From: Eledone cirrhosa
Taxonomy: Eukaryota
NCBI GenBank assembly: GCA_964016885.1
Contig: OZ024743.1
Span: 178,250,001 to 178,314,000 of the forward strand
DNA: 64,000 nt
Reading direction: 5' to 3'
Below the pieces are notes generated by a model. The model did not search any database. It was not told where the DNA came from and saw nothing but the letters and a program-made list of their open reading frames with translations. Shown here piece by piece: positions 1-64,000 of the stretch; position 1 is the first letter of the stretch, and each line of letters opens with the position of its first letter. Both the position numbers and the translations under genes were made by a program.

Positions 1-124
1 GGTTGAAATGTGAGCAAGGAAGGAATTTCGCCCAGGTCTAACGGGAGGAAGAAGGGGTCTGGTCTGCGAATTCGGTAAACATAAGTTCTGTGAAATCGTA
101 GACGAGAGAGAGAAAAAATTCATA

Positions 125-161
<37 letters not shown>

Positions 162-426
162 ATGTTTCTTTTATTTGCCACTAGGGCATCAAAAGTGGGA
201 CAAGTACAAAGGGGGGAGTTTACACAAAAAGGCGTCCTCAATAAGGAGGAGGCAATAACAAAATATAAAAATAAAATAAGATATAACAAAAAATAAAATT
301 TATAACAAAATCCTCAATAGAGAGGAGGCGCCTTGGGGGGTCGCACACACCCCCGAAAAAAGTGTGCAACCCTTCTCCTCAGGAGCACAGAGAAGGGGTG
401 CTCCCTTGGTCTTTCATCTTCCTCAC

Positions 427-3400
427 CTATAGTCTGATGTAGAGTGAAGGCCCATTCACACGGGCCATTCTCGCCACTTTCACCCATCTTTCATAGAAAC
501 GGCTGGGGTGCAGCACCTCTCTCTCCATCCTGATCCTTCTTCCGAAATGATATCGGAAGAAACGGACCAGTTGTTGGCCAGAGAGAAAGGTGCCTGACCT
601 CAGTCCTTTCAGACGCGTCCACCATACAACCTCTTTCGCCATGGCTATTACGCACAGAAACACCGCCTCTGCTTCATCTTTGAAGGGGGGAGGCGGCTTG
701 ATCATTACAATAGACTCGGTGGTCAACCGGATCGGTCCCACCCTTGACAGCAGTTGTTCGACATAGCCCCACAGATCGGCTACGCCCGAGCAGTGTACCA
801 ATGCGTGTGCAACGGTTTCCTCGTCGCACACGCATCTGGGACAGATCTTTTTGGCGGGGTCCCTACCCGGGCGCCCGTGTCTGTAGAGCCTTTCTCGAAC
901 GGGTAAAGCCCCTCGGTAGCACTGCCAGGCCAGGGACTTCTGGAAGTTGTCCATAGGTCCCGGGCTGAATGTCCTACCGAACAGGCTGGCCAGTTCGTCC
1001 TCCTCCATGTCTAGGGCTTCTCCGAGGGCGTCGTCGCACCTGCTGCGTACCAGCCCTCTATAGAATGTTGCGGTGGAGTCTCCACTAATAACCGGATCCG
1101 CCTGCCAGAGGGCGGTGAGCGCCTGGGCACACTCAGTGTGCCAGGCGCCCAGTTTTCTCGGTCTTTGCTTGACCCAGGATTGCAGCTCGGTGAGTGAGAC
1201 GAGTCTGGGAAAGGTTCGTCTCACAAACGAGGCCCACACCGGTTGTCCGGTGAGGAATACGTAGAGGTGCCGTAGCCTTAATGCGTGTTTACGCATCATT
1301 AGCCACGGCATCCCCAGCCCACCTTTCGAAGGGTGTTGACAGCAGATGGATCTCCTCACCATAGGAGCCCGCCTCTTCCAAAGGAATTGGAAGAGCGCGC
1401 GCTCCATCTTGGTGAGGGTTTCCCTTGGGCAGGGCACTACGGTCAGGCGGTAGTAGAGGACGGACGCTATGTAGGTGTTCGCCACCTCCGCCCGACCTTT
1501 CAGGGATATTTTGCAACTGGCCCACTTCTGGGTCAGTGCAAACACCCTGTTCGTAACCTCCGCCCAGTTTTTCTCCACCTGGAGGTCCGGTCCGAACCAG
1601 ACCCCGAGCAACTTCACCAGGCCCTCCGTCCAGCGTCCGACGACGCCATCGGAGGGCATCGGTCTGCCCCTCCACGTGCCGAGTTGCAAACCGATCGACT
1701 TGTCCCGGTTCAGCTTAGCCCCTGTGAACTTTTCGTACTCCTCCAGTAAGGTGCCGACCGCCTCGATTTCGGAGGCCGTCGACACCATTACTGTCACGTC
1801 ATCGGCGTAGGCCGACACCGCTTTCCGCAATCCCGGTTCCAAAGGGATGCCCTGCAACAACTCCAACTTCCGCAGTAGTGGCTCGAGAGTCAACACATAC
1901 AGAAGGGAGGAGAGAGGGCACCCTTGTCGGATGGACCGCGCGATTTTGAACGGCTCCGAGAGGTAGCCGTTCACCTTGACCCTAGAGCAGATGCGGCTGC
2001 TGTGCATAGCAGTGATCCAGCCCCTGAAAACGGGTCCGAAGCCTGCAGCCGCTAGCACCGCATCCAGGTAACCATGGTCGACCCTATCGAACGCCTTAGA
2101 TTGATCCAAGTTGATCAGAGCCCCACCAAAGCCGGGTTCGTTCCCAACCCTCTCTATGATGTATCGCATGAGGTGGAGGTTGTCATGGATGGACCTGGAC
2201 GGGATAGCGCATGTCTGCGCATCTCCCACCAGGTTGCCCACGACAAGCGCCAACCTCTTTGCTAGCACCTTGGCCAAAATCTGTAACTCTGTATTTAGCA
2301 GAGTTATGGGCCTGAAGTTACTTATTTCGTCCCCCTTGTTCTCGTCCTTCCTCACTAGCGTGACTACGCCCTTGGTCACAGTACAGGGAATTCTCCCGTT
2401 CTGTTGCCAGTTGGAGTAGACCGCCTCGAGGAGATCGGGGAACAAGTCCGGTATAGCTAGATATAATTCGTAAGGAAGACCATCGAGACCCGGGGATTTG
2501 CGTTTACCGCATTGGCTCAGCACGTCCTCTATCTCAGCGGCCGAAATCGGCTCCTCGCAGGACTTCGCCTCCCTGTCCGAGAGGCGCGGCAGGCCGTCGA
2601 GGTATGGACCGAAGTCCACGTTCCCAACCGGCTCCCCGCCCCTCCCGAACAGTCGGGCAAAGTGCCTTTGAAAGGCCTCACACATCTGCTTAGGCTCAAG
2701 AATCGCCCGTCCATCCAGGTCTCGCAAAGACCGGATGGTGGATTTAGTTCCACTGTTGGCCTCTGTCACGCGGGCCCAGCTAACAGCTTTGGTCCCCTCG
2801 TTCCCTAGAGCACGTATTTTACTTCGGACAACGCAGCCTTCGTGCTTCGCGTCGAAAAACTGGCTCAAAGCCGTTCTCGACGCTAGCACTCTGGCCACGT
2901 CGCCGCTTCTAATTGCCTCTTCTACTCTATCTATTAGCTCCCTTTCCTTCCTATTCCTATCCGCAGCTAGAACCTTACTAAATTCTATCGAGACTACTCT
3001 AATCTCTCTCTTTAGAGATACCCTCCACCTGCTGTTGACGATCGCTCCAGTCAACCGTTCCTTAACTAACGTACTAATCCGATTCCTGTAGGCTCTACTT
3101 GCCGGCAAGGACAAGTTGAGCTTCCAGTAACCGGGGCCCTGTCTATGAGTTCTGTCAAGGTTGACTATGCAGGTCACTAATTTGTGGTCTGAATAGCCAA
3201 CCATGCGCATTTTTGGACAACTTAAAAAGTCCTTATCCTTAATTCTAACTAAGAACCTATCTAGGTACGACCTAGATGATCCGCTACGATTTGCCCAAGT
3301 CCAGGTTGGCGCAGTCGGAAAATCTAGTCGATATCTATCGGCCAGGTCAAATCGACCGATTAACCCTTTGAGGCTATTACACCCCTCTCTATCGGGGCAG

Positions 3401-3864
3401 GCCCCTACGTAGTCCCAGCGTGCATCTAGGATACCATTCCAGTCCCCCACTAATAGCAAGGAGCGGGACGTCCCTAGAAAAGTCTCCATACGATGGAAGA
3501 AGTCCGGCCGCATTGACCCGAAAGGGCCGTAGGCGGCTACCAACCTAAACGCTCCGCCTTTACCACTGCCAAGGTCCAGAACCACTAGTCGACCCTCCGG
3601 GTCCAAATGTACCATCTGTGTTGCGAGACCCAGATGTTTTTGCAGCAGAACGACAACTCCACCCCCACCTCCGGGCTGACAGAGAGATGCGTGCATCTCA
3701 AAGTCATCAAAGGTGGGGGCCAGCTGTCGCACGTTGCTGATCCGGGCCTCGCAAATAACCATCACATCTATACGTTGTGACCTGAGGTCATTTAGAAGCA
3801 TTGCTTGCTTCCAAGTTGAGCCCAGGCCACGCGCATTTAAACAGCCTACTCTTAGCATAGCCAT
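427..3864 (-). CDS. ORF2: APE endonuclease, reverse transcriptase and C-terminal zinc finger (about 1145 aa from ATG 3864)
   Basis: CLNARGL, GDWNG, YLDRF, SDHK (APE); KSPGLDGLP, FRPITLLN, LDQSKAFDRV, QGCPLS, YADD (RT); CPRC-x8-HALVHC; uninterrupted. Confidence 0.95.
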   Translation of the reverse strand: MAMLRVGCLNARGLGSTWKQAMLLNDLRSQRIDVMVICEARISNVRQLAPTFDDFEMHASLCQPGGGGGVVVLLQKHLGLATQMVHLDPEGRLVVLDLGSGKGGAFRLVAAYGPFGSMRPDFFHRMETFLGTSRSLLLVGDWNGILDARWDYVGACPDREGCNSLKGLIGRFDLADRYRLDFPTAPTWTWANRSGSSRSYLDRFLVRIKDKDFLSCPKMRMVGYSDHKLVTCIVNLDRTHRQGPGYWKLNLSLPASRAYRNRISTLVKERLTGAIVNSRWRVSLKREIRVVSIEFSKVLAADRNRKERELIDRVEEAIRSGDVARVLASRTALSQFFDAKHEGCVVRSKIRALGNEGTKAVSWARVTEANSGTKSTIRSLRDLDGRAILEPKQMCEAFQRHFARLFGRGGEPVGNVDFGPYLDGLPRLSDREAKSCEEPISAAEIEDVLSQCGKRKSPGLDGLPYELYLAIPDLFPDLLEAVYSNWQQNGRIPCTVTKGVVTLVRKDENKGDEISNFRPITLLNTELQILAKVLAKRLALVVGNLVGDAQTCAIPSRSIHDNLHLMRYIIERVGNEPGFGGALINLDQSKAFDRVDHGYLDAVLAAAGFGPVFRGWITAMHSSRICSRVKVNGYLSEPFKIARSIRQGCPLSSLLYVLTLEPLLRKLELLQGIPLEPGLRKAVSAYADDVTVMVSTASEIEAVGTLLEEYEKFTGAKLNRDKSIGLQLGTWRGRPMPSDGVVGRWTEGLVKLLGVWFGPDLQVEKNWAEVTNRVFALTQKWASCKISLKGRAEVANTYIASVLYYRLTVVPCPRETLTKMERALFQFLWKRRAPMVRRSICCQHPSKGGLGMPWLMMRKHALRLRHLYVFLTGQPVWASFVRRTFPRLVSLTELQSWVKQRPRKLGAWHTECAQALTALWQADPVISGDSTATFYRGLVRSRCDDALGEALDMEEDELASLFGRTFSPGPMDNFQKSLAWQCYRGALPVRERLYRHGRPGRDPAKKICPRCVCDEETVAHALVHCSGVADLWGYVEQLLSRVGPIRLTTESIVMIKPPPPFKDEAEAVFLCVIAMAKEVVWWTRLKGLRSGTFLSGQQLVRFFRYHFGRRIRMEREVLHPSRFYERWVKVARMARVNGPSLYIRL

Positions 3865-3888
3865 GTTGGTGGTGAAGAGAAAAGGCAC

Positions 3889-5690
3889 TTACCTCTCTGC
3901 GTCCCGGGTATCGGGCTGCACAATTTCCATTAGGGTGGGGGATGGGTTGTTGGTTGGGGTGGTGGTTTGTGGAAGTGTGGGGGCATCAGTGTGTTGTGTG
4001 GTTGGGGAGCTTGGAGTTGTGTGGGTGTTTGGGGAGGGGGTGGGATAGTTTTTTAGGAGAACGCGGTTAATGGGCCCGACGCAGGGGGGACCCACGTCCT
4101 CTTTAAAATTGTTTTTTAAAGTTTTATAGGTGTCCTGTGGGGCCTTAATCATTTTGAGGTGGGGGAAATCCCCTGCCTGGGTGAAGTTAGGCCCTTGTGT
4201 TTTTATTAGATTGTTGTTGTACACAATGTTTAACAGTTTTTTGTTTCTTGTATTTATGTATGTGTATGCATGTTTTTGTTTTTGTGTGGTGTTTTTTGCT
4301 TGCTGTTGTTGTGAGCTCTTTTGTGTTGGTGTCAGTGTTATGTTTTGGGGAGGGTTTTTTTTCATTTGTGTGTCTGAGGTGTGTTTTCTTTTTTTTCTTT
4401 TGATTGTGTGGAAGTGCTCCTCCTCGTCTGACGACGAACTAGGGTCATCTTCCGCGTTGGAGGGGAGGGGTATATTTTCGGGTTGTGTTTGCGGTACGGG
4501 TGTTTTGGAAATTGTTTTTGTTTTTTGAGTGGAGGGGATGGGTTGGACATTGTTTTGTTTTGGTTTGAGCTGTGGTGGTTGTTTTTGTAGTGGTAGTTGT
4601 GGTGATTGTGTTGGTTGTGCAGTTGTTGGTGGTGTAGGCAGGATTGGGGTTTTCTTATTAAGTTGGGGACAGACAGCCCTCAGGTGACCTCTGGTTCCGC
4701 AGAGGTAACACGAGGGCCGTCTACCCTCAACGGTAATGTTGATGAAGGTTAGATCATCCAGTATGACGCGTTCAGGGATCTGGGCGATCCTTTCGGGCCT
4801 CATTTGAACTACAAGTTCGAGGCTCGTTCCACTGAACGCGTCACCCGATGCCTTTCCCATGGACACCAGCATGTCATCCTCCAGGTCCAGAAAACCTGTC
4901 AAAACCCACCATATGTCCATAATCGGCAGGATGGTGTGGATTTTTATTTTTTGTGTTCTTCTACCCATGTACGTAGGGTAGAAGGTGTATGCGGTGGATG
5001 TGATTGGTTTGATGGACAGTTTCACTGCTGTGTCCCTGTCCTTCATGAGAATGGATAGACTCCCGTAGAGTCTATCCTTCTGAATGAAGGTGATGTCCTT
5101 CATGACGTCTTTTAAAACCAGCTCTATCTCGCTCTGTGATGGTTGAGCTGGTTTTTTACTTTTGTTCGAGATTGTCCTAAACATGACCGTGTTTAGGAGT
5201 CTCTGGCTTTTTAGTTCCGGGGGGGGGGGGGGGAATGGATTGTGAATGAACCATTTTCCCCCTACACTATATATTTTTTCGCATCCGCCAGTAGCTCCTT
5301 CGCTTTTGTTATATCTACTGGCAGATAGTCGAGGGTTTTCCTTGTCGTCTCGGCGAAGGAGAAATTTTGTTTGTTTGTGTTGTTGTTGTCGTTGGTGGTG
5401 TTGTTGTTATCATTGTTGTTGTTGTCACCGTTATTGGTCTTGTTGTTGTTGTTATTGTTATTGTTATTGGTGTTGTTTTCGTCCGTCGCATTGTTGTTGT
5501 TGTTGCTGTTGCTGCTGGTTCTTTGGGTTGTTGCCATGGCAACGTCAAGTTGTCGGTTAACAGGTGGAGAGAATTCTTCCTCTGGCTGACCTTTCTTCTT
5601 GACCTCTGCTACTGTGACAGTGGCAGGGGGAAGCTGTAAGTTCATCTTCCCCTTTCCTCCTTCGAATTTTGGTGAAGAAGCTTCGGCCAT
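3889..5690 (-). CDS. ORF1 (gag-like, about 600 aa) split by one frameshift near 5265-5340
   Basis: ORFs 5262..5690 (Asn-rich, FSFAE motif) and 3889..5184 (CYLCGTRGHLRAVC knuckle); the downstream frame is open back to about 5410; adding one A to the A6 run (plus-strand T 5274-5279) gives ...ADAKKIYSVGGKWFIHNPFPPPPPELKSQRLLNTVMF... Confidence 0.8.
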
Positions 5691-5931
5691 TTAAAAAAAT
5701 ATTGACTTTTCAACAAGAAAAAACTTTTTTTTGTTTAACTATTTCGCCTAAAGGCGTAGAATATTTTGAGAGACTGACCAGATCAAAGTTTGACCTGGCG
5801 GTCCCTCTACAAAATGGTACAAAAATTAAAGTTATCAGACAAGAATTTCTATAGAAATTTAAACAGAACTTACTCAGCAAGTTATACGCGTGTGTCCATC
5901 CCAGAGATAGATAGATAGATATAGATATAGA

Positions 5932-5968
<37 letters not shown>

Positions 5969-6339
5969 CAATTAAAAAATATATTAATGTATTGAACCTT
6001 GGTGGTGCTATTAAGTGAGACATGGCCTGGACCAATACTGGCCAAAGCCTATCAAAGTTATATATACATATATATATTGTTTTATTTCGGTGTGTCATGC
6101 TGCCAATAAAACACATGAACCTGTTAGATTTCACTTCAATTTATCATAAACTTCCACTCAGTTCAATAACGAAATGCTTATTTAGTTGCTGTTGATTGCC
6201 AAAGATCTTTTGTCACACTTTTTGTGACCACTTCAGTGATTACTATTGTAGCTATTTTGTGTCTCTCCTTAGGACAGATCAAAGGATAGACACAAAACAT
6301 CTTTGATACAGATGAAGTGTCTTTGTGACTTGTTGTTTG

Positions 6340-6720
6340 GCAAATGTTCTACAGTTGGATGCCCTTCCCGTCACCAGCCACTTTACAGAGTGTACTGGGT
6401 GTGTTTAACATGTAGATCATCAACACTAGGGAGATTGTCATATCTATAACACGACTGAAGAGCTCTCCTGACACCAAGTTTGGTAAGTCTATGGCTAGAT
6501 GCCTTTCCTATCACCAACCACTTTACTGTGTACTGGGTGTGTTTATCCTATCACAGATCTAAAGAGGTTGCCATGTTCCTGACACAACTGAAGAGCTCTC
6601 CTGATACTATGTTTGGCAAGTCTATGAATAGATACGTTTTCTGTCACCACCAACATTACAGAGTGTACAGGGTGTGTTTATATTATCACCAACTGTAGAG
6701 AGGTTGCCATGTTACTGACA
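6340..6720 (-). repeat. Three diverged ~135-bp tandem copies of an RTE/SINE-derived motif
   Basis: Repeated GGATGCCCTTCC..CACCAACCACTTTACAGAGTGTACTGGGTG, the reverse complement of the motif in the RTE 3'UTRs at ~55960. Confidence 0.7.
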
Positions 6721-6942
6721 CAACTACAGCAATCCTTTCTTGGCTAGCACATTACAGGGTATCATGAGTGTATGCCAACTTATGTTACATAGTAGGATTT
6801 ACTATGGTGATGAAAAAGGGATAGGCGATCTCTGATGGTATGGGACATACTCTAAAGATAACAGCTACTATATATATATGTGTGTGTGTGTGTGTGTATG
6901 TACATATGTATGTATGTATCCATGTATGTATACATACATGTA

Positions 6943-7496
6943 TACAACCTGTCGCATTATGCCGGGACACTCTTCAGTGCTACTGATAACATGTAACCCA
7001 ATACAACCTGTCGCATGGTCGGGTCGTCGGCGACTAAACCGGCAACCCCACCAAGTTTACTTGGTGAGGAGGGTGATTTTGGACACCCTGCAGGACAAAA
7101 AACAAAACCTGACAAAGGGCAGAAGAACTCATAAGGGTCAACGGCCATCTGAATGTGTGTAAATATGCATATACACATGTACCGCGTGGTTAAACCACTG
7201 GCAGTGAAGGACCCCTAGCCTTTGTCAGGGCATTCTTCTAGGAGAAGGCAACTCAGGAAACTGGGATAACTCCGATATAAAACCTGCGACTCAGTAGTTA
7301 CGGATGATGTTGATCTTTTCTTCTTTTCTGGTTATAGCTACTGTCACTCAGAGAGTGGGATTGGCTCAGTGCACAGTCTTTCCTCACTTTAAAAAATATC
7401 TTCACGCACAGGCATTGCACGATAGAATTAATTAATAATTATCAATAATGGTATATCGGGCAATGGCTATACTCGGATAACGAGGGGCAGCCATCA
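6943..7496 (+). mobile_element. Unclassified non-autonomous retroelement (RTE 5'UTR-like) in a (TATG)n tract
   Basis: GC-richer island between (TATG)n tracts; internal complementarity CCTGACAAAGG (7108) / CCTTTGTCAGG (7219); CTAGGAGAAGGCAACTC resembles RTE leader motifs. Confidence 0.45.
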
Positions 7497-7789
7497 TGTA
7501 TGTACGTATGTATGTACATATGTATGTATGTGTATGTATGTAAAATATATGTAGTAGAAGTCAGTCATTGTGATTACTTTGATAGCTAGCTTATTTGAAA
7601 AGAATAAGTGGTTGATAATATTACACATTGGTTAATCAATATATTGGTCGTATTTTAGAACCTTTAATGTTGATAACAATATCTATAATTGATTAGAATG
7701 ATTGGTTAGAAGTCCACATCAAATATATATGTGTCAGTTTTTAAGATAATAATTGTATGAATTTAGACAAAGACACATAGCACATCAAA

Positions 7790-8570
7790 GAAATGCTATA
7801 TTTCAATATAAATTGGTACAATTATTATTTACAATGCCTTTATGACTTCAATGACTTCTTTAATACAGGGTCTGAAGCATTGGCGTGTCTGAATCAGATG
7901 ACCTCTATCAATACTGGACATTGTGCTGGTAATGGTGGTCTTGAGAGATTCTATAGTGTTGTGAGGGTGATGATTGATCTCTCTTTCATCTATGCCCCAT
8001 ATGTAATAGTCCAGGGGATTGAGGTCTGGTGAGCTAAGAAGCCATGTGTCTAGAAGAACATGATCATGGAGATTGTCACACATACATGCTTGTGTCATTC
8101 TGGCCTTTTGAGAGTGTGCAGAGTCTTGTCACAAGACAAACGGTCTTCCATTACTTACCTTGACTATCAAGGGCGGTGAATTGGCAGTATCGGTAGAGGG
8201 TTGGACGCCATGCTTTCTAGCATAGTTACGTCCCTTTACAGTCTGAGTTCAAATCCGGCCGAGGTTAACTTTGCCTTTCATCCTGATGGGGTCGATAAAA
8301 TAAAGTACCAGTAATGTACTGGGTATTTGCTGGCCTTGTGCCTAAAGTAGAAACAATTACTTACCTTGACTATCCAATACTTCACAACTGTCTCCAACAC
8401 CTCTTTGTAGACGCAGAGTTGACTCTTAAGCCCTGAGAAAAGAAATGAAGAGACATGACATCTCCCTTGTTGCTGACGACACTCAGATCATCACAGTTGC
8501 TGGTGATTTGGTGTGCTTGACCATTGGAACCTCATTTGTGTATGCATAGCCATCTATCATTTCTCGCGTT
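7790..8570 (-). pseudogene. Tc1/mariner-superfamily transposase remnant
   Basis: QDSAHSQKA and WLLSSPDLNPLDYYIWG (catalytic D motifs); interrupted by a SINE. Confidence 0.8.
8171..8359 (+). mobile_element. tRNA-derived SINE (Nin-domain-like)
   Basis: A-box TGGCAGTATCGG, B-box GTTCAAATCC, body GCCTTTCATCC..GGGGTCGATAAAAT; long TSD TTACTTACCTTGACTATC on both sides. Confidence 0.88.
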
Positions 8571-8689
8571 ACCTTTGGTCCTGATCAAAGTTTTTCTCAT
8601 TATAAAATAACCAAGGAATTCTAGCAAAAAGGCAGTTATTATATGTGGTCATTGTACAGGTGCAGTAAGTAGCAACAGCCCACAGGATA

Positions 8690-9900
8690 CTAACTCCTTT
8701 AAATACATAGAGGGCTTGGTAGAAGTAGTTGATAGTTTCTGTTACCTGAGTGATCAAATTAGCAGTGGAGGTGGATGTTCCAAAAGTACTGTAGTTAGAT
8801 TGTGAATGGGATACAGAAAGTTCAGGGAACAACTACTGCTGCTAACTACAAAAGGTTTTTGCCTCTGGGTTGTCTTCATTGATTTAAAAAAAAAAACACA
8901 ATTAGTTTACATATTGAGACCCCATTATTTTATAATGTATATCAGGACGGTAGATTGGCAGTATCAGTAGAGAGTCGGACGCCATGCTTTCCAGCATAGT
9001 TACGTCCCTTTACGGTCTGAGTTCAAATCCCGCCGAGGTTAACTTTGCCTTTCATCCTTACGGGGTCGATAAAATAAAGTACCAGTAATGTACTGGGTAA
9101 TTGCTGGCCTTGTGCCAAAAGTAGAAACAATTATTTTATAATGTATGGAATTTCTAGTAATGTACTTTTTTTTGTTATGTATAATGTTTTTTAATGTATA
9201 AAGTAAATTAATTGTCACAATAATGCTACCACTTAAAATAAAATTTTGCTGGAGATAGATTAACAAAATATAATTAGCGGGGGTGAGGGTGGAGATGGAA
9301 TAAAAACGGAAAGTGGGGATTAGAAAAAATCTGAAAAACTAATAAGCAGAGGAGAATGATTATTTGAGGTCCAAGTGTAGGAGATATAATTAGCAGTGGA
9401 GGAAGGTGCTCAGAGAGCATAGTAACTAGAATAAGGGAAAGATGGAAGAGGTTTACGAAACAGCTACCTCTGTGGACTATTAACCTTTTAGCGGTTACAT
9501 TACTCTATATACACTGTTGTATTTACACAGTAAACACTTTATCTCACATAATATCGAATCTACAAGATTTTGATATTATTTATTTTGAAAACAATACCTT
9601 AACATAAGTATGAGCAGCCAGTTACAGTTGGTTTGAACAGAAACAGGTGAGAGAATTCTGGACGGATATGGCCAGTTTAAATGCTAATGGTTAAAGGGTT
9701 TTCCTTATGAAGGAAAAGCCAGCAGTAAGATGACTGTGTGCAAAGTGTGATGTTGCATGATAGTGAAACAATGGCAGTGAATGCAGGGAATATGTGAAGG
9801 CTGGAGAGAAATGAAGCAAGTATGATTCAATAGATGTGCAGTGTTAATGAAAATGAAAGACAAATCATGGATAAACTGAAAGAAAAAAGCTAACTGTATT
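8690..9900 (+). mobile_element. Nested cluster: old RTE RT fragments, a TIR element, a SINE (8945-9132) and a TTAA MITE
   Basis: Degenerate VDSFCYLSDQISSGGGCS and LERNEA motifs; the SINE has [20 protein letters not shown]; 8868-9378 is homologous to 28380-28678. Confidence 0.7.
9480..9694 (+). mobile_element. piggyBac-like MITE (TTAA TSD)
   Basis: TTAACCTTTTAGC ... GCTAATGGTTAA; homologous to 17803-18246 and 26431-26843. Confidence 0.75.
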
Positions 9901-10122
9901 ACTGAAAAAAAAAAAAAGGAATATTGGGGCTTGTAATTAGGTTAATTTGATTCCTAATCAATTATACAATGACTCTTTCTGTAACTTTCATGACCTGGGC
10001 TATCGACGGAGCCATAGTTGACACCAACTTGCACTCTAAACTCCACATTATAGTCATTATTAATTTTAACCTTGCTGCTTGCACCTCTGTACAAGCAGGG
10101 AAAAGCAGACGTAAAATGAATG

Positions 10123-10163
<41 letters not shown>

Positions 10164-10168
<5 letters not shown>

Positions 10169-11947
10169 TATCTATCGGACCAATTCCAAATCATGCGTTC
10201 CATCCATCGGGGATGCCCTCTCTCCTTCATTCTGTAGGTACTGGCTCTCGAGCCATTACTGCGGAAGTTGGAGCTGTTGCAGGGCATCCCGATCGAACCA
10301 GGACTGCGGAAAGCAGCGCTGGCCTATGCCGACGACATAACCGTAATGGTGTCAAACACCTCGGAAATCGCGGTAATTGGCAGCCTATTACAGTAATACG
10401 AAACGTTGACAGGAGCAAGACTAAACCCAAACAAGTCTGTCGGTTTGCAACTCGGCACATGGAGAGGCAAACCCATGCCTTCCGACAGTGTCGTTGGACG
10501 CTGGACGGAAGGACCGGTGAAATTGTTCAGGGTCTGGTTTGGTCCAGACCTCCAGGTGGAAAAGAACTGGAATGAGGTCATGGCGAAGGTGTTTGCACTT
10601 ACCCAGAAGTGGGCTGAGTGCAAATTCTCCTTGACAGGTTGAGCGGAGGTGGCGAACACTTACATAGTGTCTGTCATCTACTTCCGCTTGACAATCATGC
10701 ATTGTCCCCACGAATACCTCACCAAATTGGAACGCCTACTTTTCAAGTTCCTCTGGAAGAAACAGGCTCCATTGGTGAGAGATCCATCTGCTGTCAACAC
10801 CCTTCTAACAGAGGGCTGGGCATGCCGTGGCTGATGATGTGCAAACACGCGCTGAGGCTACGCCATCTCCAGGTATTCCTGACCAGTGAACCGGTGTGGC
10901 TGTCGTTTCTGAGACAAGCTCTTCCACAACTCATCTCACTAACAGAGCTGCAGTCCTGGGTCAAGCGAAGACCAAAAATGGGTGCCTGGCACCTCTGGTG
11001 CCTTCAGGCGCACACAGCCCTCTACCAAGCGGAAACGGCAATCAGCGGAGACTCCACTTTGACATTCTATAGGGGATTAGTGGGGGATGAGTGCGACGAC
11101 GTTCTCGGGGAAACTCTAGACATCGAGGAGGACGAACTGACCAGTCCGTTTGGGAGGACTTTCCGTCCAGGGCCTATGGATAACTTCCAGAGGTCTCTGG
11201 CCTGGCAGTGCTACCAAGGAGCTCTACCAGTTCGAGACAAAATCTACAGGCACGGACGCCCTGGCAGAGATCCTGCCAAAAGGACCTGTCCAAGATGCGA
11301 GCAGGAGATCAAAACCGTTCTGCACACAATTGTTCAGTGCCCAGGGGTGACAGACCTGTGGAATTATGTCGAACAGCTACTGTCACGTGTGGGACGCATC
11401 CAGTTGTCATCCGAGTCCACCGTGAGGAACAACCCGCCACCTTCATTTAAGAATGAAGGAGAGGCGGTTTTCCTCTGTCTGGTGGCTATGGTAAAAGAGA
11501 TAATATGGTGGATTAGGTTAAAAGGACTGAGGGCAAACACCTTTCTCTCCGGACAACAACTTATCCCCTTCTTTAAGTACCACTTCAGAAGGAAGGTGAG
11601 AGTGGAGAGAGAGGTGCTACACCCCAGTAAATTCGCTGAAAGGTGGGAGAATGTGGCGAAAATGGCCCGAGGGAATGGGCCTTCTCTGTATATAAATCTG
11701 TAGGTTGAGGAAGATAAACAGGGGGAAGACGGGAACACGTACAAAACGTGTTCCTGGTGTTGAGGGTTGTTCTATTCACGGGGTGTAAAACAACCCTGCA
11801 GTAACGTTCCCCCCTACTGGGGATTTCAATTGTTATTTTATAATATATAATTTATTGTTATTTATTAATGTTAAAGTTATTTTTATGTAAAACCCCCGTC
11901 GTCACATCTTGTAATGTCCCATTTTTGTACGCCCATGTGGCAAATAA

Positions 11948-11950
<3 letters not shown>
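10164..11950 (+). mobile_element. 5'-truncated, decayed Tx1/L1-clade LINE related to 164-5904
   Basis: Starts at GYLS in RT (GCPLS, YADD), has stops and a frameshift, ends GPSLYINL*; 3'UTR ends TGGCAAATAAAGA; (TA)n on both flanks. Confidence 0.92.
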
Positions 11951-12014
<64 letters not shown>

Positions 12015-12480
12015 CATATACATATACATATATATGTATATATACATATACATATACATATATATTGATGTATGTATGTGTATATACATATATATATGTG
12101 TGTGTATATGTATATCTCAGTGGATGCGACCAGATTTCGACACACCAACAACTACAACAACAACAGCAGCAACACCAACAACAACAACGGCAACAACACC
12201 ATTGTCTGTGTTGAATGTGTGTGTATGTGTGTATTTGTATATATGCGACTGCAATAACAGCATCAACACCATTGTCTGCAGCAACAGTGAAATGAAGAAC
12301 AACAACAGCGGCAGCAGCAACAACAACAACAACAACAACAGCAACAGCAGCAGCAACTACAATAACAACTACAGCAGCAACAACTGCCACCACCACCACA
12401 CTGACACCATCGACCACCATTTACCACCACCACCACCATTACCAGCGTAAAGCAAACAAACAATAATTATTATTATTATA
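11951..12480. repeat. Compound microsatellite (TA)n, (TACATA)n, (CAA/CAG)n, (CAC)n
   Basis: Directly visible. Confidence 0.95.
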
Positions 12481-12789
12481 TACAAGCTGAACTGGACTGG
12501 GAAAGGTCAACAGTTGACATAATATTGATTTTGATTTTGTATTTGTATCAGTGCTGGCGGTAATATATATATATGTGTGTTTGTGAGTGGTGTGTGTGTT
12601 TGTATGCATGAATGAGTGTTGGTATGTGAGTGGTGTGTGTGTGGTTGTGGTTTGTATGCATGAGTGTTGGTGTGTGAGTGTGTGTGCGTCGTGTCAATAA
12701 GTTTTTTTTTTGTTTTTTTTTTAATGACGATGCTGTAAAATGGAGGGGTAGAGAGGGCCCTTGAGTCTAGTAAGACATCTTCTCTAGTG

Positions 12790-14825
12790 CTGGTGGCACA
12801 AATAAAAGCACCCAGTCCATGCTGTAAAGTGGCGCTGGTGTTAGGAAGGGCATCCAACCAGTGTATCAATGCCAAAACGCTTATCAGCACAGCTACAAAT
12901 AGGAAGAACAACAAAATATGAAGACGTCGCATCTCAGAGTTGCAACACTTAATGTTGGCACTCTCAGAGGTAGATCTGCTGAAATAGTGGAGATGCTGGA
13001 GAGAAAGTAGGTGGATGTGTGCTGCGTGCAAGAGGTGAGATGGAGAGGTGCCTCTGCGAGACTAGTCTTAGGCAAACGTCTTAGCTATAAGCTATTCTGG
13101 GTAGGTAAGGATGATGGGTTAGGGGTAGTAGGCATTTTCCTGGCTGAGAAATGGATCAATAAGACAATAGAGGTAGTTCGAGTTAGTAATCGAATAATTA
13201 AGCTTAGATTAGTTGTAGGCAGGAGACTACTGACAATCATCTCGGCCTATGCTCCCCAAGCAGGCCTAGGCAAAGATGAGAAAGACTGCTTTTATGAGCA
13301 ACTTTTACAAACAACCGCAATGACAGAAGACGGAGACATTGTTATGCTAGCAGGAGACTTCAATGGTCATGTTGGACAGCTCCAGGATGGTTACACTGGG
13401 GTACATGGTGGGCACGGTTACGGTTCAAGAAATGAAGGAGTGAGACTTCTTGGATTTTGTGATGCAGGTACATTGACTATTTGCAACACAAACTTCCAGA
13501 AACCTGCCAATCACCTGATAACCTACAAATCTGGTGAGCACATAAGCCAGATTGACTTCTTACTAGTTAGGCAGCGGGACAGGCAGATGATGTCAAATAC
13601 CAAGGCATACCCTGGGGAAGAATGTACCCCACAGCATAGGTTAGTTGTTAGTGATATCTCAGTAAGCAAGAGATGGAATGAGACATATAGGAAGGTGTGG
13701 AGAAGAAAGGTCTGGAAGCTAAAAGACCTTTCACTAAAATACAAATTTAGGAAAGCCCTTCAAGATGTATATGACGAAAAATAAGACAATTTAGAGACGT
13801 ATGACATAGATAATAACTGGAATTTCTTACGTGACAACTTGCTGCAGGCTACAGATGAAACTTGTGGCTGGAGCAGAGCTCCAACCAGACAGAGAGTGAC
13901 CTGGTGGTGGAACAGCACAGTAGATAAGGCTATTAGAGACAAAAGACTAGCATGGAAGGCTTGGAAAAAGGGTGGGAGTAGGGAAGAATATACAGCCACT
14001 AAGAGAGAAGCTAGACGTCAGGTGTACTTAGCATGCAGGGAGGCAGAGAGTAGGAGGTTTGCCAATGTTCTGCGACGGGAAGATCAAAGGCGTGCGGTGT
14101 TCCACGTTGCAAGGCAGTGTGTCAATGCAAATCAGGATGTTGTTGGAGATAAATGTGTCCAGAATGATGCCGGTGTACTTAGTGTCACGAATGATCAGAA
14201 AAGGGAGGCCTGGAAATGTCATTATGAGAGACTGATGAATGTGGAGAACAAATGGGAGAGAGAGAAATTACTCTTGATAGATCCGACAGAGGGACCAGCT
14301 ATTGAGATTGACGAATATAGGGTCCAAGAGGCGATTAGGGAAATGAAAAATGGTAAGGCTGCCGGACCATCGGGAATAGTTTCTGAGATGCTGAAGGCAT
14401 CAGGGGACGTAGGCACTAAACTGGTTGCACGCATCATCAATCAGGCTATATATGGTGGTGTCATACCCAAAGACTGGTGCAGCAATATTCTCATAAATTG
14501 CTACAAAGGTAAAGGGGATGCTCTGGAGAGGAGCAATTATAGGGGTATAAAACTGATGGATCAGGTTATGAAAGTGTCAGAAAGGATTTTAGCACAACTA
14601 ATTAGAGAAAGAGTCAAACTAGATGAGATGCAGTTTGGTTTTGTGCCTGGGAAGAATACAACAGATGCTTTCTTCTTGGTGAGACAATTGCAAGAGAGGT
14701 TCTTAGAGAAGAATAAGCCACTATACTTAGCCTTTGTTGACCTAGAGAAGGTCTTTGATAGGGTACCCCGATCTGTCATCTGGTGGTCCCTAAGGAAGCT
14801 AGGTGTTGAGGAATGGCTTGTGAGG
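12790..14825 (+). mobile_element. 3'-truncated RTE-clade LINE (APE plus N-terminal RT), pseudogenised
   Basis: ATG 12918 MKTSHLRVATLNVGTL, GDFNGHVG, QHRLV, YRGIKL, FVDLEKVFDRVP; in-frame stops at 13008 and 13782; cut off by a fold-back at 14826. Confidence 0.92.
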
Positions 14826-15329
14826 ACATGTGACAGATAATACAAGAGAATAGTCTAATAATTAAATAATAATAATTAATTATTAGACTATTCTCTTGTA
14901 TTATCTGTCGCATGTATTCCACTCTGTGCCTTTAATTTTAACTTTAACTTTAACTTGAATTTGAATTATTGTACAATTCCGTATAATATATATCACATGC
15001 ATTACACCCTATATATACTAAACTGTTGTTCACAACATCAATATATATGTATCTATATGATTATTCAGTTAAATAGGTTAATTATATGTACAAACATTGA
15101 TAATGCTCTGATGACTCCAAACTAAAATTTGGAAGAAACAATTGTCAGCGATTAAATGATTTAAACATAACTTTGATACTTGTGTAATCTATATTACTGC
15201 TCTGTAAAATAACTGATGTTCTTACATTGAGCTATTTCTCTTACTGGTAATAAGGTAGTAATAAATTACTGACCTTCCCGGTTTATAGTTGTTTACATTA
15301 TAGTATATACATAACTATAAATAGTATCT

Positions 15330-15335
<6 letters not shown>
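14826..15335 (+). mobile_element. Non-coding Penelope/retrozyme-like element with fold-back 5' end and hammerhead
   Basis: 40-bp inverted repeat 14826-14915, hammerhead 15101-15154, conserved hairpin 15199-15232, ends in (TA)n; 3' part recurs at 17171-17320. Confidence 0.65.
15101..15154 (+). ncRNA. Minimal type-I hammerhead ribozyme
   Basis: (AAT)GCT-CTGATGA-C-TCCAAA/TTTGGA-A-GAAA-C-AATT-G-TC-AGC(G)ATT; GUC cleavage after 15146; palindromic loop III. Confidence 0.8.
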
Positions 15336-15403
<68 letters not shown>

Positions 15404-15413
15404 TATATCATAA

Positions 15414-17157
15414 TCTATAAAGCTCAGTGTATGGACATGCTCCTTTGTTATAGAAATTCTACGATATAGAATTTCTTCAATTGAAATTTACAATTCAGTA
15501 TTCGAAATAGCTTCGATTGCGTCTTGGCACATATAATGTTTTCAATTTCACCCACAATTACGCAAAAAATAGATAAAACTCAATATTTTACGATTTTTAC
15601 TCTCTCATTTAAACTGCTAAACTCTTTCCATTACCATTCAAAATCTATACAACTTCATACTTTCTGCTACTTTCTCTTTCCAAGCTTGATGGTGATACTT
15701 TCCGTTTTACTCTCTCATATCATCTGCTACCCTCTATCTACAAACCACACATTTTGCTACTTTCTCTTTTATACTTCAAACTTACTGATTTATTTCCAAA
15801 CGCATACAAACACACACTCACTTCAAATGATAAAAAAACATTTAAAGCAATTAAACAACGTGCGTGATTTATAACCACACTAACTTTTAGTTGCTTTAAA
15901 CTTAATGATTTATTTACAAACACATACAAACACACACTCACATAAATTGATAAAAAAAAATGTAAAGCAATTAAACAACGTTGGGATTTATAACCACAAA
16001 TACACGACTATTCATTAATGTCATTTCTTACACTCACTTCAAATGATAAAAAAATATTTAAAGCAATTAAACAACGTGCGTGATTGCCGGAGAGAGAGAA
16101 GAGAGTGAGAGGGAGAGAGAGAACGTTTATTATTACATAAAGTACCAGTAATGTACTGGATAATTGCTGGCCTTGTGCCAAAAAAAGTAGAAACAATTAT
16201 TACATTTCATACGAAACGACAATTATTCAAAAGCAACAGATACATTTATTCAACAACAAGCGATAAATCTTTTTTAAAACCTCTCAACGAACGTGGATTC
16301 TTACAGACTTTGAGTCGAATCGGTTTGAAATTGTGCAAATGTATAAACATGGAACATGTGCACACACACAACAACAACAATCTGCCTTTTATAGATAATG
16401 ATAAACAATAATATCCTCTATGAGGTCACTAAACCTGCTAGAAACAGCAGCTAACTCTCCCCCATACCACACCCCTCCCTACTGTCTTAAATTTAGAAAA
16501 CATATCTTCTATGAGGTGACTAAACCTGCTAGAAACAGCAGCTAACTCTCCCCCATATCACACCACTCCATACTGTCTTAAATTTAGAAAACACATATCC
16601 TCTATGAGGTTACTAAACCTGCTAGAAACAGCAGCTAACTCTCCCCCCTATCACACCCCTCCCTACTGTCTTAAATTTAGAAAGCATATCTTCTATGAGG
16701 TCACTAAACCTGCTAGAAACAGCAGCTAACTCTCCCCCATATCACACCACTCCCTACTGTTTTAAATTTAGAAAACACATATCCTCTATGAGGTCACTAA
16801 ACTGCTAGAAACAACAGCTAACTCTCCCTCATATCACAACCCTCCCTACTGTCTTAAATTTAGAAAACACACAGACAACCATGCAGAACAACTCCATCGC
16901 AGCTCTGTTGTTCGGCTGGCATCGTCTACACGCGTGTTGCGCAAGTACTCTGAAACAATAAATTTCAACACTTTTTTGCACAGAGATAATATCCATAGAC
17001 GAAACTACAATTGTCACTGCTGGCGCAGCTCCTACTTCCAGGTCTGCAATTCATTCATCCAGTGCCTGGCAGACAAAATAGTGCTGCCATAAAATGGGTG
17101 GTGCAACCTAACTTTGGTAACTTAATGACCCCGAGCAACGCCGGGCTTTAATGCTAG
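15414..17157 (+). mobile_element. Non-autonomous Helitron
   Basis: A|TC start; 3' hairpin CCCGAGCAACGCCGGG then CTAG|T; internal tandem repeats. Confidence 0.8.
16411..16870 (+). repeat. Tandem array of five ~92-bp units
   Basis: ATATCCTCTATGAGGTCACTAAACCTGCTAGAAACAGCAGCTAACTCTCCC...CTACTGTCTTAAATTTAGAAAAC at 16411, 16502, 16595, 16687, 16779. Confidence 0.92.
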
Positions 17158-17316
17158 TATATATATATAATTGCTCTGTAGAACAACTGATGTTATTACA
17201 TTGAGCTATTTATCTTACTGGTAATAAGGTAGTAATAAATTACTGTCTTTCACTGTTTAGGGTTTAACTATAAAAGGTTTTAGTATATACATAACCATAA
17301 ATAGTATCCTTAATAC

Positions 17317-17368
<52 letters not shown>

Positions 17369-17802
17369 TATGTGTATATATATGTATCATCATCATCATC
17401 TTCGTTTAACGACCATTTTCCACGCTAGTATGGGTTATACATATCAGTAATTGAAAACCAGTGAAAGTATGTCAACAGGATTGTAGTTTTATGTTTGTTA
17501 ATCAGTGTGTATTTAAAGATTATTAACAAAAGAAAGAAAGAAATAGCTACATATTTGAAAATGAGGAAAGAAAATATGTTCACATTATCATCATCATCAT
17601 CATCAATGTCGTTTTAATGTCTGCTTTCCCTGCTTTTATTGTTTATGGTTTCACATTAAATAAGAATGATCAGCAAGACTAAATGGACTAAGTTGAAATG
17701 TTTGAAGTAATAACAACTTAAATTCAACTAATTTGATGTGGTAATTTTAGACATCATCATTATCATCACCATTTAACTTCCATGCTAGCATGGGTTAACA
17801 AT

Positions 17803-18246
17803 TTAGCATTTACATTACTTTATATTTACCATTGTATTTTCACAGTAAAGGCTTCACCTCACATGATATCTCATATTATCTTGAATCTATGTGATTTTGA
17901 TATTATTTATTTTGAGAACAATACCCTAACATAGATATGAGTAGCAAGTTATGGCCAGTTTGAACAGAAAGAGGTAAGAAAATTCTGGCCGGATACGGCC
18001 GGTTTAAATACTAAAGGGTTAACCCTTTAGCATTTACATTACTCTCTATATACTATTGTATTTTCATGATGAAGGCTTTATCTTACATAATTATCTCACA
18101 TAATATTGAATCTATGAGATTTGTATGTTATTTATTTTGAGAACAATACCTTTACATCAGCTGAGTGGCCAGTTACAGCTGGTTTGAACAGAAAGAGGTG
18201 AGAAAATTCTGGCCAGATACGGTCGGTTTAAATACTAAATGGTTAA
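17803..18246 (+). mobile_element. Two tandem piggyBac-like MITEs sharing one TTAA
   Basis: Junction TAAATACTAAAGGG-TTAA-CCCTTTAGCATTTA at 18019-18022. Confidence 0.8.
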
Positions 18247-18519
18247 ATGAGTTGCCCTGTTGTGAGATAAGTTTGAACAGATCACCATGTCTTTCTCATA
18301 GAGGACTTATTTTCAAGCATCATTTTAATAATTTTCTAATGTAATTCAATCTATAAATGTGATTAAATGAAAAAGTGAACTAATAACAATGAATAGAACT
18401 TTCACTCTTCTCAACTTTCCTTATCTTATCAAGTGCATGTGTGCATTGATGTTCTCTTTGCCTCTTACAGAACTGTTTTTGTATCTGAATTTAAAATGTC
18501 AAGGGGCAATTGTAATACA

Positions 18520-18709
18520 TTGGTGGATTGGCAGTATCGGTAGAAGGTCGGACACCATGCTTTGATGCATAGAGTTACGGCCCTTGCCATTCTGAGTTCA
18601 AATCCCGCTGAGGTTAACTTTGCCTTTCATCCTTATGGGGTCAATAAAATAAAGTACCAGTAATGCATTGGGTAATTGCTGGCCTTGTGCCAAAAAGTAG
18701 AAACAATTA
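18520..18709 (+). mobile_element. tRNA-derived SINE (family of 8171)
   Basis: Full-length homology to 8171-8359; short TSD ATACATT. Confidence 0.85.
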
Positions 18710-20627
18710 TACATTACCAATCTCATCTAGATAAGAAAAGTTGATCATAGCTTAAAATATTCATTGAGACTCTTATACATTAACATATTGTATGTCTTCA
18801 TATACATAAATGTATTTATATGTCTTCATATTATCTACGCTATGTTAGTGCTACTGTTAATTAATCTTAACCATGCAAGTTCACATCATCATTATTATTT
18901 CCATCATCATTGTCGTTTTAACGTCTTCTTTCCTTGCTAGCAAGGGTTGGATGGAAAATTATTTTTCTTCTTTGGGGATTGAACTCTTTACACTTTGTGC
19001 TGTTTAAAATTTACACTTGTGTAACATGCAGTTGTACCAAATAACTGCTCCCCCCACAAAAAAAAATAATGTTCTCTTTCTCTGTGTATTTCTCTCTCAA
19101 TAACAATAACAACAACAACCTGTCATTATAGTGAAAGTCTTATTTAAATCTGTATTGCATTGTCTATATGTTGCAGAACATACAGAAACACACACAGACA
19201 ACCAATAAAAAAAAAACCTCTGTATTCTTTTCATTTGTTTACACATTATGTTTTAGTTAGTTAGAGAGGGGGGGGGGGGGGGTGAATGAAAGGTGGAGTA
19301 TTATTTTTATAGTTACTATAATATATATATAAAAATGAGAAAACTCATCACTAGAACAGCCATTAAAGCAGCCAAATGCTGTTAAAAACTGCAATGAGCA
19401 AAAATACCTCAGATGACAGAGATCAGTGGCTGATATTGAGACAATCCATGAGGTGAGTGATGGGCAGACGAAATATAGAAAATATTGAAAGAGGAGGAGG
19501 ACAAGGAGAAGTGTGTAGGCGCTTAAAAGTGACTGGAAGGAGAAAATAAAGAAAGGCGAAAGTTCACATACACACACATCTTCACCCTCATTAGTTCTCA
19601 AATAAGCAAAATGGTTTCACATGGTTTAATTGAGAGTACCGTTTTTAAATGCTGGATCATGCAACAGAAAAATAAATCACTCTGCTGGTATGATGTGTGT
19701 GTGATAAAACAAACAGCACAGAAGGAAGGATGAAAGGAGACACGGAAAAGAAAACAACAGGATAGTGGACCTGAAGCTACGGTGTCTCTTCTAAATAGAA
19801 AGCTAATCATAGTTATGAAAAAACATATTGTTGTCTCTAATCAAGACAAAATGAGAGTGTATTTGAATATATATAAAAATTAGAAAATTCATCATTAGAA
19901 CAGCCGTTAAAACAGCCAAAAGCTGTCAAAGACTGCACTGGGAAAAAATGCCTCAAAGTACAGTGACCTGTGGCCAGTGGTTGGCAGAGAGAGACAATGC
20001 TTTAGAACCGCTGTATTTCAGTACGGTGTCCCTAAAGACTTCCTCAGGAGTTATGGGACCACACATGCATGTAAAGTATTTTACAAAATACTAATGATGA
20101 ATATATCAAAACTCTGTCTAATTTTCTGGCTAAAACAGTTTTAGTAATTTTATAAGAAGTTGGAATCATGGAATTGTTTTGTTAATTATGTCCTCCTTAA
20201 TGTAAGGTTTGAAATTTTCACCAAGAGTATTCTATGTAATTTACTTGGCTGTGTTATTAATGACAATATCAACTTAAAACTGAATTATGATTTTACAATG
20301 TGTAAGACAGACTGCTGGGGAATAATAACATATTTTGATTCTGCTGAAGTAATATCAAGGGGAAATTATTTTTAATTTTGATTCAGATAATTTCTCTCAA
20401 ATTGAATTTTTTCAATCAAGGAAAAGTAATTTAATTTCTTCCATTATTCTCTATTCCTTATTCTCTCTTTGTAAATCTTTAACTTGTAATAGAAAATATT
20501 CTGTTGAAATTAGGTAATTATTTATTTGAAAATGATATATTTAAATAACAATAATTTGATATCAGATCATTCATATTTTGATAGAAGTTCTATTGGCCCC
20601 AGAGATTAATATTTAGTTGATTAATCA

Positions 20628-21000
20628 GCAGAAAGGCCTATCTTCACAGCTATAAATAGCACTAACGCACCAGCATGACAGCAAACATTACAAAGTTAGA
20701 CTTCCAAAAGAAAGGTCTAACTTCACAGCTACAAATAGCAATAACACCCCAGCATGACAGCAAACATTACAAGGTTAGACTTCAAACTGAAAGGTCTAAC
20801 TTCACAGCCACAAATAGCATTAACATGACAGCAAACATTACAAGGTTAAACTTTCAACAGAAAGGTCTAACTTCACAACTAAAATAGCACTAAAATGACA
20901 GCAAACATTACAAGGTTAGACTTTCAACAGAAAGGTCTAACTTCACAACTACAAATAGCACTAACACATCTCAGCAAACATTACAAGGTTAGACTTTTCA
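20628..21000 (+). repeat. Tandem array of ~5 units of 70-79 bp with an internal hairpin
   Basis: ATGACAGCAAACATTACAAGGTTAGACTT..AAAGGTCTAACTTCACAGCTACAAATAGCA at 20675, 20754, 20825, 20895. Confidence 0.9.
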
Positions 21001-21289
21001 ATTTCACTCACAAGATACTTCAAACTGGGATTAAACATGGGAATCTTGTGTCTGTAGAGCAAACAGGAAAATCACTCAGCCAATGTTGTGGGTTCGAATC
21101 CTGAAGTCTTGAACTCTGTCACTTCACACCCTGAAACCAGGATAAGCACCAACCTGATGAGCCTCCTGGCTTCAGACAGATTTTAGACTTTAGAAGCAGT
21201 TGAATAAACAAAAAAAGAGTACAAAAGGAGTTCAAAATTACATCTTCAAGAAAATACCTCATATTCATTCACCTTCGGTGATCATAACC

Positions 21290-21960
21290 TTGGCCAAGAT
21301 GTGTTGCTGTACTCAGACAATATCCATCAATCATTGTTTTCGACCCTCAACCATAACAACCTTTTACTGGTGGGTCAGAAGTAGTCACCAAATTACTGCC
21401 CATCTTGGCCTCCTAGCTTCAGCTTATCTCCAAAGCCAATAAAAGACATCTTCTGCTGCCTCCCCATTTTGCGAACTGTAGCCTGCTTCTCAATTCCTGT
21501 AATTCCAAAGGCAGTGAGCATTTTCCATACCAAGTGAGCCGGAAATCCTCTGTAACCCCCCTTGACAGGAAATAACCATGACTGCCAACCTTTCTCCCTA
21601 AACTCATGCACAAGTTCTTGATACTTGGCACCCTTTCACTCAATGGTGTTACTGTACTCTTCTTCCCATGGGACTGCAAGTTAAATCAGGATTATCTTTT
21701 TTATCCTTTCAGACCAAATGACTATATCTGGACCGAGGGATGTTTGAATAACCTGGGGAACTGCAACCTACTTCCCAAACCAACCCTTATATCTCATGTC
21801 ATGATTGGGCCCTTTGTAGTAGACCGCATGCAATTCTAATTGTCATAGATGGCTTCTCTCCCTCTTTCACAAACCTGATTGATGGTGTTGGTTTCCTCTG
21901 TGTTTTGTGTTCCTTGCATCTAAATAGCTCATCATCCTCCTCCCTTCACCCTCCATTTAT
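21290..21960 (-). pseudogene. HERO/R2-group LINE remnant (restriction-like endonuclease)
   Basis: PDIVIWSERIKKIILI*LAVPWEE...KGAKYQELV...GWQSWLFPVKGGYRGF. Confidence 0.8.
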
Positions 21961-22389
21961 TCTGTAGCCCCAGAGTCCTTGCTTTTCTTCTCATATTTGG
22001 CTTTTATATTCTTTTCCTCTACTTTCCCATACAGCCAGATCTGTTCTTCCTTACCCCTTTCCCATTTTCTCATTATGTAATTTTGCTTTACTCTTTCTTT
22101 CTCATATTTAATTCACAATGGGATTTGGTTTTCATGATGCTATTACATGTCTGTATGTAGTTTAGTATCAATAGTAACAGTTTGCTGTTGCAAGCTGCAA
22201 GTATATGTTGCCATTTAAAATTTTCGTTTTTTGCCAAAACCACTTCATTACTTTGTATTCATGAGTGCTGCTAAAACATTTGTATGTACATTGTATGTTT
22301 CTAAATTTAAGTAACAAATTTTTCTGCAATAAATTTTATTAAATGACTTTAATTAGTTGTAATGTGCACAGTTGTTGTGTGCAGCCCTC

Positions 22390-22600
22390 AGACATCACAT
22401 ATGTCAATGACATCTTGCGTAGTTTCCCAGTCCACTCCAATCCTCTGGATATCTTCTTTGAAAGTTGAGCACCAGGTTTTCTTGGGTCTCCCTTTTTCCA
22501 TTTGTCACTGACTGGAATCTCATTGCCAAAGGAGGTTCCGTTACTCAGACATGTGCAGAATGTGTCCAGCCAGTTTCAGACACCATTCATCTACTACTAT
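22390..22600 (-). mobile_element. RTE-type LINE 3' fragment
   Basis: LKLAGHILHMSE...GRPKKTWCSTFKED. Confidence 0.65.
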
Positions 22601-24211
22601 CATCAGTAAATTCTAAAGAAGCCATTGGTTGGTGTTAGGAAGAGGATCTAGCTATAGGAATTATGTTGAATATGGCATATAATCAACAAGATTGGTCACT
22701 CCAACCACTCGGGTATTGGACTGTGATAATCTGTCCATCTAATGCCAGCAAGCAAAAGAATGACGATGATGATGATGGTGGTGGTGGTGGTTCTGGTAGT
22801 GGTTGTGGCGGTAGTGGTGGTGGTAATTGTGTTGGTTGTGGTGGTGGTGGTGGTGGTGGTGGTGGTGGTTGTGCTGATGATGGAAGTTGTGGTGGTGATT
22901 GAGGGGGGGGGTGACGATGGCTGTGTTGATAGTGGTGGTCTAAAACTCTAGAGTGACTCACTATTTAGCTTTAATAAATATATATATAGCTAATATGTAT
23001 TCTTTTATTCATGAAGGCGTAATTCTGATGACATTTATTAAAAGATTCACAATTGTGAGATTGCAAGTTCAATTCCCAAACTGGGTGATGTTCTTAAGCA
23101 AGACACTTTATTCTCAGATTGCTCCTTCTGCCAAGAATTGCATCCAGTAGATAGTATCAGTAATAGAAAGACCAATAGAAACATTGTATCCTTGGTCTGA
23201 TTTGATGAATTCCACCCCACTCAGTAACCAAATGAAGCCTGGGATCTTGTCTATCTATCAGATATATATATATAATACTTGCTGGCACCATACAATAAAA
23301 AGTGACAGCTAATTGTAGTATTTTATATATAAAAATGGTACAAAACAAAGGTTTTAGTTTAATAATTCTTTTATTACAAATTTTTTTGTGAAAAACCTAT
23401 TTGCAAGTAACATAGATAACCAAGATAATATCTTGGTATACATATGTAAACATTTATATGTATGAGTATATAGATATGAACACACATACACTCACGCAAG
23501 TATAAATATATTTACACAAACACTCATACCCACACACATACACAAGTATAAATATTTTCACACAAACACTCATATATGCACACACATGCAGTCACACATT
23601 AATACTAGCCAATTCGCTAGATATATACTCAAACAAGTGTAATGCATCTTAGAACACTAGTCGGGAGGGTCTATAGTTGTCACCCCCCACCCCCAGCCCC
23701 TTCTTCCTCAGTCATCTCCCTTTCAGTGAGTGATGACAAATTTATAAATAAATGAATATACACACATTCGTTATTATTATAGTTGATTCTTAAAACACTG
23801 TTTAGCCCTACATGTACGAGGTTTCTAGTTAATAATTCTGAGATATGCATAAACATAACAGGATCTTAGACATAATTTTGAATAATTTATATGAGAAATC
23901 AATGTTTACATATAACCTTATAGACAATATTTCACCTCACAATAAGCTGGGTCAGTCATCTGTTTCTGATTTCCATGTGAATCAATTCCTATGGATGGTT
24001 TGCTAACATCATAAATCTATATTTAGGTATGAATTCAATATTTATATATTTCATCTTATTTATATTCAAAATTCAAAATTATTATATTTGGTAGGGATTG
24101 AAAATTAATATATATTCTGCATTATATCATAATCTCTAGAAATCTGGATCTATGTAGGAATTTAAAATGTTTATTCATTGCATGTTTTATGATATACAAC
24201 ATCACCACTGG

Positions 24212-24490
24212 CTGCCACATGGCCTAACAATTAGGGCGTTGGATTTACAATCATAATGTCAGCAGTTCATTTCCTAGACAGGGTGCTGCATTGTATTCTT
24301 GAACAAAACATTTTATTTCACATTGCTTCGGTACACTCATCTGACTGTGAGTATTAGCAGTAGGTGGGGAGTTAATTCTGCAATAGACTGGCATCCTGTC
24401 CAGGGAGAGTCTTGTATTCTCAGTGGCTTAATGCCAAGAAATAGGGATTATCATTGACCTGATACGCCTTTGACTTAGAACAGACCATGC
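24212..24490 (+). mobile_element. tRNA-derived SINE, second family (Meta/V-domain-like)
   Basis: TGGCCTAACAATTAGGGCG head; ATAGACTGGCATCCTGTCCAGGG core; related copies near 29300-29460, 39155-39290, 40420-40550, 47100-47341. Confidence 0.7.
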
Positions 24491-24712
24491 ACACTTATGT
24501 TGGTGTATGTGCCACACCACACCACATCACACTACACCCTACCACTATACCACCACATTACACCTCCACACCACACTACACCACACCCTAACCCTAACCC
24601 TAATTGGAGTCTTTTCTGTTTAAGTCTGAGTGATATTGGACACAGACTTCTATAGATTGTTTATCTGTTTGGATGTGACCAAGCAGCTCAGATTCTTCAC
24701 TCTTCTGAGTAA

Positions 24713-24905
24713 TAATTGTTTCTACTTTTGGCACAAGACCAGCAATTAGCCCAGTGCATTACTGGTACTTTATTTTATCGACCCCGTAAGGATGAAAGGC
24801 AAAATTAACCTCAGCGAGATTTGAACTCAGAACGTAAAGGGACATAACTCTATGCTGCAAAGCATGGCATCCAACCCTCTAGTAATACTGCCAATTCACT
24901 GCCCC
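24713..24905 (-). mobile_element. tRNA-derived SINE (family of 8171)
   Basis: Reverse-complement homology to 8171-8359. Confidence 0.85.
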
Positions 24906-25620
24906 TTTTGTATGTGAGATAACGTGCTTACTCTGAAAATACAATAGTAAATATAGAGTAATGTAAATGGTGAAGGGTTAAAGTCGGTTATTTGGATATG
25001 TAAGCTTTAGAAAAGTACATTTTATAAATGTGATGGCAGTAACAGCACCGGCTTTTATTTAGCCCATGATTGATCAGACCTATAATATTGTTTAGCCCAA
25101 GTTTAGCCCATGACTGAGTAAACCTATAACATTGTTTAGCCCATGAATAACATTATTTAGCCCAAGTTTAGTCCATGATTGAGTAAACCTATAACATTGT
25201 TTAGCCCAAGATTAGCCGATGATTGATCAGATCTATAATCATCCAGTCTTTTTTAAATGTCTTTCCCTAAACTATTTTCTGCAATTTAAAAGGGAGGCTT
25301 GGCTGCTATTTCTAGCAGATAGAGCTGCCATGTTTTGATTCATGTATTGCTGGTTATAATGTTGGCTGCAATGACAGCAATATTGGATATCGTGGTGGTA
25401 GTGTCGGATGTAGTGACAGCAGCAATAGTAGTGTTGGTAATGTTGGTGGTTGTTTTCTTCTTCTTCTCCTATACTTCCATTCCTGAAGCAGAATGACCAC
25501 TTTACAGTGTGGACCAGGACATTTTGTCATGCCACCAAGGATGGACTGGGTGATTCTTGTTGTGTCAACATCATGTGTCACCAAGGTTGGGCTAGGTGTT
25601 CATTATCTATTATCATATAA

Positions 25621-25840
25621 GGGTGGTGGATTGGCAGTATCAGTAGAGTGTCAGACACTAGTCTTTGTAGCAGAGAGTTATGGCCCTTTACGTTCTGATT
25701 TAAAATCCCACCAAGCTTAGCTTTGCCTTTCATTCTTACGGGGTCGATAAAATTAAGCACCAGTCATGCACTGGGGTAAATTTAATCGACTTTCCCCTCC
25801 CCCAAAATTGCTGGCCTTGTGCCTAAAGTAGAAACAATTA
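25621..25840 (+). mobile_element. tRNA-derived SINE (longer variant of the 8171 family)
   Basis: Same head and core with an extra ~30 bp before the tail. Confidence 0.8.
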
Positions 25841-26430
25841 TTTATCATCATCATCATCACCATTTTACGTCCATTTTCCACACTAGCAAGTGGGACAAAC
25901 CCATCTAACCCATGTTAGTGTGAAAGATAGACGTTAAACGATGACGATGATGATGATGATATATATATAGACACACACACACACATATGAAATAATAAAC
26001 CAATCAAAAGGAAGCTTATTGAAAGGAAATATTCCAATCCATCATATAATTCATAGTTAATTCTGTTATTAAGACAATGTTGTTGTATTTGATTGAGGTA
26101 CAAGTCAAAAGAAAAGTGCCAAGAGCAGAGTAAAGTAAAAATACAGGGTGCTTAACTACTCATAGAGTCATAAGGGTGCTATCATCACACAGGAGGGTGT
26201 TATAGGCATTTAAATCTGGCATGAGTCCATCTCTCGCCCAGTCCAATACAGTCAATTTCTTCCAGAGAAAGAAAGAAGAATAAAAGTGACATAGGAATTA
26301 TTGGCCCCACTACTGGACTAGTACTTTATTTATAGACCTCTAATGGATCAAAGGCAAAGTTGACTTCATCGGGATTTGAACCAAGTGCTTGGAGAGTCAT
26401 CTCACCCAATAAAGCATGAAATATAGACAT

Positions 26431-26843
26431 TCAACCTTTTAGTATTTAAACTGGCCATATTTGGCTAAAATTGTCTCCCTTTTTTCTGTTTAAATTGGTC
26501 GTAATCAGCCACTTATACCTATGTTAAAATATTGTTCTTAAAATAACCAATAACTGTTTCTACTTTAGGCACAAGGCCAGCAATTACCCAGTGCATTACT
26601 GGTACTTTATTTTATCGACCCCGTAAGGATGAAAGGCAAAGTCAACCTCGGCGGGATTTGAACTCAGATCGTAAAGGGACGTAACTATGCTGGAAAGCAT
26701 GGCGTCTGACCCTCTACCGATACTGACAATCCACCGCCCTAAATAACCAATAACATCATCAAAATCTCAGTAGATTTGTGATTATGTGAGATAAAGCCTT
26801 TACAGTGAAAATAGAATAAATATAGAGTAATGTGAAGAGTTAA
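26431..26843 (-). mobile_element. piggyBac-like MITE containing a SINE (26554-26739)
   Basis: Homology to 18019-18246; SINE flanked by TSD AAATAACCAATAAC. Confidence 0.78.
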
Positions 26844-27111
26844 ACAGTGATGATGATTATAATATGCACTTGCCATATAATCAATTCTTTGTTTTGTTAC
26901 ATAGCAATGGATGGGCATATATGCTGATCTAACTTACAATCACATTGTGTGATTGTACAAAGCTCTATTTGCTACTAAGAATAAATAAATAAAAGAATGA
27001 ATTCAAAATGTTAAATAATTTGGTTTGATAAATCTTTAAAAAAAAAAATCATTCTTTTTCCTTTTCATTTCTAGCTTAAATGGTGTTGATCTGAAATGAA
27101 TAGTATGTATT

Positions 27112-27931
27112 ATACAAGGAATGTTGAAAAAATATCCAACTTTATTTCTTTTATCATGTGAAAGGTAATGATGTTAAGGAGACAAAAGTGTGTATAGTGG
27201 AGCTGCATATATTAATGCACATGTACAGCTTCTGGTGAGCTGGCTGACTGTGTCAGTTACTGTCAGGTTGTCAGCATGAGCCTCTTATTTATAGAGCAAG
27301 ACACCTACTCTCAAGTCATAGCTGGTTGTTCCCAAAATACAGATGAAAGGCTCCTGATTTTAGAGCTGAGAGGATATCATGTAGATTGCTTTTTCTTGTC
27401 ATATGACATATACACAATAGTTAGAGAGGCAGGTTGAGAACGGCAAGCCAGTCTAAGGTGTCATTTGTAGCATTATGGATTGCCTCCAAGGGGCCAGGAA
27501 AACGCCTGGACAAGATGCAGTACTGTCTGGTCAGGGTCCACCCTGTATGGAATTTATGCCAGCTAATACCATTGTTCAATATATACAGACTGCAATGGTG
27601 GAGCTTAAAGCCATCCTGAAAGAAGTATTTCAGAAGTGTATCAAATAGTGGAAGGATTACTGGGCTAGATGTGTGGATGCACAAAGGGCCTAATTTTGAA
27701 GGGAATAGTCAATTAAACCCCACTAAGTACATGCTTTTTTCCCTCAGCTTGAGATTGAATACATTTTTGACAGACCTTTTTCTTCTTCTCCCACTTCTTT
27801 CCGGGAGGGTTGTGGGAGCAGAGTCCTCAAACACTTCTTCCAGCGGGTCCTGTCAGAAGCAACCATCTCCAACTGATCTGGCTGGATCCCCATGCAAGAC
27901 CAGCCAACTCATTTTTGGGACAGACCTCGTA
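27112..27931 (+). mobile_element. Deleted mariner element with an RTE 3' fragment (27778-27909, minus) in its right TIR
   Basis: C-terminal LKAILKEVFQKCIK*WKDYWARCV..FEG; duplicated CATTTTTG(G)GACAGACCT; insert translates GIQPDQLEMVASDRTRWKKCL. Confidence 0.65.
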
Positions 27932-28304
27932 TGAAAAAAATAGCAGGAAAAATATCAATTCCATCAATTAGAATATTTGTTTGTTGGCTTTTAAGCTTGT
28001 ATACATCACAGACACTGTTTTTACATGAAACATTCACATCCTTTGGCAGATTAAGGTCATAAAAACAACCCTTCTCAATGGTCGGAAATAACAAATTTTA
28101 TTAATTGCTACTTGAGGAAATCCCACTTCATAATTGTTTTTTTTTTTTTATTTGAAATATGTGCATCCTGATGCAAATGACCATAATAATAGTTAATCAC
28201 TATAATTAATTGTTGAGGAAATTAGGTAAAGGATCTCTGGAGTGTAAAGAGACCCCTACAAGGAAGTGCCTCTGTACACTCTTTTTGCACTGCGAGAGAT
28301 CCTT

Positions 28305-28678
28305 TACTCTTGGGTCCCAAATAATAAGAGTGGGGGCAGTTGGATTAAGAGGAGGGGGAGGGGAATCAGTAATTTTTCTAGGTTGTCTCCATTGATTTTT
28401 TTTAAAAACCAGAATTAGTTGTTTAGTTTACATATTGAGATCCCCAACCCATCCTATTTATTTTTTACATATGGGACTTCTAGTAATGTCCTTTTTGTGT
28501 CATGTATAATGTTTTTTAATGTATAAATAACATTACTATTGCAGGAATGGTACCACTTAAAACAAAATTTCTCTAGGGATAGATTTGCAAAATTTATTAA
28601 GTGGAGTGTTGGAAAATATCTCCAAAATTAATAAGTGGTGATGGGGGTGGGGAACAATTATTAGAGACCAGAGAGCAT
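28305..28678 (+). mobile_element. Non-autonomous TIR element
   Basis: ACTCTTGGGTCCCAAATAAT ... ATTATTAGAGACCAGAGAG imperfect TIRs; second copy at 8868-9378. Confidence 0.55.
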
Positions 28679-29523
28679 CTGATTTTCTCAACTATTATTT
28701 ATAGTGATTGATTGATTATTATTAAGGTCATTTGCATTAGGACACACACATTTCAAGCTTCAAATTTTCACAATGCTTTTTGTGTGAACTATCTTGTATA
28801 TTTAAAACTTTTTTATTTGATAATGAGGGTATAAACAAGATATCAAATTATATTTATTTATAATAGATAATTTATTTTTTAAGAATACAATTTACAAAAG
28901 TAACAAGAAGAGGGAAAAAAGGAAGAGAATTAAACAATAAAAAAGTGGAGGAGAAATGGGTAGGGAGAAAACACAATTGATTGGATGGTATATCTCAGTT
29001 GTACCACAAAGCCAACATGGTGAAAATATTGTTGCAAAGAACAGCCAGCATTACCTGCTGCATCAGCTACTCCACTTCACAGGGTCTCTTTACACAAATG
29101 TGATTCCCTTCTAATTTTGGGGATGAAAACAACAGTATAGAGACCAAGGACACAAGAGGTCTGAATAGGGTCCAAAACAAAAAGGAAACTTTCAGTGAAT
29201 GCCTGGTAATTAGTCAAACAATGCATGAGATGGATTTAGTTGATTTCACACTCCTTTCTTTCCTCACTACATTAGTTAAAGTTTGTTATTTATCCCCAAT
29301 TTCCTTAGCACTAAGTGACTGAGAGTACAAGACTACCCCCTGAACAGGACACCCACCAGTCGATTGCAAGTTTAACTCCTCAGCTACTGTTGGTACTCAT
29401 GAAATAAAGTGTTTTTCTAAGAATAAAATACAGGAATGGAACTGACAACATTACGATCATTTTACTATATTTGAAAGCTTGCAAGCATGTGTAGATATTA
29501 TAGATATTAAATGAAGATGATGA

Positions 29524-29562
<39 letters not shown>

Positions 29563-29590
29563 TTTGTTTTGAAACAGCGACCGAGTTTTA

Positions 29591-29784
29591 AAATAGAAAT
29601 AGAAGCTTTCACCGTATTTTTGACTAAAGAAATTTTAGCCTGATAGTGGGGTTTAGAACCCTCTAAGAAATAGAAAAAGATGTACATCAATACTCATCTT
29701 TTTCCATTTCTTAGAGGGTTCTAAACCCCACTATCAGGCTAAAATTTCTTTAGTCAACAATATGGTAAAAGCTTCTATTTCTAT

Positions 29785-29787
<3 letters not shown>
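29591..29787. repeat. Long near-perfect palindrome (arms ~90 bp)
   Basis: AAATAGAAATAGAAGCTTT...AGAAAAAGATG, short loop, CATCTTTTTCC...AAAGCTTCTATTTCTATTT; between (TA)n tracts. Confidence 0.92.
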
Positions 29788-29836
<49 letters not shown>

Positions 29837-30444
29837 ATGATAATAAATAATAAGTACCCAGCCCAACCTTGGTGACACAAGACTGTGACACAACAAGAAG
29901 CACCCAGCCCATCATTGGTGACATGACAAAAAGTCCTGGTCCACACTGTAAAGTGGTCGTTTTGCTGCCATAATAAAAAGCACCCAGTCTCCACATTGTA
30001 AATGTGGTTGGCATTAGGAAGAGCATCCAGTCATAGAAACCAAGCTCGAAACAGTTCTGTATGAGCAAGACATGGTCATTTGATCTGATGTCTCACAATG
30101 GGACAACTCGTCTAACCCATGCTAGCATAGAAAAATGATGATGATGCTGATATACACATATATATGCAAAAAGTAAACTGAAGCAACAAAGCAAACAACA
30201 CAGTACAATGAAAAAATATATTAGCTTAATGCTTGGTATGGTAGGAAAAGTGTCTTTCTGTTTCAGACACTAGTCCTTCATCAGAAGATAGAATGTGAAA
30301 TAAAAGATGAAATAGAAAGATAGAGAGGAAAGAATGGAAAAAAATTTGAGAAAAAGCATGTGTATTTAGTCAGCCATTTTGTAAAATATATATATTTATA
30401 TATAGTTATAGGAATAACCAAAGAGTGCTTAGAAATACATTGTT

Positions 30445-30501
30445 TTATTAGCTAACAGTGTTTCATCCATACACAATGGCAGGAATCCTCAGAGCCTATA
30501 A
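30445..30501 (-). ncRNA. Type-I hammerhead ribozyme (inverted copy of 32163-32219)
   Basis: Reverse complement of the right-arm hammerhead. Confidence 0.72.
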
Positions 30502-32162
30502 ACATGAGTATATCAGTAGTTGCATGATCCATTGAGCTGCGTCACCAGAACAAGGTTAAATGACCAGCAGGGGGTCCCAAGGCCAGCACTATATGGAAAA
30601 AGGCAGAATACATGATGCACATAATGTCATAAAAGTTTAAAAATTAAAAATTACACCAAAAATTTATCACATAAATGGTGCAATAGATGATAAAGAGGTT
30701 GTGAGAGGGTAGCAAGGGATGAGTGAGGGTATTACTCAGCATGATCAGAAACAATAAGAAAATAATAAAAAAAATAATAATAAAAAAGTACAAAAATACA
30801 GAGATAAGAAAATAGATAAATATAAAAATACAAAACAATAAAGGAACAAAAAGCCCGGAAACCCCGTTGTGTGTTACTAGCGAGAGACTAATCTTTGAAG
30901 CTTGGAGTTAGTTGAATATGAATTGTGTTCCGGCTTTGATGAATTATAGAACCACACTCAAGGCAAAGTGCAGCACGGGATATTGAACTCCCGCCGACCC
31001 AGGAGGGTCACACCTGACTGTGAATGGATTGCAACCTACGGAGTCAATAATCTAAACGAAAACCACGTGGCGGAAATATAAATAACATAGCTGTCATTGA
31101 CAGATTTGGGTGTGAGTTATCTCTTCAATATATATCTATATACTCTACAGAAATTTGCACTCACTATAATAAACCCGCCTATTATTATAACAATATATGC
31201 TCATTCTGCCATATGTGATTCTGGAAGAGGAGTTTCCTATATACACTTTTTTCTATATGTAACGGAATTGCCATCACGATTTGTATTTACTGTGGTACAG
31301 TTGTATGCGGTGCGATACATTGGTTGAACGCCAACTTGGACATACAGTGAATTTCACCTGGCACGTTAGATTGAGAGACCGAATGTTTTCAATTTCCTCA
31401 CATCTGTGCCGGCTGTATATGTGCCATACATCTCTTTAACTCTTCGTACTTTCTTTTATTTTTTATTGTAGATTTTGGGTGTATATCCCAAACCGCCTAT
31501 GGTGATAGATCCCCTGGTTATAGGTTTTGGAAAAATAGTGTTATCTCACTTAACGTTCGGAACTGGAACATATCGATGTGGTTCGTAGGGTGCGGATATG
31601 ATAAGGCGATATAATTGGAGTACACTATCCCTCATATGGACTATCAAAAATGTAAGGCTGCACCGCTGCTAACCAACTATTCTTTTCACAGACTCATTCT
31701 TGCAAACTCTCTTGATCTGCCTGTAACCCTCTTTTTGCACTGCGTGTGGTTTGATGCATCTATGCTTTGCTTTGTCTTATATTTTTGGGGGGGTTTAGGG
31801 CTTTTTGTTCCTTTATTGTTTTGTATTTTTATATTTATCTCTTTTCTTATCCCTGTATTTTTGTACTTTTTTTATTATTATTTTTTTATTATTTTATTAT
31901 TGTTTCTGATCATGCTGAGTAATACCCTCACTCATCCCTTGCTACCCTCTCACAACCTCTTTATCATCTATTGCACCATTTATGTGATAAATTTTTGGTG
32001 TAATTTTTAATTTTTAAACTTTTATGACATTTTATGACATTATGTGCATCATGTATTCTGCCTTTTTCCATATAGTGCTGGCCTCGGGACCCCCTGCTGG
32101 TCATTTAACCTTGTTCTGGTGACGCAGCTCAATGGATCATGCAACTACTGATATACTCATGT

Positions 32163-32219
32163 TTATAGGCTCTGAGGATTCCTGCCATTGTGTATGGATG
32201 AAACACTGTTAGCTAATAA
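32163..32219 (+). ncRNA. Type-I hammerhead ribozyme
   Basis: TTATAGGCT-CTGAGGA-T-TCCTGC..GTATGGA-T-GAAA-C-ACT-G-TT-AGCTAATAA; 9-bp stem I with one mismatch; GUU cleavage after 32210. Confidence 0.75.
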
Positions 32220-32379
32220 AACAATGTATTTCTAAGCACTCTTTGGTTATTCCTATAACTATAACGGCTCTGTAGTATACTAGTTATCCTACATTGAGCG
32301 AAAACCACACTGTCATACCAAGGGCAATATATCTACATGTCTGGGCATATTGATATATTTGTCAACGAAATATATTATA

Positions 32380-35300
32380 AATATATATATAAATGCAAGT
32401 ACACGATTCTGTGTGTCCGCCTAAAACTAGCAAACTACCGGACCAAACTCCTCAAAATTTCATGTACATATTCACTATACACTCGGACAGGTAAGGGTCG
32501 AAAAAGTTTTACGTTGCAAAGCAAGGAATTCATTTAAATTCAATTTATCTTATTTTCTAATGAATATCAAGAGATCATCCATTGTTTTTTTATGTTCTCC
32601 AGTCTGTAGATAAGAGAATGAGGGATGGGAGAGAGAAAGAGAGAGTAAGGGATGAGAGAGAAAGAGAGAGTAAGGGATGAGAGAGAAAGAGAGAGAGTAA
32701 GGGGATGAGAGAAAAAAGAGAGAGTGAGTGGATGGGAGAGAGAAAGGGGATGTGAGTGAGGAAGAGAGGGATGAGAGAGAGAGTGGGAGATGGGCGAGAG
32801 GGAGTAAGAAGATGTGAGAGAGAAAGAAAGAGAGTAAGGGGATGAGAGAGAAAGATGATGAAAGAGAGAGAGGGAAAGTAACTAGCGTTCTTAACTTTTA
32901 TTTATTTATTATTTTTACACACTTTTTAACTCTCCCGCTTCCTTAACGTTATTTATCTTTTCTTTATTTTTTGTTCTCTATTCCGTAGAGAGAGCGGGGA
33001 TGTGAGAGGGAAAAAAAGAGAGAGAGTAATGGGATGGGGAGAGAGAGAGGGAAAGCAGCTAGCGTTCATTAGCTTTTATTTATTTATTATTTTTACACAC
33101 CTCTTAACTCTCCCAATGTTATTTATCTTTTATTTATTTTTTGTTTGCTATTGTGTAGAGGATGAGTGAGAGAAAGAAAGAGAGGAGATGAGAAAGAGAA
33201 AGGGAGTGATGCGGATGAGGAGAGAAAGACAATAAGAAAAGAGAAAAGATAGGAGAGAGAAAAAAAGTAAAGAGGCAGGAGAGAGCGAGGGTGATTGGAG
33301 GGATTCTTCTACCTAACATGTGTCCGCGTTTATATATATATATTTACACACACGTGTGTTATGGGGGGGGGACGTTGTTTAGCAGACGATATATGTTACC
33401 ATCAAAGCTTATTTTCTACATATGTCTAAAGAAATCACAGATGCTTTTATAGAAGTTGTATATATGTATGTATTTAACAGACAAAAAAAAAACTATTTTT
33501 AAAAGATATTATTTGAATATATTATTTTCCGCTGTTATTTGAATGAACACAGGCGGTGGATTGGCAGTATCGGTAGAGGGTCGGACGCCATGCTTTGACG
33601 CAAAGACTTACAGCCCTTTCCATTCTAAGTTCAAATCCCGCCGAGGTTAACTTTGCCTTTCATCCTTACGGGTTCGATAAAATAAAGTACCAGTAATACA
33701 CTGGGTAATTGCTGGCCTTGTGTCAAAAGTAGAAACAAGCATGGAATATGGACGTTAAACGATGATGATGATGATGATGAACAGAAAATATTTTTTTTGT
33801 AGTGTTTGTCGTTTTTTTGGATACAATCTGAAATCCTAATATTTTCTACATATGTCTAAAATTAATTACACCTAATATACATTCATATAAAGAGATCATT
33901 TAAAACTACTTTACTGAGTGAACAATACATTCTATAATTGTTTCTATTTCGGAAAGAGTGTGGTGTGTAATAATTGTTTCTACTTTTGGCACAAGGCCAG
34001 CAATTATTCCAATGCATTACTGGTACTTTATTTTATTGTGTGGTGTGTAATAATATCACTTCAAATGCCTAGAAACCGTTCCAGATCATTATATGGAAGG
34101 TCATCTTCAGAGGCTAAGAGAAAGAAAACACAGCGATCTGAAGAAAGTGAAGAAGTTCGGCATGCCTGTCTAGCTGCTAGCAAGGCCCAAACAGCTTTAG
34201 CATGAACACACCATTTGAATGAAAGGGAACAAAGGACTGCTGCTACACGAGAACAACAAATTAAGGAACAGCAGCAAATCAGACGAAATGCTAATCAAGC
34301 ACATTGTTTCTACTGCCCGAGCAGGAGAACAAGCCACAAGTAAAATGAAGTGGCTGATGGGTGCTTTTTCTTATGACCCCCAAAAGGACTACAGCAGTAA
34401 TCCACAAATCAGCATTGGGAAAATGAACAAATGCTGCCAGTATTGTGGTGCCAAGAAGTGGGCAGCAGAAACACCAAGTCTATGCTGCTCAAAAGGCAAA
34501 GTGAGCCTTAAAACAATACAAGAACCTCCTGAATTCCTGAAGAATTTGCTCCTTTGGCATACACCAGAAGCATGACACTTCAATAAATACATCATACAAT
34601 ATAATTCTGCCTTTCAAATGACATCTTTTGGGGCTGACAGGAATGTGATTGACTTTAGATTCTGTACAACTTATAAAATTCAAGGACAGTGTTACCACTT
34701 AATGGGTGGCCTTCTACCTCTTTCACAGGAGCCTCACAAATTTGTGGAGGTTTACTTCATGGGTGGAAACAAAGATGTATCAATGTCCATGGTGGATTGC
34801 AGTTCTACATAGTCATAAAGTTATAAGAAATGCTTCACCAACATCACATGTACGTCAGCATATTTAAATATGACAATGGACACTGGAAGAAGTGCCTAGA
34901 AGAAGCAGCAATCACTCAAGTAGCCAGTCAAATAAGACAATTATTTGCTATTATGCTCACAGCATGTGGAATTGATGAAGCTCATCTACTCTGGCAGGAG
35001 TACAAAAACAATATGTCGGACGACTATCTACACCTAGCCCAAAGACATCATGGCAATATGTATATGGAATATACCCCCAGGATTTACAATCAAGCTCTCT
35101 GTGACCTGTCCCATCGAGTTCAGGCAATGAATAGCACATTAGCTAACTGCGGGATGCCAGAGCCAGATGAAGAAATGGAGGTAGCACAAGACATTTTTCA
35201 GGAGACCAACTATGATATTCAAGCATTGCGTAAGCTTGTGGATGAAAATGAACCTTGATTGATGGATGACCAGAAATACGCCTACCACAACATCATCGAT

Positions 35301-37514
35301 AACGTTCAAAATGACAGGGGAGGACTTTTCTTCATCGATGCTCCTGCTGGCACAGGCAAGACATTCCTCATAAACCTTCTGCTTGAAAAAGTTCGCCAAA
35401 AGCAACATATTGCCCTTGCTGTGGCTTCAAGTGGCATTGCAGCAACACTTCTGAATGGATGAAGAACTGCACACCTCATGTTTAAGTTGCCCATAGATCT
35501 CAAACGGCATGAACAATCTTTTTGCAAGATCAAGAAGAACTCACCCAAGGGCAAGCTTCTGCAAACATGCAAGATGATAATTTGGGATGAAGCTACTATG
35601 AGCCGTAAAGGAGCAATTGAAGCTTTGGACCGGAGGAAAATAGTTGCAAAATGGGAGGAGTGACAATGGTTCTTGCTGGTGATTTCAGACAAACTCTGCC
35701 TGTAATTCTTCGAGGGACTCGAGCTGATCAGGTCAATGCCTGTCTGAAAACATCCTATCTCTGGCTCCACTTTCAGCCTCTGAGCCTTACAACCAACATG
35801 CGACTGCACTTAACTGGTGACGAAGGTGTCAGTGAGTTTGCCATCCAACTACTTAAATTTGGAAATGGACTTCTTGAAAGGGACTCCAATGACCATATTC
35901 AGTTGTCATTTGGCCATATCCTTGACACAGAACAAGAACTGATTGCCAGAGTGTTTCCAAACATTCAGACCAGGCAATGTGAACGACCAATCTTAGCACC
36001 TAAAAATGTTGCTGTGAAAGAAATCAACAGAAGTCTGCTGGAGATGTTACCGGGAGTGAAAATATGCTACAAATCAGTTCACACAATCACTTCTCAAGAC
36101 CAGGTTGTAAACTATCCAACTGAATTTTTGAACAGTCTTGAACAAGTGGGAATTCCTCCACACAACCTGATACTGAAGCTTGGAGCATGGGTTATGCTAC
36201 TTTGCAATCTGGATCCTCCAAAACTTTGTAATGGCACAAGACTCATCATCAAAAATATGATGTCCAATGTTCTAGAAGTTGCAATCATGTCAGGAAAATT
36301 TGCTGGTGACAATTGTTTCATTCCCAGAATACCTCTGAAGCCAACTGATTTGCCATTTGAATTTCAAAGACTTCAATTTCCGATCAGGCTCAGTTTTGCC
36401 ATGACCATTAATAAATCTCAAAGGCAATCATTGAAAGTCGTTGGGTTGAATCTGGCAGATGCTGTCTTTTCACACGGTCAACTCTATGTTGGCACAACAA
36501 GGGTTGGGAACCCTGATTGTCTCTTCATTGTGGCACCACAGGGCAAAACCAAGAATGTTGTTTATCCAGAGGCTTTGGAATGAGCAATGTTGTAATTCCT
36601 CATTCAATGACAATACACAGATCCTAATTCCTTAGTCATGTAGTTTGCAAGGAATTCTGAAGCTGCATATTTACTGCATGGTGTTACTTTGGAAGAATAT
36701 GCAGGCGTTCCCGGGTACCTCTGCTGTATAAAGTAGTATAAGTGAGGACTTTGTTGGGTAAAAATAACAGCCAAATTTCCTTCAAATCCCACCTTACTTT
36801 CTCAGGTATGTATATATGTATGAAGCAAAAAGGAATGGTTCTATGTGATAACTCGATCTACTAGAAATATTAGCAAAATCCATTTCAAATCACAAACAAC
36901 TGTCATACACACATACATGTGTGTGTATGTATCTATGTATGTCATGTGAGCCACTATAACTGTTGGTATAGCTAATATAAATAGAAAACAAATCTCCCTC
37001 AAACAAGATCCTACTGACATAGAGACAAAGATTGGTGAAAGCTACAATGTACAAATTTAAATACACTTTCCCCGAATTACAGAAATGAGTAAGTAAATGC
37101 TTCATTTAATCATAAACCAATGCTAAATTTATTTTATTATTTTATTTATGGTTTTTAAAATAGTCTTTACATGTTGTTTGAATTTCAGAGGTTCAGATTG
37201 AGCAAAAAAAAAAAAAAAAGAAAGAAAAGAATAAATTAAAAAAAATCTAAATGTATTTTTTTGGTCATGCCCTGACAACATATCTAATGATTCATCTATG
37301 AGTAAAGCATTATATATGCTGACTGTAATAGGGAGCAGTATTCAAAAAATCACCACTGGTAAAAACTAATATCTAGATGATTTACTTTGACCAAACAGCA
37401 ATAAATATTCTGCTATAATTCCTACTTTGGTTAAAATTCAGCAATCATATTTGAATGGTCAAATATATTGTAACTTTCATAAAATACCCGGGTATCACCG
37501 GGTAGCTCAGCTAG
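32380..37514 (+). mobile_element. Helitron with decayed RepHel gene (5' boundary approximate)
   Basis: 3' hairpin ACCCGG-GTATCA-CCGGGT then CTAG|T at 37511-37514; internal RepHel remnants; nested SINE at 33552-33737. Confidence 0.85.
34065..36583 (+). pseudogene. Helitron Rep/helicase pseudogene: N-terminal zinc finger and PIF1-type SF1B helicase, Rep domain deleted
   Basis: CQYCGAKKW..CCSKGKV, YNSAFQMTSFG, YKIQGQCYH; DAPAGTGKT, IIWDE, GDFRQTLPV, QFPIRLSFAMTINKSQ, FSHGQLYV; several stops and frameshifts. Confidence 0.92.
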
Positions 37515-37838
37515 TATATATATATAAGAAGAGACAGGGGCTGTGTAGATGCTGGATAAGGTGTATTTATAAATAAGAGGAAAGCACGAATGGGAGAAAA
37601 TTTTCCTTCACCAGCTGTCTGCTGGGGATCATAGATATTTCTATGCATTAAGGACAAGATATCTAACCCCAGTGTGTCAATAACTGAAGGAAGTTATTGG
37701 GAAAAAAGGGAGAGAGAGAAAAAATATATATAACAGAAGGGAAAGGAGAAGTAAAAGGAAACAAACAGGAAACAACAAACCGAAGAGGGAAACCCGAAGC
37801 ACATGTGTGTGAGCAACTTGAAGAGAGAGAGAGAAAAA

Positions 37839-37869
<31 letters not shown>

Positions 37870-38778
37870 TTGTGTGTGTATATTATGTCTATACAAATAT
37901 CTATACATGCAAACACATATGCAAAAAAATCCACTGATGAAACAGAAGGAGAAAGATAGACCGTGAGACGAGAAAAAAAAGGAAAAACATTATTGAGAAA
38001 TTAATGTATAACTTATACAGCCTGTTTTAACTTATTTCTCTAAAATCACTGTGACAATAATAACAACATCACAGATGAGCAAGCAGCTGAGAAGAAAGGT
38101 GTTTGGTGATGTGCTGAACAACTCCTAATTAATAAATGTGCAATATGAGAAGTGCAGCAACAGAGGAGCAATATGGCTACAGTTTGGCTGGCTTTTTGGA
38201 AAGTGTTTGATTCAGCTTCCCACTCTTGGATAATAGAAGTCCTCCGACACAGTACAGTGAAGAAGTATATTAGTTTAACACTTGATATAGTAGGAAAACA
38301 GTCTTAATGTTTCAGGTGCAAGTGCTTCATCTGAAGATAGAATGAGAAAAAAAAGATGGAACAGAAAGAGAAAGATAGACAGTGCGATGAGAAAAGAAAG
38401 GAAAATATTATTGAGAAAATATGTGTGTATTCAGTCGGCCATTTTGGAGGAAAAAATATTTTGTTTGATGAGTTTATAAAAAACAAGGATACGACAATTA
38501 CCTAGCTATTGGTATAAACAACACTTTCCCTTTTAGATTTGTAATAACTGAACAATGCAATGTTAGTGTTGAGAACATTCATTACAATGCAATGGCTGTG
38601 CTAACAACACTCATTACATTATTCTTATCTAAATGTATCTTTTTCACAACAATGCCAGGAAGTAAGAGAAATAATAAACTTTAAAAAGAAAATATTTAAA
38701 CACAGTCTTGTATAAAATACACAGAAATTTTGTAGATGATACAAAATAATTCAGAAGGTTTCAGAGCTGAAATCCATT

Positions 38779-38866
38779 TCATTGACATATATTTTGTTGT
38801 ATTAATGATGGTAGATTTTCCCACTGTGACTTCAGGCGTATGTTTCGTTGTCGTTGTTGATCCATT
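38779..38866 (-). CDS. Probable terminal coding exon of an unidentified host gene ((R)MDQQRQRNIRLKSQWENLPSLIQQNICQ*)
   Basis: Acceptor TTTGTATTTCAG; phase matches the donor of exon 41358-41538. Confidence 0.6.
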
Positions 38867-39887
38867 CTGAAATACAAATGTAAATAGTTGGAATATGTAA
38901 TTAGAAGGCTATATACAATTTGAAATTATATCTTATAGCAAAAACATTAGTAGAAAGTATGAAGTGGTCACACAATTCTTTAAGAAGCTTGTAAGAAGTG
39001 GTAATCTTCGCTTTCATCAATGATTAATTCAACAGGTTCTGTTAACAACTGTAGAGGATATTATTTACTCAGTGGAAATAGATGTTATTATTTGGTACAA
39101 ATTAACAGGCTTTCAACAAATATAAGATGGAGAAATAGAATTTAATGAAATGGAGGCACATGGCTTAGTGGTTAGAGCATTGGCCTTGCAATCAAAAGGT
39201 TGTCAGTCCAATTCTCAGACTGGGTGATGTGTTGTTTCCTTGAGCAAGATACTTTATTTCACATTGCTCCAGTTTACTCAGCTGTAGAAATGAGATGATA
39301 GGGACTGGGGTCCATATCATTTCACTGCAAAGTGGTCGTGGAGGTGCCACCGCAAAAACGCCCCCAGCACTCACTGTAAATGAGGTTGGTGTTAGGAAGG
39401 GCATCCAGCTGTAGAAATCAAGCCAGAATCAGTTCCCGTCCCACCCTTGCAAGCAGGGAAAAGCGGACGTAAAATGAAATGATGATGATGAGTGATGACG
39501 TTTAATAAAATGTAGGGAAAACAACAAAGACATATTAAAAAGATTCAAGAATACAATTAACAAACTTTAGATATATATAATAAGATAAAAAGTAAAGATC
39601 TGGAGAGCATTGTTAAAATAGCAGGTGTTCTGATTAGAGATGAGGACTGCTTAAACAGGTCAAGTTATGAGTTTTGATTTGAGATTGCTGTTCATGTAGA
39701 AGTAGGAGTCAATGTTGTTTTTAATATAGTTTGATAAGTATAAGCTTAATAATATATATGTGTGCATTGTATGTTAATATAGAAATATTTAATGCGTGAG
39801 AAGGTTGTGTATATATATATATATATAAAAAATAAGTAAGTCAAACATGTTCAATTTGGCTTTGTTTATTATATTATTATAAATTCT

Positions 39888-39941
39888 CTGCTATATATAT
39901 TTCAGTGACAGCTATTATTGGCTATGACCTCTTCAGGCAAT
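39888..39941 (-). ncRNA. Minimal type-I hammerhead ribozyme
   Basis: TTGC-CTGAAGA-GGTCATAGC/GCTGTCACT-GAAA-T-ATAT-A-TA-GCAG; AUA cleavage triplet. Confidence 0.65.
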
Positions 39942-39947
39942 ACAAAT

Positions 39948-40100
39948 TAATTGTTTCTACTTTAGGCACAAGGCCAGCAATTACCCAGTGCATTATTGGT
40001 ACTTTATTTTATCGACCCCGTAAGGATGAAAGGCAAAGTCAACCTCGGCGGGATTTGAACTCAGATCGTAAAGGGACGTAACTATGCTGGAAAGCATGGC
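39948..40100 (-). mobile_element. 5'-truncated tRNA-derived SINE (family of 8171)
   Basis: Nearly identical to 26554-26700. Confidence 0.85.
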
Positions 40101-40181
40101 AATGTAGAAAGAACAGGTAAACATGGTGTTGAAATGTGTTCCACTCTGTCAATTCATCGATATGTCCCACAAGGAACTGGA

Positions 40182-40235
<54 letters not shown>

Positions 40236-41357
40236 GGTAAAGAGTAAAGATCCCCTTTGGTCACGAATGACCAAGTGATTTGCACCTAGAAAGTTCCCCC
40301 CTGAGGCACAAGTCTGGACAAGGTTGTTTGTAGAAGACCATACATACGAGTCTCACCTCTCCACATCACCGATGTTGTCCAAGGGAAAGGCAAATGCCCA
40401 TACAGCTTCAATCACGTTACAACTCATTTCTACAGCTCAGTGAACTGAAGCAGCATGAAGCAAAGTATCTTGGTTAAGAACACAATGTAAGGCCCGGTCT
40501 GAGTATCAAACTCACAACCTCATGTTCTAACCACTAAGCCATCTGCCCTAATATATATATATATATATACACAGTTCAAGAGTAACCAATCTTAAAGAGA
40601 GAGATGGAGATAGGAGAGGAGAGATTGGTGAAATATATGGAACATTACATTATGTAACATTCTCTCCTTATTTTAATTTATATTCCTTTGAAGTTCCGAT
40701 GAGCCGCTCTGTTTTTAAATATGTTAATTATTTTCAACTGAACCAGATCAATAATGATATATAGTCGTCCCACCCTTGCAAGCAGGGAAAAACGGACGTA
40801 AAATGATGATGATGATGATGATGATGTCATCTGATCCAGAAATATTATATGGAGTAGCGAAACAATTATAAACGGACATTATTATTATTATTATTCTCTA
40901 CATTCCTTACATCAAACTAAAATATGTTGACAATCTTTTAATAATGTCTTCCTTGTGAAATTTGTGGTCTTGTTTTGCTTAACTAATGAATATATATATA
41001 TATAGTGTATGTGATCCAGTGAATTACTGGTGGTGGTACCAAAACAAGCACTTGATGCATGGGCAGAGTGTATATATGAATAAAAACTACTATTGGGAGT
41101 TAACTGCGAGCCCTGTGAGGTGGAGAGGTTGTCCCTTGCCATCCTTCGGAAAAATTTCTTCTCCATCCTGTTGGTTGGGTCAATGAGGCAGACTGACCCT
41201 TAAGTTTCATTTATGGTGGTGGTATGTAGATTAGATTTTCTTACATAAACATGATTAGTAAGAATGTGAAAATATTTAAACACACAAATAAATATATATA
41301 TTATCTTGAAAAACAAAGAAAGAACTAGCAACTGAAAACTGAAAATAAGTCTCAAAC

Positions 41358-41538
41358 CTCATCTTTAATGTATTCTCCACCAAAGACTCTAATGAAGTTT
41401 CAGAAACACGAGCAATTGATATGGGAATATTAACTTCTTCTTTGTAGAATGTTTCTAATGCAGGAATTGTGTCCAATTGGAATATAACGAAAGAACTATT
41501 TTCATTCATATGGATATCATTGCTATCATCAACAGAAC
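41358..41538 (-). CDS. Probable internal coding exon of the same host gene (SVDDSNDIHMNENSSFVIFQLDTIPALETFYKEEVNIPISIARVSETSLESLVENTLKMR)
   Basis: Acceptor CCTCCTTGTACAG, donor GAG|GTTTGA, 181 nt open, non-repetitive protein-like content. Confidence 0.65.
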
Positions 41539-41699
41539 CTGTACAAGGAGGTAAAATAACATAGTGATGAGTCTTACATTGAAAAGAATGAGTTTAGACT
41601 AAATGAGGAGTTCATAACATCTCAACAGTTCATAACTTAACAGAGGGTCTTACATAAGATTACGATGGAAGATTTTAAAATAAATGTGAAATTGATTCC

Positions 41700-42290
41700 C
41701 TCAGCTGCAATCAAGGCTCGTCAAAATCATTGATAGCTTTTGCTACCTAGGTGACCAAATCAGAAGTAGAGTGAGGAAGATTAGAAGGGGTGACAGCCAG
41801 GGTAAGAACAGGCTAGAAAATGTTTAGGGAGTTGGCATTTCTGTTGAAAACAAAGGGCTTCTCTCAGAGTGAATGGTAGATTGTATGATACTTGCATATG
41901 AACTGAAATGCTATATGGCAGTGAGACATGGGGCCTGATTGCAGAAGACCTGAAAAGAATAGAAAGAAATGAAGCAAATATGCTTTGATAGATATGTAAC
42001 ATTAGTGAGTAATGAACATTTAGCACAAGCAAACTGGGACAAAAAATTTTGCATAAGAAGAATTGAATGTAATGTGTAAGAGAGAAGATTGTGATGGTAT
42101 GGACATGTGATGTGTATGGAAAATGATAGCTGTATAAAGAAATTCAGAGCCATCTCTATGGAGATAACTCATGGAAGAAGCAGACAGGTAGACATGGGAT
42201 AAGGTAGTGAGGGCTGAACTTAAGAAGCTAAACCTCACAACAGGGATGACAAAGGATCACAAGGACAGGCAATATACTGTCTTGACCCCT
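41700..42290 (+). mobile_element. Old RTE LINE 3' fragment
   Basis: Degenerate DSFCYLGDQ, LYDTC, MLYGSETW, WYGHV motifs. Confidence 0.8.
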
Positions 42291-43913
42291 CCAAGTATCA
42301 TTCTCCCCACTTGTTATCATCCTTTTACCAGCCCTCCCTGCTATTACTACATCCCTACTCCCATAGTACAATTCTTAGCATCATTATACTACCCAGACTC
42401 TACTCTATTCAGATTTACTTCCATCATTCATAGCCTCTTTCCCTACTAGCTGTTATCACCACAGTACTTGCTACACTGTCAGATGTGGCCCCTTATCTCA
42501 TCCACCAACACATTTGGTAACACCACAACCTTGTCCATATGGAAGAAAGGGTTCTTCAGTTGAATCAGTAACAACAACCTCTCTAGTAATGGTGCCATAA
42601 CTGCACCCAGTACAACCGGTAAGGTGGTTGATGACAGGAATGACAGCCTACAGTGGAAATCATGCTAAAAGGGTTGAGAGGAGTGTTAGTTGTGTCAGGG
42701 GCATGACAGCCTCTCTGTTGTTGGTGGGTTAAAGACCCTTTTCGATCGTGAATGACCATAGGATTTGCACCTACAAAGTTCCCCTTCAAGGCAGAAGTCT
42801 AGGCAAGGTTGTTTGTGGAAGACCAGCAGTTGCCCATGCATACCAGTCTTCCCCTCCACACCACTGATAATGTCCAAGTGAAAGGCAATGGCTGATACTG
42901 CTTGATCACTCCTTAGTAGCTATTCCCCACACTTTCCTATTCCCATGTATATCCCAAGCCTTTTCCCATCTAGGAACACCCTTCCCCAAACCTTAGTATC
43001 CACACTATCCAGATTCACTACTCCACCCAGGATCACACCCCAATCAGGAGGACTCTCCACATGTGTCAAGCATATGACAACCACTCTAGTGTTGGTGATT
43101 TACATGATAATTCCACTCCTAGTACACTCTGGTAAGTGGTTAATGATAGGAAGGAAATCGAACCATAAAAAACGTGCAGAATAATTCTTTAGCTGTGTTA
43201 AAGACACAAGAACTTCCCTAGTATTGGTAATTTACATGATAAACACACCCAGTACACTCTGTAAAGTGGTTGGTGATAGGAAAGGAATCCAGCCACAGAA
43301 GAAAACCAGTTAAACAAAGAGTCAAAGACATGACAACCTGCCTAGAACTGGTTCTGTGATAGAATGTATTTAGTAGACAATGAGAAAGTTTTTCTAAGGG
43401 AGAACTAGGTCCCACATTTATTATGTAAATCACCAATATTGGGATGTTGTCATGTCTATGACACAGTTGAAGAGTCTTCCTGACCCAATGTTTGGCAAGT
43501 TTTCTATGCCTCAATACTCTTCATATCACTAACCACTTTACAGAATCTATTGATAGTGTTTCCAATAATTCTCAAATCATTTGTGACATGTTTATGCTTC
43601 TATATGAAAGGAAATGTGTTAAAAAATGTGAAAGCCAAAAACACACACATGTATATATATGCATTAAACTTCAATTGTCTCTAGCACACAATATCAAATC
43701 CTTCAAAGCTAAAATATACAAAAATCATTAAATAATAGCACTCAATATAAACCCCTATTAATGCTTTAAATAAGCATTTCTGTTTCAAAATCTTTATTTT
43801 GATAAAATCTGGTTGTCATCTATGATATTGATCATATGATGCAAGACTAGCTGCAAATAAAGAGACAAGGGACTGTAATATCCCCATATTCAATATCATC
43901 ACTGTTTTTCCAT

Positions 43914-43945
<32 letters not shown>

Positions 43946-44059
43946 TACACATATATGTATATAATATACACACACATATGTATATAAATATATACATACA
44001 CACACACACATATATATATATACACACACACAATATAATATACACACATATAAATATAT

Positions 44060-44110
<51 letters not shown>

Positions 44111-44624
44111 TACACATATATATATATATAAATACATATATATATATACACACACGCACACATACATAGGGAGAGATATATATACATATATACATACACA
44201 CACAAAGCTATGTTCATCTCTAAAATTCAAACTCATATCTTAACTAATCAACATCCATACCATCACATTAACATATATATTTCTTATACAAATTCTTATA
44301 CAATTAACATATATATTTCTTATAAAAATTCTAATACAAAAGAACCAGGAATATAAACATTTTAGAAAGGGAAAATATTTGGATATCTTTGTATATCTTA
44401 TTTCATGCATAAATATAGTATACCGCTGATAACTTCCCTAAAGCACACAACAAATACCCATACATACATTACACTTCATATATTACATACAAACATACTT
44501 ACATACATGGCGTTGAATAATGTCATATCAGTATCGGAGACTATTTATGTGTTTGTACAATGAATACTGTACCTTCTAAAGTTTGCTATTAATACAAGTT
44601 TATAAAATATATATATATATATGC

Positions 44625-44912
44625 CAGTGCCCCAGGATGGCCTCAGCCTGTTGACTAGAACATGTAATAGAGTTAAAGTTGTCTTCTTTGGCAAAGAAGT
44701 GCCTCTTACTTCTTAAAGAATATTGTGGCTGCAATCCATCAGTGAAATTAAACAGATAAACATGTTGATTTCTACTATGTTTGCCTTGGCTAGACATGAA
44801 CCAAGGATGAGCTATCTCAGGTTGCAGAACTAATGATAGAAATGTTAGTGGACTTTTGAATTGATTCAAAATCTATGCTGAATCTTCAGGCAAGGGAAGA
44901 TCCTTCGATATG
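44625..44912 (-). pseudogene. Candidate upstream exon of the host gene, with an in-frame TAG at 44875-44873
   Basis: Acceptor TCTGTTTTTGTGTAG; reading frame ISKDLPLPEDSA*ILNQFKSPL...EAILGHW; possible phase-1 donor AA|GTAAGA after 44710. Confidence 0.35.
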
Positions 44913-45160
44913 CTACACAAAAACAGATGAAAAGCTACATTGATAAAAAAATTCCTAATGTTTTCAAACTTAACTGAAAAGCAACTTTGCCAACAATGAA
45001 AAATGCAAATCAACCTACAAAAGTGATTAATGAACAAAAATTGTAGCAGCCTAATGGATCATTCCTTCAAGAAGTTTGTTAGGAATATAAATGACGACTA
45101 AATTAAAAACCAGACCAAAAGACAATGAAGTACAACTGCCACCATTATATGAACAGGCAT

Positions 45161-47130
45161 TGAACATATATAAAGTCTGTCTCAGGTCTGAAGGAGATAC
45201 ATCAGGCTGGTGCTTATCCTGGTTTCCTTGAACATATATAAAGTCTGTCTCAGGTCTGAAGGAGACTCAACAGGCTGGTGCTTATCCTGGTTTCCTTGAA
45301 CATATCTAAAGTCTGTCTCAGGTCTGAAGTTGACTCAACAGGCTGGTGCTTATCCTGGTTTCCTTGAACATATCTAAAGTCTGTCTCGGGTCTGAAGTTG
45401 ACTCAACAGGCTGGTGCTTATCCTGGTTTCCTTGAACATATCTAAAGTCTGTCTCAGGTCTGAAGGAGATACATCAGGCTGGTGCTTATCCTGGTTTCCT
45501 TGAACATATCTAAAGTCTGTCTCAGGTCTGGAGGAGACTCAACAGACTGGTGCTTATCCTGGTTTCCTTGAACATATCTAAAGTCTGTCTCAGGTCTGAA
45601 GGAAACTCAACAGACTGGTGTTTACTCTGGTTTCCTTGAACATATCTAAAGTCTGTCTCAGTTCTGAAGGAGACTCAACAGGCTGGTGCTTATCCTGGTT
45701 TCCTTGAACATATCTAAAGTCTGTCTCAGGTCTGAAGGAGACTCAACAGGCTGGTGCTTATCCTGGTTGCCTTGAACATATCTAAAGTCTGTCTCAGTTC
45801 TGAAGGAGATACATCAGGCTGGTGCTTATCCTGGTTTCCTTGAACATATCTAAACTCACTCTCAGGTCTGAAGGAGACTCAACAGGCTGGTGCTTATCCT
45901 GGTTTCCTTGAACATATCTAAAGTCTGTCTCAGGTCTGAAGTTGACTCAACAGGCTGGTGCTTATCCTGGTTTCCTTCAACATATCTAAAGTCTGTCTCA
46001 GGTCTGAAGGAGATACAACAGGCTGGTGCTTATCCTGGTTTCCTTGAACATATCTAAAGTCTGTCTCAGGTCTGAAGGAGACTCAACAGGCTGGTGCTTA
46101 TCCTGGTTTCCTTGAACATATCTAAAGTCTGTCTCAGGTCTGAAGGAGATTCAACAGGTTGGTGCTTATCCTGGTTTCCTTGAACATATCTAAAAGTCTG
46201 TCTCAGGTCTGAAGGAGATACATCAGGCTGGTGCTTATCCTGGTTTCCTTGAACATATCTAAAGTCTGTCTCAGGTCTGAAGGAGATACAACAGGCTGGT
46301 GCTTATCCTGGTTGCCTTGAACATATCTAAAGTCCGTCTCAGGTCTGAAGGAGACTCAACAGGCTGGTGCTTATCCTGGTTTCCTTGAACATATCTAAAG
46401 ACTGTCTCAGGTCTGAAGGAGATACATCAGGCTGCTGCTTATCCTGGTTTCCTTGAACATATCTAAAGTCTGTCTCAGGTCTGAAGGAGATACATTAGGC
46501 TGGTGCATATCCTGGTTTCCTTGAACATATCTAAAGTCTGTCTCAGGTCTGACGGAGACTCAACAGGCTGGTGGTTAACCTGGTTTCCTTGAACATATCT
46601 AAAGTCTGTCTCAGTTCTGAAGGAGACTCAACAGGCTGGTGCTTATCCTGGTTTCCTTGAACATATCTAATGTCTGTCTCAGTTCTGAAGGAGACTCAAC
46701 AGGCTGGTGCTTATCCTGGTTTCATTGAACATATCTAAAGTCTGTCTCAGGTCTGAAGGAGACTCAACAGGCTGGTGCTTATCCTGGTTTCCTTGAACAT
46801 ATCTAAAGACTGTTTCAGGTCTGAAGGAGACTCAACAGGCTGGTGCTTATCCTGGTTTCCTTGAACATATCTAAAGTCTGTCTCAGGTCTGAAGGAGACT
46901 CAACAGACTGGTGCTTATCCTGGTTTCATTGAACATATCTAAAGTCTGTCTCAGGTCTGAAGGAGACTCAACAGGCTGGTGATTATCCTGGTTTCATTGA
47001 ACATATCTAAAGTCTGTCTCAGGTCTGAAGGAGACTCAACAGGCTGGTGCTTATCCTGGTTTCCTTGAACATATCTAAAGTCTGTCTCAGGTCTGGAGGA
47101 GACTTATCAGTCTGGTGCTTATCCCAGTTT
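45161..47130. repeat. 68-bp satellite, about 29 copies, derived from a SINE 3' end
   Basis: TGAACATATCTAAAGTCTGTCTCAGGTCTGAAGGAGACTCAACAGGCTGGTGCTTATCCTGGTTTCCT; runs directly into the SINE at 47100-47341. Confidence 0.95.
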
Positions 47131-47341
47131 CTATGGCATTAATAGACTGAGGGCAATAGATTTTCCCTGGAAAAGACATCAGTCCATCACATTAGTAAAC
47201 TCCCAGCTATTACTAGTACTCATTTTCAGCTGAGTATACTGGAGCAATGTGAAATGAAGTGTTTTGCTCAAGAAAACAACAGATAAAGCAAACCCACAAC
47301 ATTAAGATCGTATGTCCAACACCCTTACCACTAGACCACAT
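47100..47341 (-). mobile_element. tRNA-derived SINE (family of 24212)
   Basis: A-box TGGTCTAGTGG on minus strand; body homologous to 24212-24490. Confidence 0.75.
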
Positions 47342-47409
47342 TGAACATGTACAAACATAGAAATGAGCTAAGATTGCAAACTTACAGCAGAATTTTAACA
47401 AAACTATTT

Positions 47410-47610
47410 AGACATATAGGTAAATCCCTAATCTGGAATATGACATGTGACTCATTCTCTGCTACCAACCTTATTGCTTCAGCCACAAACCAGAACATTG
47501 TTGCCCTCAATGTGGAAGAGATGATGATTAATAAATACCAGGGCCTGACTGACTGCTCCCTTTCCGTACTGGTTGTGATTGAGACTTCTGGCATCCTTGG
47601 TCCCTGCACC
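47410..47610 (+). pseudogene. CRE-like LINE restriction-like endonuclease remnant
   Basis: WNMTCDSFSAT...EEMMINKYQGL...VVIETSGILGP pattern. Confidence 0.5.
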
Positions 47611-48189
47611 GCCGAGGAAGAAGCCCTGTGAGGCGAGGTGGCTGTTGTAGTGGATGCCACTGTAGCAATGCCTTCACCATTTTGACTCTTGGGAGGGAGG
47701 GAAGCACAGCTAAACCACCACCCAGACTGGAGTGTGGAGTCTGTCTTTTCCTCCCTCCACTTCAATTTTCATTGCTTTATTTTCTTTTCTCATTTTCTTC
47801 TTTCCATTTCTTTTTTTATTTGTTTCATTTAAGTATCATTTTTTCAATTGAAAATATTATTGAACAATTATATAAATTATCTGCTACTGGAAAGAACAAT
47901 TATGAGACACATAAGTATAGGACTTTGAATGTTCTGCTGTATTGAATTTCAGTAATCATTCACCAACAGATGGGGGGTAACAGAGCTGGATTGCAACAAA
48001 AACATACAACTGAAATAAATTACATCCCCTCAAAGGAAAATTGATAGCCTGTGGAAAAACCCTGTTCCCTTCAGAGGTTTGTATTGCCTGAGAGTTGATT
48101 GATGAAGGTTCAAGCAGGTCTTCCTCTACTGTGTCTCCCATGAATTGGTTCCCATAATAGTAGCTTTGAAGTTATAATAAGGTTACTAT

Positions 48190-48620
48190 TGACTGAATAA
48201 TAGACTATACAGAGCTGCACTGTTTTCTGATTTTTTAAGCATGTCCATGGGTATTAGACACATGGAATTCAAAAAGGTGATCAGGGTTGTTGTTGGAAAG
48301 ACGGTTGATAATCTTGTGGGTGTCTACTAAGTCAGTTGCCAGATGTCGGAGCTTTAATGTATACATGCCCAGGGAAGCAAGGTGTTCAGAGTATGGTATA
48401 TGCCTGATGGAGGGTATTCATTTGTTTGCATGTCTTTGAACAGTTTCCAGGAGGTCAATATTCTGAGCAAGCTAAGGGTTCTAGATAGGTGATGCAAATT
48501 CTAAGTGTGGCCACACCATAGCTATATACAGCTTTAAATAGATAGTTGGAGAGTGGCTGACAAAGGTCTAACTGAGTGATGCTAAGACACCCTCAGCGTT
48601 CTTGACAAGAATGGAGGAAT
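48190..48620 (-). pseudogene. CR1-group LINE RT C-terminal remnant
   Basis: LYIAMVWPHLEFASPI..NIDLLETVQRHA..DLVDTHKII..THGH. Confidence 0.75.
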
Positions 48621-49646
48621 GAGTACATTACATGTGTACTCAGCAGTAAACAACAACACCTTGAAAAGGAATGAAGAACTCTTGAACAAATCCTCTGAAC
48701 TCGCTAAGCAAATGCACACTTTCTCTCCACAAAAACATTTTTCGGTTTCTTCCTCTTATGACTCATCTACCTTTCTATTTATTCTTTTATCTTACATTAA
48801 ACTAATACATATCTCCATTGTACTTTATCATTTTCCTGTATTGGTTATCCATTTACTTTTCACACACACACACACATACATATAACAGAAAACTCACATA
48901 TATGTTTATGCATCTATACCTATATTTCTATATTTCACTTTATATACTCTGTAGTGATGTGATCAATGATTTATCTAGCTTTGTACTTTGTCTCTTGTTT
49001 AAAATTCAAACTTTAGTCATAAAGCTCAAGATCAAATAGAGTTATCAATATCTAAGCTTAACTACTGAATTATGAACATGTTTCTAATGAATGTCTATTG
49101 TAACAATATTGGTGCAGCTTTTTATTAGCTTTAGTTTAGGACACGTTTTATATATAGAACAGGAATGAGATGGGAGGCGGCATACTTTTTGACAAAATTA
49201 ATGAAGTAGACAAACATAGGGGAATTAAAATATGACTCAAGAACTAGAAAATGCCCAGCAGGAAATTGAATATGAGAACTTTTGAAGAAAGACATCTTCA
49301 AAATAGCAGTAAAAGAAAAGAAAGAAAGAAAAAAAAACTAAACCTTCCAACAGCTTCCTGAATAAAATTGCTGAAAATTTGAAGAATATTAGAAAACATT
49401 TTTGTGAAAGTTGATAAAACAAGGAATACTTAAAAAATAAAATATAATGCTTACAATGACTTGTTGAAATATATACGTTACTAAGAAAACTTTCTATAAT
49501 ATATTGAATACTATATATGTGGGGATCAGGCTTATAAGTTCTAGTCTCAATATAGATGCGGAATCATTAAATGATTGTTCTTGATGTAAAAAAGAAGTTT
49601 TAACTATCAAGAAGCATAAACTTAATTTTTTTAGTAATCCCATAAG

Positions 49647-49909
49647 CAGGGCCAGATTTAATGGGGAGCAATTGCTTTTGGTCTCAGCATTGGGGGGGGT
49701 TACCAACGATGGGCATAGCAATTTATTTGTGCCCTCAGCTGGGCTTTTTAGTTTATTTGATACCTGTATGTATAACTTTTCAATTCCAATTACTTGTGTC
49801 AAGCTAACTTTGATATGTAAACTTGCTGTGTATTCTAATTTTTTGTGTATGAGGCCCCCCCCCCCAAACCTGGAGTGCCCCGGGTCTTCAAGATCTAAAT
49901 CCAACCCTG
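49647..49909. mobile_element. hAT-type MITE
   Basis: TIRs CAGGGCCAGATTTA / TAAATCCAACCCTG; 8-bp TSD CCCATAAG / CCCATGAG. Confidence 0.82.
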
Positions 49910-50286
49910 CCCATGAGTCATCTTATTAATCAAGTGAAAACATATTCCAATTGAAACACTTTCTCACAGCAATCTCTTTATAACATATATCAGGTACATA
50001 TTATAATGACACCAGTCCTAGAAATATCAGCATGACCTCTCAATACTAGGATTGTCTTTGTTCAACATCCACTTTATTGTGTAAAGTGTTTGAAAAATAC
50101 ACATTCACATACATTTGTGTTTGTTCTTGTATGTATATGCATGAATCTCTCTCATATATATATATATTGGAGGATTTCTGATAACAGGGAGTGACCACTG
50201 TTAAAATAAAAAAGTACTTAATTTGTTAGCATTTACATTACTCTATATTAACTATTGTATTTTCATGGTAAATGCTTTATCTCACA

Positions 50287-51284
50287 CTAGCAGAAGTGCC
50301 TGGCACTGCTCGGAGTTTAATTGCTTTAATGTACTCTTAATGATTCCACTCAATTATGATTATTGAGGCAAAGAAAGTAAATACAGGTAAGCAAGAAAGG
50401 GGCGAGGGGTAGTGAAACATTTCAATTGAACAGTGAATAAGTGGAAAGTGAGTACTAAGTGAGTTGTATGAAGAATGCATGTCAAATAGTAGGTCAAACC
50501 TGTAAGCCAAGCCCGTCTGAGTTATAGCAAAAAAGAGCGTAAACAGGGGCGATAATTTGGAGCACACTGGAAAAAAATCATCAAAATCAGACATTCCTGA
50601 AAAAAGTTTTCTCATTTTTTTTTGTCTCATATTGCTAAAAACAAAGAAAAAAAATTACAAAAAGGACAACAATAAAATATAATGTCTTTGTTGAGATTCA
50701 AGTAAATAAATGCTTAAGCGTCGTTCTGACTACGTTTGTTATTGTATAAATTCATCTGTTGCTTTTGAATATTTATTTGATGTAAAATGTAATGGTGTAA
50801 AATGTAATGGTGAGCGTCGTTATGACTATGTTTGTTGTTGTATAAAGTGATGTGTTTCTTAGTTTTCAAAGTTTATGTTGTGTTCCTGAACGAAGTTTTG
50901 TCGCTGTTAGAGTTGCAGAGGAGATTGAGAGGGGAGTAGAGGTCGGGATGAACCTTTTAAAGAGAGTTGCAGAGGAGATTGAGAGGGGAGTAGCGGGAGG
51001 GATGAACCTTTTAAAGAGAGTTGCAACATGTATGTAGTTTCATCGATTTTTGAGGGTAGTAGAGAGAGGGATTAAGCATGTAAGGGAGAGGGTTACAGCA
51101 TGTATTTAGTTTTATCGATTTTTTTCATAGAAGCAGGAAATTTTTGCAAAGTTTATAACGCGTTGACCATCGTTGGTAAATTTGGAGCACATTGGAAAAA
51201 AATCATCAAAATCGGTAGAGAAATGTGGAAATGCATAAAAATCATACACACAGACAGACATCTTCCGTTTTATATATATAGAGA
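50287..51284 (-). mobile_element. Non-autonomous Helitron inserted in a TTAA MITE
   Basis: A|TCTCTATATATATAAAAC start; CCGAGCAGTGCCAGG..CTAG|T end; flanks rejoin to ATCTCACA|TAAT as in uninterrupted MITE copies (9541, 18094). Confidence 0.88.
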
Positions 51285-52357
51285 TAATAATATCGAATCT
51301 ATGAGATGTTGATGTGTTTAGGATGATGTCATATCATCATCATCGTCGTTTTTATACCTGATTTTCTATGTCTCACATTTTGACTCACCACAACTCATTA
51401 GTCTTGTTTCTAACTCAATACACAATGCATTTATCATCATTTAAAGAGTGTGTATGTTTTTTGTGGTCGTATTTATTTTTTGTGGCATATAGACTCTTCA
51501 TCATCATCACTGTTTTACATCCATTTCCCATGCTGCCATAAGTTGGGCAGGTTGTCACATTCTGAGGCGTAACAGGTTGGGTGACTACATCCTGCTCATA
51601 TATTCTAGTTTGCCATGGTTGCTGTCTACTATTTCTACAGACCCCTCCCAGATTTTGGTGGTGCTTGTTTCCTGAGGCCGTTTGCTGTGTGCTGTCCCAG
51701 CACAGCTGCTACATGTGAAGCCTACATTCTTAGTTAAGCTTCCTGAGATCCCACTACATTTAATATATAAGCATTAAATTAAAACTCGATTGACACATAT
51801 ATATATATAAAATAAACATCAAACAATAACAGGGGATTAATTTAATGCTAATAAATTCTCGGATTTATCCCTTAGAATCTTTGAGCTTATTCTACAGGTA
51901 GTATGGCACATGTTTCTCAGACATGACATCCTTAATTTGATATACTGCTCCTAAATTGTAGAGCTATTTTCTGTGGAAAGGACTCGATTGCTATTTCTAG
52001 CTGTTGATAATCCTATTCACATCACTGGGTTGACGGTGGGGTGATGTGTATTTAAAAAAAAACTACATGTGCTTTTCGTCATTTCCAGATTTGCTTTTAG
52101 TGTGTAATCACAGATAGTTAAATCTCCTCCTTTGCTGAGGATCCAGGATTTGACATCTGTGATTTGCCGATTAATGGTGAAATATATTTCATTAATGAAA
52201 TATATACAAAGGAGATTAATCATTATTGCAAGGTATCTATATTTGAGGTTCTCGTTAAATTTTAATATGTTACCTACGTAACTATGTGTTTACACTCATT
52301 ACAAATTATCCCCTGTAATTGTTTGATGTCTTTATTTTATATATATATATATATATT

Positions 52358-55300
52358 ATGCCCAAAATACGGGGATCCTATCTTAAACCTTACATTCTCG
52401 CTAACTACCCAACATCCCTCCCTCCCGCCCCCATGCACCACCATTATTACGTGGACCAATCATAAGTCAGAGGCCCATACTATCGCTTAACTGGTTGCTT
52501 TTCGATATGATGGATGGACTACGGAATTCTGGAGAGTTGAAGAGAGAAAAATCTGGACGCTCAGCGACAATGCCAAAGATAAAGACAAATTCACCTCATG
52601 GACGAGAATGCAAGCACTCCTCCTTGTTTCGGCCGAGGATGGCTAACATAACCCACCCACCCCCCACCCCGCGCCCCACCGCTCCCACCCTCCAAACGCA
52701 ATCCAAAACTTCAGAGTTGGTACCATGAATGTAGGCACCTTAAAGGGTCGCTCTAACGAGGTTGTAGAAATGCTTGAACGTAAGGAGGTCGATGTTTGTT
52801 GTATTCAAGAGACCAGGTGGAGGGGAGGGTCTGCTAGATTCATCATGGGTAAAGAACGATGCTATAAGCTTTTCTGGATGGGAAATGACAATGGGCTGGG
52901 TGGGGTAGGAATCATGGTAGCAGAAAAGTGGGCAGATAAGATAATAGACGTAAATAGAGTGAACGACAGAATAATTAAAATAAGACTTGTCCTCAATAAA
53001 AATACGGTGACAGTAATATCTGCGTACGCACCCCAATCCGGACTGCCCGGCGCTATAAAAGACAGATTCTATGAGACACTGATGCTCGCTACCTCCCAAA
53101 TAACCGACAGTGACTATATAATTATTGCAGGCGACCTAAATGGTCACGTTGGACAACATTGTGACGGTTATGACGGAATCCATGGAGGCTATGGGTTCGG
53201 TACTAAAAATGAGGAAGGCTCCAGAATCCTGGAATTCTGTGACGCAAATAACCTAACTATCTGTAACACTAACTTCAAAAAACGAAATAATCACTTGATC
53301 ACCTATAGATCGGGGGAACACACAAGCCAGGTAGATTATATCCTTACCAGAAGACGTGACAGAGTGTCTGTTGTTAACACTAAATCCCTCCCCCATGAAG
53401 AATGCACCTCCCAACATAGACTGATAATTAGTGACCTCATAGTCAGGACGAGACGTACTAGACAGCGGAGTAGGACTATCCGCAGGAGAAAAATATGGAA
53501 GCTAAAGGACCCCATAGTCAGAAATAAATTTCAAAGCATATTACTTGTTGCTTTCGACAGTAAGGAAGAGCAATTAGAGTCGTATAATATAGAGGAACAG
53601 TGGGAATTCCTGAAAGCAAACCTGCTGATGGCGGCAGACGAAGTCTGTGGCTGGAGCAGGCCTGTAGGTATGAGGAGAGTAACATGGTGGTGGAACAGTA
53701 AGGTGGAGGAGTCAATTAAGGCCAACAAGCAGGCTTGGAAAGTATGGCGGGATGGGGGAAGTAGAGAAGACTATCAAGTGGCCAGGAGGGAAGCTAGGAG
53801 ACAAGTGTACTTCGCAAGAAGGGAAGCGGAGGAAAGAAAGTTCAAGCATGTTCTACAACGTGCGGAGCAAAAACGTGAGGTGTTCAGGATTGCTAGGCAA
53901 TGTGTCAAGGAAAACCGTGATATTGTCGGGGAGAAGTGTGTACTTAATGATGATGGCATACTTGCCATCACTGACGCTGATAAGAAGGTAGCTTGGAAGT
54001 GTCGAAAGGCTTCTAAATGAGGAGAACAAATGGGAGAAAGACAGTCTCCCCCACATCGACCCAATAGAGGGACCAGCAGTGTTAGTCGAAGGTAGTATAA
54101 TAAGTAAGGCAATCAAAGATATGAAGACGGGTAAGGCAGCTGGGATTTCGGAAATAGTTGCTGAGATGCTGAAAGCCTCTGGAACGGTGGGACACACCAT
54201 GGTCACCCGGATAGTAAACGAAGTCATACAGAATGGGGTTGTTCCGAAGGACTGGCATAGAGGCACCATCATTAACTGTTACAAGGGTAAAGGAGATGCC
54301 CTAGATAGGTGTAACTATAGAGGCATTAAATTAATCGACCAGGTCATGAAGGTCACGGAAAAAGTAATAGCGCAACTAATCAGAGAGAGAATTGATCTAG
54401 ATGAAATGCAGTTCGGGTTTGTGTCAGGCAAAAGTACCACAGACGCTCTTTTCATTGTACGACAACTACAGGAAAAGTACCTAGCTAAAAGTAAACCCCT
54501 ATACTTAGCTTTTGTTGACTTGGAGAAAGCCTTCGACAGAGTCCCCCGTTCCATTATCTGGTGGGCTCTTAGAAAACTAGGTGTTGACGAATGGTTTGTG
54601 AGAGCTATACAAGCCATGTATAAAGAAACAGTGAGCAAGGTTAGAATTAACAACGAATATAGTGAAGAGTTTAGCGTAAAAGTTGGTGTCCATCAGGGCT
54701 CTGTTCTTAGCCCCCTACTATTTATTATTGTCCTTCAGGCTATAACAGAGGAGTTCAAGACCGGCTGCCCATGGGAACTCCTATACGCAGATGATCTAAC
54801 GCTTATAGCTGAATCAATGACCGAACTAGAGAAGAAATTCCAAACATGGAAGCACGGCCTAGAATCAAAAGGCCTTAAAATTAACCTGGCTAAGACTAAA
54901 GTTCTAGTTTGTAGGAAAGAAAATAAGGCGGCAGTCCCTTCCGGGAAATGGTCATGCTCAGTGTGTAGGAAAGGCGTAGGTAGAAACTCCATTTTATGTC
55001 CCAATTGCAAAGTATGGGTGCATAAAAGATGTAGTGTGATCACATGTAAGCTAACTAAGAACATAGATTTTACATGTGGCCGGTGCTCTGGTGCAATAAG
55101 TAGCAGCAAGTGCTCACAAAATACTAGCTCTTTCAATTGCGCAGAGGGTTCTATAGAAATAGTGGACAGCTTCCGTTACCTGGGTGACAAAATCAGCAGT
55201 GGGGGAGGGTGCTCTGAAAGTACAGTAGCTAGTGTCAGAACTGGATGGAAAAAGTTCAGAGAGCTTATACCACTATTAGCCGCTAGAGGGTTCTCCCTAA

Positions 55301-56121
55301 AAATGAAAGGCAGGTTATACGATGCCTGCATACGAACAGCAATGCTGCATGGCAGTGAGACCTGGGCATTGTGTGCAGAGGATATACGCAGACTAGAGAG
55401 GAACGAAGCTTGCATGCTCCGCTGGATGTGCAATAGTAATATACGTGAACGGCTAAGCATAAACGAACTAAGGAAAAAATTAGAAATAAGAGGGATCAGA
55501 TGTTGTTTACTCGAGAGAAGGCTACGTTGGTATGGTCACGTGATGCGCATGAAAGACGACAGCTGTATAACAAAGTGCAGGGCAATAAAGATAGACGGTA
55601 GCCACGGAGTAGGCAGACCCAGAAAAACCTGGGACGACATAAATTCCGACCTCACACGCTTACACCTCTCCAAGACAATGTCACTGGACCGAGACCTTTG
55701 GCGGTACTCAGTAATAGAGAAGACCCGCCTTACCTAAATACAAAGTAAAACCTACTACAGTCAGTAGGCATCTCTAACAAAATACACCCCTGTCCCACCA
55801 CCCCCACCCCATCCATACCGCCCCTTTCAATGTAAAGTTATGTTGGTGCCACAACATCAAGGCTGAAACAAATGAAATCGTGTAGGTGTCACGACAAAAA
55901 AACACACAGTCCACGTTGTAAATGTGGCCGTGTAGGCAACACGGTAAAAACCTCCCAGCCCCACACTGTAAATGTGGTTGGTGTTAGGAAGGGCATCCAG
56001 CTGTAGAAAACCTGCCAGACAGTCCTATGCGAGCAAGACAACCACTCTTGCCTCAAGTGGGAAAACCCCCGTCCAAACCCATGCAAGCGGGGAACACGGA
56101 CACTAAACCTGATGATGATGA

Positions 56122-56124
<3 letters not shown>
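52358..56124 (+). mobile_element. RTE-clade LINE copy A, near full-length
   Basis: APE ORF 52725-54020 and RT ORF 54079-55737 separated by a 5-bp deletion at ~54004; 3'UTR ends (GAT)n; (TA)n on both sides. Confidence 0.93.
52707..55737 (+). pseudogene. RTE EN-RT ORF with one frameshift
   Basis: FRVGTMNVGTL, GDLNGHVG, QVDYI, SQHRL; TGTCGAAAGG versus TGTCACTATGAAAGG in copies B/C; HQGSVLSP, YADD. Confidence 0.92.
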
Positions 56125-56156
<32 letters not shown>

Positions 56157-56261
56157 TGAGAAAAATGGAGAGCTGCGTGGTTGCACGTGGGTTATATATG
56201 ACCAACCTTCATTGGTATTTCATCGCTTTAAAAATCATATACCTCTAGTTGGCGCGAGCAA

Positions 56262-57134
56262 TCTATATATATAAAACTGTGGTTGTCTGTCTGTCTATCG
56301 ATTTTTGGCACACATCTCCTCTTAGAATCTCTCACGGAATTGCACCGAAATTGCTATACTTGTACATTGAGCCCTAGCGAAGACATCGGAAAAAAAAAAA
56401 TTTCAAATTGACTCACCCTATGTGACGAAATCGAATATAATGTATCGATTTTTTAGCGTAAGTTATCAGTTATTTCCCTTTGTTCTGTTTACATTGAGCG
56501 TCTTACGTAAAAAATTAAGCTGGCTTTAACAGTTGTCGAGCCAGCAAAATATTGACCTGCAAAATTCATCAGTTCAAACACTAAGCTTCCGTTTTGCTTC
56601 ATTTCTATTTAAAAGCATTTTAAAACAATATTTTTACTTGAAAACAAGTCTATTTAAAGACTACGTAAAACAAGCAAATATTTCGTCGTTAGGCGTGCAG
56701 ACAGACAGTCGTGCAGACAGACAGTCGTGCAGACAGACAGTCGTGCAGACAGACAGTCGTGTAGAGAGGTGATATAGGCGTGCAGACAGACAGTCGTGCA
56801 GAGAGGTGATATAGGCGTGCAGACAGACATAACTGATAATTTGGTTACGCTAATGTTTTTCTCTGCGTTGCAGTGTTTACATTTTCGATCTTTGTTAATA
56901 AATAACCAGTGCAGTTTCTATCCCCAGCATCCTCTTTTGTTATAACATTCGGGTTATCGTTATGTTTTCTTAACTTCATAAGGCATATTGTTGGTTGAGG
57001 GAATATTAATCAAAAACACCACATGCAAGTCTGCACAGTAGACCCTACAGTTTTTAAGCCAAGAAAGAAACTTAACATTGTAACTTTAACACAGCTACTG
57101 AGCGACCCCGAGCAATGCCGGGCTTTACTGCTAG
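56262..57134 (+). mobile_element. Non-autonomous Helitron
   Basis: A|TCTATATATATAAAAC start; CCCGAGCAATGCCGGG..CTAG|T end; internal 16-bp tandem CGTGCAGACAGACAGT. Confidence 0.88.
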
Positions 57135-57426
57135 TAACTCAATAAAGTTATTGGGACAAGTAAAATAGGGTGAAACAAGAGAGACATGTAAACAAACAAC
57201 GATGGTATGGCAATGGAAACATAGGAAGAGATAAGTACATGAAATCTGTAAGCTTAAGCTTGGTGAATTCATGGCCGAGAGATACAGACCATCCGGAATG
57301 GGTGAGATGTGAGCGAGAAAAGGATTTCACACAGGTCAAATGGGAGGAAGTGAGGGAGGGGGAGAAGCAGAGAGTGAGATGAAAGTTGGAAGAACACTGA
57401 TGAAGGACTAATTTTATATATATATA

Positions 57427-59758
57427 TAGGAGACAAGTGTACTTCGCAAGAAGGGAAGCAGAGGAAAGAAAGTTCAAGCATGTTCTACAACGCGAGGACC
57501 AAAAACGTGAGGTCTTCAGGATTGCTAGGCAATGTGTCAAGGAAAACAGTGATATTGTCGGGGAGAAGTGTGTACTTAATGATGACGGCGTACTTGCCAT
57601 CACCGACGCTGATAAGAAGGTAGCTTGGAAGTGTCACTATGAAAGGCTACTAAATGAGGAGAATAAATGGGAGAAAGACAGTCTACCCCACATCGACCCA
57701 ATAGAGGGACCAGCAGTGTTAGTCGAGGGGAGTAAAATAAGTAAGGCAATCAAGGATATGAAGACGGGTAAGGCGGCTGGGCCTTCGGAAATAGTTGCCG
57801 AGATGCTGAAGGCATCTGGCACGGTGGGACACACCATGGTCACCCGCATAGTTAACCAAGTCGTACAGAATGGGGTTGTTCCGAAGGACTGGCATAGCAG
57901 CATCATCGTTAACTGTTATAAGGGTAAAGGAGATGCCCTAGATAGGAGTAACTATAGAGGCATTAAATTAATCGACCAGGTCATGAAGGTCACGGAAAAA
58001 GTAATAGCACAACTAATCAGAGAGAGAATTGATCTAGATGAAATGCAGTTCGGGTTTGTGTCAGGCAAAAGTACCACAGACGCTCTTTTCATTGTACGAC
58101 AACTACAGGAGAAGTACCTAGCCAAAGGTAAACCCCTCTACTTAGCTTTTGTCGACTTGGAGAAAGCCTTCGACAGAGTCCCCCATTCCATTATCTGGTG
58201 GGCTCTTAGAAAACTAGGTGTTGACGAATGGCTTGTGAGAGCTATACAAGCCATGTATAAAGAAACAGTCAGCAAGGTTAGAATTAACAACGAATATAGT
58301 GAAGAGTTTAGCGTAAAAGTTGGCGTCCATCAGGGCTCTGTTCTCAGCTCCCTACTATTTATTATTGCCCTTCAGGCTATAACAGAGGAGTTCAAGACCG
58401 GCTGCCCATGGGAACTCCTATACGCAGATGATCTAACGCTTATAGCTGAATCAATGACCGAACTAGAGAAGAAATTCCAAACATGGAAGCACGGCCTAGA
58501 ATCAAAAGGCCTTAAAATTAACCTGGCTAAGACTAAAGTTCTAGTTTGTAGGAAAGAAAATAAGGCGGCAGTCCCTTCCGGGAAATGGTCATGCTCAGTG
58601 TGTAGGAAAGGCGTAGGTAGAAACTCCATTTTATGTCCCAATTGCAAAGTATGGGTGCATAAAAGATGTAGTGTGATCACATGTAAGCTAACTAAGAACA
58701 TAGATTTTACATGTGGCCGGTGCTCTGGTGCAATAAGTAGCAGCAAGTGCTCACAAAATACTAGCTCTTTCAATTGCGCAGAGGGTTCTATAGAAATAGT
58801 GGACAGCTTCCGTTACCTGGGTGACAAAATCAGCAGTGGGGGAGGGTGCTCTGAAAGTACAGTAGCTAGTGTCAGAACTGGATGGAAAAAGTTCAGAGAG
58901 CTTATACCACTATTAGCCGCTAGAGGGTTCTCCCTAAAAATGAAAGGCAGGTTATACGATGCCTGCATACGAACAGCAATGCTGCATGGCAGTGAGACCT
59001 GGGCATTGTGTGCAGAGGATATACGCAGACTAGAGAGGAACGAAGCTTGCATGCTCCGCTGGATGTGCAATAGTAATATACGTGAACGGCTAAGCATAAA
59101 CGAACTAAGGAAAAAATTAGAAATAAGAGGGATCAGATGTTGTTTACTCGAGAGAAGGCTACGTTGGTATGGTCACGTGATGCGCATGAAAGACGACAGC
59201 TGTATAACAAAGTGCAGGGCAATAAAGATAGACGGTAGCCACGGAGTAGGCAGACCCAGAAAAACCTGGGACGACATAAATTCCGACCTCACACGCTTAC
59301 ACCTCTCCAAGACAATGTCACTGGACCGAGACCTTTGGCGGTACTCAGTAATAGAGAAGACCCGCCTTACCTAAATACAAAGTAAAACCTACTACAGTCA
59401 GTAGGCATCTCTAACAAAATACACCCCTGTCCCACCACCCCCACCCCATCCATACCGCCCCTTTCAATGTAAAGTTATGTTGGTGCCACAACATCAAGGC
59501 TGAAACAAATGAAATCGTGTAGGTGTCACGACAAAAAAACACACAGTCCACGTTGTAAATGTGGCCGTGTAGGCAACACGGTAAAAACCTCCCAGCCCCA
59601 CACTGTAAATGTGGTTGGTGTTAGGAAGGGCATCCAGCTGTAGAAAACCTGCCAGACAGTCCTATGCGAGCAAGACAACCACTCTTGCCTCAAGTGGGAA
59701 AACCCCCGTCCAAACCCATGCAAGCGGGGAACACGGACACTAAACCTGATGATGATGA

Positions 59759-59761
<3 letters not shown>
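57427..59761 (+). mobile_element. RTE copy B, 5'-truncated chimera; open RT ORF 57437-59374
   Basis: 5' part matches copy C, 3' part matches copy A; 645-aa open frame without EN. Confidence 0.93.
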
Positions 59762-59793
<32 letters not shown>

Positions 59794-59898
59794 TGAGAAA
59801 AATGGAGAGCTGCGTGGTTGCACGTGGGTTATATATGACCAACCTTCATTGGTATTTCATCGCTTTAAAAATCATATACCTCTAGTTGGCGCGAGCAA

Positions 59899-60771
59899 TC
59901 TATATATATAAAACTGTGGTTGTCTGTCTGTCTATCGATTTTTGGCACACATCTCCTCTTAGAATCTCTCACGGAATTGCACCGAAATTGCTATACTTGT
60001 ACATTGAGCCCTAGCGAAGACATCGGAAAAAAAAAAATTTCAAATTGACTCACCCTATGTGACGAAATCGAATATAATGTATCGATTTTTTAGCGTAAGT
60101 TATCAGTTATTTCCCTTTGTTCTGTTTACATTGAGCGTCTTACGTAAAAAATTAAGCTGGCTTTAACAGTTGTCGAGCCAGCAAAATATTGACCTGCAAA
60201 ATTCATCAGTTCAAACACTAAGCTTCCGTTTTGCTTCATTTCTATTTAAAAGCATTTTAAAACAATATTTTTACTTGAAAACAAGTCTATTTAAAGACTA
60301 CGTAAAACAAGCAAATATTTCGTCGTTAGGCGTGCAGACAGACAGTCGTGCAGACAGACAGTCGTGCAGACAGACAGTCGTGCAGACAGACAGTCGTGTA
60401 GAGAGGTGATATAGGCGTGCAGACAGACAGTCGTGCAGAGAGGTGATATAGGCGTGCAGACAGACATAACTGATAATTTGGTTACGCTAATGTTTTTCTC
60501 TGCGTTGCAGTGTTTACATTTTCGATCTTTGTTAATAAATAACCAGTGCAGTTTCTATCCCCAGCATCCTCTTTTGTTATAACATTCGGGTTATCGTTAT
60601 GTTTTCTTAACTTCATAAGGCATATTGTTGGTTGAGGGAATATTAATCAAAAACACCACATGCAAGTCTGCACAGTAGACCCTACAGTTTTTAAGCCAAG
60701 AAAGAAACTTAACATTGTAACTTTAACACAGCTACTGAGCGACCCCGAGCAATGCCGGGCTTTACTGCTAG
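59899..60771 (+). mobile_element. Non-autonomous Helitron, duplicate of 56262-57134
   Basis: Same sequence at offset +3637. Confidence 0.88.
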
Positions 60772-61063
60772 TAACTCAATAAAGTTATTGGGACAAGTAA
60801 AATAGGGTGAAACAAGAGAGACATGTAAACAAACAACGATGGTATGGCAATGGAAACATAGGAAGAGATAAGTACATGAAATCTGTAAGCTTAAGCTTGG
60901 TGAATTCATGGCCGAGAGATACAGACCATCCGGAATGGGTGAGATGTGAGCGAGAAAAGGATTTCACACAGGTCAAATGGGAGGAAGTGAGGGAGGGGGA
61001 GAAGCAGAGAGTGAGATGAAAGTTGGAAGAACACTGATGAAGGACTAATTTTATATATATATA

Positions 61064-63407
61064 TAGGAGACAAGTGTACTTCGCAAGAAGGGAAGCAGAG
61101 GAAAGAAAGTTCAAGCATGTTCTACAACGCGAGGACCAAAAACGTGAGGTCTTCAGGATTGCTAGGCAATGTGTCAAGGAAAACAGTGATATTGTCGGGG
61201 AGAAGTGTGTACTTAATGATGACGGCGTACTTGCCATCACCGACGCTGATAAGAAGGTAGCTTGGAAGTGTCACTATGAAAGGCTACTAAATGAGGAGAA
61301 TAAATGGGAGAAAGACAGTCTACCCCACATCGACCCAATAGAGGGACCAGCAGTGTTAGTCGAGGGGAGTAAAATAAGTAAGGCAATCAAGGATATGAAG
61401 ACGGGTAAGGCGGCTGGGCCTTCGGAAATAGTTGCCGAGATGCTGAAGGCATCTGGCACGGTGGGACACACCATGGTCACCCGCATAGTTAACCAAGTCG
61501 TACAGAATGGGGTTGTTCCGAAGGACTGGCATAGCAGCATCATCGTTAACTGTTATAAGGGTAAAGGAGATGCCCTAGATAGGAGTAACTATAGAGGCAT
61601 TAAATTAATCGACCAGGTCATGAAGGTCACGGAAAAAGTAATAGCACAACTAATCAGAGAGAGAATTGATCTAGATGAAATGCAGTTCGGGTTTGTGTCA
61701 GGCAAAAGTACCACAGACGCTCTTTTCATTGTACGACAACTACAGGAGAAGTACCTAGCCAAAGGTAAACCCCTCTACTTAGCTTTTGTCGACTTGGAGA
61801 AAGCCTTCGACAGAGTCCCCCATTCCATTATCTGGTGGGCTCTTAGAAAACTAGGTGTTGACGAATGGCTTGTGAGAGCTATACAAGCCATGTATAAAGA
61901 AACAGTCAGCAAGGTTAGAATTAACAACGAATATAGTGAAGAGTTTAGCGTAAAAGTTGGCGTCCATCAGGGCTCTGTTCTCAGCTCCCTACTATTTATT
62001 ATTGCCCTTCAGGCTATAACAGAGGAGTTCAAGACCGGCTGCCCATGGGAACTCCTATACGCAGACGACCTAACACTCATAGCCGAATCAATGGCCGAGC
62101 TAGAGAAGAAATTCCAAACATGGAAGCACGGCCTAGAATCAACAGGCCTTAAAATTAACCTGGCTAAGACCAAAGTTCTAGTTTGTAGGAAAGAAAATAA
62201 GGCGGCGGTCCCTTCCGGGAAGTGGCCATGCTCAGTGTGTAGGAAAGGCGTAGGTAGAAACTCCATTTTGTGTCAGAAATGCAAAGTATGGGTGCATAAA
62301 AGATGTAGTGGGATCACAGGTAAGCTAACTAAGAACATAGATTTCACATGTGGCCGGTGCTCTGGTGCAATAAGTAGCAGCAAGTGCCCAAAAAATACTA
62401 GCTCTTTCAACTGCGCAGAGGGCTCTATAGAAATAGTGGACAGCTTCCGTTACCTGGGTGACAAAATCAGCAGTGGGGGAGGGTGCTCTGAAAGTACAGT
62501 AGCTAGAGTCAGAACTGGATGGAAAAAGTTCAGAGAGCTTATACCACCATTAGCCGCTAAAGGGTTCTCCCTAAAAATGAAAGGCAGGTTGTATGATGCC
62601 CGCATACGGACAGCAATGTTGAAAGGCAGTGAGATCTGGGCATTGTGTGCAGAGGATATACGCAGACTAGAGAGGAACGAAGCTTGCATGCTCCGCTGGA
62701 TGTGTAACAGTAATATACATGAACGGCTAAGCATAAACGAACTAAGGAAAAAATTAGAAATAAGAGGGATCAGATGTTGTTTACTCGAGAGAAGGCTACG
62801 TTGGTATGGACACGTGATGCGCATGAAAGTCGATAGCTGTATAACAAAGTGCAGGGCAATAAAGATAGACGGTAGCCACGGAATAGGCAGACCTAGAAAA
62901 ACCTGGGACGAGCTGCTAAACTCCGACCTCACACACTTACACCTCTCCAAGACAATGTCACTGGACCGAGACCTTTGGCGGTACTCAGTAACAGAGAAGA
63001 CCCGCCTTACCTAAATACATAGTAAAACCTACTACAGCCAGTAGGCATCTCTAACAAAATACACCCCGTCCCACCACCCCCACCCCATCCACACCACCCC
63101 CTTCTATGTAAAGTTATGTTGGTGCCGCGCCATCCAGGCCGAAACAGATGAGATCGTGTAGGTGTCACGACAAAAAAACACACAGTCCACGCTGTAATGT
63201 GGCCGTGTAGGCAACACGGTAAAAACCTCCCAGACCCACACTGTAAATGTGGTTGGTGTTAGGAAGGGCATCCAACTGTAGAAAACCTGCCAGGCAGTCC
63301 TATGCGAGCAAGACAACCACTCTTGCCTCAAGTGGGAATACCCCCGTCCAAACCCATGCAAGCGTGGAACACGGACGTTAAACGTTGATGATGATGATGA
63401 TGATGAT
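61064..63407 (+). mobile_element. RTE copy C, 5'-truncated; open RT ORF 61074-63014
   Basis: 646-aa open frame, YADD, PHD-like finger, (GAT)n tail. Confidence 0.93.
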
Positions 63408-63424
63408 ATATATATTTATATATA

Positions 63425-64000
63425 TATAAAGAAACAGTCAGCAAGGTTAGAATTAACAACGAATATAGTGAAGAGTTTAGCGTAAAAGTTGGTGTCCATC
63501 AGGGCTCTGTTCTTAGCCCCCTACTATTTATTATTGCCCTTCAGGCTATAACAGAGGAGTTCAAGACCGGCTGCCCATGGGAACTCCTATACGCAGATGA
63601 TCTAACGCTCATAGCTGAATCAATGACCGAACTAGTGAAGAAATTCCAAACATGGAAGCACGGCCTAGAATCAAAAGGCCTTAAAATTAACCTGGCTAAG
63701 ACTAAAGTTCTAGTTTGTAGGAAAGAAAATAAGGCGGCGGTCCCTTCCGGGAAATGGTCATGCTCAGTGTGTAGGAAAGTCGTAGGTAGAAACTCCATTT
63801 TAGGTCCCAATTGCAAAGTATGGGTGCATAAAAGATGTAGTGGGATCACAGGTAAGCTAACTAAGAACATAAATTTTACATGTGGCCGGTGCTCTGGTGC
63901 AATAAGTAGCAGCAAGTGCCCACAAAATACTAGCTCTTTCAATTGCGCAGAGGGTTCTATAGAAATAGTGAACAGCTTCCGTTACCTGGGTGACAAAATC
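63425..64000 (+). mobile_element. RTE copy D, 5'-truncated, runs off the window
   Basis: Starts TATAAAGAAACAGTC (YKETV) right after the (TA)n behind copy C; HQGSVLSP, YADD. Confidence 0.92.

Follow-up and report, generated by a model that had tools for sequence, protein, structure and literature searches.

Paired bulged hairpins at the insertion ends of Penelope-like retroelements and their probable role in the start of reverse transcription

The window, by which we mean the whole 64,000-nt stretch of Eledone cirrhosa DNA that was analyzed, holds two elements in which a hammerhead is followed by a hairpin, together with several related fragments (Table 1). The elements of the window are 3' ends, left by truncation, of Penelope-like retroelements that carry Hydra-clade motifs. 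In full-length elements, hairpin 1 opens a short tail and a second hairpin (hairpin 2) follows it. Element 1, whose 5' palindrome breaks an RTE-like LINE reading frame (13785-14840), matches L229 and L233 at 91% and terminates in (TA)n about 5 nt short of the hairpin-2 place; L383 represents its family with hairpin 2 and the start of the open reading frame (ORF) present. Over 30866-32263, element 2 is a 90% match to the 3' UTR of the coding element L064; it contains no ORFs, the region being 3' UTR, and breaks off in TA-rich sequence, 3 nt short of the hairpin-2 place. Its inverted copy breaks off in (TA)n, 3 nt short of the hairpin-1 place, and the solo tail, flanked by (TA)n on both sides, begins 9 nt before hairpin 1 and stops 5 nt before the hairpin-2 place.

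Table 1. Features of the Penelope-like elements and related fragments in the window
Feature	Position	Strand	Remarks
5' palindrome (5' inversion)	14826..14915	.	Truncated 5' end of element 1
Element 1	14876..15339	+	3' end (pLTR + tail) of a coding Penelope-like family
Minimal type-I hammerhead, element 1	15105..15149	+	Core 15108-15146; predicted cleavage after 15146; palindromic loop III
Hairpin 1, element 1 (GCTC-inner stem-TT bulge-GAGC)	15199..15232	+	First part of tail
Solo tail	17164..17319	+	Hairpin 1 at 17173-17206; hammerhead absent
Inverted tail-less pLTR copy of element 2	30401..30865	-	Hammerhead core 30492, predicted cleavage 30454
Element 2	30866..32374	+	Last 1.5 kb (3' UTR, pLTR, tail) of L064's coding family
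Minimal type-I hammerhead, element 2	32169..32213	+	Core 32172-32210; predicted cleavage after 32210
Hairpin 1, element 2	32267..32299	+	57 nt after the predicted cleavage site
Short non-coding hammerhead-less element	51857..52342	+	Two hairpins; ends in (TA)n

An earlier note on this DNA had described the two plus-strand hammerheads and three of the hairpins, and all of these were recovered, as were the distances of 53 and 57 nt from the predicted cleavage sites to the hairpins and the variation of the fifth inner pair (A-U, G-U, and G-C across the three). It overlooked the third hammerhead of the window, on the minus strand at 30492-30454, and the short element, whose hairpins lie at 51857-51886 (first base changed) and 51947-51964. 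The conserved core, helices I to III, and the NUH triplet are all present in the window hammerheads, which are predicted minimal type-I ribozymes; Rfam returned nothing at gathering score, and with E values allowed up to 10 none of its hammerhead families matched positions 13000-34000. The note had also proposed that the two elements are unrelated, non-coding, and dependent on a trans-acting reverse transcriptase (RT). Its link to Penelope is supported; a lack of relationship between the elements and a need for an RT in trans are not. Elements 1 and 2 are 5'-truncated ends of sister coding families. Over the stretches compared, the proteins of these families share 45-85% identity, an endonuclease end lies 1.4-1.8 kb upstream in 9 of 30 relatives of element 1, and element 2 matches L064. 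That the elements share no other similarity holds by blastn, but their ends align collinearly over ~170 nt.

Full elements are ordered as a pLTR with hammerhead, hairpin 1, the tail, hairpin 2, the ATG of the ORF, the 3' UTR, and a second pLTR. There is a single RT-endonuclease ORF and a long 3' UTR (at least 1.5 kb), which accounts for the excess length of the 4.19-4.78-kb repeat units. Hairpin 1 follows the hammerhead by 40-70 nt, and hairpin 2, seen in L198, L201, L061, L199, L211, L215, L064, and L383, stands just before the ORF, 20-70 nt upstream of the ATG. The tail between them measures 55-170 nt overall (92-166 nt in families of this genome and 55-83 nt in metagenome families). Many near-identical intact ORFs are present in the genome. 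That of L198 (819 aa) encodes a telomerase-like RT with a C-terminal GIY-YIG endonuclease; the structure model (pLDDT 90) of P0026, a 38%-identical homologue, has TERT as its best fold match (E 2e-9), and the endonuclease motif IY...YVG was recognized by inspection. Pfam searches with four stretches and PDB sequence searches gave no useful match for the own-genome proteins; PF00078 and PF01541 were each detected in one homologue.

These proteins have several sequence features of the C-terminal-endonuclease Penelope-like elements of the Hydra clade (Craig et al. 2021, PMC8557442). DKG is replaced by DKT (ADKT in L198 and L061, SDKT in L137), and L198 has the CxCX5C linker (CNCRANRTC), CxxC (CNLC), and CxH (CQH). 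The DKT, the linker, and the CxxC/CxH around a conserved E and N are shared with the Hydra clade, as are the hammerhead in the pLTR and (TA)n insertion, and the protein stretches look alike by eye. Hydra-clade elements tend to be shorter than 3 kb, whereas the units here are 4.2-4.8 kb. The Hydra clade is further marked by an RWK motif and by an endonuclease that lacks the CCHH motif. The own-genome families have RWR, and on inspection a cysteine pair between the GIY and YIG halves was seen not in them but in L382, which represents a second TA-targeting family of this genome (9.9 kb, Neptune-like by motif, with hammerheads). In a quick tree with a long branch, in which the L322 row is probably a different protein, the own families group with 39 metagenome proteins that carry the motifs and not with L382. 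Neither pattern nor model found the hairpin in L382, the one family of this kind that was searched.

The hairpin takes the form GCTC-inner stem-2-nt bulge-GAGC, with a spacer of ~8 to 27 nt between GCTC and GAGC. Compared with shuffled sequences, single hairpins gain only modestly in folding energy (z -1.7 to -2.8), and about as much on the opposite strand, which makes folding energy by itself weak evidence. The tails fold unremarkably (z -0.1 to -2.4). It is the copy number that puts the hairpin far beyond chance, with 6,364 exact matches to the pattern of the earlier note in the 3.0-Gb genome and none in a reversed control. Covariation, which the note had also proposed to examine, is real: four inner pairs show compensatory changes on both sides, none of 500 shuffles scored as high, and double changes mapped on the tree separate sister families. 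When one member was taken per 65%-identity cluster, hairpin 1 pairs 1-3 were paired in 25/25, 22/24, and 16/20 clusters (18.8, 13.3, and 7.4 expected), and pair 2 of hairpin 2, which often has one inner pair only, in 13/23 (p 0.07). The outer stem is invariant and therefore yields no covariation; it was also a requirement of the search patterns. On the coding strand, G-U exceeds A-C in metagenome pairs 1-3 (5 versus 1) and in own-genome pairs 1-2 (16 versus 5), but own-genome pairs 3-4 run the opposite way (C-A 6, U-G 1), so the strand asymmetry is not uniform.

The motif is widespread. At least one hairpin precedes the ORF in 32 of 38 scored distant metagenome loci and both do in 21, while the remaining 6 have no strict motif near the ATG. 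It also occurs in consensus sequences published for coral and sea cucumber; among the six consensus sequences printed in PMC8557442, three have a clear motif and a fourth a degenerate form, and it was not visible in the published Hydra-1_Obim consensus or the 5'-incomplete Hydra-1_Amil consensus. The main text of that paper does not use the word "hairpin," and the literature that we searched yielded no description of the structure. Naiad and Chlamys were considered as carriers and dropped: four 8-mers occur at 17 places in the supplement of Craig et al., a count in which line breaks can hide matches, and the hairpin is present only at 3 Hydra ones. A Helitron-type end and a SECIS element were set aside because the hairpin sits between the hammerhead and the RT ORF and lacks the SECIS core.

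Insertion ends fall immediately upstream of the hairpins. A tail-less end stops before hairpin 1 and a tailed end before hairpin 2, nearly always in (TA)n. Junctions with (TA)n fall between -9 and -2 relative to a hairpin in 130 of 134 cases for seven coding-family references and in 27 of 32 for five non-coding references (reference N1b, which contains an inverted segment, was left out); at loci not selected for their ends the counts are 64/67 and 8/10, respectively. The offset differs between families, from -2 to -9, and for metagenome relatives 9 of the 11 scorable ends fall between -6 and 0. All 10 inverted insertions in the unbiased set pair a tailed with a tail-less end, and there are no like pairs among 28. 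Extra copies of the first template bases were found at 12 of 59 junctions and at none of 86 interior sites by a strict count, which supersedes a first automatic count (18/121 versus 10/157, p 0.03) that had mixed in family variants.

The earlier note took hammerhead plus hairpin to be the module. Their spacing is indeed tight (38-69 nt in 36 metagenome loci), but it is two hairpins that make up the working unit: of 80 hammerhead copies, 45 stop just short of the hairpin, and neither a hammerhead nor an ORF was found in any of 62 copies of short families that keep both hairpins. These short families, one member of which lies in the window, are tandem and beyond the hairpins have little in common with the coding elements; their hairpin matches number 8,777 (~8,800 sites), against 1 in the comparison count. 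Elements mobilized in trans do seem to exist, namely these hammerhead-less short ones.

From the genomic ends, we infer that the element's protein probably recognizes the duplicated bulged hairpin in the RNA and, bound there, begins reverse transcription, which is much the role that the earlier note had guessed for the hairpin. A read-through or tandem transcript would bring both hairpins onto one RNA. The protein would hold the GCTC/GAGC stem, which does not vary, together with the bulge, and its GIY-YIG domain would cut a (TA)n target. The freed 3' end could then pair with the 1-7 U/A bases immediately 5' of the hairpin and be extended, with occasional stuttering over the first few template bases. 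With less support, two protein copies on the two hairpins of one RNA might prime both cut strands, which would give an inverted repeat with a one-sided tail, and the hairpin pair would on our best reading account for the Penelope "tail." The hammerhead would be a separate part, dispensable at this step, and short non-coding two-hairpin elements would be mobilized in trans. Against this explanation stand the 6 of 38 loci without a strict motif and the two published consensus sequences in which it was not visible, the lack of covariation in the outer stem, the weak inner stem of hairpin 2, the uneven strand asymmetry, the variable offset, and the different initiation of PAc, a Poseidon element of Anolis.

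PAc is the one Penelope-like element studied in vitro (Frangieh et al. 2024, PMC11167929). Two internal RT starts bound its tail, hammerhead cleavage is not required, and AT-rich targets and a predicted dimer are further points in common. PAc, however, starts within its ORF, in a single AC-rich stem-loop rather than upstream of one, whereas the hairpins here follow each site and lie in the 5' UTR; PAc also initiates without homology to the cut DNA, whereas 1-7 nt of target pairing is proposed here. Its recognition motif has not been defined beyond the first 172 nt (PMC11167929). The Penelope insertion unit likewise has a pLTR with an adjacent inverted 5'-truncated copy and a tail at one end only (PMC8557442, Fig. 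2 legend; PMC3846280), but its tail is 30-40 bp, compared with 55-166 nt here, where both tail boundaries are marked by hairpins.

Penelope-like proteins are the closest relatives of telomerase, and our proposal bears on how such proteins choose their RNA and on the origin of the one-sided tail. The template-positioning elements of telomerase, like the bulged epsilon stem-loop of hepadnaviruses, are small stem-loops that the RT holds and that set where copying starts; the likeness that we propose to the hairpin is an analogy of working only. The hairpin is short, covaries, and is duplicated, and from it both insertion ends can be predicted across dozens of divergent families; it offers a direct target for mutagenesis and structural work. 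It also helps to annotate where elements begin and end, as well as a large set of short repeats that are otherwise anonymous, and it separates what the hammerhead does from what the start signal does. A broader version, in which a portable 18-34-nt bulged hairpin would be the RT start signal clade-wide (at least in molluscs, cnidarians, and echinoderms), with a dimer priming both (TA)n strands, telomerase-like stuttering, and thousands of ribozyme-less parasites built solely from two hairpins, is conceivable but on balance doubtful.

Alternatively, the hairpins may act in DNA, the endonuclease recognizing them in single-stranded cDNA or an extruded cruciform and setting the ends with a cut, a few bases upstream of the hairpins, in a longer intermediate. 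The tail has been attributed to endonuclease-mediated resolution (PMC8557442), the Drosophila virilis tail was required for endonuclease cleavage in work cited in PMC11167929, and the opposite strand folds about equally. We nevertheless consider this unlikely, as the RNA strand prefers G-U pairs and U-U mismatches, a GCTC-GAGC spacer so variable in length is unlike a duplex binding site, and junction repeats of the first template bases are expected of a synthesis start. It is also rather improbable that the hairpins direct RNA 3'-end formation, by termination or cleavage just upstream, with the RT starting at an ordinary 3' end. Identical genomic ends and an identical strand preference would be predicted, but internal initiation is seen in another Penelope clade (PMC11167929), and cuts on different RNAs would not alone force one end of each kind in every inverted insertion.

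We think it very improbable that TA microhomology alone sets the ends and that the hairpin serves translation, packaging, or hammerhead folding. TAT to ATATATA does stand just upstream of the hairpin at most start sites, and hairpin 2 is close to the ATG. Against this, better TA sites within the tail go unused while weak ones by hairpin 2 are used, and elements with neither ORF nor hammerhead retain both hairpins and the same ends. In the coding references, no more than 4 ends fell at the 19 other TATA/ATAT sites of the scored interval, and 39 lie at hairpin-2 sites without such a 4-mer, so TA pairing alone is not enough. The original picture of non-autonomous, retrozyme-like hammerhead-hairpin elements whose circular RNA is copied by a trans-acting RT would fit the fixed spacing and the Penelope pLTR origin proposed for animal retrozymes (bioRxiv 10.64898/2026.07.22.740005), but we give it hardly any credence and regard it as largely refuted for the window's two elements, which belong to coding families, are not tandem hammerhead repeats, and have non-coding relatives without a hammerhead.

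The short families do resemble MRC1 of Chlamydomonas (PMC8557442) and animal non-LTR retrozymes (bioRxiv 10.64898/2026.07.22.740005) in being short and non-coding, with partial-tandem and inverted insertions, but unlike these they have no hammerhead. Animal non-LTR retrozymes are defined as non-coding tandem elements with a hammerhead in each unit, a description that fits neither elements 1 and 2 nor the short families. The hammerheads themselves share with the published minimal type-I form a long helix II, a short helix I, a tiny palindromic helix III, and an unpaired base by stem II; the paper describing that form does not mention a downstream hairpin, and many own-genome families have the core CCGA in place of CUGA.

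The hammerhead cores, three hairpins, 53- and 57-nt spacings, and fifth-pair variation described in the earlier note are all present in the window sequence. Its portrayal of the host elements as otherwise unrelated and noncoding is not borne out. Element 2 matches the 3' untranslated region (UTR) of a coding element (locus L064) at 90% identity, and the endonuclease end lies 1.4 to 1.8 kb upstream in 9 of the 30 best relatives of element 1, a family whose 5' end was found at L383. Proteins are 45 to 85% identical between families over the stretches compared, and the ends of the element-1 and element-2 families are collinear in alignment from hammerhead to hairpin; these families are diverged sisters.

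Loci around hairpin matches led us to full-length elements (L061 and L198), in which a hammerhead-bearing pLTR (the repeat at element ends) is followed by the hairpin, ~160 nt, an open reading frame (ORF) of ~820 residues, a 1.5-kb 3' UTR, and a second pLTR. These are coding reverse transcriptase (RT) elements with the same hammerhead-hairpin cassette, of the kind that the earlier note had proposed seeking. Family proteins carry ADKT, CxCX5C, CxxC, and CxH motifs and the insertion target is (TA)n, marks given for the Hydra clade in PMC8557442 (section 11). TERT was the best match of the predicted structure of a 38%-identical homologue, and Argonauta was the sole species-named homologue among the 120 matches listed. 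The TA-rich repeats have an octopus-like appearance. We are highly confident that the window's elements are ends of coding Penelope-like elements, which leaves little room for the rival reading of them as retrozymes. In a protein search of the genome (150 of 17,172 candidates scored), dozens of loci, including L198 and L200, had one intact 832-codon frame with the same score, implying that one family is very young. Families of different Penelope-like kinds are also nested within each other's (TA)n tracts (L061:2000-2040 and 7430-8010; L014, L066, L148, and L180).

Features of the window (positions in nucleotides)
Feature	Position	Strand	Remark
Element 1, Penelope-like 3' end	14876-15339	+	
Element 2, Penelope-like 3' end	30866-32374	+	
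Inverted copy of element 2's own end	30401-30865 vs 31790-32263		With third hammerhead; stops 3 nt before hairpin position
Solo tail	17164-17319		At least five solo tails seen in all
Short hammerhead-less element	51857-52342		Two hairpins
Tandem repeats of RTE-like LINE	52647-64000		3,637-bp unit
Interrupted RTE-like LINE copy	13011-14840		Related to the tandem repeats
Two-ORF LINE	427-5406	-	1,153-codon open frame
Older inverted relative of two-ORF LINE	10166-11705	+	
320-codon frame	35621-36583		Resembles a Helitron or Pif1-type helicase fragment
68-bp satellite	45160-47131		29 copies
91-bp array	16411-16871		
Near-perfect inverted repeat	29620-29757		138 bp

In the 3.0-Gb genome, the hairpin pattern of the earlier note had 6,364 matches (control, 0), the hammerhead pattern 15,131 (control, 0), and a looser pattern, in which just the outer stem and bulge are fixed, 23,987 (control, 545). 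The window hairpins fold as drawn, with a stability just 1.7 to 2.8 standard deviations greater than that of shuffles. With the window's long hairpins kept out of its construction, a covariance model found four window sites at an E value of <0.01, all on the plus strand, and in 18 loci recovered several variants that the strict pattern had missed. In many families, CCGA replaces CUGA in the hammerhead core (e.g., L198:1800-1840, and many rows of the genome hammerhead-pattern matches).

Covariation, a check that the earlier note had suggested, was found: among 24 hairpins chosen for similar length (20 metagenome and 4 own-genome), the score was reached by none of 500 shuffles. Pairing held in 94% of cells of this set; both sides changed at four inner pairs, and the four outer pairs did not vary. 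With one member per 65%-protein-identity cluster (27 clusters), pairs 1 to 3 of hairpin 1 were significant (P = 0.0002 each), and pairing was weaker in hairpin 2. On a quick tree, sister families differed by double changes, TGG/CCA versus TAG/CTA, for example, appearing twice.

The hairpin pair marks both insertion ends. Full-length elements carry a second, shorter hairpin (GCTC-C...G-TT-GAGC) 92 to 166 nt downstream of hairpin 1 and 20 to 60 nt before the ATG, each hairpin marking a boundary of the tail. Ends were mapped by aligning all fetched loci to references cut from single natural copies (367 distinct ends) and counted for 12 references with both hairpins, excluding 52 read-through copies and ends >60 nt upstream. 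Within (TA)n, 130 of 134 ends of coding families and 27 of 32 of noncoding families lay 2 to 9 nt before a hairpin. Outside (TA)n, the counts were 8 of 11 and 1 of 15, the noncoding ends there being mostly breaks between subfamilies. Because the queries that selected certain loci included the tail end, we recounted without those loci and obtained 64 of 67 (coding) and 8 of 10 (noncoding) for (TA)n ends. Among 80 distinct hammerhead-selected copies, 45 stop just 5' of hairpin 1, 28 are tailed, 2 are read-through, and 5 are unclassified. All 10 unbiased inverted pairs had one tailed and one tail-less end; across all 28 pairs, none was tailed-tailed or tail-less-tail-less (5 had a read-through unit and 4 were unscorable). 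The tail middle also holds a further stem-loop conserved in position and not in sequence (L215:2520-2545; tails of L206, L199, and L064).

For a Poseidon element, PMC11167929 describes RT starting inside the RNA at two sites bounding the tail, with both DNA strands cut and extended, a dimer predicted, and hammerhead cleavage unnecessary. We consider it somewhat probable that the hairpin is the RNA start signal for RT. Genomic 3' ends would then mark RT start sites, and the protein would hold the hairpin 3' of each start, the invariant outer stem and bulge serving recognition and the free inner stem shape. The cut (TA)n end could pair with 1 to 7 U/A bases beside the hairpin. With a pair of hairpins per RNA, both cut strands would be served, and the outcome would be an inverted repeat that is tailed at one end. 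Less probably, the hairpin is a DNA-level cutting signal; against this, the coding strand has more G-U than A-C in most columns, not all. A role in RNA 3'-end formation is another less likely rival, against which the internal starts of Poseidon speak. It is also conceivable that ends are set by TA pairing alone, but 19 other TATA/ATAT sites within the scored intervals had at most 4 ends in total, and 39 ends lay at hairpin-2 sites without any such 4-mer.

At 12 of 59 junctions, versus 0 of 86 interior copies (P = 1e-5), the first template bases are repeated, as (CT)n or as a 7- to 9-nt unit occurring up to five times. This fits stuttering at initiation, or may reflect later DNA slippage beside a microsatellite; (CT)4 adjoins 27 of 910 other TA runs. 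Such tandem copies by hairpin 1 were seen in L149, L090, L027, L125, L062, and L055.

The hairpin extends to other organisms. With 48 aligned homologues as the query, 78 metagenome loci were obtained, of which 51 matched from the N terminus; in 38 of these, an ATG was present and preceded by 60 nt or more of sequence. The motif lay within 110 nt of the ATG in 32 of these 38, with two copies in 21; the background in ORF spans was 21 (plus strand) and 7 (minus) per 107 kb. The hammerhead-hairpin spacing, which the earlier note had wanted measured, was 38 to 69 nt in 36 loci, and 9 of 11 scorable 3' ends fell 0 to 6 nt 5' of a hairpin, with the remaining two at -12 and -86. By eye, in the part of the Craig supplement (PMC8557442) covered, the motif appears in Hydra-2_Amil (coral) and Hydra-2_Ajap (sea cucumber), twice before the ATG in the Hydra-1_Ajap (sea cucumber) consensus, and in degenerate form in Hydra-1_Crog; it was not seen there in Hydra-1_Amil (5'-incomplete) or Hydra-1_Obim. 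A second TA-targeting family with Neptune-like motifs (L382:693-9901) has hammerheads and no hairpin site by the covariance model; its 4.15-kb tandem units are separated by short (TA)n.

The Hydra clade, insertion layout, tail, minimal hammerhead, and nonautonomous Penelope derivatives are already described. We found no description of the hairpin or its duplication in the literature searched (subscription papers and Repbase notes being outside its scope), including the portions covered of PMC11167929, PMC8557442, PMC4209133, PMC3846280, and bioRxiv 10.64898/2026.07.22.740005. The pair allows direct tests of where the Penelope tail comes from and of how the RNA is recognised.

A hairpin-2 pattern had 2,222 genome matches (control, 3), and more than half of 30 loci drawn from it were short units (~470 to 580 nt) arranged as partial tandem and inverted copies. 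In the first hairpin of these units the inner stem is swapped (AGA or GGA versus TCT or TCC); a pattern for this variant had 8,777 genome matches (control, 1). In 62 distinct copies there was no hammerhead at the usual spacing and no similarity to the element protein within ~1 kb. Seven whole units lacked a hammerhead on both strands and any ATG frame longer than 44 codons; apart from the hairpin, they have little in common with coding elements. The autonomous partner of the short elements may be something other than Hydra-type families. Such two-hairpin elements also occur in L173, L188, L193, L203, L205, and L214. An 11- to 12-nt unit identical to the hairpin-1 foot sequence of the A families forms kilobase-long arrays around a short element lacking the hammerhead in L384 (~2050-3110 and ~4185-5290) and L173.
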